Source of the DNA: Pseudovirgaria hyperparasitica
Lineage: Eukaryota
Assembly (NCBI GenBank): GCA_010093815.1
Contig: ML996574.1
DNA length: 64,000 nt
Direction: 5' to 3' (one strand)
The position numbers and the translations under genes were made by a program. This document shows, piece by piece, positions 1-64,000 of the stretch. The notes under the pieces are model-generated. The model saw only the letters and a program-made list of their open reading frames with translations, was not told the origin of the DNA and ran no database searches. Positions within the stretch are counted from its first letter, which is position 1; the number at the start of each line of letters is the position of its first letter.

Positions 1-2369
1 GAATATAGTACTAAGTTTCCGCTTAATTCCTAGCGTATAGTAGAAATCCTTCTAAAATTTAGATGTTATCTATAGACCTCTATCCGAAACTATACCGTTT
101 AGTATACTATAGAGCCGGACTACGTCACGGAGTAGTATATCTATAAGATCCGGTACTTAGATCGTCTTCCTTATAGGGATATAGTATAATATCTTTATAA
201 ATCTATCTAGAACTATAAGTAAACTATTATAAATATATCTAGAATACTTACTTAGGGGTAGATCTATAATAAAATCTATTAATAATTCCTTCTATACCTC
301 CTTTAGTATAGGTAATGGCCTTAATTCGCTATATAGTAAGTATCTATATACTTTCGTATACTAGTAAACGTTATACGTTTTTACGTAGTCTTTTATATAT
401 TTATAAAGACCCGGCTAGTCGTATATCCTTTAGATTAAATTAACTATTCTTATAACGCTAAAGTGCTCTACTAACGCGTAATCATGCTATTCCCTTAAAA
501 TATTAATTTATAAGCCGTCTTCCGGCACGTAGAGTCGGCCTTAGAAGTAGATCGCGTCCGATTATCGTTTCTACCTTAATAACTATGGTAGATCTATAGC
601 GCTTCCTTTCATGCTTATGACTTTCTTTACTAATATATTAGAATTCTAGGTAGATTTAATTAAGTCTTTAAGGGTTTTCTTAGTTTCTTAGATATTTATT
701 TAGATTACTTAATACCCGCTCTAATTCCCACGGAGAATCGCCGAAAGTATCCTAGCTTCTAGTATTCTATTAGATAACTAGTCTTATAGTATCTAAAGTA
801 TAGTATAGTCTAACTTATACCGACTATCTACGTTATTCTATAATAATTTCTTATAATCTTTACGCCGCGATAGAGGATTAGCTTTATTCTCTCTTCTAGC
901 TTTATATAAGATTTTAAAGTTAAATATTAATATCTACTTANNNNNNNNNNATTTCTTATAATCTTTACGCCGCGATAGAGGATTAGCTTTATTCTCTCTT
1001 CTAGCTTTATATAAGATTTTAAAGTTAAATATTAATATCTACTTAGCCTAACATACTTATCGGCGATTAAGGACCTTAGTTAATATAAAGTAATGTAGAT
1101 TTACGTAATCCGATAATAATTCGATCTAATATATAGAGCCTTCTAAATAATATCGCTATTACTTAAAACTCTTAATAATTATAAGTAGTTCCTAGTCATG
1201 CGTATTATAACGCGTCTCTATATCTACCATTTTATAGAAAAAGAAAGCGACCGGGTACTATTATACCTTATCTTTCGTATCTTTATACGGTTAACTAATA
1301 ATTCTAGTAATTACGAATCCTAACGCGTTAGTTTTAACCCGAATATACTTCTTAGGATTAAAATACCTAAGAATCGGCGTAGTTATAAAGTAATTCTTTA
1401 ATAATTAGAACGTATCTCGCGCTTCCGGCGTTAACTATATCTCGACCGACTTAGCTTTACGCTATACTCGCCTATCTATAGGGATTTTACCGCTATTCTC
1501 TATAAGTTTATTAAGCGGCGCTATAATTTATAAGAAGCCTATAATGAATTTACGATAATAGTTTACGAAACCTATAAATATTCTAATTTAATATATAGTA
1601 GTAGATTCTAGCTATTCTATAATAGTCTTTATACACTCCGGCTCTATTTTTAGGCCGCTATATATTATAATAAAGCCGAGAAACCTAACTTCTTATTAGT
1701 AAAACTCGTATTTAGATAATTTTACGTAGAGTTTATACTACCTTAGATAATTTAGTACCGATTTCACGTGTTCTTTATAATTCTATATACTATTAGAGTA
1801 AATTAGTATATTATCGAGATAAACTACGTAAATCACGTTAAGTAATCCTACGAGTGTAGTATTAATATATCCTTAGAACGCTCCTAGTGTATTTATTAGC
1901 CCGAATAGTATAATAGTATACTTAAAATAACTATATCTAGTCCGAAATGCGGTTTTCTACTTATCTCTATAATGAATTTAAAGCCGGTAATATATATCTC
2001 GTAAATCTAGCTTCGTAAAGTACTTTACCTTTATTAATTAGTCTAAAGATTTACTAACTAGCGGTAATAGATAACGATTCTTCTTAGTTACCGTATTTAG
2101 TACCCGATAGTCGACGTATAGATATAAACTTCTATCTTTCTTCTTTATAAAGAGAATAGATACGCCGGCCGATAACGTACTATAACGTATCTAGCCTCTT
2201 TCGAGGTATTCTTTAATATATTTATAAAGAACTTTAAGTTCTAGTCTTAAAAGTAGATAAAGTAGGCTATAAGGGACGTCTACTCCCTCTTCGAGCTCGA
2301 TCTTTAGCTTATATAGCCCGTGATTAGGGAGAAGTAACGCATCTTCTACCGAAAACACATCCGTATACT
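1..2369 (-). mobile_element. Ty3/Gypsy family A, copy 1 (RT-RNaseH-integrase part), interrupted at 2369 by family B
   Basis: Colinear with 12498-~14761. The minus strand near 1801-1833 reads IYVVYLDNILI (RIP'd YLDD). An integrase ELLIDF motif near 270-290 reads ELSMDF in copy 2. Confidence 0.9.
941..950. other. Assembly gap (10 N) with a 95-bp overlap duplicated across it
   Basis: 846-940 is repeated exactly at 951-1045. The homologous segment in copy 2 (near 13340-13440) is single. Confidence 0.9.
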
Positions 2370-2609
2370 TGTAAGGATTATAGACGTAGGATAGTAGTCT
2401 AACAGGTCATAGGAGGATTCGGGAATATATTTAAAAGGGTAGTCTACTCTCTTAACGAGGTTGATTCCTAAAGAGTAGGAATTAAGTATGTACGGCCTAC
2501 TTATATAGTAGTCTTGCTTATTCTAGCTGGCTTACCCTAGGTCCACCTATCACGGACTATACTAGACTATAGTATTCTAGTTAAGTCTATTCTAGTATTA
2601 GCCCTAATA
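2370..2609 (-). repeat. 3' LTR of family B
   Basis: Begins TGTAAG exactly where homology of A copy 1 to copy 2 stops, ends ...CCCTAATA (RIP'd CA end), and is adjoined by a minus-strand polypurine tract AAAAAGAAGAAGGATAT (2610-2626). No partner LTR in the window. Confidence 0.7.
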
Positions 2610-3177
2610 ATATCCTTCTTCTTTTTATGCTTCGCCCCGAAGTACTTAGCTATATATAAATCCGTAATTCCATAAGTATTATGTTTATACGCGTATCTAA
2701 TTAAATCCATATAACGTTATCGATAGTCTTTATATTAGTGAACTTAAGCTCTAGTTTACTTTTATTTATACACGCGCTTATCCCTTACTTTATAGCTACT
2801 ACCTTAGAGATAGCTCCGTGGGTTATATAACCGCTATATTAACTAAGCTTATATTTAGTTCTCTTATTCTAAATTTTCTTCTCTAGTATATCTACCTTAC
2901 TCTTAAGGTAAGTCGTTAATTCGTATACTATCTCCTTTAGTTTAGATCCGTTCGGGTCTAGAGTGGTCTATTTTTATTAGAGCTAGTCCTATATAATCTA
3001 TTCGCGTTATTACGGTTACTAATTTAGCTTCTTTAATCGCCTTTAAGGCTAAACGAGTATTCTACTCTTAGATCTCTAGCTAACGTGTGTATATAGATAT
3101 CTAATACTAGTCCTATTTCTAAGCCTGCCTCCTCCTCTCGCAAGACTTACTCTAAAGGGATTATCTCTACCCTAGCT

Positions 3178-4407
3178 ATACCGGCTAAAAAATCCACTTA
3201 TTATAGTAGTATAAAGGCGCGCTCTAAGTTAGAGAAGAAGGTAGCTAAGGCTACTACTACTATTATTATTACTACTAACGTGGCTACTAGTCGCTCTAAT
3301 CTAGGTAATTCTAGTACTAGTGTTACGGAAGAGATAGCTATAGAGCCTATCTATATCTACTCGCGCTATCTATCTACTCTATCTCCTTTAGAGGATAAAG
3401 AAGATCTTATTATAGACGATAATTAAGAGTTTACGCCTTTACTACCTCGCTCTAAATACTATTCCTCTTTTCGGTCTAATATAGACCGACTTAGTCGCTC
3501 TAGGTCCTTTTAGGACCTTAATATTCGCTCTAAACCTAGCCCTAGTAATAATAAGGTCTAGGTCGCCGAAGATACTAAACGTAGTCACGGTTTACGCTAT
3601 AGGAAAATGGTAAACTACGGTTTAATATACTTTAAGTATATTAAGGCTTACGCTACCGGCTCTAAATATCTCTTCCGCTCTAACTCTAGTATTAGCTACT
3701 ACTCTACTAACCGCGATGGGTCTATACGCCTAATCTTTAAGCTCTCTACCCGCTACCGCTACTATACCGTCCTTAGTAAAGTTTATCTTTAGATAAGTCT
3801 ATTAGACTATTTTAGTCTAGGGTAATCTAAAGTTATCTATACTAATATATTTTTAGGTTTCTATTTATATATAAGATATATATAATGATCTTCGCGTCCG
3901 CGAGACTCTCGGCGGTTCTAGTAGTTATCTAGCTTCTATATATAGAGAGTTTAGGGAGCGCTATAAGCTCTTTCTAGAGGTTATTAAAGTATAAGTTTAG
4001 AAACCGTTAATTATTATTAATCTTAGCTTATAATTTTTAGTTACTACGAGATTCCTAGTACTTAGGCTACCTATTCTAGGGAGTTGGTTTTAGCTACTAA
4101 GGCTATAGAAGAGATTTATACTATTTCTTTCTATCTACCTTATACTACTAACGGGTCTTATAAGAGATCTACTAGTTCTCCTTCTAAGTTACCTCGTAAG
4201 AGGGTATATATTCTATTCTAGATTATTCTAGACTACGTTAGCTAACTTTAGGTCTAGTCGCTCCGCTCTAGCGCTTAGTCGTTATCTTACTAGGCTCTAA
4301 CCAAGCGTGTAGTTACTCTAGAGGATAAGGTCTCTAACCTCTATTACTCTATTACTTAGTTAGTTCGTTTACTACGCTCTAAGAGTAATAATAAGATAGA
4401 GGAGTAG
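3178..4407 (+). pseudogene. RIP'd three-exon antisense accessory gene of family B (Cys-cluster plus C-terminal coiled coil)
   Basis: One frame 3178-3792 (ATA CCG GCT AAA, probably MPAK) has only three internal stops, all RIP-compatible TAA/TAG. Intron-like segments 3793-3856 (ATAAGT..ACTAAT..TTAG) and 3991-4040 (ATAAGT..TTTAG) keep phase. The last exon reads LTKRVVTLEDKVSNL. Confidence 0.65.
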
Positions 4408-5225
4408 CTCTATAGCTCTATTTACTAGGGTTTCTATATAGTATATATTAGCTCTATCTACCTAGTTTCTATCCGTTTTAGTCCTTTTTAGACCGTTTAG
4501 ATATCTATCTACTAGTTTTTTAGTAATTTAATTCTTAACTTAATAATATTATATACGTTCTTATTTATTCTATAACTATTAAATTTTAGGTTCTAATTTC
4601 CTTTAAGTTACTTAAGTATAGGTATTATATATAAATTAGTTTATCTCTCTAAATTATATTAGAGTACCTAAACTAGTAGCCTAGTAGTTATTAGTTTAGG
4701 TACTCTAACCTTTTATATTATATATTATAAGTTTAATTCCGTAGTAGGGTACCTTTTTAGTTTCTTGGTCCCATGTTCTTCTCGTGTGTAATGGTCTATA
4801 TTAGTCTATTCTAGACTTCTCCATGTTATTCTATTGTAATATATCGTGTCGCGTGCCTATAACGGTTATTTACGTTTTCTTCGCGTTTAGTAACTATGCA
4901 TCGCTTAAATTATAGGGCTACCTTATAGAGTTTTCCTAGTATGCGTTTAGGATTCGTGATTCGATACTTCGTTCTCTATAGTATCCTTCTTCTTTTTATA
5001 ACGGCCCCGACGGCGCTAGGTTTACGGTAGTAACGTGTTATTCTATAACCTCTATTTATATATAGCTATCGCGGTACTTAAGATATATACCGTAGGTTCC
5101 TAGGTGTCCTTATCCTTGGTAGAGTTCTTCTAACGGATTTAATACTTTTAGACACCGTTCTCGTCAAGCCTATGTTCAATAATATAGTCTACTTCGTATA
5201 CGTCTAGTCTATCTTAGGGTATAAT

Positions 5226-5796
5226 TGTAAAAAGGGCAGGTATAAATAGATATATAATATTCCTTATATAAGGAATATATATCTAAATAGAGTTATATAA
5301 TAGGATCTAGCCATAATAGACTATTATATAATAAACGGATCGGCGGAGTATAGCTTAAAGATAATAAGAATATAGTATAATTCTTAAAGTAAAGACTAGA
5401 TAGAGAGAGAACTAAATACATAGAGAGACCGTTTCTTATATATTCCTCCTTATACATTCTAGATCCTTCTCTTAATTAATAATAGGAATCTTCTAGACCT
5501 CTAGACGTACGTATATATTCTATAGCTCTAGTAGTTTCCTTAGAATAGAATAGAGTAGAGTAGAACTCTATAGAACTTATAGACTCTATAGTAGAATCTA
5601 ATAGAACTCTATAGAAGTTCGTGTTTCTAAAGACCTCTAGAAGTTTCTAGAGGGTTCTAGAAACTTCTATAAGGGTATAGAGTATTTATATATATAAGTA
5701 GATAATATTAGTAATATTAATTACTAATATTAAGCTATTCCTAATAAGGAAGTACCTTATATAAACTTATTAGATATAGTAGAGGTTAAGTTTACA
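5226..5796. mobile_element. Solo LTR of a third family, inserted in the family B integrase
   Basis: TGTAAA...TTTACA termini flanked by the 5-bp TSD ATAAT (5221-5225 and 5797-5801). Removing it plus one TSD copy rejoins the integrase C-terminus to the chromodomain in frame. Confidence 0.88.
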
Positions 5797-8700
5797 ATAA
5801 TAGAGTGTAATTGCACGTTCGTGTGTTTGTATACGTTAGGTCGAAACCTTTTAAGTAATAAGACGTGGAATATATTATGACTTTTATATTATTTTCTAGG
5901 TCGAGCTCGTAGGCTCTTATACTAATGCGACGTTTAATTCGGAAGGGACCAGCCATTTTATAATCGAGCTTTTTATTTACTCACGATGTTTATATATTAC
6001 GGATATTAAGTAGGACTTTATCTCCCTCCTCGTACGCTTAATCTTTAACTAATCTATTATAGTACTTTATATATAACTCATTCGCTTACTAGATTATTAC
6101 GCGACAGTTACGTGCAGTTTTAAAGATTTTAATTGCTAGTTTCTACGCGTGGACGTTAACATCTATCGTTCGGTCGAACTAGACCGTGTAAGGTTCGAAA
6201 CCTATCCTTAGACTACGTCCTAGGTTCGCCTAGAAGGGCGTAACACCTATTATACTATAACGACTATTATTATACGCGAATTCTACTATACTTAGTAGAG
6301 AGGCCTAGTTATCTTATTCGAAATTATAGAATGCACGAAGGTAGGCCTCGAGCGTTTAGTTCTATCGCTCTATCTAACCATCTATTTATAGATGGAATGC
6401 TATTAACATATTTCTATTTATACCGGCCATTTCGTAGAATAACGTCTAGAATTTAGACGTGAATATACTCCCTCGGTCCGTAACGATCCTTTTTAGTATA
6501 CCATAGACCTTAATAATCTTATTCTAGAATACTTATACTAGTTCTTTTAATATAATCATCTTCTACATAGGGACGTACCTAGATATCTTTATAAGTCTAT
6601 CCACGATAATAAGAATTAAATTATAACTTATTCTAAGTATCTCGCTTAGAGGTAAGTTAACTATAAAATCTATAGTAATATCTTTCTATATAAAGAGGGG
6701 GACTAGTAGAGGCTGTAAGTTCCTATATGGCTTATGCCTAGGTGCCTTTATTCTTTAATAAATTAGATAAGTAGCTATCTATTCTTTAACGTACTTAGGT
6801 ATATCTTTCTAAAAATAGTACTAATAAATCGAGCTTAGGGTGCGTATATACCTAAAATATTCTACTAGGTTAGCGTTATGGTATCGGCTAACTATAGTAA
6901 ATTGTGCGTTACCCGTTAGTATATAGTACTTTCTATTATAGTAGAGTAAGCCGTCTACGAAGGTCTACTTATAGTCTACTTCGGTCCGTAATAACCTATC
7001 TTACTATATTTTATATAACTTTAAAACTATTAGGTCTATCTTTTATAGATCCACGATTAACTAGGCGAGGTCTACTTAATATACACGCCGGGTACTATCG
7101 CCCTCCCTAATAGCGCCGATAAATGGCTTACTAGGGACTTTAGTACTATGTCTTTAGTTACCGGCTTCGGTCTTATAAATTCGATTACTAGTATCGGCGT
7201 TAGCATCTCGCTAATCGTCGGATAACTTATTATCTAACCTCGTCCTTAAGAGTTAGGCCTATAGCTACTCTAGGACCCTATGGCCACTATAATCCTAGGT
7301 GCCTTCTTCATAGTTAGGTCTTCTTAATATTCTATTAGCTAGGTTTATACTTCTAGGTTAATGGTAGATTATAAAGTAGAAATTTATAAGCTACTTAGCC
7401 TATCGAACCTATCGATGATTTAAAACCGTCGTGCTTATAAACCCCTTTAAGTTATAGTAATTAGTTAGTAACTTAACGTTATACATAGTACCTTTAAGAT
7501 AATATCGCTACTACTTAAACGACTCTACTATTACTAGTAGCTCTTAGTTATAAATAGTATATCTAGTCTCGACGTCGGCTATCTTACGCGAGAAGAACGT
7601 AACTAGATACTATTAGACCTTTTTAGACTCTATTAGTCTAGACTAGGAGAGTATACCCGAGATTATAAATCCTAATATATTAGTTTTAACGCGAATAGGT
7701 TTGGTTAGATTAAAGTGCACTAGTAATAGGGCGGTTATAAATGCTTCTTTAATCTTCTTAAAGGATGTTCTTTCGACCTTAGTTAATTTAATAGATTATA
7801 ATTTAATATTACGCTATTTCTATCTACCACGGACCATAATAGACGAGTTAGTAGTAGTAGTACGCGTATTAAGTGGTGCGGCTAAACGGGAGAAGTATTT
7901 AATAAATTTTCGGTAGTAGTTGGCAAAGCTAATGAAGACACGTATATCTCGAACGGATTTTAGTTTAGGCTAGTCTATAATAGTAGTAACTCTATCTCTC
8001 TCTATGGTTATACCTTAATTAGTAATAACGAAGCTAAGAAAGTTAATATGGTCCTAATGGAACTCGTATTTAGATAGCTTAATGTATAGCTTATACTTTT
8101 CTAGCCTATCTAGGACTATACGTACGTACTAGATATACTCATCCTCATTATCTAAGAAGATAAGAATATTATCTAGGTATACGATATATATCGTGTCAAG
8201 TAGACCTACTAGCGCGTTATTAATATACGCTTAGAAGGTGCCTAGCGCGTTAGTTAGTCTAAAAGGGACTACGGTATACTTAAAGTATCTATAACGGGTC
8301 CTAAAAGCCGTTTTCTATTCGTCGCCTTCCTTAATACGAAGGCGATAGTAGGCGTTACGTAGATCGAGCTTAGTAAAGATCTTTACATATCCTAGTCTAT
8401 TAATAGACTCGGAGATAAGAGGTAGTAGGTAACGATTCTTTCGTGTAATATTATTTAGGCTATAGTAGTTAATATATAGATGGAGGCTTCTATCCTTCTT
8501 CTTTATAAAGAGGATTAGAGCTCCGGCTAGGGATATACTAGGCCTAATCTATCCTTACGTAAGGTTCTTTTTAATGTATTCTCGAAGGGCTTATAACTTA
8601 GGTTCTAAAAGAGGGTAGATAGGTCTATATAGAGGTTACTAGCCGTCTTTAAGATTAATAGTAAGGTCGGTAGATTAGTATTAAGGTAGTTCGGAGGAAT

Positions 8701-9563
8701 CGATCGCTAACGTAATATGTTAGTATATTTTATACTAATGTAGTAGGTTTTTATCTACTTTAATACTAAGCTCGCTATTTTACGTAAGTAAGAGTACGTA
8801 GATAGTCGAGATCGCCTTCTTATAATCTTTCTAGAATTATTCGTCGTTAATAAGCTGTACTAGTTCCCATTAAGGTGGGTTTATACGCTAGCTAGCTATC
8901 TTCTTAAGGAAGTCTAGTTTTAGATTATATTTCTTAAGCTACGGTATACCTAGGATTATGTCGAAGGGACTATCTACCACGATAAAGGTTAAGTAGTAGA
9001 GTTTCTATTTCCCTCCGCTATCCTAGATGCCGTATTTAATAGTATAGATACCGTGTAACTTAATAGGACTATCGATACTATAGAATATAGTACCTATTAG
9101 AGCTTAGATATCGGCCTTAAGTTCTCGTGCTCGTTAGGTCGATATAACATTAGTAGCCAACCTACTATTAAGTATTATAGTCTAATATTATCCACGAGGG
9201 ACCTTAATAGGTCTAGCCTATAGTTCGATATACTATTTAGCGGATTACCCCTCTATTATAGTCGCGTCTATAAGTCGCGAGGGTTTCTCGTAGGCTATTA
9301 GTTTTTTATATTCTATGCTAGATAGTTAGGCGTGATATGTTCTAGCTACTAGTACTTATAGTATATAACTAGTTAGTTAGTTATATTAGCACTCGGTGGC
9401 TTCCCCAAACGGTACTTAGGTACTAGATAGTCTATTCTACTATAGGTGTAGTAAGTAACTTTAGGTCATTTATACGAGTCGGTCCTCGTATCTCGATGTA
9501 TTGATTGGTAGAGAGATCCACGATACGATCCGCGTGGTTTTAAATTTAAGGCGTGGTAGTAGC

Positions 9564-9791
9564 TGTAAGAATAGGGTTATTGGATAGTAGTATAGTTAGA
9601 TAGAATAATAGGGTGTATTCTATTATAGAACGAATTACTACTAAACCCTTTTAGTAGGAATCTAAGAGTATATATATAAAGGGACGCCGATCTATCTAGC
9701 ACGTAACTATTTACCGCCCTTTACGTTACCTCCTAACCCTATTAGCTAAGGTATATATAGGTCGGGTCCTACCTAAGGCTAAGTCCTAATA
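9564..9791 (-). repeat. 3' LTR of family A
   Basis: TGTAAGAATAGGG...GTCCTAATA; matches 16719-16946 (direct) and 18210-18437 (inverted); adjacent minus-strand PPT GAGGGAAGAGATAA. Confidence 0.92.
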
Positions 9792-10275
9792 ATTATCTCT
9801 TCCCTCTAGGAAGCTGCCCTTAGTAACCTAGATTATTATCTATCTCTATATCCCTATTCTAAGTCTCGTAAGACCTTAGTCGTTCTCTACGCTTCGTCTT
9901 AGATACTTACTAATATTTACTAATCTAAGATTTATATAAGCGTTTTCCTAATAAACTAGATTTTATCTATCTTAACTTCTTATATAGGTGAGATTACCTA
10001 ATTAGGCCTAGCGTATCACGTAATATAATTAGGTAAGCCCGGGTGCTACCTATATTAAAATCTTTTCTTAGAAATATTCCTTTCTTTAAAAAACTTCTTA
10101 ACTCTTTATAGAGTTTTTTAGATTATTAGATATATCACCCGATCCTTATAGATATAGATTTATATAGATTTACTATAATTTAGTACGATTTACGCAATTT
10201 ACTAATTTTTGTACCGTCCTTAGCTAGTAATAATATAATTCGTAATAATCCGTATAAATTAATAATAATCTTAAT

Positions 10276-11257
10276 ATGGTTTCCCGAAATCTTAACGCTC
10301 TAAAGTAATTAGTACGGAAACAGGCGCCTTCGAATAATCCCTATCTTATATATATTACCGACATGTCGAAAGCCATTAATCTACCCCGACCTAGGCCGGG
10401 CTCTAATAATCTAGCTATATATTATTATGGTTATTGCTTTCCGTCGTACATTACTCACGGTAGTACTAAATCTATAATATACGGTACTTATATAACTAAG
10501 AAGCGTTATTACTTATAGGTATTTAAGTAAGTTCGAAGAACTTTATATAGATTTACTTATATTAGTATAGATTACTACTAGGCCTCTAGTAACCCCTACT
10601 AATAAGGAGCGTAGTACTACTAATCGTAACGCCTTAGAGAAGGCTTTCTACGAGCTATATACCTAAGGTAAGGGTTACGCCTAGGAGTATAATTCTAATA
10701 AGATCTATAAGGATTTATCGGAATCTACTATAGCTATTATTACCGCGATTACTAGGTAATATTATTTTTCTTAAATCGTTATAGATTCTTACTAATATAT
10801 ATTAATCTCTATAATAGTACTAAAATCTCTACTACTTCGGACTTCTTTCTATACACTAGTAATATTAGAATTCCTAGAAAAGGTTCTAGTAAAAAGGCTA
10901 AGGTTCCTTCCTTACGCGTGCTAAAGAGCTATAAATTTAGGGAAGATAGCTCTAATCTAGAAGTTTCTATACTAAAGGTATGTGGTTCTATACCGATCGT
11001 TAAATCTTTTCGCTAATTTATATAATTCTTAGCGTGCCTACGCCGGTCCGTCCCTCTCTATCCCGGGTCCCGCCGCTCCATAGGTTTCTATAGAGGAGTT
11101 TATAGCTATAAGGCGCGCTATATAGAATTTATAGCGTCGGAACGAAAGGCTAGAGACTTATATTATAAAGCTCTATACTATACTAAATAAGAACTAGCGG
11201 AAGGAATTAGATATAACCATCGCGGTAATTAGTACTTCTACTCCTACTCCGACTTAA
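10276..11257 (+). pseudogene. RIP'd multi-exon antisense accessory gene of family A (Cys-cluster plus coiled coil); 5' end uncertain
   Basis: Frame 10276-10518 reads PYLIY...GYCFP...IYGTYITKKRYYL*, followed by GTATTT..TAG (10519-10570). A canonical intron at 10978-11032 (GTATGT..GCTAAT..TTAG) precedes a last exon reading EEFIAIRRAI*NL*RRNERLE. Confidence 0.62.
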
Positions 11258-14200
11258 TCGGTTTAGATCTATACTAATTAGTACTAATATATCTCTTTTA
11301 TCTAGCGTTTTTAGTTTTTCGGTTTTAATTTTAAAGCGATCTTACTTCTTCTAGATAGATTAGTACGAGTTTATATAGATCTATATAGATCTTTATATTT
11401 TCTTTTAGCTTTCTTAATTTTATCTTTCTTTAATAATAACTTCTTTAATCTCTTTAGTAATCTATACCGATCTATACTAATCGGCACCGATTTTCGATGT
11501 CTATTTCTCTTAGTAAATTATTTTTCTAAGTCTCTTTTTTAGTTAAATTTTTTAAAGTTCTAAGTTCGAACTTTCTAAGGAAGTTCCTTAATTCCTTAGA
11601 ATGTTTTAAAGATCTATATCTCTTTTACCTTCTTCCTTTTAGGCGGCTGTCCTCGGCGCTAAACTATACTAAAAAACGTTAAATCGCTGTACTTTAGTAT
11701 AATTCTCTGCGATTCCGCGGCTTCCTTTACTAATTGCTGCTTATATACTAATATTGCTACTTTACTAATGTTTATTATAGGTTTCTAAGTATCTTTATTA
11801 GGATTATATCCTTTCTAATAAATCTTATATAGCTATATACTATCTTTAGCGCGTTACTAGCTAAGTATCTACTTAACTTCGTAGATATCTATACCTTCTA
11901 CGTAACTACTTTATATAGTATCTATTCGGAATAATCTAGTAATAATAAGGCATGAAATAGCTCGAGAAGTATAATATGGAATATATTATATATCTTTAAC
12001 GTAGGAGGAAGTTATAACTCGTACGTCTGGTTATTAATTATATAAGTAATCTTATATAGACCTATTATTATATAGTTAAGCTTCTTCTTTGGCCTAATAC
12101 TATGAATATTCTTACTATTTAGTAAAACTTTATCCCTAATATTAAAGATTATAGGTTTTCTACCCTTATTATAGTGCGATTTACTATAATCCGTAGTATC
12201 TTATAGTAACTTTATAACGCTTCTTTACGTTTAGAATAGTTCTATAGTAATTTCTATTACTTTAACGTTAGGTCGTTCTACTTTAAACTAAGTCCCTAAG
12301 AACTATATATTATGGTTCTAACCGAAGTTTACTTTAAATAGACTTACGTCGGTTAACGCATGTCGGCTATTATTATACGCGAATTCCGCAATATAGACTA
12401 ACCTTACCTAGTTATTCTACTTATAGTTATAATATACGCGTAAATACGCCTCGACTATCTAGTTCTACCGCTCCGTCTATCTATCTATTTATAGATGGAA
12501 CGTAGTACTAAGTTTCTACTTAATTCCCAGCGTATAGTAGAAATCCTTCTAAAATTTAGATGTTATCTACGGACCTCTATCCGAAACTATACCATTTAGT
12601 ATACTATAGAGCCGAACTACGTCACGGAGTAGTATATCTATAAGATCCGGTACTTAGATTATCTTCCTTATAGGGATGTAGTATAATATCTTTATAAATC
12701 TATCTAGAACTATAAGTAAACTATTATAAATATACCTAGAATACTTACTTAGGGGCAGATCTATAATAAAATCCATGGATAATTCCTTCTATGCCTCCTT
12801 TAGCATAGGTAATAGCCTTAATTTACTATATAGTAAGTATCTATATACTTTCGTATACTGGTAAACGTTACACGTTTTTACGTAGTCTTTTATATATTTA
12901 TAAAGACCCGGCTAGTCGTACGTCCTTCGGATTAAATTAACCGTCCTTATAACGCTAAAGTACCCTACTAACGCGTAATTATACTATTTCCTTAAAATAT
13001 TAATTTATAAGCCGCCTTCTAGCACGTAGAGTCGGCCTTAGAAGTAGATCGCGTCTAATCGTCGTTTCTACCTTAATAACCACGGCGGATCTATAGCGCT
13101 TCCTTTTATACTTATGACTTTCTTTACTAATATATCGGAATTCTAGGTAGATTTAATTAAGTCTTTAAGGGTTTTCTTAGTTTCTTAGATATTTATTTAG
13201 ATTACTTAATACCCGCTCTAATTCCCGCGGAGAATCGCCGAAAGTATCCTAGCTTCTAGTATTCTATTAGATAACTAGTCTTATAGTATCTAAAGTATAG
13301 TATAGTCTAAATTACACCGACTATCTACATCATTCTATAACGATTTCTTATAATCTTTACGCCGCGATAGAGGATTAGCTTTATTCTCTCTTCTAGCTTT
13401 ATATAAGATTTTAAAGTTAAATATTAATATCTACTTAGCCTAACGTACTTATTAGTAATTAAGAACCTTAGTTAACATAAAGTAACGTAGATTTACGTAA
13501 TCTAATAATAATTCGATCTAATATACGGAGCCTTCTAAATAATATTACTATTACTTAAAACTCTTAATAATTATAAGTAGTTCCTAGTCATACGTATTAT
13601 AACGCGTCTCTATATCCGCCATTTTATAGGAAAAGAAGGCGACCGGGTACTATTATACCTTATCTTTCGTATCTTTATACGGTTAACTAATAATTCTAGT
13701 AATTACGAATTCTAACGCGTTAGTTTCGACCCGAATATACTTCTTAGGATCGAAATACCTAAGAATCGGCGTAGTTATAAAGTAATTCTTTAATAATCGG
13801 AACGCATCTTACGCTTCCGGCGTTAACTATATCTCGACCGACTTAGCTTTACGCTATACTCGCCCACCTATAGGGATTTTACCGCTATTCTCTATAAGTT
13901 TATTAAGCGGCGCCGTAATTTATAAGAAGCCTATAATGAATTTACGATAATAGTTTACGAAACCTATAAACGTTCTAATTTAACGTATAGTAGTAGGTTC
14001 TAGCTATTCTATAATAGTCTTTACACGCTCCGGCTCTATTTTTAGGCCGCTATATATTATAATAAAGCCGAGAAATCTAACTTCTTATTAGTGAAACTCG
14101 TATTTAGATAATTTTACGTAGAGTTTATACTACCTTAGATAATTTAGTACTAATTTCACGTATTCTTTATAATCCTATATACTATCGGAGTAAATTAGTA

Positions 14201-16718
14201 TATTATCGAGATAAACTACGTAAATCACGTTAAGTAATCCTACGAGTATAGTATTAATATATCCTTAGAACGCTCCTAGCGCATTTATTAGCCCGAATAG
14301 TATAATAGTATACTTAAAATAACTATATCTAGTCCGAAATGCGGTTTTCTACTTATCTCCGCGACGAATTCGAAGCTAGTAATATATATCTCGTAAATCT
14401 AGCTTCGTAAAGTACTTTACCTTTATTAATTAGTCTAAAGATTTATTAACTAGCGGTAATAGGTGATGATTCTTCTTAGTTACTATATTTAGTACCTGAT
14501 AGTCGACGCATAGACGTAAACTTCCGTCTTTCTTCTTTACGAAGAGAATAGATACGCCGGCCGATAATATACTATAACATATCTAGCCTCTTTTAAGGTA
14601 TTCTTTAATATATTTACGAAGAACTTCGAGTTCTAGTCTCGAAAGTGGGTAAAGTAGACTATAAGAGACGTCTACTCCCTCTTCGAGCTTAATCTTTAGC
14701 TTATACGGCCCGTAATTAGGGAGAAGTAACGCATCTCCTACCGAAAACATATCCGTATACTACGAATATATATCGGGTAGCGTGTCTTCGCCCCGATTAT
14801 TACTATCGTTCTCGTCTTTATTAATAATTAATAAGGATATAAGATAGATTAGCGACGATTAGGTCCGCACGGCGAGGTTCTATGCCTCCTTACTAATAGT
14901 TACGACTTACTAGTATAATTTACCACGGTATTATCGGAACGTTAATATCTTCTTCTAAAAATTAAGGATAGGGTTTAGGCGTCTAAGCTAAGGTATCCCT
15001 AGAATTATATTCTATTAGCTAATATTAGCCACGATAAATTTATTAGATATCTACTATTTTATTATCTTTAAGTCATGAACTCCGTAATTCGTTATAGCTT
15101 TACCTAAAGTTCTAACTTTATATCTATTAACTATAATAGTTTAGCTAACTTTACCGAGATCGTACGATAATCTATACTCCTTTATAAGAATCGACGAAAT
15201 ATAGTAATCTTCTATACTAGTGTCCACGAGGGCCTATATAGTTTTATTACTATTTACTATAGGTAACGATACTTTTAGTAATATTAGGTCTTTACTCGCC
15301 GGAAGGCGCTACGGCTCCTTCTAAGTATATATAATTTAGCTAAGAACGCGGTTAGGTCTCGTGTACTAGCCTATTCTTTTTTCGGATTCTTATAGTTAGG
15401 CGAAATATATTCTATTTCTCTATACTTATAGTAACGAAGTACGCTATAATCCTACTATTTTACGATAGGTGTTATATTTAAGTCTATACCTTATCCTTTT
15501 CTATGTTAAGAAGTACCGCCTTAATTATTTTAGTATCCTCTTAACGCGTTTCTACCTCGATTTACGCTTTTCTAGCGCTAATCGTAGTAAGGTTACTCTT
15601 AATCGAATGTATTCGATCGACCTTATTTCTAACCCGTATAGGGTTCGTCGGTTTTACCTAGAGAGCCGCGTTCCTTAAGGATGCGGTAGTGTTTATTAGC
15701 TTTCTCCTCTAATTTATGTAGATAGTTAAAACTTAATAATACTATTCCTAGTCTTTTGCGGATTAATAGAAGTAGTACTTCGTGAAACTAGAATATACGA
15801 ATATTTTTCTATAGCGTAGGGATATTATTCTATAGGTTTTAGAGGTATTATAGTAGTTAAGTAGGTGTCTAGTTCGGTCGTTATACCACGCTTCTTAACT
15901 TAGATAGTGCCTTTCTTTCACGTTCTCCATCCGTTCCGAGAGTGTTTAGTATAAATATAGCTAAATATTCCTAGGTTATCGTAGATAGTGGCTGTACTTC
16001 CTTCTATCTATCCTATTAATCGCGGGATTATAAGCCTAGGTATCGTTCTCCGAACGAAATACGTTATACTTTAGTAGAAAAGAGTAGAGGGTTATCGAGG
16101 AAGTACTTTTCGTAGTCTCTCTTCTAGTCTTTCTACTCCTTTTGGTTCTTCCCTATAAATATAGTCGGGTCTTTAGGTTTTAGTATATCTAGGGAAGGAG
16201 TAGAGTAAATCGGTAACGAAGCGGCTAGGTATACGGTGGATTATCGCAACTCTAATGGTAGGTAAACTAATTCTACCTGAATTAGTATAGAAAGTCGTCC
16301 ATCTACTATTATTCGGCGTAGTTCTTTAAGAGACTCCTTAAGTTCTCGTCTCTTTATGAGGAGTTTCGCGCGTTCTACCTATTCTTTAAGGGTTTAAATC
16401 TCTTGAGCCTAATTCGCGACGTATTTCTAAAGTTCGGTAATGGTTTATTATAATACCTTACGTGGCTCCGCCACGACTTATTATCCGGCTTTATATTATT
16501 AGAAGTTACTCGGTGTATCTACTATTTCTTCGTCTAAAAGCTCCGTGATTTAGTCTAATATTTCTACTTCTCGGTTAGAAATGGCTAGGATTAATACCGA
16601 TTATAGAGGATCCCTATTATTTAATATAGTGTTACTTATCCCTATAGTAGATCGTATCGACCTTCTCGGTTCTAGTTAGACTATCTTAACTATAGTACTA
16701 TATAGGGAGTAATTCGAA

Positions 16719-16946
16719 TATAAGAATAGGGTTATTAGATAGTAGTATAGTTAGATAGAATAATAGGGTGTATTCTATTATAGAACGAATTACTACCGAA
16801 CCCTTTTAGTAGAAATCCGAGAGTATATATATAAAGGGACGCCGATCTATCTAGTACGTGACTATTTACCGCCCTTCACATCACCTTCTAACCCTATTAG
16901 CTAAGGTACGTGTAGGTCGGGTCCTATCTAAGGCTAAGTCCTAATA
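16719..16946 (-). repeat. 5' LTR of family A
   Basis: 228-bp direct repeat of 9564-9791 containing a TATA-like run at ~16824-16835. Confidence 0.92.
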
Positions 16947-18437
16947 GAGACGGACCGGCGTGGGTACGCTAAGAATTATATAAATTAGGAAAAAGATTTA
17001 ACGATCGGTATAGAACTATATACCTTTAGTATAGAAACTTCTAGATTAGAGCTATCTTCCCTAAATTTATAGCTCTTTAGTACGCGCGAGGAAGGAACCT
17101 TAGCCTTTTTACTAGAACCTTTTCTAGGAATTTTAATATTACTAGTATATAGAAAGAAGTCTAAAGTAGTAGAGATTTTAGTACTATTATAGAGATTAAT
17201 ATATATTAATAAGAATCTATAATGATTTAAGAAAAATAATATTATCTAGTAATCGCGGTAATAATAGCTATAGTAGATTCTAATAAATCCTTATAGATCT
17301 TATTAGAATCGTACTTCTAGGCGTAACCCTTACCTTAGATATATAGCTTATAGAAAGCCTTCTCTAAGGCGTTATGATTAGTAGTACTACGCTCCTTATT
17401 AGTAGAGGTTACTAGAGGTCTAGTAGTAATCTATACTAATATAAGTAAATCTATATAAAGTTCTTTAAACTTACTTAAATATCTATAAGTAATAACGCTT
17501 CTTAGTTATATAAGTACCGTATATTATAGATTTAGTACTACTATAAGTAATATATAACGGAAAGTAATAACTATAATAATATATAGCTAGATTATTAGAG
17601 CCCGGCCTAGGTTAGAATAGATTAATAGCTTTTAATATATTAGTAATATATACGAGATAGGGATTATTTAAAGACGCCTATTTCCATACTAATTACTTTA
17701 GAGCGTTAAGATTTCGGGAAACTATATTATAATTATTATTAATTTATATAGATTATTACGAATTATATTATTACTAGCTAAGGACGGTATGAAAATTAGT
17801 AAATTATATAAATCATACTAAATTATAGTAAATCTATATAAATCTATATCTATAAGGATCGGGTAATATACCTAATAATCTAAAAAACTCTATAAAGAGT
17901 TAAGAAGTTTTTTAAAGAAAGGAATATTTCTAAGAAAAGATTTTAATATAGGTAGTACCCGGGCTTACCTAATTATATTATATAATACGCTAGGCCTAAT
18001 TAGGTAATCTTACCTATATAAGAAATTAAGATAGATAAAATCTAGTTTATTAGGAAAACACTTATATAAATCTTAGATTAGTAAATATTAGTAAGTATCT
18101 AAGACGAAGCGTAGAGAATAACTAAGGTCTTACGAGACTTAGAATAGAGATATAGGAATAGATAATAATCTAGGTTACTAAGGGTAGCTTCCTAGAGGGA
18201 AGGGATAATTATTAGGACTTAGTCTTAGGTAGAACCCGATCTATATATATCTTAGCTAATAGGGTTAGAAGGTAACGTAAAGGGCGGTAAATAGTTACGT
18301 ACTAGATAGATCGGCGTCCCTTTATATATATACTCTTAGATTCCTACTAAAAGGGTTTGGTAGTAATTTATTCTATAATAGAATACACCCTATTATTCTA
18401 TCTAACTATACTACTATCTAATAACCCTATTCTTACA
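16947..18437 (+). mobile_element. Family A, copy 3: 3' 1.5 kb in opposite orientation, with PPT and 3' LTR (18210-18437)
   Basis: Reverse complement of 9564-11054. PPT AGAGGGAAGGGATAA at 18194-18208; LTR ends TTCTTACA at 18437. Confidence 0.92.
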
Positions 18438-19237
18438 CTATCTTCTAGTAATATTAGTAGTAGTATAAGAGATAGTTAGCTAGTAAGGAGCCTATATAGA
18501 TATTAGTATTATCTATAATACCGCGAGTGGTATATTACAACTCTATTACCATGGATATTAATAGCTTTATCTCTTAGTACTCCGAATTACTAGAGAAAGA
18601 ATAGTATAAGGTTATTAAGGATAAGCTTATCTACTAGCGACGTAAACCTTCTATTAACTACGATAGTAAATAGGCTAACGCGCTAATTACCTTCTAGATA
18701 GCTTATTAGAATAACTATCCTTAGCTAAGTTAACTAGTAATTGACGTTCTAAGTATCCTAGCCTTAAGTTATAAGTATAAACGTGCCTTTAGCGAGGCTG
18801 GCGATATAATTACTACTCGTTAAGTAAAGCTTTATCCTATAATAGTTCGGCTAGTACTCTACTTAAAGTCGTAGATAGAAAAAGAACTTATTAACTTATA
18901 GCCTAAGTCGTAAGGCTAATAATATACTTTTCCGTTCTATATGGTAATCGACTTAACTTAGTAGAGGGTGATTCTATTAAAAAAGCTCGGATTTTAGCTA
19001 TTTCCTCGGTTTTTGACTTAAAGTCATCTATAAGTAACTATATTTAGATATACTTATCTCTTGGTTTCTCTATCTCCTTCCTAATTAGGTAATTATTATA
19101 TAAGCGAGTTAATCTAATATAAGTAATCTTAATCCCTTAGCGTAGATTCCAAGCTTAATCTATACTTTTGGGGTGACTAATCATATAATCCTAATCTAGT
19201 ACCTCGGATTGTATCCGATTGTATATGCTCACGTCTG
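18438..19237 (+). mobile_element. hAT DNA transposon 3' end (transposase dimerisation domain and putative right TIR)
   Basis: Plus strand ~18692-18892 reads F*IAY*NNYP*LS*LVIDVLSILALSYKYKRAFSEAGDII...LYLKS*, the RIP'd form of the hAT YP-x-L...LSIPA-S...ERxFS...LKSW motif. The end reads CAGACGTG... on the minus strand, with two subterminal GATTGTAT repeats. Confidence 0.82.
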
Positions 19238-19769
19238 CGTGTAGAGCGAGGATGATGTAGAGCCCCTGATCGCTAGCCCATCCCATGATTCTATCGAGGT
19301 ACTGGAGGCCCCCTCGAGGGAAGTATTCGTAATCGCGATCAACAATGTCTTCTAAAATCCAGTACCCCACAGATATGCGGATTGTATTCAGTCCATACTC
19401 AGCCATGGTCCTGATATCATCCTGAGTTATCCAAGTATCCCAGTGATGCTGGAATACAGTGTCGGCTTGGCTCTGGCCAAGCTTAGACACGCAGTCAAAC
19501 TCGGATTTGAGACCACGACAGCCCATGTTGTTGAACGTAGTCCGAGCCATCCATGGCTCAATGACAAACAGAGACCCCACGTTGACACCACGAATCTTTC
19601 CAGAGGGTGGAAGCCACTCGGCAGTGGAGTCTGAGCTGTGGCTGTCGTCGCCGCGCCGGACAAGTGAAGCATTGAAAGTGAAGACATCTCTGTCTTCGTT
19701 CTCAAGAGGCAACCATGCTGACGCGAGAGTAGTAAAGACAAGTAAAAGGCTAACTAGATGAGAAACCAT
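19238..19769 (-). pseudogene. Secreted GH5 glucanase (endo-1,6-beta-glucosidase-like), 5' part only, cut by the hAT insertion
   Basis: Signal peptide MVSHLVSLLLVFTTLASA; motifs KIRGVNVGSLFVIEPW, SEFDC and GLNTIRISVGYW. Homology stops at IILALH-G, and the catalytic NEP region is absent. Confidence 0.88.
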
Positions 19770-20599
19770 CTTGAGGGCAGTATACGTAAAAGGAAAACGC
19801 GTGACCGGGATACACATAAAAAGACCCAACGATAAGGAGAGGGATTAGACCTACCTTGTAGCACGTCCAGGGCATACTTATAAGACAACCCATCTGTCCC
19901 TCGTCATCATCTTCTCCTGGAATGCGTAGCGGTAATGTCAACTCCGAGAACTAAGTTCGATTGAGTATCTCGTTCTTGATGCAAGGTTACCTGGCGATGA
20001 CAAAGATCGGGCTGAGCCGCCGAAGGTTGTTTCGATTGCCAGACCCCTGCCATACGAGGATCTCAGAGTATGCTAGATTCGTACTCCGCATGTGCCTGTA
20101 AGGGACGAGTGAGCTTGAATATGGGGTGTCTGGCATGATGTGGTGTGTTGTTCGAAATGCAGGCTGTAATATTAATTACCCAGATAGTGGCATGCAAGGG
20201 CCAGAACGTGCAGCGCAGATCGCCGGTAGCCCAACGCCCTTGGCCCAGCCTATGAAATAGGTTCTGCCCTAGGACCGGCACAGTCCTAGCCTCCGTTTAG
20301 CCAGGAACATGATCGTCACAAACATAAACAATTAAACATCATCATGAGGTGGATAATAAGTCAACAGTAGTTATCCTCTTGATGTGCGCATCGCATGAGC
20401 AGGCCTCACCCAACTTATGCTCCGGTCTATTGTTCAGTCTGTAACGGTTAGTTAGTGCCGTTATGTCGAGTCTTGTCCTGGCTATCGACATCGTGTGTTC
20501 GCATTTGTGGGTGATAAAATAGTATTCGCATAAAAGAAAACATTTCACGCTATATTCCATACCCCTGTCTTAAATTTAATTTCATTTCATTTCCTGTCT

Positions 20600-22630
20600 T
20601 TAAATCACCTCCATATTTTCATGACTGACGAACCATGTGTTGTTCCCAGTATCGACCGTCAAATTCGTCTGCGTTGTCTTTCCATACTTGATCGTTCCAC
20701 TTTCCACCACCCCATTTCCAACCGGTCGTTGCAGCCGATTGTCACCTGCGGCCACGGTGAAGTTGGCGATCGGGATTTCCCAGTTGTTTCGGGTGACCAC
20801 GGTTGGAAGACCGAAGTATCTAGCCTCAACCTGGGCATGCGTGAAGTGCAGCTCGTAGTAGCCACGGTAGTATAGGTCGTTCCATTGTAAAGAAGTGGTG
20901 TCTGATACTAGTGTGTTGGTGTAATTGTTTGCACGGTCGATCGTTATGTTTGCGCCATACGGACACGGACTGCTCACAGCGCTACCTGCAAACTCAACGC
21001 CAAGGGAGCCTGAACCGGTGACTGGATTGTAATCTGCGTGCTCTAGCCATGTCAAGTCACTGACCCAACTTGCATGGCTGTCACCAGCAAGGAAGATGTT
21101 GTTGCCGATGTTGTTGTCGTACAAGGTCGCCAAGGTACGGTTCTTATTCGATTGGTAGCCGTCCCAAGCGTCATAGTTTAGTGGACTGTCTTCACCAAAG
21201 ACCACGCTCTCGTTCAAGCGTGAGAAGACGATTTGACTACCAACAACGCGCCACGTTGCACCACGCTCGGCAGACGACGTGAGTTGATTGTAGAACCAGT
21301 GCTCCTGACGGCTTCCCATCAGTGAGCGGCTCGCGTCGTTGGAGATGGTATGGATATAGTCTGTGTTGAAGTACAGATCGGTGATGGAGCGGTCATACTG
21401 GCGTGTATCGAGCATGATCAGGTCGATCAAGTCACCGATAGCAAAAGAGCGCCAAATACGAAGGTTGTCATCCATGTCGACTTGGCGGATAGGCATCCAC
21501 TCAAAGTAGGCACGCACAGCATTCATCTTGCGTTGGTCAACGGATACGCCGCCGTCCATGACAAAAGACTGTTCGGTGTTGTTCAGCGTGGACGAGCCGT
21601 CGCGATATGTATTATCTGCAACTTCATGGTCGTCCCAAACAGGGATCCAAGCAAACTGTTGGTGGGACGCAAGCAGGTCGTGGTCTTCACGGTAGTTGGC
21701 AATACGGCGGCGATAGTCATGCAGGGTGTATAACTGGCGATCAGGCTGTGGGATGCGACCGATGGAGTAGCCATAGCCGTACTCGCCTGTGACTTGTAAG
21801 TAACGTGCTATGAAACCGGGCTATTCTGGCTTACCCTCAGCGTACTCATAGATATAGTCTCCAAGATGGACCACATAGTCAACAGAGTCCTTGCGGACAG
21901 GATTGCCGTAGGCATTGAAGAAGCCGAAAGCTGCTTCTTGTAAGTCATATGTCTCTCCTTCATGGCTCGCCTCACTTACGGAAGTTGGAGCAGGAATAGA
22001 TTGCCAGCTTTACGTCCGTGACGTGGTCGTCCTTGTTTGGTGTCGTCTTGGTGCGGCCGACCGGGCTGGTGACATTCGAATTGCAGACATTAAATTGGTA
22101 GTAGTACGTAGTAAAGGGCTGTAGATTCGACGCTTCGACCTGTTTCACTTGCATCAGCCCACTTGTACCCGTTATTCGGACATAGTGAATACCTTGACCG
22201 TAAAGTCAACGTCTGAGCTAGTATAAGCTTCCCCGTGGTCTGCAACGTCCTCGAAGCTCTTGTCGGTGGAAACCCTGTACTCAACGCATACAGGTGCTGT
22301 CGAGACCTTGACATATTTTTCCGTCTCGTGGCTGTATAGCGGAACATATCCGCTGACAGTGAGGTTGGAATGGTCGTTGTCTTGGACTGGCCCAACACGA
22401 GTCCAAAGGATCACTGAGTCCGGAAATGGGTCGCCGGACGCAACACCGTGAGTAAAGTTCAAGTGAGACGGGTTCCATGGCATAGTAGGGACATTGCGCT
22501 TGACAACCTTGTGAATAGCTATGCCCAGCCCTGGGTGATGCTCAGAAGGTGACCTGTAATTGAGGTTCTTGGTCCAACTCGCGCTCGCCAGAGCGGCAGA
22601 GGTAAGGACAGAGAGTGACTGAAGCTTCAT
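20600..22630 (-). CDS. phoD: Secreted PhoD-family alkaline phosphatase (4 exons)
   Basis: FTHGVASGDP, VILWTR, HLGDYIYE, WDDHEVADN, LDTRQY, DAWDGY and GDSH motifs. GT-AG introns near 22192-22140, 21979-21931 and 21834-21787. Confidence 0.93.
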
Positions 22631-22799
22631 GGTGCCAATTGAGATCAGAGGACAGCCCGACGAACGCAATGGTCCTCGTATGCCTTCACATACTACCTTT
22701 TGTAGCTGCAGCGTCCAGCTTGAGCTATGCCGGCGATGCGCTCGAAGCAGAGCTCTGTCCCGAGACCAATTGTATAGCGTGTATTTGACATCTGTGCAG

Positions 22800-22927
22800 C
22801 ACGTTGCGAGCGGATTTACAGAGCGAAGCTACTGGAATGAAGAGGATGCGATTGGATGAATAGATTGATGAGGCCGAGACGAGAACTTCTAGCTCTAGGG
22901 TTTGACGTCAAGCAACCCAGAAACGTG
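22800..22927. promoter_or_regulatory. Two CACGTT-type Pho4/NUC-1-like sites upstream of phoD
   Basis: CACGTT at 22800-22805 and AACGTG at 22922-22927, about 170 and 290 bp upstream of the phoD ATG. Short motifs that could occur by chance. Confidence 0.4.
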
Positions 22928-25067
22928 GGAAGCGAGAATTGCACTTTGGCACAGTGGTACTTGTGGCACTTTTGGAACCACTTGGGGGCGGGACCAAGCC
23001 GGGCGCCCAGCAACTCGTGGGGGAGCAACGGGGGCTGATTGGGTGCCCGGCGGCTGATGTGGGTGCCCAGTGTCGCCGGCAAGACGCCTTGACTTGGGCG
23101 GGCTTGCTGCTGCTGCCGACTGCCAGGAAACTCCCCAGCATGCCCTCAAAGCAAATGAATGTAGCACGCCTTTCTTTTTTCTTTAGATATCAGGCTCTTT
23201 CTTCCCTCACTTCCCTGTACTTTCTAGAAGGCCAGCTCCTGACGTACATGAAGCGATGCAGTCCTCGTCTAGCAATGGTACAAACATCGTGTTGCTCAGA
23301 TGTGCTGTGCGGCCTCCTCCTTCAAGAGTCGCAGATGTGGCTGAACAGGCCATGTACTCGTTGGATGTCTGGATCTTTCGACATGATATTGTGAAATAAA
23401 TAGGTCTACGACCATATCATCCAGGTATTGGCTCCGCTCTTATGAATCATGCCACCCGGTCAATGCTGCAACGACTCTGTCTGACTCTATGGCAAATCTC
23501 GCCGATATTCCGGTAGTAGCGACGTAAGCATTCCGGCCGTGCTGGAGAACGACGACAAGACGTTGAAGCAAAGATGCGAGAATGAGTTACGGTGATAACT
23601 GGTTCACGGTTGGTTCAAGACGACAAAAACCTAGCCACAATCAGCCACGCAATGAGTAGGACGTTGGTATGGATACCTTCGAAACTAGACCTGCAAATAG
23701 GAATGTTACCAATGGTCTGTCTACCCATCCATACCTCGTCGTGCGCCAGGCCCTGCTAGCCCTGCATATCGACATGGCGCATTGAAGATTGTCATGAGTA
23801 GAATGAGGTAAGCGTCCACGGTTTCTGCACTGTCAGCATGAAGGTCGAGATCCTTCCAAGCTTCTAAGCCTAGACGCTGAAACGATTGATTAGGCGTACG
23901 CATGGATAGGCAAACCCATCAAAGACACGAAAAAAATCCAGCCTTTTGAGGGATTTCAAGTGGCACCTAATGCACACCTAGATAGGTAACATCAACCATG
24001 CATGTAAGCAATACGGCATGCGGTTTTCGTCGTTCGTCGTGATTAGTGCTGTAGCCTGTAGTGCGCACCTAAGGCTGACGGTCGTCTGCATAGCGTTGTC
24101 TCCCAGTATTGATAGAGTATGGATAGGTGGATAGGTAGATAGCTAATACTCCTAACACTATGTACTAATACCTACTGTCTACTACCTACTTACTACCTAG
24201 GCAATCGCTTAGTCCAGTCATGATATATCGCCAACCGTCTCCCAAGAGTCACTAACACGCTGGGTCTTACCTGGACGGCAACCCTCAGCCCCCGCAAGAC
24301 AGCTCTCTTGCTGCCTTTTTCTATTCTTCCAAATGTCCTCCAATCAGCGTTCACCAGGACTGCCTCTTGAGAGTCTCTCTTACTACTGCTCTCTGCCTCG
24401 TCAACATTCATTCTCGTCTTTTGTCTTCTCCCTCTCGCCGTCTCCTGCTTCGTCTATACCACTTCTCTCCATCTACCCATCACTCATCACTGACATTTCC
24501 GCGACACCTCCGCCACAACTCGTCGGAACACGCTAGAGATCCTTCTTCTTTTTCGTCTCCGAAACCGCGCACCGACCCCTACCGCTGCTCCACATTCCAA
24601 GAAGTGCCGATTCAACGTCGACAGTATTACTGTAGTGTTAGCGGCAGTGCATTGGACGTGCATAGGCCTGTTCCTCACGCGCTGAGCCTCGTCCAAGACT
24701 CCCAAGACTATTGCGACACTGCTGGACCTCCAGCGCTTCGCATCCTTTAAACACCAAGCCTTACCTCAGCCCCTCCACTCTGCGACGCTCTCTCCAACTT
24801 CCATCCGACACATTCGTTCTTCGCGTTTTCGCATATTACACTCGTTTTGCATTATCTTCTGCCTCTCGACTCGCCCTGGAACATAGCTTCTATTGCATCA
24901 CTCACCCAAACACCGTCAAAATAACCAGACCAAGATTGTGCAAAGAGCAAGGCTCTGGGAGCTTATGAGTGTTTGGTGACTGTGCGCGATTTGTGGAACT
25001 GCGACTTGTTCCTGGAGAAAGAAGCAGACGCAATTTCAGAAGAGGTGGAAGGTGGAATCAACGTACA

Positions 25068-26181
25068 ATGCCGCAATCTTCTGGAAGATACCAGAATCTA
25101 GAAGACTTGAATTCCGGCCGGGACGAAATCAATGTACGTCTACTTGGTGCTCCTCACAAGTAGGAAGAGAATCGCGGTCGCTGACTGGGACTTTGCAGTG
25201 GTATTGGCGGCTCATCGCTCTAGTTTCGTCATGGATGATCTTGGGAGGGTACGTTCCACACGGCTTATAGCTCTTGCATTGGAGACTAATATCCATCAAC
25301 AGATACCTGATATTACCAAATGCATTCATGAGAGACCCTGAGTTGCGATTTAGCAAAGGTGTGCTTAGCATACTGATTGTCACGATAATGACGACAGGCT
25401 ATTCTTTTACAGCGCTACTTTGCTTCGCTTGCCGAAATTGGCTGTTCCAAGCTGAATCAGTCTTCTTGTAAGTCCTGCTGCATACTCTCTCTTGCAACCG
25501 CTAATGTTATCAAGGCCTGCTTTGATAGCCTCTGCCCTTGGCCTTCTCACTGTCCTCTGGAGCTTCGCCTCGAGCACTCGGTTCATATGGAACACTGCGG
25601 CAATCATCACGGTCGCACTGGCCGGATTCTCGTCCCTCCTGTATGGTGTCTTACTGATTTCCACGCACCGCAAAATCCAAAGGTTCCGCAAGCAAATCTC
25701 CAGCATGCCAAACTACGCCGACAGCCATGACAAAAACTACATCACAAACTACATTAAAAATGTGTACCCGTCAGCAGTAAATTCCGGTACGAACATACCA
25801 CCCACAGAGCAGGAACAGATCAATCAACACTTGGCTCGCCTTCTAATGAAAAATGACCCAGGGCCATCGCCTGAAGCCTGGCAATCAACATTTAATATTA
25901 GCTTGCCAGAAGATCCCAGCCACGAGGCAGGAGGTCGTGAGATACTCCACGGAAGGCGAACAAACACACATCACGGGCTCTATGAACCAGAACGACAAAT
26001 ACAATCTCCCGGTCGAAGCACATGGAACCGCATGGCAGGTGCCATAGCTGGACACCGTGGCCGTTCCGACACTCTGACTGTTCAAGGCCGAGGAAGAGAC
26101 GCGACCAGATCAGATGGAGATACCCCGAGAGCACTGAGTCGCGAGGAGCGACGACGCGAGATTGAGCTGGGTCAATTATGA
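25068..26181 (+). CDS. Hypothetical multi-pass membrane protein with a disordered C-terminus; start uncertain
   Basis: ORFs 25052, 25274 and 25492 are joined by GT-AG introns (~25249-25302, ~25468-25515), giving about four hydrophobic segments (SSWMILGGYLILPNAF...). Confidence 0.65.
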
Positions 26182-27474
26182 GGACCAAGAACGCTAACCC
26201 GTCGCTCACTCTTGAAAGAGGCGTTATTCTTCTACTATTTATATTCACGATACCAACTCTACGTAACCTTTTCATATTCATATACGACTGGCGTAAAACG
26301 GCGTATCGGGCATGGCACGTGACTAGCGAAGGAGTTGTTCTTATGACGGAGGGATATGTACCATTTCCAGAGCACGAAGCGGCACGATAGGTATAATACG
26401 ACATTTAGGACAAGAATAAATGAAATGACAGCATGATGTATTCATTTGAGCCGGCCTGCAATGTTGGTCATAATAACTACACTTTTCGTTGCAACTGTGA
26501 AGCTACTCTTCGGGTTCGGCACAGACAATGCAGCCGTGCTGTACTAGGAGGAGACTTTTTTATTTTGATAAAAAAAGCATCTGAATATTTACGCATGGGC
26601 ATTGCAGATGAGCTGGCATGGACAGCACAGCTTCCACCGCAGCAGTAAGTTTGCGGGCAAGAACGATACGCGAAACAACAACATTCTACATACTGACCAA
26701 TATTAAGCAAAGTTTGGAGGAACTGTGGATTTAGGTATTTGGCGTACTAGAACCATGTATATCTGTTTGTTGTCTTCACCATAGAACTAAGTCACTCGTT
26801 GGCTGTGAGCACGGGGCAGAGGTTGGTCCGCAGCGTAGATAAGCTCCCGATCGCGACGGGTAGGCGGGCCTCCCCTTGTCACCTTCCTCTCCCTGAACAA
26901 AGCGGCGTCAAGCATTAAGCATCACGCCTCAAGCTTCAACGGCGTGCCGCTGCGGCGCCGTTCCCTTCGTATTGTTCGACAAAGATCCTAACAAATGGAT
27001 AATTACTGTGGCTGAAGTGTACAGCAATCAATTAATATTTCAACCAGAGCCTATCATACAACCCGCTTACTTGCATCAGAGGCCCCTCAGACTCATTTCT
27101 TGTCGTTCAAGAGAGGAACTATATCTCCGCTGACGCACCTCGTCACTGGATATGGAGATATCAGAGATACCTGCCTGTTCGGGTCTGGTACATCCACGTG
27201 AACGGCATGATGGCACTAGTGATCATAAACACCAATGGAGGGCCGAATACGTATGGGGATCGCGGAGTTGATGCTATAAGTCTGATTGTTATCCCTGAGC
27301 TATGTGGCGTCGACGTTACACTCGTCCTACGGCCGACGACCTGCAAGGAGGAACGGGGAATACAAAAAGCCGTGTCTTCCTCGATACCTCCTATCCTTTA
27401 TCTTCGCTCTTCGTCTACGAAACAGTATCAGGTTTGTAGAGAAGAGACCAGCTTGAGAGCGCGAATCAGCCATC

Positions 27475-29154
27475 ATGGCTCGCCCAAGTGTCTACCTCGG
27501 CTTCGTTGCACGAGTGTTTTTCTTCATACTTCCTGTCCTTATGCAAGCAAACGTTGCATCTGCGTATAGCTCCCGAGAGCGCCCAAACTTCCGAAACAAA
27601 TGGTTTCATCCGCCAAATCCTCCTATGGCCCCTGGCGTGCCTCTTGCGAATTCGACATTCCAGCAGTACATTGATCACAACAATCCTGATTTGGGCACTT
27701 TCTCCCAGTTCTACTATTGGTCTACTCAGTACTGGAAAGGCCCTGGCTCGCCTATCATTCTTATGACCCCTGGTGAGATTGTAAGTCTGAGCCGACTTGG
27801 ATTTCAGGCCACCTGCTGACTACTCTATCAGAATGTGGTTGGTTATAACTCGTATTTGACCACAAATCGTACCACTGGTGTTCTTGCAGAAAAGATTGGT
27901 GCTGCAGTCATCGTTTTAGAGCATCGTTATTGGGGATTTTCTTCTCCGTTCACTGATCTTTCCACTAAAAATCTGCAATACCTGACACTGGAGAACTCCA
28001 TCGCTGATCTCACCCACTTCGCACGCACAGCCAACCTCCCATTTGACAACCATGGTCGTAGCAACGCACCCAAAGTCCCCTGGGTCCTCGCGGGCGGCAG
28101 CTACTCGGGTGCCCTCACAGCATGGACTGCAACCACCTCTCCTGGTACCTTCTGGAGCTACCTCGCCTCCTCTGCCGTCGTCGAAATCACTGGTGATCTC
28201 TGGCAGTACTTCGTACCCGTCATGGAAGGAATGCCTAAGAACTGCAGCTCCGACGTGACCAAAGTTATCGACCACATCGACAACATCGGTAACACCGGCA
28301 CCGATGACGAGCAGTACGCTCTCAAAGAGATGTTTGGTCTACAGGACGTCGAACACTTTGATGACTTTGCAGCTGCACTCGAAAACGCGCCTTGGCTATG
28401 GCAAGGGAACCAATTCTACCGCACGACCGGCTTCTTCGACTGGTGCGATGCCGTCGAGAACGTAACGCCTGGCCAACCCATCCCCGGCGCCGAAGGCGTA
28501 GGAACCGACAAGGCCCTCGCAGGCTACGCGAAGTTCTTCAACGAGACCATTCTCCCGGGCTTCTGCGAAGGGTTCGGCTACTTCAAAGGCGACCTCAACG
28601 TCGACTGCTTCGACACCTACAACGCCCAGAACCCCATGTACACCGACCGTAGCCTCACCAACACCGTCGACCGCCAGTGGGTCTGGATGACGTGCAACCA
28701 GCCCTTCGGCTACTGGCAGTCCGGCATGCCAAACGGCAACCCCTCAATCGTATCCCGCTTCTCCAACAAAGCATACTGGGAGCGCCAATGCCCCCTCTAC
28801 TTCCCCCCCGACGGCGACTTCGTAGTCGGCCTCCAGGCCGGACGCACCTACGACGCCGTCAATAAATACACCGGCGGCTGGGGCGATCGCGCCACGCATG
28901 TGCCCAGGCTGTAGTACGGCAACGGCCAGTTCGACCCCTGGCGCGAGGCCACCGTGAGTGCTCGGCTGCGGCCCGGAGGCCCGTATGAGGGTAATGCGGT
29001 GAGCAAGGTGCAGTATATCCCCGGCAGCTTCCATACGTCGGACTTGGTTACGGCGAATCGAGTCAATGCCGGTGCGGCGAAGGCGATTGATGCCGAGGTG
29101 GCGCAGATTGCGCAGTGGGTGGGCGAATTTCCGCGTGGTGGGCATGGCTGGTAG
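27475..29154 (+). pseudogene. Secreted serine carboxypeptidase family S28 with an in-frame TAG at 28912-28914
   Basis: FQQYIDH, LEHRYWG and GGSYSG motifs; intron 27781-27831. The frame continues past the stop as YGNGQFDPWREAT...GSFHTSD to TAG 29154. Confidence 0.8.
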
Positions 29155-30210
29155 GATTAGAGAGGGGGAAGGAGAGAGGCACTGCGTGGAGTATGCAAAT
29201 AATCAGAATAGATTAATCTGATGAGTTGGTTTGTTCTGCGCGGACGTATTACTGGTATACAATGCACGTACCCGTCACGCCTGATTGTAATACCACAGAA
29301 CTAATAAACGATGCATACACGTTCTGCACAATTTCACAAGAAGATAATATAATCAAATCCATACCACTATACACATAAAAAAATACGCTTAATCTTCCAC
29401 TCTTACTATATCGAAAACTCTGGAATTCGAAATACTTACCTACTTATACTTCCACTACACTACCGACCCCAAAATTCACCCCCTCCTCCTTCCTTCAGTA
29501 ATTCACACTCATAGACCTCACCACATCCTAGAGACATAAGCTGCAATGCATATCAATCGTATATATATATCTTCGTAAACATACCCTCAAATTCTTGAAC
29601 CCATACTGGAACACCGGCTTCGTTTGTTTTCTAATTTATATACGGAGAGTACTATCAACCAGAATTGATGGCTTGTTCTGAAGATAGTACTACTGTACTG
29701 TACTTTACTAAAGTTGTGTTTAGAAGTTTCATAGCGATGCGAGCTTGCTATCCAAGGTTTTGAGTTCTCTGGACACACTCGCAAGGTAGGCGCATCTATC
29801 CTTCCAGTCACTGCGATATGACCACAACGACGAAGAAGAAGCATATCGCCCTCCATATATCAAGATAAGAAGACAACGATACGCACGCCTCACCACTCCG
29901 CAGCCACCCTAAATCAAACAAGAAACCAAGCTCAAGACATCCAGCCACCTCCGAACACACGCAGCGGCACATCCGCAGCACGCCGAACACTCCTCCTACG
30001 CGCCATTTTCACACCCAGAATGTGACAATGCTAGTCCCGTGTCCAATCCGCACGGCAAAGCGGGGGCTATTGGGTATATTTTTTTGGTGGTTGCTTGTGT
30101 ATATGAAGCGTTTGGCCCGCACATCTTTTCCTTATTTGTCTGCTCATACACATCCACCACCACCACAACACTCACACACTTTTGATACACGCAAATAAAA
30201 ATCACCAACA

Positions 30211-30792
30211 ATGCGTTTCGCTCTCGACATCCTCGCTACACTCGCTCTCTCCACCGTCGCGCTTGTCCTCGCCGATGACACCTTCTGCAATGATCATCAG
30301 GCCCATGTAGCCCTCTGCGGTGTAAATATGCCCCCCCTGCTATCCACTATCCACATACCAGCATGACCACTACTAACACACCATCCCAACCCCAGACATG
30401 CGTCAATAATGAATGCCAATTGAAAGTGGGCGGTGGCTTCCCACTCGAATGCGATGTCGGAACGGTACGTTATCAAAACCTCCTCCTTTTCTGGCATTCT
30501 TTGCTTTCCTTTGCTCTTCTGCACTCCCAACCCCTTTTCCCACCAAAAAAAATAACCAGAAAGAGAGAAAGAGAGGAAGAGAGAGACGTGAAATCGCAGG
30601 CTGACAAAAGGGGTGTATATCTAGTGCATAGGCATGGAAGGCTCAGAGTGCGTCATCGAGAAGGTGGACATCTGGGCGTACCAGATCGCGCATTGTCCGA
30701 ATGGGTATCCGCCCGAGGATAAATGGCAGGGGCCGTGGCATGATAATTTCGATTGGGATGAGGATAATGAGAATGAGGAGCCGTGCTGCTAG
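30211..30792 (+). CDS. Small secreted cysteine-rich protein (115 aa, 10 Cys, 3 exons)
   Basis: Exons 30211-30321, 30396-30464 and 30625-30792 with phase-0 GT-AG introns and CTAAC/CTGAC branch sites. Signal peptide MRFALDILATLALSTVALVLA. Confidence 0.85.
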
Positions 30793-31372
30793 AGTAGGGG
30801 GGCTTTGGGGGGGAGGACTAGGGTTTTTGTCGATATACTCTATGCAGAAGCTGCTCTCATTACTTGGGATTTTTTCGCTGAGTGGGGCATGGGTTGAAGT
30901 ATATTTCTCGTTGGTTGAGGTGTTCATCTTGGCTGTTTCTCGCTTGATTATGTTCCCTGTATGTGTGACTGGGTTATGATCGACGCTGAGCTCGGTGGTA
31001 CTGGAGTGGTGACAGAGGGCTGGTATTTAAACTCATATGAAGCGCTATACCTACACAGAAAGCCTCCTCCCACGAGATCGCAGGTCTGCTTTGTGCCTAT
31101 TCAAGTATACGAGGAATCTGCTAAACATTTCAATGACTGTGTCTGATGAGCTTTCAGGCTTCCCCTGCCATCGCGGTGACTATTTGCTGCGCTTTTAGAT
31201 GAAGAGCAGCTGAGTGTCGTTCCTGGAGCTTGCTTGCTCGATGATACTAATTGTATAAGACCGCAAGACTGATACAAGAGCTAAATTTGGTCGATAGGAG
31301 ATGTAATAACGACGTTCCCTTGACCAGACGAGGCTGTGCTGGAAACTAACCGGTCGATCGCGTTGACACCAC

Positions 31373-32964
31373 TTAGCTACCGCGCTCTCGCACTTGTACC
31401 CACATATCTCCTTGTACATATATTCCGCCATAGCATGCGCTTTTCCAAGGCTGTAGCGGATCCACGAGCGAAATATCGAACCTCCGCACCAGCTCAACAA
31501 TAGTCTTGTTGATTTCAATGAAAGCAATGCGCTGCCCCAAGCAATGGAATTTGCCATAGCCAAAGATGAGATCGTTGATCTTTTGCATCCGAGCCAACTT
31601 CTCACGCGGAGTGTTCTGCGTGAGCCACCGCTCCGGCCGAAAGACGTGTGCGTCAGCACCGTAGTGCTCCGGGTCCGTGTGCATGGCGATGGAATAAGAG
31701 ATCCTGGTGCCACCTGGGAAGTACACTTCTTTGCCGGAAGGAAAGGTGAAGGTATCACCGCCATTCGGGACTTCACGCGTGAACAAGTCGGAAACTGGCG
31801 GGTGCATGCGCATGGCTTCTCGAACGACAGCTTGGAGGTAGATGAGATTCCGTGCGATGGAGTCTGGGATAATGCCGGGTTCAGAGGCGGGCCAAGCAGT
31901 GTCGATTTCGGCGCGAACTTTGGCGTAAATGCTCGGGTTCGTCATGAGGTAGAGCATGATGACACGAATGCTGCATGATGTCGTGTCCGTTCCCGCGAGA
32001 ATTTGGTTAAAGCTTTCGTTGAAGAGGTCACTTGCTGTAAGACCGTTGCGTACGAAAGATGCCACCATGTCTGATTTGCCATCTGTCGGCTTCTCCAGTC
32101 TGTCATCAATGATCCGACGGGCGACACCCTTCACTTTCCCAAATCCAGTCTTGTCTTTCTCTGACGGGCCGAGTAGACTGGCCACATAGTAGTTGTCGAA
32201 GAAAGAGGTAAGACCTAGTGCGATCTTCATGAAAGTGATCCTTAGCCCAATGGCACCAGATGCAATGTAATCATGGTTATCGGCTTCGGCCTTCAGGTCG
32301 CCAAAGCTCTGTCCCAGACCTATATCACTGATGATATCGAGAGCCAGGTATTGCACTTTCATAGCAAGATCCATAGGCTTCGATATTTCTGCCGTAGACA
32401 TGTACTTGGACTGGATCAATTGCAGGAGCTCCTGAACATGACCATCAATGTCAACTTCGAGACCTAGGTTTTCTTTGCCGGAAAATCCAGGAGCCATTTG
32501 CTTCCTTCGAGCATCATGTTTCGCGATATCACATTGGCTGAAAACGGTATCTTCACCAGGGTTGAATCGCATCGCCCTGTAGAACCAAGGAGATCGTGCA
32601 TATGCGGTCTTTGTGTTATTGGCATGAATCCAGAAGTCCGGCGATGAAGTCAACAGATGTGATGGTCCAATACGGACAAGGTCACCTGGTGCTTCATCAG
32701 CACGTCGTCTTGTCAAGGAGTACAGATAGATGGCACACCGTACTGCTTGCTCAGCTTGACGTAGTGCTTGTCAGCCTGTAATCCCATGAGAATGGGCGTA
32801 TGCCACCATTCTGTGATTGCTGCCAAGAATGGACCATTGAACTGATTCAGTTTGAAATATCTGTAGGTCAATTCCCCTACCAGTGCAGCGACTAGTGCCG
32901 CCATCCAATGCCATCGCTGCTGGGCAGCGCAAATCAGTATTGCGAACACTGTTAAAGTGGTCAT
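31373..32964 (-). CDS. Cytochrome P450 (pisatin demethylase/CYP53-clan-like)
   Basis: N-terminal anchor, intron 32738-32686, and motifs AGTDTT, EAMR, FRPERW and FGYGKFHCLG. Confidence 0.93.
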
Positions 32965-33939
32965 CTTCTATGGTATACTGTCCGAAGAAAGTAGTTTGGA
33001 GGACGCAGTCGATCACGGTCACGAATATAAATCTGGTCTTTGGCCGGGTATGAATACACTCTTTTTGAACCCGTGAAAGACAGTTCTGGAAGGTGAGACA
33101 AGTTTCAGTATGTGCTTTACAGATTCTGCTGATAAGAGACTGGCCAAGAAGTTCAGAGGGGGCCTTTCAATGTTGTGGAGTGCACAACAATAAAGTGAAT
33201 TGGAGATGCCAAACCGGACCTCGGACTAGGCTAGACCTGCACGTGATTGATATTCATTTCCAGAAGAATATGCAAGAACTCCCACCCAGTTTCATCTGCA
33301 ATACAGAACAACGAAGAGTCAGGGACCACTCATATGAGAGTTTATTTGAGAGCAGCGTAGACTTTTTGAAACATCAGAGGTCACGTGTCCCGGATCTGCT
33401 AAAAAGTACAACCTTGCTTAGCCGGGTCAGCAGGCTCTCATCTCCATCTTCAGCCTCATGCACTCTCTGCTCCGACATTACCATTGCAAAAATAATCATG
33501 GAATATCCTCGTTAGCAATAGATCAATATCTACATCGTGTCTCTGAAGATTTTCTTCTTTCAATTAACGCTCAGCATCGTATCGTCTCCCACATATTGTC
33601 TTCTCCCAAATACTCAATGGACATAGCCCACCTTCTTAACCATCGCGTCTGATCAGGACGTGTCGTGACACCAACAGATAGCAGGGGCGATTTCTACTTA
33701 ACAGACTCGCTTGCAGCCCGCATGAGCAGTGCCTCAGCCCCACCGTTTCAGCTTACTTATTGGATCAAGCCCCGCGAATGATTTCAGCCTCCATTTTCTT
33801 GCATCCTGCATACTGTTCTGGTTTGTACCGATGCTTTGTACTGAAATACGTGAGATTGTGTTTTTGCGCTGCACTAATGAGAAACGTCCTCACACACCCG
33901 ATACACATCTCGTGCTGACATTGTCGAGAGTTGGCAATT

Positions 33940-36900
33940 ATGCCACAAACCCAGCTCCCACGGCCAGGCTACCGAGAGTGGAGTCCGCGAAGATACGAAA
34001 GGTACGGGGACTGCGACATTTGACTTCCATGCTGATCATTGGCTGTTTAGAACAGAATCTCCAAGCCGGGAATCTGTAGGTACCGATCGCGATGACGACG
34101 AATTCGTTGATGCGGTAGAAGAGATGTCGTTGGGAACATCGCGGCAGTCTTCTTATCATGTTGACTCACCCTCGCGATATTCTTTCCAAGATCATCGTCT
34201 CAATGAACACCCTCCAGCACCATACATGTCCGGCCCGGTCGATATGTCTTACAGCGCTGAGCCTCACAGGACAGTCAATACTGATGCAAACCAGTAAGTA
34301 ACGCAACAGGTGCAATCCCAAACATTGACCCTTTAAAGCAGGTCCAGTGGAAGCGCGGCCATCCCAGAGGAGCCAGTAAACCAGGATGAGAACATCTGCG
34401 AGGATTGTGAGCTTCAGCATGAGGATCTATGGTACTGCAATATATGCAAGCTTATACTTTGCTCCCCTTGCTGGGATAGACAGCTCCCACATAGACGAAA
34501 CAGACGAGATCCGAATGGGATTCCACATGAACGCTCAAAACCGGAGGTTGCTGAAATGATAAATAAAGCATTGTTGCCTCCAACCGACAGTAATGTGCGA
34601 GAAGATATGTACCGTGAAGATGAATTCACGGCTTGGTTTGGTATGTTGAGGCAATGCTCACCTAAAAATGTGTAGGGATAAGTTAACATCCCTAGGTATC
34701 GATCGACCGCTGGATCAAGGGGCTCCAATCTTCCAGGATTATGGGAGATTCGCCGATCTTATGTCCAGTACAGATCCAGTCCGCAATCAACCAAGTCGTG
34801 CATTTCTTAGTCGAGGAGAACAGGCTGGTCGAGATGCCAGGACGCCAAGTTTGGTCTCATTTGTCGGCCAAACTGGCGCTGGCAAAAGCACCCTCATTAA
34901 ACTACTTATTGACTTTGCTCAGTATCGCCAGAAAGCTGCAAAGTTTCCTTCCCCAGTCGTAGGGGTACCAGGAGCTCATATCCCAACATCTGAAGATGTC
35001 CATCTGTATATAGATCCTCGAACGATCGCATCGAGTGGACCACTCTTGTTCGCGGACTGTGAAGGTCTCGAGGGCGGTGAGCGTGAACCTGTCGGTGCCA
35101 AAGCTAAGAAGCGGCGGTTGTCGTTGCGAAGGAAAGCGCGCGTCGCAGAAGAGAATAGAACTACTTCTGACCAAGCACCCCCTGCCCCCAAAGCTGTCAC
35201 TGAGAGAGAAATACAGTGGGCAGATGAACCTAGAGCGCGGAGTCGAGAATTCGCCGTTACTAATCTATACCCGCGGCTACTTTACACGTTTTCTGATGTT
35301 ATCATCTTCGTCCTCCGTAATCCGAGGTAGGTACGAGAAATATATCACCCAGTGATCTTGCTGATATTTAGCAGAACCGTAGAGACTGTCTTTGAACGCC
35401 TGATAACCTGGGCGATGGCAGCAATCGAAACAAGTTCCAATCAGCCTATGCTTCCTCATGCCGTCATCGCACTCAATGCTTCGGAACACAACATAGCGCC
35501 AGGACTTTGGGACGTTAATGCTAACACGCAGAACATTCTTGATGATCTTGCGCCAACAGTCAATCAGAATGAAACTTTCATGAAATGGGCTCAATATTGG
35601 AGAGAACGCGGCAAAATGATTGAAACTCTCGAACATCTCGTGCTATGTTATTATAGCTCGATACAGGTGAGTTTTGTTCGTTATGTTCATTCTCTTTGTT
35701 CATATTCTCTCGCATATTATCAGGTACTAGATTCTGGGTGTAAGAACATTTTGTCTGTTGAACTATGATGTACCTGTCATCGTACCTACTACCAATGCCC
35801 GTCGTCATGTGCCCCATTTGCAGAACCCGGTATTCCAATAGTCTTGGCGGCAGTCGATACATATGACTGATTAGCCAGATCATTCGCATTCCATCAGACG
35901 GCCGCCCGCAGCTCATGCAAACACAAATCGAAAAGCTATATTCTGGCACATCAGCCGCTTGCACCGCTTCGCGCTGCGCAAGAATGGAGCTTCGAATGTT
36001 GTTCGATGTGGAAGAACTCGAGTCATTTCTTCAGGATGCCTTCAATCATTACTCCACGACACTGAACTCGCCCTTCGATTTTGTTCAGGCCTCATTTAGG
36101 AATAGTCCCATTCCGCCAGACTTTGGTGGTAACATCCTGAAGCTAGCAGTTACCTTGATGGAAATGACATGTAACAAGCTCAGCGGACCCCAGATCCTTC
36201 ATGAGCTCAGCTACATGATTGCTTCCTGCATCATGATCGACTCATCAAGACATGGGAACAAAGGTAGATCTCTTGGTAGCACATTAATGTGTGTTCAGTA
36301 CTGACAATTTCTCAGGAAACGCCGATCAATTGTTTCAAAACTATATGACTCATGTAGACGATGCATTGGAGAATCTATGTAATCAACATTGGCCATGCGA
36401 GTTCACACAAGGCAATACAGGCAAGCGTTGCATCAACGTGCGGAGTGGCCACAGTGCCAAGGGTCATCAGTCTTCAGATGGCCTAGTATTCGCTGCAGGA
36501 GAATACCGATCTACATTCACGTTCGAGACCTATCGCGATTATTTCCGCCATAAAATCTTCAAGTTCCTACACGAACTACTGGATGATCTCACTTCGCGAG
36601 TACGGAATGGAGATCGTGAAGACTCTGCGGCAGCTTCCATTCATCGCGACTTTGTTCTTCGAAACTTTTATCAGCGTACCGTCCAAGCCTCTGGCCACGA
36701 AGGCGGAATTGCAGCACTATGGAACAGTCATACAGCATGTTTATGCTGTCTCATTGAACACCCCGAGCACGTACTGCCCTGCGGGCACGTCCTTTGCACT
36801 TCTTGCATCAAAATGTACGGAACCTCGCTTTCTCAGACCGAATTCGAAATATACCAATGTCCCATCGAAGCTGGAGTGGTCCCAAGAAGTATGAATCGCC

Positions 36901-39128
36901 GAATATATCTAAAGCCAAAATCGGCCGGTGTGAGAATTTTGACGCTTGATGGGTGTGTAATTCCAGGGTATTGTTGATGTCGACTTGATGAGCTAAATGA
37001 GTACAGAGGGGGTGTTCGAGGTATCGTCGAGTTGGAGACTCTTAGACAAATCGAAAACGCTATGGGCGCTAAAATACGGATTCAAACTTTCTTCGATCTG
37101 ATCATAGGAACCAGGTAATGTAGTCCCACGGCGTTCGATCATCTCTACTGACAGTTAAAGTACTGGTGGTATCGTTGCACTCGGCATCGGCGCCATGAAT
37201 TGGACGGTTGAAGAATGCATTGACAAGTTTGAAAAGCTATGCGAGGTTGCATTCACTCGGCGCACGGGTAGCAATTTACCCTTGATTGGATTTCTCGTTG
37301 ACAATTACCATCATTCAAAGTACGAAACAAAGTCACTTGAACAGGCCCTTACATCCGCTTTCGGCGATAGTCAATTCCTATTCGGCGGACAACAAAGGAT
37401 TGAAGACAGAAGTCAGGTCTGCAAAGTAGCCGTTACTGCTACCTCATTAGCTGGAAACCGGACCTTCTTGCTCGCCAATTACAACAGGCCAATTTACAAC
37501 CATATGACAGCCAAGTATCATTTCCAGCGCCCGGAACGAACAAGCCACGAACTGAAAATCTGGGAAGCAGCGCGTGCAACGTCGGCAGCACCTCGTTTTT
37601 TCAAAAGCTACCACCATGAGAAATCTCAGAAGGCGTATGTTGATGGGGCAGTGTATCATAATAACCCTGTCAAACTTGCAGACAATGAGCGCAAAATTTT
37701 ATTTCCGGAGTGGGAGAATGCAGACCTCATAGTCTCCCTCGGCACGTCATTCTCCCGTCAATTACACAGAGCAGAGTCAGAGAAGATACAGGCCGCACAA
37801 CGGGGTGTCGTCTCACATGGAAAGCTCATGATAAATTTGGTCAAGAATCATATGGCGACCTCATTGGATTGCCAAAATGCCTGGGAAGAGTTCTTAGCGC
37901 ATCAGCCGGACTCCATTAAGTACTCGCCAAAGTTCATCCGAATCAATCCAGAATTATCCGGCTCGGTACCTGCGCTGGATGCTGTCAAAGACATGTCAGC
38001 CCTGAGAAATAATGTTCGAGTCATGCTGCAAAACGATACACGGATCAAGCAACTGGCGCTAATGCTGGTCTGTTCGTCATTCTATTTTGAATGTAAAACT
38101 GCATGTATTGCACAGGAGGGTGGGACCTTCAGGGTCGAAGGTAGTACCAGTTCAGATGCTGTCATGCATGGAACTGACTTGATAACAGGTCGAATTTGCT
38201 GCCGGCTTCCACAGCCATCAGGTGAGATGATGGAACTCGGAAGGTTTTTGAAAAGGAAGATTCTCGAAGGTAACGGTGTGACGTTCGTCATTCGCGACCT
38301 TGAACGCCATACGAAGGCCACAGGCAAGATTGAACTCACTACTGAGGTCGTAAACAGGATGATTAGCCAGGGCATCTTTCGGATGCCGGCTAGGAACAAA
38401 TTAACATTAGAAAGCACTTTGTCTCAAACTGATATTTCATTATGGTTCAACGAACAGGACAAGTTTCACATAAGCGGATTTCCGCGCTCACTTTTTGACG
38501 ATGCACAGAACAAGACTCGTGAGTTTGTGTAGCATGCATATGATACTCCTTTGACTGATGATTCCCAGAGTCCCGACCTTTTATCGTCTCGTCATCAACG
38601 CGATATACGCGGGGTTCAAGGAGGAAGAACAAATCGACTCAAGACTGGCAAGCTCCCAACTTGAAGACTTTTGCAAGCCAAGAGAGTCTACGACAATATC
38701 TATGGAACTCAAAAAGTTTGATTGCCGAACGTCATGCGCCGTCGAATGCATCGTCTGACTCACTTGCGCCTTCCACCGCTTCTCGCCAAGGAAGAACATC
38801 CCCAGCCAGAGCAGACGATCAGCCCGGGACCAGACGAGCTTTTCGGGCGCTGTTTTGGCCAGTTAGATCTCGCGTGCGACAAGATATGTCCAGCGAATAC
38901 CCAGAAGTTTTGGGTCAGCAACAGCCATATACAGACAGCATGTCCCATGTAGATTCGAGTCTCGATGATGATGCGCGTACGACGTACCATCAATGGACCA
39001 GAGGACTCACCGGCCTTTCGTCCACGTATGGTAGAGAGCTCGATTCAAGAGGCCCTAATGCACTGTCACGTGGACCTCCTCAGGAGTTGGATGGTCAACC
39101 AGTGCCGCTTGTTGAGCTACCGGGTTGA
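33940..39128 (+). CDS. Multidomain protein: B-box-like Zn finger, P-loop GTPase-like domain, RING finger, patatin-like phospholipase; 5' exons uncertain
   Basis: CEDC..CNIC..CSPCW..H (~34395-34490); GQTGAGKST and DCEG; CLCC..PCGH..CTSC..CP; patatin DGGGVRG and GTSTG (both split by introns) and DGA. Confidence 0.85.
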
Positions 39129-39172
39129 CTTTGTTAAACCTCTCTGGAACTTCGTGAAAGAGTTATCTTAGT

Positions 39173-42100
39173 CTATTTCCTCTTTGGATGTGGATAAGGC
39201 GGAAGAGGTGGCAGAGGAGGCTCTTTTTGCGATGGCTCCGACAGAGCTGGCTTGTCTTTCTGTCGTCGTTCCCGAGGAGGCGGAGGCTGTGGCACTCTTC
39301 CTTCTCTTGTACTTCTGAATGTATCTGGTGGAAGAGGAGGTTCTGGTGCTTGTGTTTTCCTCATGGTAAGTGGATCTGGAGGGAGAGGAGGTTCTGGCAC
39401 TCGTCTTTTTCTGATCAGCTCAGATGGGTCTTGCGAGAAATGAGCCTTTGGTGCGGACTTTATATCAGGCCGGAACTGTTTTTCTTCATGCGTAAGCGGG
39501 AGGCGAGTCGAAGGTCCATCACGTTGCGCTAAAGCCTGTCGGTGCCTTTCGACAAGGCTCACCTGTGGCTTATGAGACTTCTCTGAAGATCCATACAGGA
39601 AATCATCACCGAAGGCATTCAGCTCGTCGATGAAGTCGTCGGGAAGTGGAACATTTACCGGATCAATGACTCCTTGTTCCGGGCCAAGTTCATCTGATTC
39701 GGAATCTGAGTCTGGCAGAGGTATCATTTGACCTTGAACCCAGCGATCATCCGTGTATTCCTCATCTTGCCTCCACTGTTTCAGCGCACGGATGTATACG
39801 CCCTCGTCCATCGGTATTTTGTCATTAGGTTCCATAGGACTCCATCGGTAATCTGGTGGACGATTTAGTGGCTCTGCTATCCTTCCAGCCTCTTTACAGA
39901 ACGGAAAGTCGCCATATTTGTGCATGTACGCCCTCATATCCTGCAAATATTGCTTAAGAACTGGATACCAAGCGTCGCGCCCGAGATTTGATGCAAGATC
40001 GTCAGGCCAGTTCGCTGCTATGCGAAGAATACTCACAACCTCTTCCCAGTGTAGCTCTCTCACTGGTACCAATGTGGTCTTCACGGCACATACTATTGCC
40101 TCCGTACCCTCAATCTTACGAAATGTATGGTCTTCGACCCGGATGTACAGGTCGTCCGGGCCTAATCCCTTTAAGCCATCCAACTCAAAATTGAAATATA
40201 GCTCTGATGGTGCGTAGAGATGGGCTACTAAGTTTTGATCTTTATCTTTAAGGTTTCTTCGTAGCTGCACAAAGAATGTTGAACATCGCATCGCGTATCG
40301 AAAGTTATTGCTAGCCCTAGACAGGTATTAGAGGAATTCACCATTTTGGGAGCACAACCTACTCTTTGCAACTGAGAAACCGGCCAAGCCCGTCTCTCCA
40401 CTGTGGCGCAAAAGGAGTTTCTTTTAATCTTCGGTCTGTTCGTGGGCTGTGAATGGCTTGAGTGTCCATATGGTCGTTCAATCTCCACCCTCCAGGACAT
40501 ACTGTAATCGATGCGGCCCTGCATCAAGTCAGTTCCAAGCTCCAGATTTATGCCAGTATCCAGTCCACATACCATTCATAATAGTCTCCAGCACGATCCT
40601 CTTCCTCCTCTTTCATCCCATCGAGTTTCGTCAGCATCCTCGGACACCTCAGCAGCACATTGAAATCCTCCACCGCCACCCGGCCCACGCCCATCAAGCT
40701 ACTCTCCAACGCGTCCTCCCTCCCCGCCGTCCCGTCAAACGCACCTCTCCACAACATCTTCTCCTTCCAAAACTCCTGGCCCCTAGCCCTATACTCATCC
40801 GCCTTCCCTCGCACCTTCTCCCGCCAATAATCACAAGGCGCCGCATCAATCAGATAATGCGTCACCATGCGATGCATCGCCACACACGCATCCTCAACCT
40901 GCGCCATGCGCTTCTCGTCGTTGAACTGCTTGTACCGCACAATCTCGCTTAGCTTGGCGTGCATGATCACGTTGCGCGCATACGAGGTCTCGAAGTGGTC
41001 CTTGTCCACCGTCAGCCAGGGCGTGCTGTATGGGTCGAAGCGCTGTGGCTTCATCAGGAATGTGTGCGGGGCCCGTTTGAGGCATTTGTGCGGGCAGGCA
41101 GGGCGGAGATTAGCGAGCGGGTCGCCTGGGGGTGGCTTCGGCGGCTTTGGGGTCCTGTGGAGTGGGAATGTACGTTTGGGGGGCTTGGATGGGGGGTTTG
41201 GGGCTTGGGATGCTTGGGCGTAGGCTGCTGGGGTGGCGTGGTGGGAGGGGGTGAATATGGGTGGTAGAGGGGATGGTGGGAGAGGGGGCATGGGCTTGGG
41301 GATTGATGGGGCGTCAGGCTGCTGAAGGGTTCTTGGATCATGTGGATGGACGTTGTGACGTGGCTCGATGATGCGGCGCTTGTGGCGAGTGGATTGTGAG
41401 GGCCATTCTGACTGTTCTGGTTCTGCTGGGTCTTGGGTGTCAGTTGCGTGGCGCTTCGGGGGTCGAGGTGTGGTGTGCTTGTTTGGCTGTGCGGGATCAG
41501 GGATAGGAATAGGTTGATGCTGTCGAGCGTGGGCAATTTGCGGCGTCGTCTCGACGGACCATGGGTTGGATGTGTCTAGGAGGTTGAGGTAGTCATTCGC
41601 TGCAGACTTTCCTGTAGGGGGGATGAAGTTGTTTGTCGGAGGCACAGAGGTCTGAATATTAGCAGCACGTGTTTTGGGGGATATTATGTTCTGAGAGTTC
41701 GTAGAAGGTGGTGGTGGTCTCATCATATACTCTTCGGCGGGAGGATTTAGGTTTGCTTCGTTGCTCGCAGCTTTATGTGGAGAGGGTGCATTACTCTTTT
41801 CTTTGTGATGTTCAATAGTTGGGACTTTTGGACCGGTCCATCCATCTATCAAAGACGATGCGCCGGGTATGACATAGTACGTCTCTGCGTCAGAACAAGA
41901 CTCCTTTACTGTCTGTGATTGAGACACGGCTGGCTTGGTGATATCCCGGCTTCTACTCGCGCTCGATTCAGCGCCGTGTGGTAGACCGACTTGTTCTGGA
42001 CTTGATGTAACGACTTGGTCCTTCGATCTGGTGGGTAGCTCATCCCAAGGGAGCCTGTAGGTAGCTTTTCCTTTCATTTTGCCATGGAAAGATTCCGTAG

Positions 42101-42854
42101 CGAAATCTCTCGTATCGAGAGTCTTGTCTTGATCGGCGGTATCGTCATCACTGTCACCTCCTAGAGCTCCACGCACAACATCTCTCAACATCCTACCACC
42201 CTCCCTCTGCACCCCCTTTCCTTGCTCATACCTAGGCCCATGATCCAGCGTTGCTTCCCTCGACGAAGCAGGCGTGAATTGCGTAACCCCGTCCTCATCA
42301 CCATCCTCTTCCACCAACTCCTCATATATACCACTCATGCCACCCCTTCCACTCCCACCCCAACGCTCTTCATACGGCTCCGGCGACCGCGTATATCGCC
42401 TTTCGTCATCCAACACAGTCGCACGCAGTCCCGTGAGCCCAAACTCCTCGTCCAGCTCAGGATGCTCCAACGAATCGTCATCATCACTGCGCCCCGTGAC
42501 CGGTGGCGTCCTCAAGGCTCTGGACCGCTCGTCCTCGTTGAAGGTTTCATAGTCATCTAGACTATCGTCAGAAAGGGCCTGTCTGAGTGCTGCGCTAGCG
42601 TTCAGCATTGAGAATGCGGGCTCTTGTGCGCTGCTAGCATCGTGCTCTGTAGTCGCAGAGGGGTCGGGATCGTAGGTTATGCGGAGGTTTATGTCGTCGA
42701 CATAGTTACTGGTATTGTCTTCTTCTTCACCTTCATCGTCGCCGTCGGCGTCAAAGTAGTAGGATAGGTCGTCGTACGTGCCAAGGTCACTGCCGGCTGA
42801 GTGGTTGTCGGAGGAAGATGGACAGGGGTCGTCGGCGGGGGTTTCGGATCTCAT
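39173..42854 (-). CDS. DUF3445/heme-dependent N-demethylase alpha-like domain protein with long disordered termini (~1193 aa, 3 exons)
   Basis: Introns 40572-40519 and 40362-40317 join the 768-aa and 372-aa ORFs in frame. Motifs WLTVD, VEDFNVL, CPGGW, AIHSP and YIRVEDHTFRKI resemble DUF3445 order and spacing. Confidence 0.7.
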
Positions 42855-43284
42855 GGCTTGCGAGGGTTTGACTGGAGAGGATGATTCCGACGGGAAGCAG
42901 GGAGCAAGGATGAAGAAGGATAAAAGAGAATCCTGTCGTTGTGTCGGGGCGTTGCCTGTGCATGTTATATCCCGAGTTCATGGCAGATTGGCTACTACAT
43001 TGTATACGCCTGCTTTGTCTCCATGCCGCGCGCGTTTGATTCTTCGTCTAAACATTGATTTATGGTGGAGATATGACAAAGGACTTGCGCATGGGAGTAT
43101 CAGATTTAGGTATTAAACAATGCCGCACCGGACGTATAGTACACTTTGTATCTATGACTATGATTCCCCGTAAAAAGACGACCTCTCCTCTATCGTAGGC
43201 AACAACCTCCGTGTCGTCTCCTGCGATCTCTTCGGAAGCCTCCCTACACCATAACAGTCAGCACTCTATCCTTTCTGTACGATG

Positions 43285-43932
43285 CTAGTAACACTTACCA
43301 TTTTCCACAACCGGCCCTTCGCTCCGCAGCGCCACCAGTCCAGAGTCTTCCATCCCTTCCACGCCATACCACTCGTCAAACGGCTTCTCGGCCACCGCTG
43401 GCTTTGGTGTCATCTGCGGATAGTAATTTGGGAGCCACGAGTCCTCGTGGATCTGTGAAGACGACGCCTGTGGCACGTGCGCGTACGGATTCTCCGTCTG
43501 CAAGATCTCAGCGGCGCGGTCTTTCCCGCGTTTCGAATTGGCGGCGCGAGGCAAGTCTGATAGCTGGTTGCTGCCGTAAATATCGATGTATTGCGGTGGT
43601 GTCGCGTGAGTCGGGTATATTGTGGTGCTGCCGCGGGGATTATGTGTTGAGGTGTGCTCGAACGCGGCTGCATTTCTTGTAGGGAGCGGATTCTCGACGT
43701 GTCTAAATGCTGTCGTGGTAGGTAGTGCTGCGTGTTGCTCTCGCTGTCGTGCTGCAAGAATTGTGGCGTCGTAGTTCTTGTGGTGTATTTTTCGGGGGGA
43801 AATCCACCTGAGTAAAACGTAGCCGAAGAAGAGAATGTTGAATAGGAGAGTGATGCCGTTGATTATGGTGGGCACGGTAAAGTGGCCTTGGCCGAAGATC
43901 ATGTTTTGTAGATATAGGCTTGGTTGTGACAA
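43285..43932 (-). CDS. Hypothetical single-pass membrane protein (first ATG near 43902)
   Basis: About 200-aa ORF with one hydrophobic segment (IINGITLLFNILFFGYVLL); no recognised domain. Confidence 0.5.
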   Translation of the reverse strand: MSQPSLYLQNMIFGQGHFTVPTIINGITLLFNILFFGYVLLRWISPRKIHHKNYDATILAARQREQHAALPTTTAFRHVENPLPTRNAAAFEHTSTHNPRGSTTIYPTHATPPQYIDIYGSNQLSDLPRAANSKRGKDRAAEILQTENPYAHVPQASSSQIHEDSWLPNYYPQMTPKPAVAEKPFDEWYGVEGMEDSGLVALRSEGPVVENGKCY

Positions 43933-45001
43933 TGTAGACAGAGAAACGGAGAGAAGTTTTCGATATGTGTGAAAATGTAATAGACAAATTGAAACGTTCG
44001 AAAGAAGTGACAGAGAAGTGCGGCGCTGGCAGAATTATGAAGTCATGAACAATTGAGTTTCAAGGATTTGTTGATATTCTGTGATAGCAACCCACCACAC
44101 TCGACCCACTGAACAGCGCGTTACGTATCGTCGTCAAGACTATACATGTAAAGCATTGTGAAGACATTGTCATACTAACAATGTTTAGCCGATGCTGGTT
44201 GGACACCACCGTGAACGACAGGTCCTTTCTTCTTACCCTCCAGACAGACTGTAGCTCTGAGTTCCAGAGTCGGTTTCGAAGTGGCCTCGATCCCGTCAAC
44301 CTCGGGATATGATCAAGAGATAGATGTATTCTGCTCCACCGCATCGTCTATAATCACTCTCACCATCCTAATGATCTCAAGCTCGACCTTCTCACACTCT
44401 GCCGACCACTTCATCCTAACATTATGGATGAGGTGGAGACTTGCATCATGCCGATGACGACAGGCTATTGTGTTTGAGACAGCGTGTTTTGGTAGCAAAA
44501 GAAGATCATGGATATTCGGTAATGAAGTAGGCTCTCGGGCTCTTTTCGAATGCAAGTACTTGTTCTCAACGCCCTTTGATAGCACGCACACCCAGCAGTC
44601 GCTTCATAGAATTCATCTTGGCTCGCTCACATACAATGTAGCTGTGTAGTATGCCAACCAAGACAGGCAGCGTGACCTGGTTGAGCCATGCTATTCGACA
44701 TTTTTTCAGCGGGTGGCGGAGTCATGCAAACATGTCGAGACATGTCGTGGAAGAACACTGTTTGTACAGTGTGGGTCGAAGCAAGCTACAGGTTCACTGG
44801 TCGTAGAACGACTAGGACCAATCGTGGACTGGATATGTGATTGTATTGATCAATATGGGTATCTCAAGAATTTTGCCGGCCTAGTTTCTCACCCGCCAAA
44901 GGATTTTGCCAGGTGACAGACAGTGTTGGCGGGTCATATTACGTGCAGGTGGCGTAAGGCGGCTAGAACGATGATAACATGATGTGATCTGAACGTATCC
45001 T

Positions 45002-46018
45002 TCACTTCTTGTCCCATCTCCTCCACCATGTCTCCATCTCGTTGTGCTTTACTTTCCACATCTGCCTCAGCTCTTTTGGACCCGCTGTCCAGAACTTCTC
45101 GTGTAAACTCTTGACCTCTCCTTGGACATCTTTTTGGTTCGGCCACGTCGCACTCCACTTGTAATCCAGCTCGCGCCATGGCATCGGCCCCTCTCGTCGA
45201 AAGGCATAGTTCAGGAGGCTCTGCTCCATCGTCTCGGGATCGAAGCGATGATAGTGCTGCATGACACTCATAAGATATGCGTATAACTCTTTACTCGGCG
45301 CGACCAGCCAGAAGCCAGCGCTGAAATTCGGTGTTTGGAGTGGTGGAAACGGGTGCGCACGTTCACCCGTGAACGCATTGTCGGACCGTGCACCGAACAG
45401 ATACTGCGCAGGGAGCTGTGCTTCATCTGCCTTAGGCTTGCGCGATGGAGTGTGCAGAGTATCGACAGGCTGGTGAGCTTCCGGCTCCTGAAATATGCCA
45501 TCAAGCGGCCGCGTGAGCAGTGTGTCTGCGTCGACAAAGAGGATGCGGTCGTATTGTGTCCATTCCAGCACACGTAGCTTCGTGAACTGGTCGGCCCAGC
45601 GCGTCACGTATGTGCGCACCCACCACGCTGTTGGGACATCCTCGACCTCTACAACTTGCGCGCCGTCTTTTTCAAGGCGCGCACGTTTCTCTTGGTCCAC
45701 TCTTGCACTGACGAGAACGATGAATGGGATGCTTGAGTTGCGCCGCTTTGTGTCATTGTCGTGGAGGAGCTGGTATGATAGCACTCGCGCTGCTTCGAAG
45801 TACCAATCGCGCTCGTCGGGTTTCTTTTGTAGACCACCCGTAAGATAGGTCACAATCGCAAATTTGGAGTCTTGGTCGATTGCGCTCAGCTTCCCATAGT
45901 TGGGATCCAGCGGGGGTGCGGAGCGGAAGGCAGAGGACCGAGTCCACGACAGGATGCAGAAGGTGATGACCAGGAAGATGGCCACAATGGCGGACCGTCG
46001 TCGGTCTATTGAGATCAT
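45002..46018 (-). CDS. Glycosyltransferase family 8, type II membrane protein
   Basis: N-terminal TM anchor, FTKLRV, YDRILFVDAD (DxD), FSAGF and EQSLLN motifs. Confidence 0.9.
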   Translation of the reverse strand: MISIDRRRSAIVAIFLVITFCILSWTRSSAFRSAPPLDPNYGKLSAIDQDSKFAIVTYLTGGLQKKPDERDWYFEAARVLSYQLLHDNDTKRRNSSIPFIVLVSARVDQEKRARLEKDGAQVVEVEDVPTAWWVRTYVTRWADQFTKLRVLEWTQYDRILFVDADTLLTRPLDGIFQEPEAHQPVDTLHTPSRKPKADEAQLPAQYLFGARSDNAFTGERAHPFPPLQTPNFSAGFWLVAPSKELYAYLMSVMQHYHRFDPETMEQSLLNYAFRREGPMPWRELDYKWSATWPNQKDVQGEVKSLHEKFWTAGPKELRQMWKVKHNEMETWWRRWDKK

Positions 46019-46521
46019 AATGGTAGACGATTTTGTCGCGGAGCCATTGGGCGCGAAGTAGAAGCTTGAACTTGAGATCGAAGCTCACAGCGGAGTGAGT
46101 GGATTAGTAGTTACCTTAAGCGGTCGCGTGCATCCATCAATCCCGCGCCCCGGGATGTGGCTTGGCCAGAAAGGGGCAGAATTGATTGCTTAATTCCTGT
46201 TGCTCTGAATGGTTCGGTAAACCCCGCATCATATAACCGCCACTACATTCATGTCATTGCTGAGGTAGAGGTAAAATAGTAGAATAATATTCACAAGAAG
46301 CACGAGCCAGAAAAAATCAACCCAGGAGGCGGAGACAAAGCTGTAATCACCCTCAAATGTAGCCGGGTTGGAGTGCACATATACCGAACTCGAGCCATAT
46401 GTCATTCCCCAGTTTGAGATCCTCAAAGCATTGAATGAAGTCTTAGACTCTATCCTGGCCGGTCCAGAGCATGATGCTATTAGCCCGAGCCCTGACCAAA
46501 AGCGCACACTGCCCACAAGTC

Positions 46522-48387
46522 TCACTTCGCCTCCAACAGTCCAACCTTCTCCCATGTCCTCGCATCCTCAGACCTCCCGTCCTCTCTTAACGCATCAACC
46601 AGTTTGTCCAAAATGTGCATCGTGGTCGGCGCCTGACCCCATACCCGGAGTGCAATCCCGACCGCTCGTTTCAACCAGACGATGCCCTCGCCACTATCCC
46701 CCATCTTCTCATACAACTCCGCCACATCCTCCATCCCATGCGCTGCAATCCCATCAGTGAAGTACTCGACTTCTCCAGAAACAACATCACCGCCAGCGGC
46801 TTCGTCTCTTCGCGAGCCTGGTCCCGGACATCGTATAACTCGCTGACATTCATGTAGCGCATGTGTGTACTGTCCAGCAGCCATATAAGCATGCACCAGC
46901 TCACTCGCCGCAGCCCGCGTCTTCTCATCGTATGGCCCGAAATCAACGCTGGCTAATGCGACCACATCGCGTGCTTGCACAACGGCCTTGGTAACATTGC
47001 CTTCACGTCTACTCCACTTCGCCTGTGCGGAACTCAGCCTATGGCGAACGGTGGGAACTGAACATATACGGTGCGAGCCTAGGAGTGAGGCCATGTATGT
47101 AAATGCACGCGCTGAGAGTTCGAGCGAGTGATCATCGGCGGCAAGCGCGGTGCATAGAGCAGCCAAGGGGTGCATAGGTGCGAGGGTAGTACTGGCCATG
47201 GAGGAGAGGAAGGACAGGATGTTGGCACGTAGGGGCAAACAGATCCGAGTGTTGAAGGGCGAAAGACGCAGGAGTAATTGAAGAGGAAAGTCGAATGGGA
47301 TAGAGGAGAGGGCTTTAGAGGCATTTGCGCAAGCAGATTGGATGGCTGCGAAGGCGCGTGAAGGTGTCTTGGTGCATAATGGCTTGCTGGCTGCGTATTT
47401 AAGGAGGTAGATGCCGGTGTTGATATCGAACCAAAATGGGCGGGAAGCAGCCGTGGTGTAATGGCTCTGGATGTCGTCTTGCTTAGAGAATTCGTGAGAG
47501 TAAAATTGATGTATGCTCCCCAGTATGATATTGAGCTGTTGTAGCTCGCGAGGAGTGGCTATTTGTGGTGGTAGTCCGCCAGCCTGGTCGACAACTTGTG
47601 AAACACATATTAGATTACTAAACGGTCCGCAACTTGTCGTTGACCCGATTAAGGAGATTGGTCGAGAATCACTTGAACCCATATATCCATAACCTGGAAA
47701 GTGTTCCGCTGTTGGTGAGTGAGAGCTAAATGACTCCCTGACGTGTGTGTGGTGAGCTCTAACAGACTGCCCATCTGTAGGAGTCAATGGCTCCTCTTTC
47801 ATAACAGGCGTCCCAATCGAGTCCACACGGTCAGCATTGCGGTTCAGGGCGGTTGTATGACTCCAGGTAGTCTCTATGTCAGAGGACGGGCTGCTTGAAT
47901 TGGTCCTCTGGCAAGAGACGCAGCGGCCGTTGCGAGTAGTACGCTTTGATGGAGCAAAATGGTGCTCAGGCAGCGAACTTCGATACGAGTTGTCGGTTAT
48001 GGTACTTTTTGGCAGAAGCTGTCCAGTTTGTCGATATCTCTTTTCTGGTCCTCGTGATTTCGTGACTCGAGACTTTCTGGCTTTGGGGGGATTTGGTGAC
48101 CCATGGGTTACGGGTTGCCTGACGGCTTGTTTCGTCTTAAAGACTTGCCAACGTCGGAACCTGCTGTCGTACATCCGCTTACTGGATATAATCAGTAATG
48201 GGTACATGTAGATGGGATCTTCCCACCTTGCATTGAAGCTGTGGTGACGCTTCATAAAATCACTTAGATCCTTCAACGACATCTTGTGGTACAATTGGGT
48301 AATCGTTTCTCTATGCGACTCCCATTGCTCAGCAGAAGGCCCTTGCGTATACTTCAGTTCAGAAACCGACATGATGGTTGGTTGCAT
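46522..48387 (-). CDS. Clr5-domain protein with a helical/TPR-like C-terminus
   Basis: WESHRETITQLY..L..L..FM...H.F.A-SKRMY..RF..W.V.K Clr5 signature; probable in-frame 45-nt intron 48226-48182. Confidence 0.8.
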   Translation of the reverse strand: MQPTIMSVSELKYTQGPSAEQWESHRETITQLYHKMSLKDLSDFMKRHHSFNARWEDPIYMYPLLIISSKRMYDSRFRRWQVFKTKQAVRQPVTHGSPNPPKARKSRVTKSRGPEKRYRQTGQLLPKSTITDNSYRSSLPEHHFAPSKRTTRNGRCVSCQRTNSSSPSSDIETTWSHTTALNRNADRVDSIGTPVMKEEPLTPTDGQSVRAHHTHVRESFSSHSPTAEHFPGYGYMGSSDSRPISLIGSTTSCGPFSNLICVSQVVDQAGGLPPQIATPRELQQLNIILGSIHQFYSHEFSKQDDIQSHYTTAASRPFWFDINTGIYLLKYAASKPLCTKTPSRAFAAIQSACANASKALSSIPFDFPLQLLLRLSPFNTRICLPLRANILSFLSSMASTTLAPMHPLAALCTALAADDHSLELSARAFTYMASLLGSHRICSVPTVRHRLSSAQAKWSRREGNVTKAVVQARDVVALASVDFGPYDEKTRAAASELVHAYMAAGQYTHALHECQRVIRCPGPGSRRDEAAGGDVVSGEVEYFTDGIAAHGMEDVAELYEKMGDSGEGIVWLKRAVGIALRVWGQAPTTMHILDKLVDALREDGRSEDARTWEKVGLLEAK

Positions 48388-48969
48388 CAGTGGTCGAGAT
48401 CCTGCAATTTGCGCGAGATCCTTTTAGGGTATTCTTGCAACAGGGTGAGGCTGTATCGGGGCATCGCCTTGCCAAGAATCTACAGTGCGAGATGAATACA
48501 CCGTCTTGCACGTCTGAACTGGGTAAAGGCGAGAATTCTAGGTGGCTTAGGTTGTAGATATACCCGTAAAGATTTGTTCTGCCCTATGGGGCTGTAGATG
48601 GTCTCCCAGCCGCACGAGACGATACCCTTAACGGTGTAGTGCTTAGTGGTACGTCAGCAACTGGCAAGGAAGACCCTGACAGGCAGCTAGGATCATACTG
48701 CCGGCAAACGAGCTGTAATAGGAGGAAGATATATGCCTTGCTGTAATAGACGAGTGCATGTCAATACTATCTTGCTTGCTGCTCTTAAGCTGAGGTCCAA
48801 CTCCATAAAGCAAAACTATATTTATTCAATATATAGGAAAAACAATAGTACACAAAAGAATTCATCAGACGAAACAGTCGATCTTTAAAGAACTCAGGAA
48901 AGACCTGTCACGGCTGAGCTTGGTAGCATCGGCATAGATGGTAGTTAAAGAAAGGAGACTGGGAGTGGA

Positions 48970-49506
48970 GTTAGCACACTCTGGTAAGTAATGATAGACA
49001 AGACGCTAGTTCTCATCTGGACTAGCTCACTCACGCCGAGAGAGCTGAGAAAACACACGCCGTTCCCAGGACTGGAAGTGATTCCAACAACTGCACCATC
49101 TTGTAGGAGGAATACGACTCTCCGCCGGCCAGCATGGAGTTAAGTAAGAAGCCGAGTAATGACGCGGAGCGCTTCAGGTAGAATTGCTCCTCGATCGTGA
49201 TACTGCTGAATTCCTGCTCGACGTACAGCAGGCTGCCGAACAGTACCAAATTGCTTCCTAGGCCGAATGAGCCCTACCAGCCAGCAAGTGTCAGCTTCGA
49301 GCAGTCGAATAAATACCATATCAAGGCTGATGAATGCTACTTACGATGGCGAGTGATGCCCACGAAACGTTTGAACCCATCGCATGTTTATCGGTAGCGA
49401 AAACATAGTAACCAAAGGCGATGAAGCTGGCCAGAACCAGCACTAAATGTGTAATTACACAGCAACAGTGCGTTATGATCCAGTTGGAGTCTCGAAACGA
49501 TGCCAT
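48970..49506 (-). CDS. Small hypothetical multi-pass membrane protein; 3' end uncertain
   Basis: ORFs 49321-49506 and 49031-49249 are joined by a GTAAGT..GCTGAC..TAG intron, with a second GTGAGT donor near 49033. Hydrophobic segments present. Confidence 0.45.
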
Positions 49507-50246
49507 CTGGAGATTGCGCTGTTTCCAGAGAGTGGAAGAAGAAGAAGAAGCTAATCAATCGATACGAAGGCTATTTAACCGAGATAGAGAATCTACTGAC
49601 AGCAGAGAATGGCCTACAGTTTTCACTTAAATTCGGGTTCAATTCTATTTTGGCCGAGTGCTAGATCCTTCCTACGGCTCCTGCCTTCCGACTGCGAACT
49701 GTTATGAATCTCTGGATGGCATCACAACTATCCGAAACCCGCGGCTCCCCAGGCCACCCACTCCTTGATTACCTCATCTTCTACTGAACAGTGTATTTCT
49801 AGATCGTCTCACTTGTCTATGGCTTAGAATTGACGTCCTAATGACTCATGTTGGCAGGCACGATCTCCAATCTCAAGGCTGAGTAGAGCAGCTTCGCCAC
49901 CCCACGCTAATTCCAGCTCGATGACCTGAAGGAACCGCTACATACCTTACGGACAAGAGATCTGGATCTGGATCTTCTTTTACTCCACTCCAATACGATG
50001 AAGATTTGAGACCTTCATTTCAGATGATCCTCGCCGGCCGTACTCGCTCGTGCTTTCCGGAACGCCACATATTATCAACCGTTGAACGCCAGAATGTGGC
50101 TTGAGCTGATGTTAGCCCATCTTGTCTGATTCACTCGTCATGGTTTCGGTATACGGAGGCGGCGTAACCGCGTATAGCGATGGTAGAAAGAGTCCGCGAA
50201 ATCTTCCTCGTTCCAGGACCTGAAGAGCCTGATCGACCTTCTCAAA

Positions 50247-52379
50247 ATGTGTTCAGAATCACTTACCCTGAGGCATACCACACCGGAAGCTCAAGCCATC
50301 ATCGACTACTGTAAAATCACCACAAACCAGGCCTGCCAACTCATGTGCCGAGGCTGTGAAGAGATTCAGGCACTTCTGGTTAGAAAGAGGAAGTGCAAAG
50401 AGGTCCACCCAAGGCGCCAGGAGGCCTTGAAAATTCATGAGAATTTTGCCCAGCTTGAGCATTGTGCCAGAAAGTGCGTTGCATGCCAAGTTCTTCGTCG
50501 TGCTTTGCTCCTAAGACAAATCACGAAGCGAAATGCCGACATATTGAGAGCCTCCAAAATGGCAGTCTACGCCCGTTACAGCGAGCTCGGGCTGCTCATC
50601 AACGTCGGTTCAACGAGCGCTGAGGTTGTTTGTAGCACCATGAACTCACTATCAACTCGGGTAGACCGACATCCATCTGGCTTGACTCCAGCTTTCGAAG
50701 TCATGAAGCAGTGGGTCGACGATTGCCACACAACACATTCTTGCTCGAACTTTCGCAGATCTACAAATAACCCTTCATACCTCTTGCAGATTCTCTCTGG
50801 GAACAGAGCTAGAGTCGTTAAAGGTCCTGAGCATTCAGTGAAATACATTGTACTCAGTTATTCATGGTCAGATACTTACTTATTTCCTCTACTTACGTGG
50901 CTAATGACGTGTTTCAGGGGCAATCCAGAATCGCCCACTATGAGTCGCGAAGATTGGAAGGTGATCAAAGGCGCAGCCACGAAACGACTTGAGAACGGTC
51001 ATATAGTTCCGGAGAGGAGTAATCCTTTCTCTCGATCTGAGCTTCCCAAAACAATGCAAGATGCGATATATCTTGCCGAGAAATTTAATATTACGTATAT
51101 CTGGATAGATAGCGTTTGTATACCGAAAGGGTCTAACTGGGATGCTGAAGCGGTGAGAATGCACGAAGTATATGGAAATGCGCATTTCACCTTATGCGCC
51201 AGCTCCAGCCGCAAGGCCACCGACAGGATGATCGTTGATAGAGATGCTTGGATCTATCCTATGAGAGGCTGCAGGATCGACAATCAGTGGTTATCCACGA
51301 CTTCGAATCATCTGAATGACGTTCGAATGAATTCCCCGACCGCCGATCGAGGTTGGATATTACAAGAGGAACGGTTGTCACCAAGGATCCTTTACTGGAC
51401 TGGACAAGAAGCATACTGGTCATGCTCAGAGTCCCAGCTGATCGAGCCATGTCAAACTACTCGGTCTGATACGCGAAATATCCAGCAATGGAGTCCCGCC
51501 TACAAGTTTCTGCAATTGTGTCGCCAGGGAGACATCCATGGCTTGCAAAATGAATGGGTAGACCTGGTCGAATCATACACTCGGAAGGACTTGGCACAGG
51601 GCAAAGATCGATTTTTAGCACTGGCTGGCTTGGCCACGTGCTATTTTGAAGCCATATCAAACCCCGGATTCGTCTTTCCGGAGGAATACCTAGCTGGACT
51701 ATGGCGCACAGATTTGGGAAGACAGTTGACCTGGTCAGTCTCGGCAGCAGTACCATATGACAAAAATCTTCTTAGCATCGCTCCATCATGGTCGTGGGCT
51801 TCTCTCCCATTGCGAACTAAAACGCGAATGCGACATCCTTTCACGATGGCAACTCGATTCAAGGTTATGCAGGATATACAGCCCTATGATGATCGAACGT
51901 TGAATGTTGTAGTCACACGAGGTGCTTATATCAAGAGCGTGGAAGTGAGCGGCCGGCTGAGACCTTTTCTTACACCAGCAGCTAAACACGTTACTTGGCA
52001 GTCTATCATACGGATGTATGCTGGGGAAGAGAAGTTCACTTTTGCTGCGGCACCCGAGCAGTCCGTCTACGCGAGGAATCAACAAAGCGGACAAATTCTT
52101 TTTTATGAAGCTTGGAAAGAAGAGATTGTCGGCCAACTCGACTATGTGCCATCCTTATGTGGAAGCCAAGCACCACCACACCATCTATATGCGTTCGTGG
52201 ACGAAGGTGCCGAGACAGAGCTCTTTTGTCTTGAAGTCGGTACGAACGCTATGCTGCTCCTGAGGAAAATACAACCGGAAACGGTAGGTCTTAACCGCTA
52301 TATACGTGTTGGTGTGTCAATTGGCTACCGCAGTAGTTTCTTCAACGGCTGCCAGGAGCAGCATGTGTTGCTATGCTAA
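50247..52379 (+). CDS. HET-domain (heterokaryon incompatibility, TOL-like) protein
   Basis: YIVLSYSW-G (probable in-frame intron ~50867-50917), LPKTMQDAI, YIWIDSVCI, MHEVYGNA, RGWILQE, YLAGLW and APSWSWAS motifs. Confidence 0.9.
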   Translation: MCSESLTLRHTTPEAQAIIDYCKITTNQACQLMCRGCEEIQALLVRKRKCKEVHPRRQEALKIHENFAQLEHCARKCVACQVLRRALLLRQITKRNADILRASKMAVYARYSELGLLINVGSTSAEVVCSTMNSLSTRVDRHPSGLTPAFEVMKQWVDDCHTTHSCSNFRRSTNNPSYLLQILSGNRARVVKGPEHSVKYIVLSYSWSDTYLFPLLTWLMTCFRGNPESPTMSREDWKVIKGAATKRLENGHIVPERSNPFSRSELPKTMQDAIYLAEKFNITYIWIDSVCIPKGSNWDAEAVRMHEVYGNAHFTLCASSSRKATDRMIVDRDAWIYPMRGCRIDNQWLSTTSNHLNDVRMNSPTADRGWILQEERLSPRILYWTGQEAYWSCSESQLIEPCQTTRSDTRNIQQWSPAYKFLQLCRQGDIHGLQNEWVDLVESYTRKDLAQGKDRFLALAGLATCYFEAISNPGFVFPEEYLAGLWRTDLGRQLTWSVSAAVPYDKNLLSIAPSWSWASLPLRTKTRMRHPFTMATRFKVMQDIQPYDDRTLNVVVTRGAYIKSVEVSGRLRPFLTPAAKHVTWQSIIRMYAGEEKFTFAAAPEQSVYARNQQSGQILFYEAWKEEIVGQLDYVPSLCGSQAPPHHLYAFVDEGAETELFCLEVGTNAMLLLRKIQPETVGLNRYIRVGVSIGYRSSFFNGCQEQHVLLC

Positions 52380-53437
52380 GACAAGCCTTATCAAGACATA
52401 AAATGGTCCGCCACTGGTTTTAGCATCCGTTTAACAACCCACGACAATTACTACAGACGTCGACGGATCCATCACCATGGCTCCGCTACATCAAACTAAT
52501 ATGTATCGTTGCCTTGGATGGCATAGGGCACATTAGATCGTACTTCCGTTAGTCGAGCATCTTGTGTGCTTCATGGCAACAATTACTTTTCTAGACAATG
52601 ATACGGCCGCTTATAAGAGTGCTCAAGGATCCAATGTACTATTCTACACTGTCTCGACTTGAGATTAAGCACGCACACACGTATGTAAATATATATTGAT
52701 ATCTTCTCGTCGTGGTATAATACCCACTTTCAATCCTAAATCACAACACCCACCCAGCCCACAACATTTCCCACCGCCACCACATACAAGAAGACTACAC
52801 CCACTATCTTTGCCCCTTCTATGTCATTTGTATTCGGCCCACGCACAGCCTCTCAACCCCCAACTGGGCAACTTCACCACGCACTCTCTATCCGCCAAGA
52901 ATCCCGAACTCGTAGCTTTTTCCTAATGCACGCAAGCGGGCCAAGAACCAGGCCGGCGACATGCTGACGTGAGCAAGTCTGTTTGATCACAGCACCAAAA
53001 CGGAATCATAGCCACTGCCACGCAAAACGCTGACGTACCTTGAGGTCCTTGATGAGGCTTTGTGCTTACACGGAATCCGCGGGCTGTTCCAGGTAGGTGC
53101 AGTGAGGCGGGCGGGAGTGGCACTTTATGGTGATGCAGCTGAAGACTTGTGTTTTAGACTGCAATGCTATACGACGTTGTGATACGGTGGGAAATGCTAT
53201 CGTGGGCTTATATCAGCGAATATCAGTGGAGGGGAGTACAGGCAGCAGCTTTGGGCAGATGTGAGCGGAGGAAGAGGAGGAGCCTATTTAGAGCACCATG
53301 TCAGACTCAAGACGTCTCATGACACATTACGTATGTATGCTAGTATAATATGCAGCGCTATATGCTCGTCATAACCACATGATCGCTCGTTGACTCCTTT
53401 CAAATCCATGCACAAGCTTACTAATACCACCCATGAT

Positions 53438-56281
53438 CTATCCTGAGGTTTTCGCAAACAAGAAATCAACTCTGGAGTCAGGCTCCTTCAGCATATCCAT
53501 CAGCACCTTGTCATTAATCAGCTCTTCCTTGACCTCCGCCTCCTCTTCGCAATCCGTCTTCTCGGGGTTATCTTCGTCCTCAAGGGTTTTGAGGAGATGC
53601 TTCACCTCTATATGCAGGTACTTCATCAGTGCGCGAACGTTTGTACCTGGCTTTTCGCGCTTGGCCATTCGTGCGCAGGCTTCTTCTTTGATGCGTCGCT
53701 CTTGTTCTTCTATGTTGACTTGAGATGCCTTCATCAGGAGAGCAGGAACGTCTGGGAGGCTGCTGTCTGATTGATTGTCATCTGCGTCACCATCGTTGAT
53801 CACAAGTTTATTGTCGACCCCATCCTCTTCAAGGATGCTACTCAACGAGTCGTCGTCGCTGGTTAGAGCGTCAAGATTGCCGCGGCCACCACATTCGCAG
53901 TTGAGAAGTGTGTGCGTCTGGCATTCTTCCCGCTCGTCAAGAGTGAATAATTTCCGTAACTCCTCTTTCGAGAAAGTAGCCATGCTGGACTTGTTGTCGA
54001 CGATAGCATCAGCCAAACCTTGTTTCATGAGTTGGCGCTGGTAGATCTTCTCGTCGAGGGCCCCCTTGACAAGCAATCTATAGATCCTACATGGTCTCTT
54101 CTGGCCATCTCTATGAATACGTGCCATGGCCTGCAAGTCTGTGGCAGGATTCCAGTCTACATCATATAGCACCAACCGGCTGGCACCTATGAGATTCAGA
54201 CCCGCACCACCAGATTTAGCAGACAATAGGAACGCGAAACAAACATTAGCTGGTGAATTATTGAATTGATCAACGATACCCTGCCGTTTCCCGGTTGGTG
54301 TCGAACCGTCCAGACGAGTGAAAGGATACTCATTTGATGTAAGCAGTCGGCCAAGTATATCGAGTGTCGAAGTATAGTTTGAGACAAGGATGACCTTCTC
54401 ATTCGTTGTCGTCCTCAAACGATGCAGAAAAGAGTCAAGGACCCTAATCTTCGCGCTAACGGATGGACCAAGATTTTGTGAGGGGATCGTTGTTAGAAGC
54501 GAAGCTATCATCTCGCTTGGTTTGGTATCGTCATCGTTCTTACTCTGGAGTAGAGATGGGCTATTGCAAACTTTCTTGAGAATATTGATGAGCTGAAGTG
54601 CCAACTCATTGCTACCCAGAGCAGCGCCAAAGACAGGTGAAGACACGATGCTGCGATAGACGGCAGCTTGTGCTGCAGTCGGCCGACAGAAAAGTACGTA
54701 TTCCGTCTTCGGTGGGAGATATTTGGACAAGATATCAGCTGTCCTACGCAATATGAACTGCCCTGTCAGGTCCATAAGCTCTTTACTCCTACCCTCCCCC
54801 TTCTCGAGATCCTTGTCTGTCGCCTCTGGTTGCCTGCTCTTCACGATTGGGTTCTCAAATTCCTTCTTGAATGTGGAATACTTACCGAGCAGACCTGGAT
54901 TTACAAGGTCCACCATTACAAAGAACTCAGTCAAGTCATTCTGCACGGGTGTACCGGATAGGATTACACGTCTTTCGGTGTTGAGCATCTTGATCGCTTC
55001 CGCAGACTTGTTCTTAGCAGTCTTCAGCCGGTGCCCTTCATCAGCAATGACAATGTCGATAGAACCCTTCTTCAGTTCGTCGATGACGGATCTGAGCTTT
55101 TCGTACCCGATGACCATGACCTGGTATGCTCTGCTTTTGGTGAAATCGGTGACGCGAAACTTGCCTTCAGCTACGAAGACTCCTATCCGTTCAAGACCAA
55201 GCCATTTTCGGAATTCTTTGCGCCAGTTAGTGATGAGGGTGACAGGACAGACAATCAAAGCCTTTCTGATGACTGGTTGGTCATCATACACTGGATTTTG
55301 CTTCAAAAGTGTCCATAGCAACGCAATAGTCTGCAACGTCTTCCCCAGCCCCATCTCATCGGCTAAAACAGCACCCTCTCCTCCATGAGAGCGCATGCCC
55401 ATCACACACTCGTATAGGAAAGAAACACCTTGCCTCTGATGATCGCGAAGGTTTCTGCATAATAACGGATCTACCACGACGTCTACAATCTGCTTGCCTT
55501 TGGGTATGATCGATGGCCTCTTCATAACCAGAGCGCCCGGCTGCTTTGGATCATGACGAGGGACCGGGACAGAAATGCTTGATAACTGCGGCATAGAAGT
55601 TTTGTCCAGTAGGGGATTCTTAAACTGCGTCCTTGTCGCCTTGCTTGTAGGTGCTGCTGAATTGACGTTGTCCACCTGTTTGGCTTCGATCTTCTCTTGC
55701 CTCGTCTGCGATTTGACACTGAGCTTCTTCTCCGGCGGCATGTATGGCTTCGTGGCCGCCGTAGGCACGGATTTCGCGGAGCTCTGAAGAAAGGGTCTTC
55801 CTGCCAGGAAGTCCGCCTTGGTGATAATTGAGTCTATCTCAACATCTTTGCCACCTACAGACAGGGTCGAACCCAGAAGAAGGGGTTTGGTGCACGATGT
55901 CTTTCCAAGCTCTTTCCCTGAAATGTCTTGAAGGCGTGCAAAACCACCGCATACCACCAGGATCCCGTCGCCATCCCATGTCTTGTGCTTCTTTGCTGTA
56001 ATCTTCCGCCAGAGAACATTGTAGTAGCCTTCAAAGCCACCTACAATTGGGGACTGGGAGCTTTCAGACGCAGTAGGATTCTGGACCGTTACCAATGGCT
56101 TGCGAAATGTCTTGACGGGTACTGTTGGTCGAGGAGCTGGCAGGGATTGCGGAGCTAAATCTATTGAATCTTCTTGTAAGACGCGCCTCTTCTTTTTAGG
56201 AGGCTCATGACGCGTAAGGTCAGAGGGAGAATCGAAACGGCGTATGAATGAGGGGGCCTTGAATGGTTTGCCAGTCATCAT
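53438..56281 (-). CDS. RDH54: SNF2-family DNA translocase Rdh54/Tid1 (RAD54B)
   Basis: KKHKTWDGDG N-terminal motif, LADEMGLGKT, DEGH, SGTPVQN and QAMARIHRDGQ. Confidence 0.9.
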   Translation of the reverse strand: MMTGKPFKAPSFIRRFDSPSDLTRHEPPKKKRRVLQEDSIDLAPQSLPAPRPTVPVKTFRKPLVTVQNPTASESSQSPIVGGFEGYYNVLWRKITAKKHKTWDGDGILVVCGGFARLQDISGKELGKTSCTKPLLLGSTLSVGGKDVEIDSIITKADFLAGRPFLQSSAKSVPTAATKPYMPPEKKLSVKSQTRQEKIEAKQVDNVNSAAPTSKATRTQFKNPLLDKTSMPQLSSISVPVPRHDPKQPGALVMKRPSIIPKGKQIVDVVVDPLLCRNLRDHQRQGVSFLYECVMGMRSHGGEGAVLADEMGLGKTLQTIALLWTLLKQNPVYDDQPVIRKALIVCPVTLITNWRKEFRKWLGLERIGVFVAEGKFRVTDFTKSRAYQVMVIGYEKLRSVIDELKKGSIDIVIADEGHRLKTAKNKSAEAIKMLNTERRVILSGTPVQNDLTEFFVMVDLVNPGLLGKYSTFKKEFENPIVKSRQPEATDKDLEKGEGRSKELMDLTGQFILRRTADILSKYLPPKTEYVLFCRPTAAQAAVYRSIVSSPVFGAALGSNELALQLINILKKVCNSPSLLQSKNDDDTKPSEMIASLLTTIPSQNLGPSVSAKIRVLDSFLHRLRTTTNEKVILVSNYTSTLDILGRLLTSNEYPFTRLDGSTPTGKRQGIVDQFNNSPANVCFAFLLSAKSGGAGLNLIGASRLVLYDVDWNPATDLQAMARIHRDGQKRPCRIYRLLVKGALDEKIYQRQLMKQGLADAIVDNKSSMATFSKEELRKLFTLDEREECQTHTLLNCECGGRGNLDALTSDDDSLSSILEEDGVDNKLVINDGDADDNQSDSSLPDVPALLMKASQVNIEEQERRIKEEACARMAKREKPGTNVRALMKYLHIEVKHLLKTLEDEDNPEKTDCEEEAEVKEELINDKVLMDMLKEPDSRVDFLFAKTSG

Positions 56282-56562
56282 ACGTGAGCGTTTGGAAAGG
56301 CGGACTTAGTGGGACTTCACCATCTTTGTAATTACAGCCCTATGAGCATGACGCAGTAGTCGCGTCGCGCTGAACTACGCTATTCTCCATTCGGTAGCGT
56401 GTTTTGAAATTCTTGGCAAATTTCAAGGCCTACTAGGAGCATGAAACACATTTAGCAGCAATGAATGCATAACAAGCACAAAACTAAAACGAGAGCGTAT
56501 TCATTCTCGAAAGTATAGCTTTTAGGGTATAAATTTGAACTCCAGATTCTCCTGGAACGTGG

Positions 56563-58990
56563 CTATCTCCCCGCATTGCCCCTCTTCCCTCCCCTTTTCT
56601 GCCTATCCACATGCCCCTTCAGCGTCCGCCTGACGTCCGTGAGACTTCTCTTTTGCTTCCCCTTTGCTTTACCTAGGGTCATAAAGAAGTTCTTTGCCCG
56701 CGCTTTCTCCTTGTTGGTCGTGCTCTTGCCCTCGGAGATCTTTTTCTCTTTGTGCCTTGCTGACTTGCTCAAATGTTTCTCTTCGCGATCGGCCTTCGCC
56801 ATTGCAATTTTCTCCTCCTTAGTACGTTTAGCTGACAATGTTGCCAAACCTTCAAGGTCGGCGGCAGTGAGTGGATCGTCAGCGTGTTTCTCTTCACGCT
56901 TCTGCTGTATCTTCTTTTGCCGCATAAGGGAGGACACACCAGACTGCATGCGGAGCTCCTGAAGCTTTACAAGATCCGCAGGAGTAAGTATTCGTGTTGT
57001 CGCAAGATTTTGAGCCTTCTCTTTAGCTGACAGCTCCGTGGAGACTCCATTTTCTTTAATGGCTTCTTGAGTGGCCATAATGGTTTTCATCTTCTTCGCT
57101 GGTGGCTTTTCATCGTCACTGTCGCTGACCTGAATATCCTCACCATCGCTGTGCACGTCGATCCAGCCCTCGGAACTTTCGCTTGTATCTGATTCTGCGT
57201 CCCAGTCCTTCCAGCCTTCCTCTTCAGAGTCGCCTTCCTTATCGTCAACCCCGCCATTTGCCTCGAGGCGCTTTTGTCGTTCTTCTTCTTTCCAGGCTTC
57301 TAGAAGTTCTAGACCTTCGATGCCACCTCCTTCCACCTCACCAAATCGCTTTTCCTTCCTCTCGCCTGATATGATCTTCACAGTCGCTTCCTTGCCACGA
57401 TCCCTCTTCTTCAGCATATCAGCACCGACTTCACGATACAGGCTCAAAAGACCTTTTGCAGCCATCATGACTCCCTTGTCTTTACTCTTCCTATACATGA
57501 CAAGGTCTTGAAGTAAAGTGTCAGACATCGCTAGAGGCTGTCTTGCGCATATCTCTCGAATTGCGTTGAGACCGGCCGAGGCAACTTCAGTTGCTGCAGC
57601 TTCTGAAACAAACTCGTTTGCGATCTTTTGAACAAGTGGCTCTAGAACATCTGGGGGTACGAGACTATGTGTGGCTTGTGCGAGAGAGGCAAGAAACGAT
57701 GTCACTGATTCTTGTCGTGGAGAGAGATATCTAGACGGTTGTTAGAATGGGCTACAAGAGCTTTAGAGTTGTGTCATACTTAATGAAGTACGAGTACAGT
57801 TGAATCACTGTCAGTTTGTGAAGACCGACCAGGCGCGAAACCAGCTGCAGCACGAGCAGTTTCTGATCAAGCTTGAGCTTCGAATACTTGTTTTGAAGGT
57901 GTTTCTGAAACAATGTTTCGGCAAAACCTTGAGGATCATGTAGTAAATGTAGAGCAGAGAAGTTCAGAATGTCAGGTTGACCCTTTCTCTTCTCCTTTTT
58001 CTTCATAATCATAGTCGCCCTCTTTAGGTCCTTTTCATTTTTCTTGTTCTTCTTGTTCACATTCAGCTTTTGCCTAAGCTTCCCAACATTCACACCGTCG
58101 TCGTCGCTACTCTCATCCGCCTCTTCTCGCTCTTTATCGCTGCCTAGGAAGAACGATACCCCGCCAGTGATAACCTTTTCATTCTCGGACAGGGCAGCCT
58201 CCTTCATGATTTCAACCGCTTTTGCATCAGTCCATACCTGTCGTTTCCATAATTCGCGCGTGATTTTCACAGCCCAGATGCCTTGTGGGGATGTTCGATC
58301 TGATGTGATGATATTCTGAAGAACGGACTGTACGGTTTTATTTAATCGGTGATTTGTACTTTTCTGATTCGAATTCCGGAGATCTGACAGGATCTTCTGA
58401 AAAAGGAGGGCGCGCAGGGTCTTGCTAGGCGTTGATACAAGTATGGGGAAAAGCGTATTCAAAAGTCTGAAAAAAGTATGGTCAGTCCGAAGTCCCTACT
58501 GCATCTACAGCATGCTCACGTCGAGGAGTCTATGACATCCTTGTTTCGTAACAAAACCAAGCTGCTGACGACTTTGTCCCTGAGCTCGTATTGCAATTGA
58601 TCGTGGTGTTGGCTTAAGAGCTGAATCAGATCATCCGGAAACGTCGCAGTCTCCCGCGGATAACAATCTGCGACATGCGAAATGAAGTCTATGAGGTCTC
58701 GTATCTTCACTATACCACTGTCGTCGGTCGAAGAGGGTGCGCGCAGGAATATTCCTCGTATGCTCTCATATTGTTGATACTGACTGTAGAAATCCTCGCG
58801 GTACGATCTTTATTCATATTAGCTACCAGGATATGCGCGCATCGAAAGAACTTACGAAGGATCCTTACGGGCTTTGTACTGAAGACTTGATCTATGGTTT
58901 TAATTAGATGCATATCGCTAGCAGTGAGAGTCTTAGAACATACAGGTCTGCATCTATCTTTTCGAGGGCGCCGACTTTCCGTTTGACCAT
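56563..58990 (-). CDS. SDA1: Ribosome biogenesis protein Sda1 (multi-exon)
   Basis: MVKRKVGALEKIDADL start, HLLHDPQGFAE, AQATHSLVPPD, GLNAIREIC and STTNKEKARAKNF. Confidence 0.92.
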
Positions 58991-59175
58991 TTTTGCACTG
59001 CGAAGAGAGGTTGTTGCAGCAGTTGCGGCGAAGACACGCAGAATAAATTCGCAACCCTAGCATCTGGTGGCTTATCGATAGTGAAGAGGTCAGGCCAAGA
59101 TTTGGGCCCGCTGTTCGACAGAAAAAGAAATTACATTTAGCTATAGATTGAAAAAACAGGTGTGTATCACAAGTT

Positions 59176-59180
59176 GCGGG

Positions 59181-59212
<32 letters not shown>

Positions 59213-59267
59213 CCGCACTTCAGCCTAGTTTATCTGAAGGTCACCGGTTCAATCCCGGTTCACCGCA
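59176..59267 (+). tRNA. tRNA-Phe(GAA) with a 19-nt intron (59213-59231)
   Basis: GCGGGGA acceptor, GCTC/GAGC D-stem, TCAGA-CTGAAG anticodon arm, GGTTCAATCC T-loop and a downstream T-run. Confidence 0.93.
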
Positions 59268-59776
59268 TATCTTTTGCTTTTCTGAATAATCATTCAGTCT
59301 TGTTTTCTTTAATTTTGTCATTATTAATTACATTTGCTCGCATGTTCATCAAATTTCAGGAGGTTGGTTGCTGCACGCCTTGCATGCTTTGCTCCTTTTT
59401 TGCATTACATACAGTCAATATCCACGAGGCAGCCACCACAGTGGGGTTGGTTTCTAAGGCTGAGTCTACGCACGGATCTCTGAGTCAGATGTGGGTCTAT
59501 ATAACGAACGACTATTGGCTGCATTGCAGGATCTTGGCAGATGTCGCCTATACGCGTATAGCATCCTAGTAGACATGCTCGAGTACAGCCACGCCAACTA
59601 CATCATAGTGTAAGTAAGGATCTACGCAACGATGGAAACATATAAAGGCTACCGACGTTGCTGGATCCCATAAAGCTGCATCTTCAGGCGAAGTCTCAAG
59701 TTTGATTGATAGCAACGTGAAAGACACCGTACGCAAATCCACACTACAAATTTTCCCCCAAGCCTCTTTCGTAAAG

Positions 59777-60568
59777 ATGTCTTCCATACACAAAGATCCA
59801 TTCGTCGACACCGAATCCATTATCGACAACGAGTCTATAGTAGAAACTCTCGTTGACGATACCTCCAATACTACCACTTCAGCAGTCGGACCTTTTCCCT
59901 CCACTTTCACAATCTCTTTCAAGAAAGCCTTTCTCCCTTTCGCATACTACATCACCCCCGGTGACTCCTTTTCCCCTGATTTGGAACCCCTGATGGGCAT
60001 TGCGATCAACTGGGGCATCTTGGGCAAACCTCTCCTCACGCTCTACGAGCGCTTTGACAAGAACAGTGCCAAGCTTGGCATCGTGCGATACTCAGGGGTG
60101 TTAGGCAAGCATAGCATGATTGAGCTTCCAGCAAAGGGTTCCGGCGAACAACACGATGGGTCGGACGATGACGAGAATCATAGTAGTGACGCGGAGAAAG
60201 TGCAACTGCGAATGAAAATCGGCTTCCCGGCGTGTAGGTTCGAGTTCACAATGCCAGTCGCCTCCGAAAAAGGGACACGCGATGAAAGATTCGAGTGGAG
60301 GGGCAGTAAAGGTGCTGAGGTGAAAGAGCTCGAGGCATGGAAGTACGGGTTCAAACTCGTTCGTCTAGACTCTGATGAGGTTACCTCAAGCTCGAGCAAC
60401 GGAGAGGTCGTTGCAGCGGCGGCGTGGCCGGGGAAGATGAGCCTGACCCAGTTGGCAAAGTTCAAGTTTCTGGGGAGCGCGGAGAGGGGCGAGCTGGGTG
60501 AGATGTGGGCGGTCATGGCGGTCATGAGCTTCTTGAGAATCATGCAGATTCATGCCGAGGGAAGGTAG
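59777..60568 (+). CDS. Conserved-looking fungal hypothetical protein
   Basis: Intact ORF from ATG 59777 with FEWRGSKG, GFKLVRL and FKFLGS..GELG..W patterns typical of a fungal uncharacterised family. Confidence 0.7.
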   Translation: MSSIHKDPFVDTESIIDNESIVETLVDDTSNTTTSAVGPFPSTFTISFKKAFLPFAYYITPGDSFSPDLEPLMGIAINWGILGKPLLTLYERFDKNSAKLGIVRYSGVLGKHSMIELPAKGSGEQHDGSDDDENHSSDAEKVQLRMKIGFPACRFEFTMPVASEKGTRDERFEWRGSKGAEVKELEAWKYGFKLVRLDSDEVTSSSSNGEVVAAAAWPGKMSLTQLAKFKFLGSAERGELGEMWAVMAVMSFLRIMQIHAEGR

Positions 60569-61235
60569 ACGAAATGACACTGAAGATGTAATCTTGCATG
60601 GTGTTCCAGTTGGCGTTTACCGGGGCGTCTTTCGTTCACCATTTTGATAACAATTCTGATTTGCTTCAGATTCAGCCATTCCAGAGTCAGGGCGCACATA
60701 GTATCAAAGGGCTGAAAGCTACACCATAGCTTTATCTTCCTCTTGAGGGTCTCCGTGTTCACGATAGTTTACCCCTCGAGTCGATATCCTCGGCCAGGAC
60801 ATGTTAGACATCATTGATCATCGCACAGGCACGATCATTGTTGCTAAGAATGACGTGCACTCGGGAATTTCTGCCACACAAGGTGTATCGTGAAATAAAC
60901 CATTCCAGGATAGATGCCAAGGGGCTTGAATATAGAGAGCAAGCTCTATGTTTACGTATGAGGAGCTCTCTACCTTAGAGAACTATCGAACGTAATACTA
61001 AGCTATAGTTAGATCTATTGGCTATCCTATTTGTATTCCGTATGAATAAATAGTCCATACTATGGGTGTCATCCTAGATACCTATAAAACCTTATAAGTA
61101 TAGTAAGACGCTATAAAAGTTCGCTGCTGTCATGGATAAGGAGTTGGCACATCTCCCATTTCCAAGAAAAAACTGGTCAAAAGCTCCAACCTTAACCCCG
61201 ACATCAAGACAGCAAAAATTAAAACAAAAAGAAAG

Positions 61236-61307
61236 TGCAGAGTCCGGAATCGAACCGGGTTCCCACTGCTGCGGGAACGCGTTGGTGACTTTTACGCCAT
61301 GCAGTGC
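61236..61307 (-). ncRNA. 72-nt tRNA-like element with a non-canonical cloverleaf
   Basis: B box GGTTCGATTCC, GCGT/ACGC D-like stem, TTCCC/GGGAA stem, GCA...TGCA ends and a T-rich terminator. The acceptor stem has three mismatches. Confidence 0.55.
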
Positions 61308-61755
61308 CGTTGACTGAAATATCAACAAAGTAAATTGTTTATAATAGGGTTTAATTCAAAGATTCTGACTCTACGTGTCACTCTCAGACACTACGATTTG
61401 CAAAAGAGCTGCCTGCTGTGAACACGTCCAAACAGATTAGTGTATTGCGTCCCCGTTAACACAATTACCTAATTCACTTCCCAGTACAGATTCACCGGTA
61501 CGTCATAATTCCATGGAGAGCTTTAATTACTAGTGTAGGCGCCTAGCAGCAAAGTCTTCGACCCAAGCGAAGATCTCACGCACATTACAAAGCTGATTTA
61601 GTCCTCCCTTTTCACACCTATGGCTCCCCACAACCAAGACTTCGAAAAGTGATCCGTTGTCCAGCATCTGGCATCGTCATGACCCCTTCTCGCAGCTATG
61701 GCGTCATTTCTTACCGCTCGTCTGGAATAAGTCCTCCTAGACCCTTTCTGAGGAC

Positions 61756-62019
61756 CTATTTCCAGTCACCACGAAGTTGATCTATCTCCTTCTGTTCTCT
61801 CTTTTCTTCTTTCTTCTCCCGCTGGTATTCCTTTATCGAAAGTTCGCGTTCTTCCCGGACGGTTAGTGGTTCCTGCTCCCAGACCGGCTGCTTAGAATCT
61901 GGCTTCTTCGACTCTGGCTGCTTAGACTCTGACTCCTTCGATTCTGGCTGCTTCGCCTCCGGCTGCTTCAAGCTCGACGAATTAGAGGCTTGGGTTGCGG
62001 ATGAGTGTTTGTCTGACAT
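61756..62019 (-). CDS. Small hydrophilic protein with KQPES-type repeats
   Basis: 87-aa ATG-TAG ORF containing about six degenerate in-frame 15-bp repeats. Confidence 0.5.
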   Translation of the reverse strand: MSDKHSSATQASNSSSLKQPEAKQPESKESESKQPESKKPDSKQPVWEQEPLTVREERELSIKEYQREKKEEKREQKEIDQLRGDWK

Positions 62020-63125
62020 AATGACTTGGTTGTTTCTGTTTTGTATTCGTATGGAGTTCAGCTATACTCTGTACAGGAAGTAGCCTCGAAGGAGTTGATA
62101 GTGATGGTTGGTGATGAGAGAGGTACAAACAAAAAGAAGAGCTCTTGGGAAACATTCATATATCATTGTGCGGCTGTGGCATTGTTGGCATATAGAGACA
62201 TTCCAGCCAAATGTCTGAGAATGAATGGCAATATCCTGTTTGCAAGAAGGTCTCAGATCGGCACAACGTGTCTTCTCATTGCATTTGCACGCACGTTTGT
62301 GGTATGTGACAAGTAGTCAGGCAAACAGGAGTCTTGAAATATCTGCTGCTGAGACATTCGCCTCGTGATTCTTCTTGCTTCTTGGAGTTATGGTGGTTTA
62401 CAAAAAGTGCTAGAGTGTTGTTTGAGGCAAAAAGCCGGGGCTTTAGCCCATAGCTTCTCTATCCACGTCAGTTAGGGCTAAGAAGACAATGTATGGCGCT
62501 CTTGTAAGTTTGTCGCTGACAGCGTACGAATTGATGACTTGGAAAGTTTCGCCCAGAAAATGACGTGGTGCCAGGAAGAGTTGATTGATGTTCACTACCA
62601 ACGCAAGCAAAGCCTGTCCAAGCCTCTCACACATACCATCTACGCCAACCATATGAGCTTCCACGTTCTTAGGAAGTACCCTCAATAAACTTTATAGATA
62701 AACCTGACAAGCACTTCTGAACTGTCGCCAAAGGAATAGCATAAGACTGCCTTCGTGAATAATCTTACATTGCCAAAATTCGAAGGACCATGGCAGTACG
62801 TCCAACATGTTTGCTCTATGTGATGTGAGGTGATGGGCATAGTAAGTATGTTGATGCCCACAAAACATGATTTCATGGTATAATATCACGTCAATGAAAG
62901 AAAATGCGCCGTATGCGGTGCTTCTAAAGTCAAGTTTTGACTTCTCATGTCATTTCAAAAGTAGTTTGTACACGGAGACGTAGCTTGCAATAATGTTAGC
63001 CATTTCACAGTAGTGTAACATTAATTCATCTACGATATGTTCCGATTATAGACCCTGAGTGAAGTTCATCGTCTCTGGACTTCATTGGTATGTGGCTCAA
63101 TCCTTTATGCAGCTGGTGTCACCTC

Positions 63126-64000
63126 CTAAGGCTGCTTCGTGAGCCTTGCCATGCCTCCTCTTTCTTTATTGACCCGACTTCCGAACATGGCAGACCTTGC
63201 GACAACCATACCGTTTTCGCGCGGGTCATACAGTACGGGTTGTGCAGCAGTCATGCCTTTCTCGAACACTATTCCCATAACCGTCTGCGTCTCGAGATCA
63301 GGCCAGATGCTCGACATGCCAAATGGTGCACGACGCCACGGCTGCGGGTTAACAGGCTGCCCATTTACCATGTCTACACTCCATTGTACTGTAATCCAAC
63401 GAGGCCATGGCGCTGAGAGCATCCTATTGCGTAGGTCTCCAGAAGGGCCAGGTGAAAGCATTCGGTAAAACCAACAGTTGCCGACCATCTTGGCCATTTG
63501 GCAGATTGCATACATATGATCGCGTAGCTTGTACCACACCATACCGTACGTGAAGAGTCTGGCAGGAGCTAGCATGAACGTGTAAAGACGGATCGAAGCT
63601 ACACCCTTTGCGAGTTCGGCGATGAGATGGTCAGGGCATGAGAGCTGTGTTGGGTCCTTGTTGAACTTATCGACCAGACCGTCAAGCTCCTCCTGCTCAA
63701 TACCCAACCAGTTATGACGTGCTGTGGGTTTGTAGTGAGGGTCCATCGCCACCTGCGTCATCCACAGTCTGCCACTTGAAGCTATATCGACAACTTCCAT
63801 ACGGAGACTGGTATTCTCCGCTGAGTCCGCGCTGATACATCGGAGCATCTCTTCTTTCCCTGTATGTCCTTCGTTGATTGAGATAGCAGCTGTGCCGCCA
63901 AATTCGGCTAGCTGCGATGCAAAGATGCGGAAGTGAACTTGACGTGGTCGTGAATCATCCACATTATGTTTTGATTTTCGACCATACAGCTTCCGTAGTA
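63126..64000 (-). CDS. Hypothetical protein, 5' end outside the window
   Basis: Frame is open for about 290 codons to the window edge; no recognised motif. Confidence 0.6.
   Translation of the reverse strand, partial: LRKLYGRKSKHNVDDSRPRQVHFRIFASQLAEFGGTAAISINEGHTGKEEMLRCISADSAENTSLRMEVVDIASSGRLWMTQVAMDPHYKPTARHNWLGIEQEELDGLVDKFNKDPTQLSCPDHLIAELAKGVASIRLYTFMLAPARLFTYGMVWYKLRDHMYAICQMAKMVGNCWFYRMLSPGPSGDLRNRMLSAPWPRWITVQWSVDMVNGQPVNPQPWRRAPFGMSSIWPDLETQTVMGIVFEKGMTAAQPVLYDPRENGMVVARSAMFGSRVNKERGGMARLTKQP

Follow-up and report, generated by a model that had tools for sequence, protein, structure and literature searches.

A probable remnant of antisense coding sequence between pol and the 3′ LTR of a RIP-degraded Ty3/gypsy chromovirus in Pseudovirgaria hyperparasitica

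A RIP-degraded Ty3/gypsy chromovirus (element B) in the 64,000-nt stretch of Pseudovirgaria hyperparasitica DNA analyzed here (the window) carries an open frame on the strand opposite gag-pol. Judging from its reading-frame signals, this frame, at positions 3097 to 3792, is probably what remains of an antisense coding region, and we read it as a RIP-killed member of an already known class, the antisense open reading frames (ORFs) situated between pol and the 3′ long terminal repeat (LTR). We give an even chance to the more specific reading that 3097-3792, possibly extended to 4407, is a RIP-inactivated accessory protein-coding gene of the class represented by aORF-3R and by the fungal gene brtn of Boty. 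The gene is dead in this genome because it contains stops, lacks an ATG, and has undergone near-saturated RIP.

Element B is a minus-strand Ty3/gypsy chromovirus. The features that define it and the frame within it are the following:

5873-8506, minus strand: element B pol (RT, 8506-8027; RNase H, 7783-7380; integrase SH3, 6025-5873)
5076-5198, minus strand: chromodomain of element B (Pfam PF00385; E = 0.002; 18.4 bits)
4984-5016, minus strand: basic C-terminal tail of pol (RRRGRYKKKK), the first copy of a duplicated segment
2629-4983, no strand assigned: POL-3′LTR region of element B (2,355 bp), lying between the two tail-segment copies
2613-2628, minus strand: polypurine tract (PPT), a 16-mer repeat that is the second copy of the pol-tail 16-mer
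2370-2610, minus strand: 3′ LTR of element B (241 bp), with termini resembling those of the LTR of sister element A2
3097-3792, plus strand: probable antisense open-frame relic (candidate exon 1), 231 codons with three internal stops

Pfam matched RVT_1 (E = 1.2e-18), RT_RNaseH_2 (E = 4e-15), and SH3_Tf2-1 (E = 1.2e-08) in element B pol, which places the domains in the order RT, RNase H, integrase along the minus strand from 8506 to 5873. Only the SH3_Tf2-1 part of the integrase was matched, the integrase core being undetected by Pfam. The chromodomain lies C-terminal of the integrase and about 2.4 kb from the 3′ LTR; its score falls under the curated Pfam cutoff for PF00385 (25.1 bits), as expected for a RIP-damaged sequence. 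On the plus strand, the LTR starts with TGTAAGGATTATAG (compare TGTAAGAATAGGG in the A2 LTR), and its other end, on the minus strand, is TTATTAGGGC (compare TTATTAGGAC in A2). Homology between elements A1 and A2 stops at 2369/14761, and A1 is interrupted at 2369/2370, where the element B LTR begins. The pol-tail 16-mer, TCCTTCTTCTTTTTAT, occurs exactly twice, at 2613 and 4984 (with up to two mismatches allowed, there are four matches versus 0.13 expected), and the minus-strand reading of the PPT, AAAAAGAAGAAGGA, immediately precedes the LTR. Although the 3′ LTR and PPT of element B were found, the element has no LTR pair because its 5′ part is truncated at 9563 by A2. Neither blastn, a purine/pyrimidine-collapsed dot plot, nor transition-tolerant Smith-Waterman alignment detected a second copy or an LTR partner of 2370-5100 within the window, and gapped alignment of 2340-2900 with 4450-5260 gave no meaningful result. 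The minus-strand pol domains, the chromodomain, and the placement of the LTR bear out the claim of the first-pass annotation that the frame lies within a chromovirus and is antisense to gag-pol.

Two side observations concern the same region. The minus-strand stretch 2800-2650, a possible second chromodomain-like sequence, had no Pfam match, and its alternative alignment to an integrase motif had an E value of 0.39. A scan with bacterial-type promoter and terminator models, which are unsuited to a fungus, returned only a hairpin.

The frame has its codon starts at positions equal to 1 modulo 3 and is bounded by a stop at 3094 and by the TAG at 3790, with internal stops at 3424 (TAA), 3511 (TAG), and 3559 (TAG). 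When counted from 3178, the start chosen in the first-pass annotation, it comprises 205 codons, and the coordinates confirm what had been described there: a plus-strand frame of about 205 codons with three internal stops between the chromodomain and the 3′ LTR. Over 3100-3790, the other five frames contain 13 and 41 stops on the plus strand and 54, 11, and 20 on the minus strand. None of the six frames of the 19-kb AT-rich block has a longer three-stop span than these 231 codons, and 0 of 200 block-wise dinucleotide shuffles attained that length (mean, 149; standard deviation [SD], 15; maximum, 197). Its location inside 2629-4983 is the position that characterizes an aORF-3R. There is no ATG: the sole Met codon (3607) is ACG in most copies, and the ATA codons found at 3097 and at 3178 may once have been ATG starts. 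As it now stands after RIP, the frame has 39 K+R, 16 D+E, and 59 S+T residues among 232 positions; it is of low complexity, with an (ACT/ATT) run of 27 nt at 3251-3277 that is the sole tandem array in the region.

Codon-phase and strand signals in the frame resemble those of genuine coding sequence. TpA dinucleotides at codon phases 12/23/31 number 23/22/75 (chi-square of about 46), a pattern similar to that of the element B pol sense frame (30/44/83), and in sliding windows, the TpA-phase chi-square reaches 9 to 25 only over 3050-3789. The ratio of TAY to TAR codons is 20:3 on the plus frame versus 11:11 on the codon-aligned minus frame. For comparison, the pol sense frames give 39:15, 21:9, and 33:16, and the aligned antisense frames of pol give 35:35, 17:27, and 38:35. 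Both the TpA phase and the Tyr-to-stop ratio of the plus frame are thus of the sense type, which is why we regard it as a probable relic of an antisense coding region. With 3 stops on the plus frame versus 11 on the aligned minus frame, the open strand is the one opposite gag-pol, although what is left of it is a relic and not an intact frame.

Diverged contigs related to the region were abundant in X1 and X2. Contigs at least 80% alike on 2200-5300 numbered 8,520 in X1 and 3,192 in X2, with coverage of 30/30 bins, and at a given site, a single alternative letter was carried by up to 50 distinct contigs. Because X1 and X2 represent one sample, possibly the window's own source, they do not count as independent support. 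The differences in X1 were nearly all transitions (187 of 194 places). One contig of 175 nt with 13 differences runs from the LTR/PPT into the region (2602-2776). X3, another sample, had one contig over 4318-4471 with five differences, and coverage of the stretch in X3 and X4 was almost nil, the uncovered parts being given no weight.

No relative of the frame emerged from the searches. In a homologous-protein search, none of the 239 candidates scored reached an E value of 0.01; phmmer against 1.84 billion representatives gave 0 matches at an E value of 0.001; Pfam at an E value of 10 returned nothing for candidate exons 1 to 3 or for the aligned minus frame; and Atlas gave no usable match for 3562-3789. 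When the region was searched by tblastn, the A2 and B pol frames matched nothing on the frame, and the A2 gag-protease frames gave two short matches (E = 0.10 and 0.54), both off the frame. The window does, however, contain a sister element with which the region of element B can be compared:

9564-16947, minus strand: sister element A2, complete (7,384 bp), with 229-bp LTRs, an LTR pair 93% alike, and Pfam pol domains

The POL-3′LTR region of A2 measures 1.8 kb (9793-11625), and its chromodomain match has an E value of 0.14. The pol-tail/PPT duplication of element B, whose repeated segment is about 45 nt long, recurs in A2, where it encloses the long region of that element. In a five-sequence alignment, the A2 and B copies at the pol tail are alike, as are those next to the PPT, which dates the duplication to before the split between the two families. 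The A and B pol genes are 66% identical, and the extra regions are unalignable even with transitions tolerated (scores of about 45, at noise level). The best match between frames of A and B (13 of 33 identities; pairwise E = 0.20) coincides with the one weakly periodic part of the A2 region, and we treat this 33-residue match as a lead, not as homology. Periodicity in the A2 region is weak overall (maximum chi-square, 8.8), with no clearly matching frame.

These comparisons bear on the possibility that the region is foreign sequence, either a piece of a host gene or the remains of a different transposable element, that was captured by or nested in the family B ancestor; it would once have been coding, as a passive passenger with no role in transposition. 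Insertion of DNA at the end of pol predicts just such a pair of flanking segments as the duplicated pol tail and PPT, the A and B regions cannot be aligned with each other, and the frame shows no similarity to the pol or gag of its own lineage. Gene transduction is, moreover, discussed as a possible origin of antisense aORFs in PMC7264820. On the other hand, the duplication common to A and B implies that the region is old and was retained while the pol genes diverged, and the homologous-protein search, phmmer, and Pfam found no host or transposable element homologue. We consider a purely passive capture credible but unlikely; capture and a later use as an accessory gene do not rule each other out.

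That there was never a gene here, and that the open frame arose as a side effect of the local base composition and of short periodic repeats in DNA nearly saturated with RIP, we regard as distinctly unlikely. The Ser/Thr-rich, low-complexity translation and the trinucleotide run would fit such an origin, as would the absence of an ATG and of a homologue, and many frames on both strands of the RIP-degraded DNA here are moderately open. A looser open-frame score (+1 per codon and −12 per stop) is unexceptional for the block as a whole (225 observed versus a shuffle mean of 191; SD, 47), and the intron-like and heptad features treated below occur at chance level. When only the POL-3′LTR region was shuffled, however, the observed score was attained in 0 of 500 shuffles, which together with the unattained three-stop span argues against composition as the source. 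Furthermore, the phase bias of TpA spans about 700 nt, well past the 27-nt repeat, and the strand asymmetry of TAY and TAR is like that of real pol genes.

The first-pass annotation continued the gene beyond 3792 through two phase-preserving intron-like segments into a heptad-like last exon:

3793-3856, plus strand: intron-like segment 1 (64 nt; ATAAGT...ACTAAT...TTTTAG), with donor- and acceptor-like ends
3857-3990, plus strand: candidate exon 2 (134 nt), with one stop (at 3872) in 44 codons
3991-4040, plus strand: intron-like segment 2 (50 nt; ATAAGT...TTTTTAG), with donor- and acceptor-like ends
4041-4407, plus strand: candidate exon 3, with seven internal stops in 122 codons and a heptad run from 4297

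Both segments exist, and the candidate exon lengths (615 + 134 + 367 = 1,116) preserve the phase, yet the segments are not rare: from 29 donors and 30 acceptors, about two RTAAGT...TTTTAG pairs spaced 45 to 90 nt apart would be expected by chance in the 19 kb, and its plus strand has two. Both candidate donors read AT in the window copy. At donor 2 (3991), which follows a T, a change from GT to AT would be canonical for RIP, while donor 1 (3793) would require a G-to-A change at GpG, which is not the usual context of RIP. In candidate exon 2, the TpA phase shifts as the three-exon model predicts, without reaching significance (chi-square, 2.3 to 3.7), and in candidate exon 3, it returns weakly to frame 1 (chi-square, 5.9 to 6.9). 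Stops in candidate exon 3 occur at the background rate. The heptad run, too, is present as described, with eight a/d positions that are all LIVM, but it is one of two such runs in the AT-rich block, and four Leu residues at seven-residue spacing occur 16 times there, one occurrence starting from 4297. Few basic residues precede the Leu heptads at 4297, and Pfam returned no bZIP family, so that this is not the arrangement of a bZIP protein.

Antisense genes transcribed from the 3′ LTR are familiar from retroviruses, with HBZ of HTLV-1 and ASP of HIV-1 as examples. Likeness to the element B frame is an analogy only and consists of an antisense position beside the 3′ LTR; a spliced message and a leucine-heptad C terminus would be common features only if the three-exon model were true, and the element B frame differs in having neither a basic-region motif nor a bZIP match in Pfam. 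PMC7264820 mentions retroviral antisense genes in general terms. The most far-reaching reading of our data would be a fungal chromovirus lineage with an intron-bearing antisense gene by the 3′ LTR, encoding a basic protein with a leucine-heptad C terminus that regulates the element as a counterpart of the retroviral antisense regulators; its introns would have been kept by virtue of their antisense orientation in the genomic RNA, and the pol-tail/PPT duplication would enclose such a region of 1.8 to 2.4 kb in two families. We consider this highly doubtful.

The first-pass model further read the Tyr codons of the frame as former Cys, forming a zinc cluster ahead of the coiled coil. TGY to TAY is a canonical RIP change, and under this hypothetical reading, C-x2-C and C-x2-C-x6-C pieces like those of Zn2Cys6 proteins would appear. 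The present frame has 0 Cys and 20 Tyr codons among 232 translated positions. CpA and TpG are nearly absent (3 CA and 5 TG in the 696 nt of the frame), and because RIP is near saturation, what now reads as Tyr is a mixture of codons that once specified Tyr, His, Cys, or, after two mutations, Arg. The share of Tyr (20 of 232) is about that of Tyr, His, and Cys together in an average protein, so that no excess of Cys is needed to account for it. Among the 40 variable sites listed of 217, older letters were visible for two Tyr codons, and both point to Arg rather than Cys: codon 3760 (TAC) is CGC and codon 4342 (TAT) is CGT in most other copies. Codon 3760 lies at an x position in the proposed YRYY motif. 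Those 40 listed sites include none of the seven codons proposed as Cys (3628, 3637, 3649, 3667, 3754, 3763, and 3784), nor the three internal stops or the two candidate donors.

The spacing of the candidate residues is irregular. Zn2Cys6 clusters are spaced C-x2-C-x6-C...C-x2-C-x6-8-C, whereas the first half of the Tyr series is spaced x2, x3, x5, and the six-Cys pattern does not occur in the frame. CCHC zinc knuckles, spaced C-x2-C-x4-H-x4-C, are no better a fit to that series, and there was no Pfam match to gag or zf-CCHC. At an E value of 10, Pfam found no zinc finger or bZIP family. A zinc-binding cysteine cluster is thus not supported by the sequence, and more generally, near-saturated loss of CpA and TpG cautions against simple back-reading of Tyr to Cys in RIP-degraded DNA. 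Taken as a whole, the three-exon gene with a zinc cluster and a coiled coil is very improbable: its exons are in phase, its two segments have ATAAGT...TTTTAG ends and fungal-like lengths, its strongest TpA phase moves weakly from 0 to 1 and back to 0 along the exons, and it ends in the eight-position run, but against these stand the Arg codons, the spacing, the seven stops of exon 3, intron pairs and heptads at the chance rate, and a first donor that would require a noncanonical RIP change.

Coding on the minus strand, as a third ORF in sense orientation or as a continuation of pol, is extremely improbable, since even though TpA phase is blind to the choice between codon-aligned strands and minus-strand frames are fairly open at 3445-3798 (3 stops in 118 codons) and 3036-3350 (3 stops in 105 codons), the aligned minus frame combines its 11 stops with a TAY:TAR ratio typical of antisense frames and is empty in Pfam.

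The reading that we prefer, an accessory antisense gene now inactivated by RIP, has described precedents. The first-pass annotation had stated that no characterized fungal equivalent was known, which is mistaken: PMC8365987, PMC7264820, and PMC4227169 describe brtn, an extra gene antisense in the Boty-like Ty3/gypsy elements of Botrytis cinerea (Zhao et al. 2011, Virology 417:248, as cited there), and report it for Sclerotinia sclerotiorum as well. As far as a comparison by description allows, brtn resembles the element B frame in being antisense to gag-pol, in its depicted position between pol and the 3′ LTR, and in belonging to a fungal chromodomain-bearing element. It differs in that the element B copy is RIP killed and may or may not have been spliced, and general protein searches with the element B frame yielded no relative at all. 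Among plants, PMC7264820 and PMC11963269 list aORF-3R genes in maize Grande (gene23), rice RIRE2, Silene Retand (with a TRP28 domain), and Phaseolus PvRetro13, for which a regulatory or nuclear role has been proposed. According to the same two sources, these genes share with the element B frame their position, their orientation, and the lack of a match to a known family. Most such plant lineages are nonchromoviruses, whereas element B is a chromovirus; unlike Silene Retand, its frame has no TRP28 or other Pfam match, and its region differs in having the 27-nt triplet run as its only tandem array.

If the frame was such a gene, it would have been transcribed from left to right on the plus strand during the active period of the family, and because it begins 486 bp from the LTR, a promoter in or adjoining the 3′ LTR would be plausible. 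The simplest model is a single exon up to the TAG at 3790; the three-exon form is possible but weaker. The predicted product would have had about 205 to 231 residues and would have been basic, Ser/Thr rich, and probably disordered. What the gene did we infer only by analogy: as has been suggested for antisense aORFs in plants and for antisense genes in retroviruses, the protein or the antisense RNA may have modulated the element's own expression or transposition.

To our knowledge, antisense extra genes are widespread in the LTR retrotransposons of plants, none of them with a known function, and brtn of Boty is the only one that has been described in fungi. If the reading is true, element B would add a further lineage of fungal chromoviruses, the second, in which such a region occurs, and the feature would not be a Botrytis oddity. 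That two diverged families have this architecture in common, with an ancient duplication of the pol end at its borders, would, in addition, hint at how such regions are acquired. As the gene is dead in this genome, the value of the relic is that of a pointer, and an un-RIPped relative in another species would be the place to study it.

The AT-rich block at positions 1-19000 has a GC content of 26-37%, against ~50% in the remainder of the window. Within it, the plus-strand open frame at 3097-3792 shows extreme indices of RIP, the mutation process behind the TpA-rich repeat DNA here: TpA/ApT is 2.28 versus 0.59 in a genic stretch of the window, (CpA+TpG)/(ApC+GpT) is 0.11 versus 1.35, and CA and TG occur three and five times, respectively, in 696 nt. 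Transitions account for 187 of the 194 places that differ between the stretch and other copies in sequencing run X1. The AT-rich stretch consists of filamentous-ascomycete repeats degraded by RIP. At eight of the listed variable sites in 2200-5300 (2558, 2677, 3173, 3760, 4104, 4190, 4342, and 4697), the window has TA where other copies have CG, which is in the minority of X1 depth at 4190-4191 and in the majority elsewhere. Double transitions from CpG to TpA are thus frequent in the element B family, which bears on every attempt to back-read RIP.

To map the chromovirus elements, Pfam was run on six frames translated through stops (X per stop). The pol domains were confined to the minus strand.

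Features of the AT-rich block
1-2369, minus strand: element A1, with RT, RNase H, and integrase zinc domain
2629-4983: extra region of element B, 2,355 bp
5198-5076, minus strand: element B chromodomain (PF00385, E 0.002, short of the curated cut-off)
6025-5873, minus strand: element B integrase SH3 (Pfam)
7783-7380, minus strand: element B RNase H (Pfam)
8506-8027, minus strand: element B RT (Pfam)
9564-16947: element A2, complete, with LTRs of 229 bp that are 93% alike
9793-11625: POL-3'LTR region of family A (extra region of A2, about 1.8 kb)
16946-18437: partial element A3

A1 is 93-94% identical to A2 (12498-14761), and the homology ends sharply at 2369/14761. The protease is present upstream in A2 and absent from A1, and a contig from another sample carries on past 2369 in the manner of A2. 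Ten N at 941-950 lie between exact 95-bp duplicates (846-940 and 951-1045) whose A2 counterpart is a single copy (13343-13437); judged by this layout, they look like a scaffold-gap artefact of overlapping contig ends. A3 is a third, inverted partial copy (region plus LTR) adjoining the A2 5' LTR, which creates a false appearance of terminal inverted repeats (16717-16947 versus 18439-18209). The pol of element B is 66% identical to that of A. Between its integrase SH3 and chromodomain lie ~600 bp (5228 to about 5800), against only about 72 bp in A2, with short tandem repeats (5541-5673) and palindromes (5247-5285 and 5624-5653). Bin 5216-5300 is far deeper than the adjacent bins in all four runs, and a contig of run X3 joins 4471 straight to 5228; this stretch is probably a small separate MITE-like repeat that occupies a different B-region site in the other sample. 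The POL-3'LTR region of B also contains a hairpin (4661-4706; 20 pairs, 6-nt loop), positioned downstream from the proposed plus-strand gene. A hAT transposase dimerisation domain (18695-18870, plus strand; E 7e-06) marks the edge of the block, and the sequence of rising GC just past it holds a GH5 cellulase-like gene (about 19220-19450, minus strand; E 5e-06) and a PhoD-like fragment (about 20815-21001, minus strand; E 2.8e-04, below cut-off).

The plus-strand frame with three internal stops described in the first-pass annotation is present, and it comprises 231 codons between a stop at 3094 and the TAG at 3790.

Internal stops of the frame
3424, plus strand: TAA
3511, plus strand: TAG
3559, plus strand: TAG

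The other five frames of 3100-3790 contain 13, 41, 54, 11, and 20 stops. It is the longest three-stop span in the block, and none of 200 block-wise dinucleotide shuffles matched it (mean, 149; SD, 15; maximum, 197), while its stop-free part (3097-3423, 109 codons) was equalled in 17 of the 200. With a looser open-frame score, no shuffle of the region by itself came up to the observed value (0/500), but for the whole block the observed 225 was unexceptional (shuffle mean, 191; SD, 47). TpA falls at codon phases 12/23/31 of the frame 23/22/75 times, in agreement with pol sense frames (30/44/83 in B), and this bias is limited to about 3050-3789 (chi2 of 9-25 in 240-nt windows). TpA phase is blind to strand, so we compared the numbers of Tyr codons and of TAA/TAG codons, whose ratio discriminates: 20:3 for the plus frame and 11:11 for the codon-aligned minus frame. 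In three pol sense frames it is 39:15, 21:9, and 33:16, with 35:35, 17:27, and 38:35 on the aligned antisense. From the open span, and from the TpA phase and the strand ratio as independent signals in agreement with it, we conclude that 3097-3792 most probably once coded for protein on the plus strand, antisense to gag-pol.

A spliced gene with a heptad-like last exon (3178-4407) had been proposed here. Both intron-like segments exist and the exon lengths keep phase, but RTAAGT...TTTTAG pairs 45-90 nt apart occur at chance number (with 29 donors and 30 acceptors, about 2 would be expected on the block's plus strand, where 2 occur), although both observed pairs fall within the proposed gene. 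Both candidate donors read AT in the window copy; the change is canonical RIP at the second, which a T precedes, and not at the first. Candidate exon 2 has one stop in 44 codons, and candidate exon 3 has seven internal stops in 122, the background rate. The strongest TpA phases along the three exons are 0, 1, and 0, as the model predicts (chi2 of 2.3-3.7 and 5.9-6.9), but the shift is not convincing. The heptad run from 4297 exists, with all eight a/d positions occupied by L, I, V, or M, but it is one of two such runs in the block, where Leu recurs four times at heptad spacing in 16 places. The simpler model is one exon that ends at TAG 3790.

Cys, Trp, and Gln are absent from the translated frame, and His and Met occur once each. 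These deficits are explained by near-saturated RIP acting on TGY, TGG, CAR, and CAY codons, so that former Tyr, His, and Cys codons are mixed among the 20 Tyr codons. These had been read back as a Cys cluster of Zn-binding type. Tyr codons of the proposed gene also include former Arg: TAC at 3760 is CGC in other copies (0.79 of X1 depth), and TAT at 4342 is CGT (0.74). The sole Met codon (3607) is ACG in 0.93 of depth. The 40 of 217 variable sites listed touch 14 codons, the seven proposed Cys codons not among them; five changes are synonymous, and there are no stop-to-sense or Tyr-to-Cys changes. The composition is now 39 K+R, 16 D+E, and 59 S+T of 232 positions, and the readable codons lean towards a basic, Arg-rich ancestral protein instead of a Cys cluster. 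We find no support for the proposed Zn cluster or for a spliced coiled coil, both of which we consider very improbable.

The window holds no second copy of the B extra region. In X1 and X2, two runs of one sample that is possibly the window's own source, 8,520 and 3,192 short contigs matched 2200-5300 at at least 80% likeness, covering 30 of 30 bins; contig depth is not read as copy number. By likeness, the X1 contigs number 2,601 (99% or more), 2,419 (95-99%), 2,803 (90-95%), and 697 (under 90%), and up to 50 distinct contigs carry a single alternative letter at one site. A 175-nt contig with 13 differences bridges the LTR/PPT and the extra region (2602-2776), and a contig from another sample (X3) matches 4318-4471 with five differences. 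The many diverged contigs indicate that the region is present in many diverged copies.

A word-indexed protein search with the frame scored 239 candidates, none at E 0.01; phmmer against 1.84 billion representatives gave no matches at E 0.001, Pfam at E 10 was negative for every exon and for the codon-aligned minus frame, and the Atlas search gave no usable match. Nor is the B extra region a related element's pol or gag. All of these negatives weigh little, owing to RIP damage and low complexity. Similarity between the A and B extra regions is confined to a single 33-residue match with 13 identities (pairwise E 0.20); it falls on the same antisense strand, within the sole weakly periodic part of the A2 region, and may serve as a lead only. 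In A2, the plus strand is interrupted by six stops over the 205 codons of 10711-11320, and TpA is weakly periodic at 10750-10989.

The part of PMC7264820 consulted reports additional ORFs in antisense between pol and the 3' LTR for Grande, RIRE2, Retand, and PvRetro13 and, citing Zhao et al. 2011, for Boty in Botrytis cinerea and Sclerotinia sclerotiorum. Extracts of PMC8365987 and PMC4227169 mention brtn, the antisense gene, in BcGypsy1/Boty-like elements, and PMC4227169 includes a CHROMO domain among those of Boty gag-pol. Retand POL-3'LTR regions span 2.9-6.6 kb with antisense ORFs always present, according to the abstract of PMC11963269. As far as these extracts go, Boty, a fungal chromovirus, has its antisense ORF between pol and the 3' LTR, so the class is already known, and the statement that no fungal equivalent has been characterised is not upheld (PMC7264820, PMC8365987, PMC4227169).

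At the 3' end of element B, the plus strand at 2370 starts with TGTAAGGATTATAG, resembling the A2 LTR edge TGTAAGAATAGGG, and the minus strand at 2610 reads TTATTAGGGC, resembling A2 TTATTAGGAC, with AAAAAGAAGAAGGA immediately before TTATTAGGGC. These likenesses place the B 3' LTR at 2370-2610 and the polypurine tract (PPT) at 2613-2626, and the 2.4 kb previously placed between chromodomain and LTR was right. The PPT 16-mer recurs at 4984-4999, within the basic tail after the chromodomain; only these two matches are exact, among four in all with up to two mismatches (0.13 expected). We aligned five segments (the B and A2 tails and the PPT-proximal segments of B, A2, and A3), which have a ~45-nt core in common. 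The A2 tail resembles the B tail, and the PPT-proximal copies are likewise alike, pointing to an old pol-end duplication in both families that brackets the extra region. Immediately upstream of the tail copy near the PPT, a minus-strand stretch (2640-2810) containing VH*YKDY could be a second, decayed chromodomain or integrase motif (tblastn against the integrase motif, E 0.39; no Pfam match on the stretch); if real, the duplication would extend beyond 45 nt. The most useful new observation is structural: the duplicated pol-tail/PPT segment around the extra regions is common to two diverged families, and from this arrangement the extra region looks like an integral, ancient part of the lineage rather than a one-off nested insertion.

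Follow-up and report, generated by a model that had tools for sequence, protein, structure and literature searches.

Family A copy 2 is a Ty3/Gypsy element and probable chromovirus in the window (the whole stretch of 64,000 nucleotides from Pseudovirgaria hyperparasitica that was analysed), and its pol gene is separated from the polypurine tract and the 3′ long terminal repeat (LTR) by a spacer of 1.8 kb. The locus at 10276-11257, on the antisense strand of this spacer, raises the question of whether it ever encoded a protein. The element (9566-16946) sits in an AT-rich block of the RIP type (window positions 1-19000), in which Ty3/Gypsy chromoviruses of the minus strand are nested. In an earlier note, the locus had been read as one of two divergent cases (families A and B) of a conserved accessory gene lying antisense in this chromovirus lineage. 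Our results support that proposal, as intact relatives share the position, the motif, a phase-0 intron and the pol clade. We consider it likely that 10276-11257 is the RIP-inactivated remnant of a chromovirus accessory gene, antisense to gag-pol and located between pol and the polypurine tract/3′ LTR. The element and its neighboring copy are laid out as follows.

9566 to 9791, minus strand: 3′ LTR of family A copy 2, 226 nt, with TA(TG)...CA ends; direct repeat with 16721-16946 (93%).
9796 to 9807, minus strand: run resembling a polypurine tract, directly before the 3′ LTR; found by eye.
11629 to 11883, minus strand: chromodomain-like end of pol (11883-11734) and basic tail of family A, located by their peptides; the pol stop is blurred by RIP stops.
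11955 to 14540, minus strand: reverse transcriptase (RT), RNase H, integrase and SH3 of family A copy 2 (Pfam).
16721 to 16946, minus strand: 5′ LTR of family A copy 2; direct repeat with 9566-9791, 93% identical.
16946 to 18437, minus strand: copy 3, an inverted and truncated fragment comprising an LTR and the spacer up to the equivalent of 11055, with the same gene relic on the minus strand.

The RT-RNase H-integrase order on one strand, the direct LTRs and the purine run of copy 2 are those of a Ty3/Gypsy element. Pfam identified RVT_1 (1.7e-21), RT_RNaseH_2 (1.4e-15), Integrase_H2C2 (6.5e-8) and SH3_Tf2-1 (9.6e-10) in one minus frame of the family A pol. The chromodomain-like peptide (11883-11734) is in a shifted frame; no match to Pfam Chromo was obtained with the RIP-damaged window frames, and PF00385 is present in relatives. 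The spacer is repeated along with the rest of the element: copy 3 has it too, and 30 of the 30 bins of 9564-12000 were covered by contig pieces of run X1 (11,210 in number), a coverage that shows presence only, since the pieces are contigs.

The plus frame starting from the ATG at 10276 reads ...SNNPYLIY...GYC...YGTYITKKRYYL, followed by TAG at 10516-10518 and then directly by GTATTT, just as the earlier note had described this exon. Its further claims of a textbook intron at 10978-11032 and of a coil-like last exon also held in the sequence. The model is as follows.

10276 to 10518, plus strand: exon 1 relic, 81 codons, with the Tyr-for-Cys motif Y-x2-Y ... Y-x2-Y-x6-Y-L-TAG; the motif class is that of the relatives L004, L009, L007 and L018.
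10519 to 10570, plus strand: putative intron 1 of phase 0 (GTATTT...TATAG, 52 nt), two codons past the last motif Tyr, where L004 and L009 likewise have a phase-0 intron.
10571 to 10755, plus strand: exon 2 relic, 61.7 codons, 2 in-frame stops; codon-usage score of 5.4-5.7 for the frame, and similarity to the end of exon 2 of L004.
10756 to 10817, plus strand: putative intron 2, 62 nt, GTAATA..TACTAAT..AATAG, phase 2; alternative models exist.
10818 to 10977, plus strand: exon 3 relic, 53.3 codons, no stop; inside an open stretch of 86 codons (10756-11013) and similar to exon 3 of L009.
10978 to 11032, plus strand: putative intron 3, 55 nt, GTATGT..GCTAAT..TTAG, phase 0, read in the sequence.
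11033 to 11257, plus strand: exon 4 relic of charged, helix-like character, 75 codons with the terminal TAA counted, interrupted by four TAG in frame; local match to the last exon of L009.

The model comprises 271 codons (270 amino acids [aa]) in exons of 81, 61.7, 53.3 and 75 codons with intron phases 0, 2 and 0, and exon 4 displays a charged, heptad-like pattern up to the terminal TAA at 11255-11257. A perfect GTAAGT is located 8 nt beyond the GTATTT donor that follows 10518. With a permissive splice enumerator, other phase combinations with fewer stops (2 versus 4) were obtained for A and B; the 0, 2, 0 match is therefore not unique. The model contains 9 stops, each of them TAA or TAG, and 8 are internal (in exon 1, codon 11 is TAA and codon 81 is TAG); thus, the gene copy in the window is dead. 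Copy 3 is 93.7% identical to copy 2 over 1492 nt without indels and carries the motif at 17483-17521, where it reads NNPYLVY, as the earlier note had stated, while the ATG is changed to ATA. Transitions accounted for 92 of the 94 differences between the two copies. Comparing them for de-RIPping removed none of the model's stops, because these stops are common to both copies.

The strongest rival explanation is that the spacer is noncoding and that exons, introns and the Tyr motif were stitched together by chance from TA-rich, RIP-saturated DNA, where every frame is dominated by stops and by codons for Tyr, Leu and Ile. Unlimited GT..AG introns would allow a stop-avoiding chain anywhere, even antisense to pol, and the existence of alternative splice models also speaks for this explanation. 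An unlimited-intron local gene finder was discarded as nondiscriminating, since it returned ORF-like chains everywhere, including antisense to pol. With no more than three GT..AG introns, the plus strand of 10276-11254 reached a minimum of 3 stops, against 9.1±1.9 for dinucleotide shuffles, and none of 200 shuffles was as low. When 362 windows (979 nt each) of the RIP block were compared, those with the fewest stops, 11 windows with 2-3 stops, were all on the plus strand and lay in the spacers of B and A; nowhere else in the block is the sequence as ORF-like as on the plus strand of these two spacers. A RIP-tolerant version of the motif pattern matched four times in 19 kb and six frames (A, copy 3, B and one other), compared to a mean of 0.61 in 200 shuffles, and the matches of A and B sit at corresponding places. 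A codon-usage classifier trained on pol (75% frame accuracy) gave a patchy result across the spacer and favored the plus strand in exon 2 only.

The sister family B has the same relic at the same place, and its two landmarks are given here.

3607 to 3792, plus strand: family B counterpart of exon 1, Y-x2-Y-x38-Y-x2-Y-x6-Y-L-TAG followed by ATAAGT; the frame is open upstream to 3097.
5040 to 5201, minus strand: chromodomain-like pol end of family B.

In family B, YRYYTVLSKVYL is followed by TAG at 3790-3792 and by ATAAGT. The end of the exon in Y-L-TAG and the phase-0 intron position, which the earlier note had held to be common to both families, were recovered in each (GTATTT in A, ATAAGT in B). 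The pol sequences of the two families share about 60% DNA identity and 42% protein identity (E 2.6e-172), and blastn found no similarity between their DNA in the spacer region, in agreement with the earlier observation. The proteins of the two families did not align beyond chance, an outcome that the earlier note had named as refuting its proposal: the best of 36 frame pairs of the spacers gave an E of 0.4, and the Smith-Waterman score of the exon 1 pair (25) was below the shuffle mean of 29.4 and was reached by 81.6% of 2000 shuffles, in a test that has little power on RIP-saturated, fast-evolving sequence.

What the Tyr residues may have been can be judged from intact elements. We collected 69 metagenome loci through pol similarity, and in four of them (L004, L009, L007 and L018) five aligned Cys are invariant (4/4), as C-x2-C, a gap of 35-49 residues and C-x2-C-x5-7-C. 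The spacing in A is Y-x2-Y-x42-Y-x2-Y-x6-Y, and B has a gap of x38; both families show the five-Cys arrangement only when Tyr is read as RIP-changed Cys. Such a reading is open because TGY to TAY is a RIP transition. Among the 40 copy variants listed out of 136, none restored a Cys at the five Tyr codons, and the sole Cys codon of copy 2 goes back to a CGC seen in most copies, so that Arg or His is another possible origin of Tyr. Further upstream, L004 has NNP-C-x2-C where A has NNP-Y-x2-Y. At the end of the motif, L004 has C-x2-C-x5-C-L-E and L009 has C-x2-C-x6-C-L-A, each followed by GT, and the window families have Y-x2-Y-x6-Y-L-TAG followed by GT (A, GTATTT) or AT (B, ATAAGT); a Leu follows the last Cys or Tyr in L004, L009, A and B. 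The junctions read CLE|GTAGGT (L004), CLA|GTAAGT (L009), CVE|GTGAGC (L007) and CVP|GTGAGT (L018). A phase-0 intron two residues past the last Cys was thus found in all four intact relatives and, with Tyr for Cys, in both window families.

L009 contains an uninterrupted antisense ORF of 286 aa with three predicted GTAAGT..YAG introns (79, 72 and 58 nt) and exons of 89, 65.7, 70.3 and 62 codons, and L004 has one of 266 aa, also with three predicted introns (44, 47 and 51 nt; exons of 98, 54.7, 47.3 and 67 codons). The antisense proteins of L007 and L018 comprise 284 aa each. These four genes are located 224-330 nt or more past the pol stop. The gene models of the intact relatives span 266-286 aa with 1-3 introns, and the last exon is helical in L004 and L009. 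Family A matches L004 and L009 in exon count and is similar in exon sizes and in protein length (270 versus 266-286 aa). The pol tree joins (A1, A2, B) and (L004, L009) as sister groups with a support of 0.993, and a wider clade that includes L007 and L018 received a support of 0.971; presence of the gene follows this tree. In this more telling test, homologues were found where the earlier note had proposed to look for them, antisense between pol and the 3′ LTR and within the A/B clade, and the intact genes are linked to Gypsy pol rather than being ordinary host genes. When 49 loci were surveyed for the motif with a consensus donor, four of them had it in their downstream antisense sequence (85.8 kb in total), and L009 added a case on a permuted contig; no occurrence was found in 85.8 kb of downstream sense or in 185.8 kb of pol sense sequence. 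Two candidates were rejected: a 361-aa antisense ORF of L027, which is a neighboring Copia-like gag, and a motif of L040 at -97, which lies inside pol.

At the level of sequence, the similarity of A to these relatives is weak. After in-silico RIP of the relatives, exon 2 of L004 matched exon 2 of A with a p of 0.007, the best value for any exon. The other corresponding pairs gave p 0.018 (exon 3 of L009), p 0.11 (exon 1 of L004) and p 0.08 (exon 4 of L009, a local match of the last exon to exon 4 of A with 9 of 15 residues), and all 21 off-diagonal pairs had a p above 0.13. A phmmer search of the plus-frame read-through against 1.84 billion representatives returned no matches at E ≤0.001, a word-based search with window frames returned none, and Pfam assigned no family at E ≤1 to the six plus frames of both spacers. 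Compared with the 69 loci by tblastn, all six frames of the two spacers gave nothing better than E 0.21. With a hidden Markov model (HMM) of exon 1 of the four relatives, A and B scored near zero and no higher than background, whether the frames were taken raw or Tyr was replaced by Cys. Block-wide Smith-Waterman scans with in-silico-RIPped relatives were dominated by Tyr-rich composition; copy 2 exon 1 was not among the top matches, and the 99th percentile was reached only by copy 3 (rank 4-5 of 2502) and one B window. The antisense ORF of L004 found only one near-identical protein (96%). The lack of a database homologue, the failed A-B alignment and the failed exon 1 HMM favor a chance origin; against it stand the shuffle and window statistics, the motif count in A and B and intact sister elements with a real ORF of the same layout. 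We regard a chance origin as unlikely.

Slightly less probable still is that A, B and the relatives each took unrelated fragments of Cys-rich host genes into a permissive spacer, so that their common architecture would be convergent. Among 13 antisense ORF queries, only L007a matched another locus or the window (L018, E 2.9e-10); with this one exception, no alignment links the accessory proteins of separate loci. The survey also yielded four structural types: intronless and Zn2Cys6-spaced (L044, L056 and L057), intronless (L014), split (L059) and intron-bearing (L004, L009, L007 and L018). Both observations would fit separate captures, as would the absence of the gene from L002, a locus inside the A/B/L004/L009/L007/L018 clade. 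However, the five Cys positions align within this clade, the protein length is 266-286 aa throughout, and the phase-0 intron two residues past the last Cys in four intact members and both window families is a shared position that would be hard to obtain through separate captures. A third explanation, that a pol extension or a third ORF on the sense strand is encoded and that the open plus frames are mirror images of it, is very improbable: open plus stretches also occur antisense to pol (5 of the 19 open stretches of at least 55 codons), TA dinucleotides at codon boundaries spare one frame per strand, and codon usage favors the minus frame 11292-11772, the basic tail of pol, with a signal reaching about 11300, but over 10276-11254 the minus strand has a minimum of 9 stops, equal to the shuffle mean, versus 3 on the plus strand, and the uninterrupted ORFs of the intact relatives are antisense.

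An accessory gene antisense to pol thus remains the preferred reading, and the intact relatives indicate what it may have looked like. They show, and family A would have had, four exons with three short introns (phases 0, 2 and 0) and about 270-286 aa, with an N-terminal Cys-rich domain of five conserved Cys and a charged helical last exon. Transcription would run convergently with pol and start in the spacer or in the 3′ LTR. Introns could persist in this retroelement because, lying antisense to the genomic RNA, they would never be removed by splicing from the transposition template, which may offer a reason for the antisense placement. The product is probably a zinc-binding, dimerizing regulator of the element that binds nucleic acid or chromatin. 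The gene could serve as an entry point to function, with regulation of LTR transcription, targeting and defense against silencing as candidate roles. A RIP-dead relic was still recognizable through the Tyr-for-Cys motif and the intron position, and the intact metagenome relatives constitute clean, testable gene models. For annotation, the findings caution that what passes for a "long 3′ UTR" in these fungal Gypsy families is probably a gene.

With regard to known protein families, L044, L056 and L057 show the exact spacing C-x2-C-x6-C-x9-C-x2-C-x6-C with a long helix predicted behind it, and are the only loci with the canonical spacing of Gal4-type Zn2Cys6 clusters (PF00172, C-x2-C-x6-C-x5-12-C-x2-C-x6-8-C). 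The A/B type differs from it by the 35-49 residues between its Cys groups, and Pfam Zn_clus (PF00172) matched none of the relatives. In a Foldseek search with a model of the L057 type (pLDDT 57), the best 17 of the 22 matches at E ≤10 were all Zn2Cys6 domains (among them Gal4, Leu3, Ppr1, Put3, Hap1, Pho7 and AlcR), with weak E values of 0.5-5, a result that may serve as a lead only. An AlphaFold2 model of the L009-type Cys domain was unusable (pLDDT 44), the ESM Atlas gave no usable match for the L007 ORF (TM ≤0.33), and a PDB sequence search with the L056 and L014 ORFs returned nothing below E 0.02 and only weak matches to designed coiled coils. We tentatively put forward, as a possibility that we rate below even, that a clade of fungal chromoviruses has an ancient third gene, antisense and spliced, for a DNA-binding regulator with a zinc cluster and a coiled coil, the cluster being a true Gal4-type Zn2Cys6 domain in one branch (L044, L056 and L057). 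If this were true, retrotransposons would encode their own fungal-style transcription factor, acting on the LTR or on host chromatin, as HBZ does for HTLV-1, and gene flow between elements and the large Zn2Cys6 family of the host would be possible. HBZ is a small dimerizing nuclear regulator of the bZIP type that is expressed from a spliced antisense transcript at the 3′ end of the HTLV-1 provirus. The likeness is an analogy of logic only: HTLV-1 is a human retrovirus, HBZ has a bZIP instead of a Cys cluster, and no homology is implied.

Extra antisense genes of LTR retrotransposons have been described for a handful of plant families and for Boty; they are little studied, and none is known to have an assigned function. 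According to a review of the plant cases, antisense ORFs (aORFs) lie between pol and the 3′ LTR in Grande, RIRE2, Retand and PvRetro13, with the same position and orientation as the A gene and with conservation within families (PMC7264820). They differ in belonging to plant elements, of which Retand is placed in a non-chromovirus lineage (PMC11963269), and no sequence relation to them is expected. Like members of the aORF-3R class, which includes brtn, 10276-11257 lies on the plus strand between the LTR and polypurine tract (up to 9807) and the end of pol (about 11630) and is present in most copies of its family (copy 2, copy 3 and contig pieces); the open frame of this class is broken in the window copy, a relic, and intact in L004, L009, L007 and L018. 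The titles and abstract openings in the literature searched describe no Cys-rich or zinc-cluster antisense gene in fungal retrotransposons. The closest published case, as far as the excerpts describe it, is brtn of Boty (2011, Virology 417:248, via PMC7264820, PMC8365987, PMC4227169 and PMC5987419), an antisense gene between pol and the 3′ LTR (PMC7264820 and PMC8365987). A BRTN-like transcript has been reported for Monilinia, and extra ORFs of Botrytis elements are indicated in Figure S1 of PMC8365987. The window copies of family A are RIP-dead, and brtn is known here by its description rather than by its sequence. As described, Boty resembles family A in being a fungal Ty3/Gypsy element with a chromodomain (a chromodomain-like peptide in A) and an extra antisense gene between pol and the 3′ LTR; the kind of gene reported here is thus not new, and brtn precedes it.

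Window positions 1-19000 had a GC content of ~31%, compared with ~50% elsewhere in the window, and were rich in TpA throughout, as expected from repeat-induced point mutation (RIP). Every in-frame stop encountered across the analysis was TAA or TAG. In a Pfam scan of stop-read-through translations, the minus strand yielded three sets of Ty3/Gypsy pol domains. The elements of the two chromovirus families (A and B) were arranged as follows; self-comparison of the block revealed no LTR pair for family B.

Retrotransposon features in window 1-19000
1-2369, minus strand: family A copy 1, 5′-truncated and cut by the window edge (self-comparison)
~9560 down to ~4990, minus strand: family B, protease to chromodomain, with the spacer below (self-comparison)
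9566-16946, minus strand: family A copy 2, with LTRs of 226 nt, the 3′ one preceded by a purine run
11883-11734, minus strand: chromodomain-like peptide of copy 2
11629-11658, minus strand: basic tail of copy 2
16946-18437: copy 3, an inverted fragment corresponding to A 11055-9564 (93.7% identity)

Given this layout of copy 2, positions 10276-11257 (plus strand) lie antisense to the element, within the 1.8-kb spacer between the 3′ LTR/polypurine tract and the end of pol. Beyond the chromodomain, the codon-usage score of the pol frame remained pol-like and its translation Lys/Arg-rich for ~400 nt (11292-11772, minus strand); a long basic tail of pol, ending near the stop of the antisense gene, is therefore possible. 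Copies 2 and 3 differed almost exclusively by transitions (92/94), which were as frequent before G as before A. Many copy differences over 9564-12000, also in sequencing runs X1, X3, and X5, were paired adjacent TA versus CG (e.g., at 10313-10314, 10353-10354, and 11039-11040); thus, the mutation process affects CpG besides CpA. The 5′ LTR of copy 2 meets the inverted partial copy 3 at exactly 16946 (window 16721-18437), and an inverted LTR pair (16721-16946 and 18210-18435) encloses 1.26 kb of spacer. Since the remainder of copy 3 is absent on the far side of copy 2, this is a rearrangement and not a simple nested insertion. A 95-nt segment that is single in copy 2 (13343-13437) was duplicated in the integrase region of A copy 1 (846-940 and 951-1045, 105 nt start to start); its 100% identity inside a RIP-saturated region makes the duplication look younger than RIP. 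In family B, the SH3 domain and the chromodomain-like peptide are ~670 nt apart (5201-5872, minus strand) compared to ~70 nt in A, and this stretch is an insertion or extra segment. At ~19000, the GC content shifts abruptly from 31% to ~50%, and the nest gives way to ordinary gene-like sequence.

The earlier note had described an antisense accessory gene at 10276-11257, and its literal statements were all correct when re-read in the sequence. An ATG is present at 10276, and the plus frame of A reads NNPYLIY, GYC, and YGTYITKKRYYL, then TAG and GT. The 55-nt GTATGT..GCTAAT..TTAG interval lies at 10978-11032, the last exon is charged and terminates at 11257, and copy 3 reads PYLVY. The family B frame likewise ends in Y-x2-Y-x6-Y-L-TAG, with ATAAGT directly after it. 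The resulting model for family A comprised four exons.

Exons of the family A antisense gene model
10276-10518, plus strand: exon 1, 81 codons
10571-10755, plus strand: exon 2, 61.7 codons
10818-10977, plus strand: exon 3, 53.3 codons
11033-11257, plus strand: exon 4, 75 codons

The introns measure 52, 62, and 55 nt (phases 0, 2, and 0), and the 271 codons contain 8 internal stops; the gene of copy 2 is dead. Copy 3 is truncated and no longer has the ATG, and it carries 80 extra transitions relative to copy 2. With two copies in the window, the decayed gene belongs to the element. Contigs from run X1 covered the gene region at a depth of the same order as pol; a look for RNA runs containing the stretch returned none. 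In family B, the plus frame at 3097-3792 (231 codons) had only 3 stops, compared to 6 to 7 per 100 codons in true pol frames; upstream of the motif, part of it is rich in Ser, Thr, and Lys and resembles a trinucleotide repeat. This openness suggests that exon 1 of B may be much longer than that of A.

The frame structure was compared with chance by searching for the reading path with the fewest stops over 979 nt, allowing up to three GT..AG introns of 45 to 90 nt each. For 10276-11254, the best path had 3 stops on the plus strand and 9 on the minus strand; dinucleotide shuffles gave 9.1 ± 1.9, and none of 200 was as low as 3. Scanning the block on both strands (362 windows) gave a mean of 8.4 stops; the 11 windows with 2 to 3 stops all fell in the spacers, at 2701-3401 in B or 10201-10801 in A, and all on the plus strand. 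Windows of true pol read in sense had 4 to 6 stops, and a pol sense control had 6, versus 10.7 in shuffles (6/200). According to these controls, both spacers contain frame-structured sequence on the antisense strand. Stop-free stretches of at least 55 codons are not confined to the spacers, as 5 of the 19 in the block ran antisense to pol, on the plus strand.

With the RIP-damaged A pol as the query, full-length fungal chromovirus polyproteins of 32 to 45% identity were recovered. An alignment of 14 of these polyproteins was then used to search metagenome contigs, which yielded 69 loci (510 kb); several of the loci carried long antisense open reading frames (ORFs) immediately past pol. The same construction was found in four loci, directly in L004, L007, and L018 and on a circularly permuted contig in L009, where the gene lies 1134 nt after the pol stop. 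In all four, a Cys-rich exon 1 ends in C-x2-C-x5-7-C and two further residues, followed by a short intron. Donors were GTAGGT, GTGAGC, GTGAGT, and GTAAGT; introns were 44 to 79 nt, with a branch site of the CTRAC type and YAG as the acceptor, and splicing left the frame stop-free onward. Spliced-ORF enumeration from the start codon yielded uninterrupted proteins of 286 aa for L009 (three introns), 266 aa for L004 (three introns), and 284 aa for both L007 (two introns) and L018 (one intron). Five invariant Cys aligned in the first exons, and the L007 and L018 genes showed detectable homology (E = 2.9e-10). The L009 last exon is lysine/glutamate-rich and weakly resembles coiled-coil families, under Pfam cutoffs.

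The motif-plus-donor combination is specific to the antisense strand downstream of pol. Four of 49 loci (85.8 kb) matched there, once each, as did L009, and the combination was absent from the downstream sense strand (85.8 kb) and the pol sense strand (185.8 kb); the single match antisense to pol (185.8 kb) came from L009, prior to refinement of its pol end. Three related metagenome chromoviruses carry intronless antisense ORFs (173 to 178 aa) that overlap (by ~43 nt in L057) or abut the pol stop; they have a long predicted helix, and their Cys residues are spaced exactly as in Zn2Cys6 domains (C-x2-C-x6-C-x9-C-x2-C-x6-C).

Intronless antisense ORFs
L044 1311-1829, minus strand of the locus
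L056 5608-6129, minus strand of the locus
L057 4586-5119, minus strand of the locus

The antisense Cys-motif ORF of L014 is also intronless, and that of L059 is interrupted by one stop. Of the 35 loci whose flank extends 1300 nt or more beyond the pol stop, 7 had such an ORF (8/35 counting L040, a likely spurious match); L018 and L056, which have less flank and fall outside these 35, also carried one. The related loci L032 and L039 have a Cys-rich ORF on the sense (plus) strand (169 aa, C-L-P-C-C type), ~1150 to 1290 nt after the pol stop and dissimilar to the antisense genes.

A FastTree (LG) pol phylogeny was built on 871 columns anchored on the fungal chromovirus polyprotein P0012. Besides P0012, it contained 57 rows derived from DNA, namely the three window copies and 54 of the 69 loci, the other 15 loci having been dropped for coverage below 60%. 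A copies 1 and 2 and B were joined (support 1.0) as sister to L004 and L009 (0.993), and this group clustered with P0012, L002, (L007, L018), and (L010, L030, L001) (0.971). When presence was mapped on the tree, as the earlier note had proposed, the clade loci L004, L009, L007, and L018, all with enough flank, had the gene; L002, of the same clade and also with enough flank, lacked it.

Intron phases 0, 2, and 0 are common to the A model, L009, and L004, and exon sizes are 81, 61.7, 53.3, and 75 codons in A, 89, 65.7, 70.3, and 62 in L009, and 98, 54.7, 47.3, and 67 in L004. Where A and B end exon 1 with Y-x2-Y-x6-Y-L-TAG and a donor, the corresponding ends are C-x2-C-x5-C-L-E in L004 and C-x2-C-x6-C-L-A in L009. 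TGY to TAY is a RIP transition, and one exon 1 Cys codon of copy 2 is Tyr in copy 3. The upstream pair is NNP-C-x2-C in L004 and NNP-Y-x2-Y in A, and 42 (A), 38 (B), and 35 to 49 (relatives) residues separate it from the last group. A RIP-tolerant pattern derived from L004/L009, [C/Y]-x2-[C/Y]-x5-6-[C/Y]-L-x followed by GT or AT, matched 4 times in six frames of the 19 kb (A, copy 3, B, and 5244-5279, minus strand), compared to a mean of 0.61 in block shuffles. The fourth match sits in the ~670-nt segment of B.

The relatives' exons were also RIPped in silico and compared with those of A (28 exon pairs, 1000 composition-preserving shuffles each). Only two pairs reached P < 0.02, both of them matching exons: L004 exon 2 (P = 0.007; KAYKILGDATAVI against KIYKDLSESTIAI) and L009 exon 3 (P = 0.018). 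Other matching pairs gave 0.08 (L009 exon 4), 0.11 (L004 exon 1), 0.13 (L004 last exon), and 0.88 and 0.89 (L009 exons 1 and 2); all 21 nonmatching pairs had P > 0.13. The similarity of A to its relatives thus appears colinear, yet weak. In block-wide scans with the same queries, Tyr-rich composition swamped the signal, an HMM built from four sequences was powerless, and a permissive splice enumerator found alternative phase patterns with fewer stops. Direct comparison of A and B did not bear out the protein-level relationship expected in the earlier note: the best of 36 six-frame pairs had E = 0.4, and the exon 1 peptides scored 25, below the shuffle mean of 29.4; in contrast, the pol proteins were 42% identical (E = 2.6e-172). 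The spacers showed no DNA similarity. Pfam on the plus frames, phmmer against 1.84 billion representative proteins, and a word-based protein search gave no match, and tblastn of both spacers against the 69 loci found none similar (best E = 0.21). Given these limits, the case for the gene is not based on alignment statistics. It draws on where the sequence lies and on which strand, on its frame structure, on the motif together with the intron position, on the size and layout of the gene, and on the phylogenetic bracket.

Judging from the relatives, the intact protein would comprise ~270 to 286 aa with a Cys-rich, probably zinc-binding exon 1 and a helical, charged C terminus. From what is established about retrotransposition, its introns would persist solely owing to their antisense orientation relative to the genomic RNA. 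AlphaFold2 failed for the gene type of the window (pLDDT 44); a low-confidence model of the L057-type protein (pLDDT 57) has two short helices at the two C-x2-C groups and a 56-residue helix. Among the Foldseek PDB matches listed for the latter (17 of 22 at E ≤ 10), all were Zn2Cys6 (Gal4-type) DNA-binding domains, with weak E values of 0.5 to 5. Pfam and PDB sequence searches found nothing. If the gene is real, a dimerizing, zinc-dependent nucleic-acid-binding regulator of the element is a tentative working mechanism, to which we give slightly less than an even chance.

Genes of this kind, antisense and placed between pol and the 3′ LTR in a fungal chromovirus, have been published before. The passages on brtn of the Boty-like elements of Botrytis and Sclerotinia in the review PMC7264820 (citing Zhao et al. 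2011) cite and draw it in the same position; brtn is used in PMC8365987, the CHROMO domain of Boty is noted in PMC4227169, and a BRTN-like transcript in Monilinia is reported in PMC5987419. From these accounts, brtn resembles the family A gene in position and orientation, both lying antisense at the same place in a fungal chromovirus. New here are the recognition of such a gene in two RIP-dead families, the intact intron-bearing relatives with conserved Cys motif and intron position, and the clade-wise distribution of the gene.
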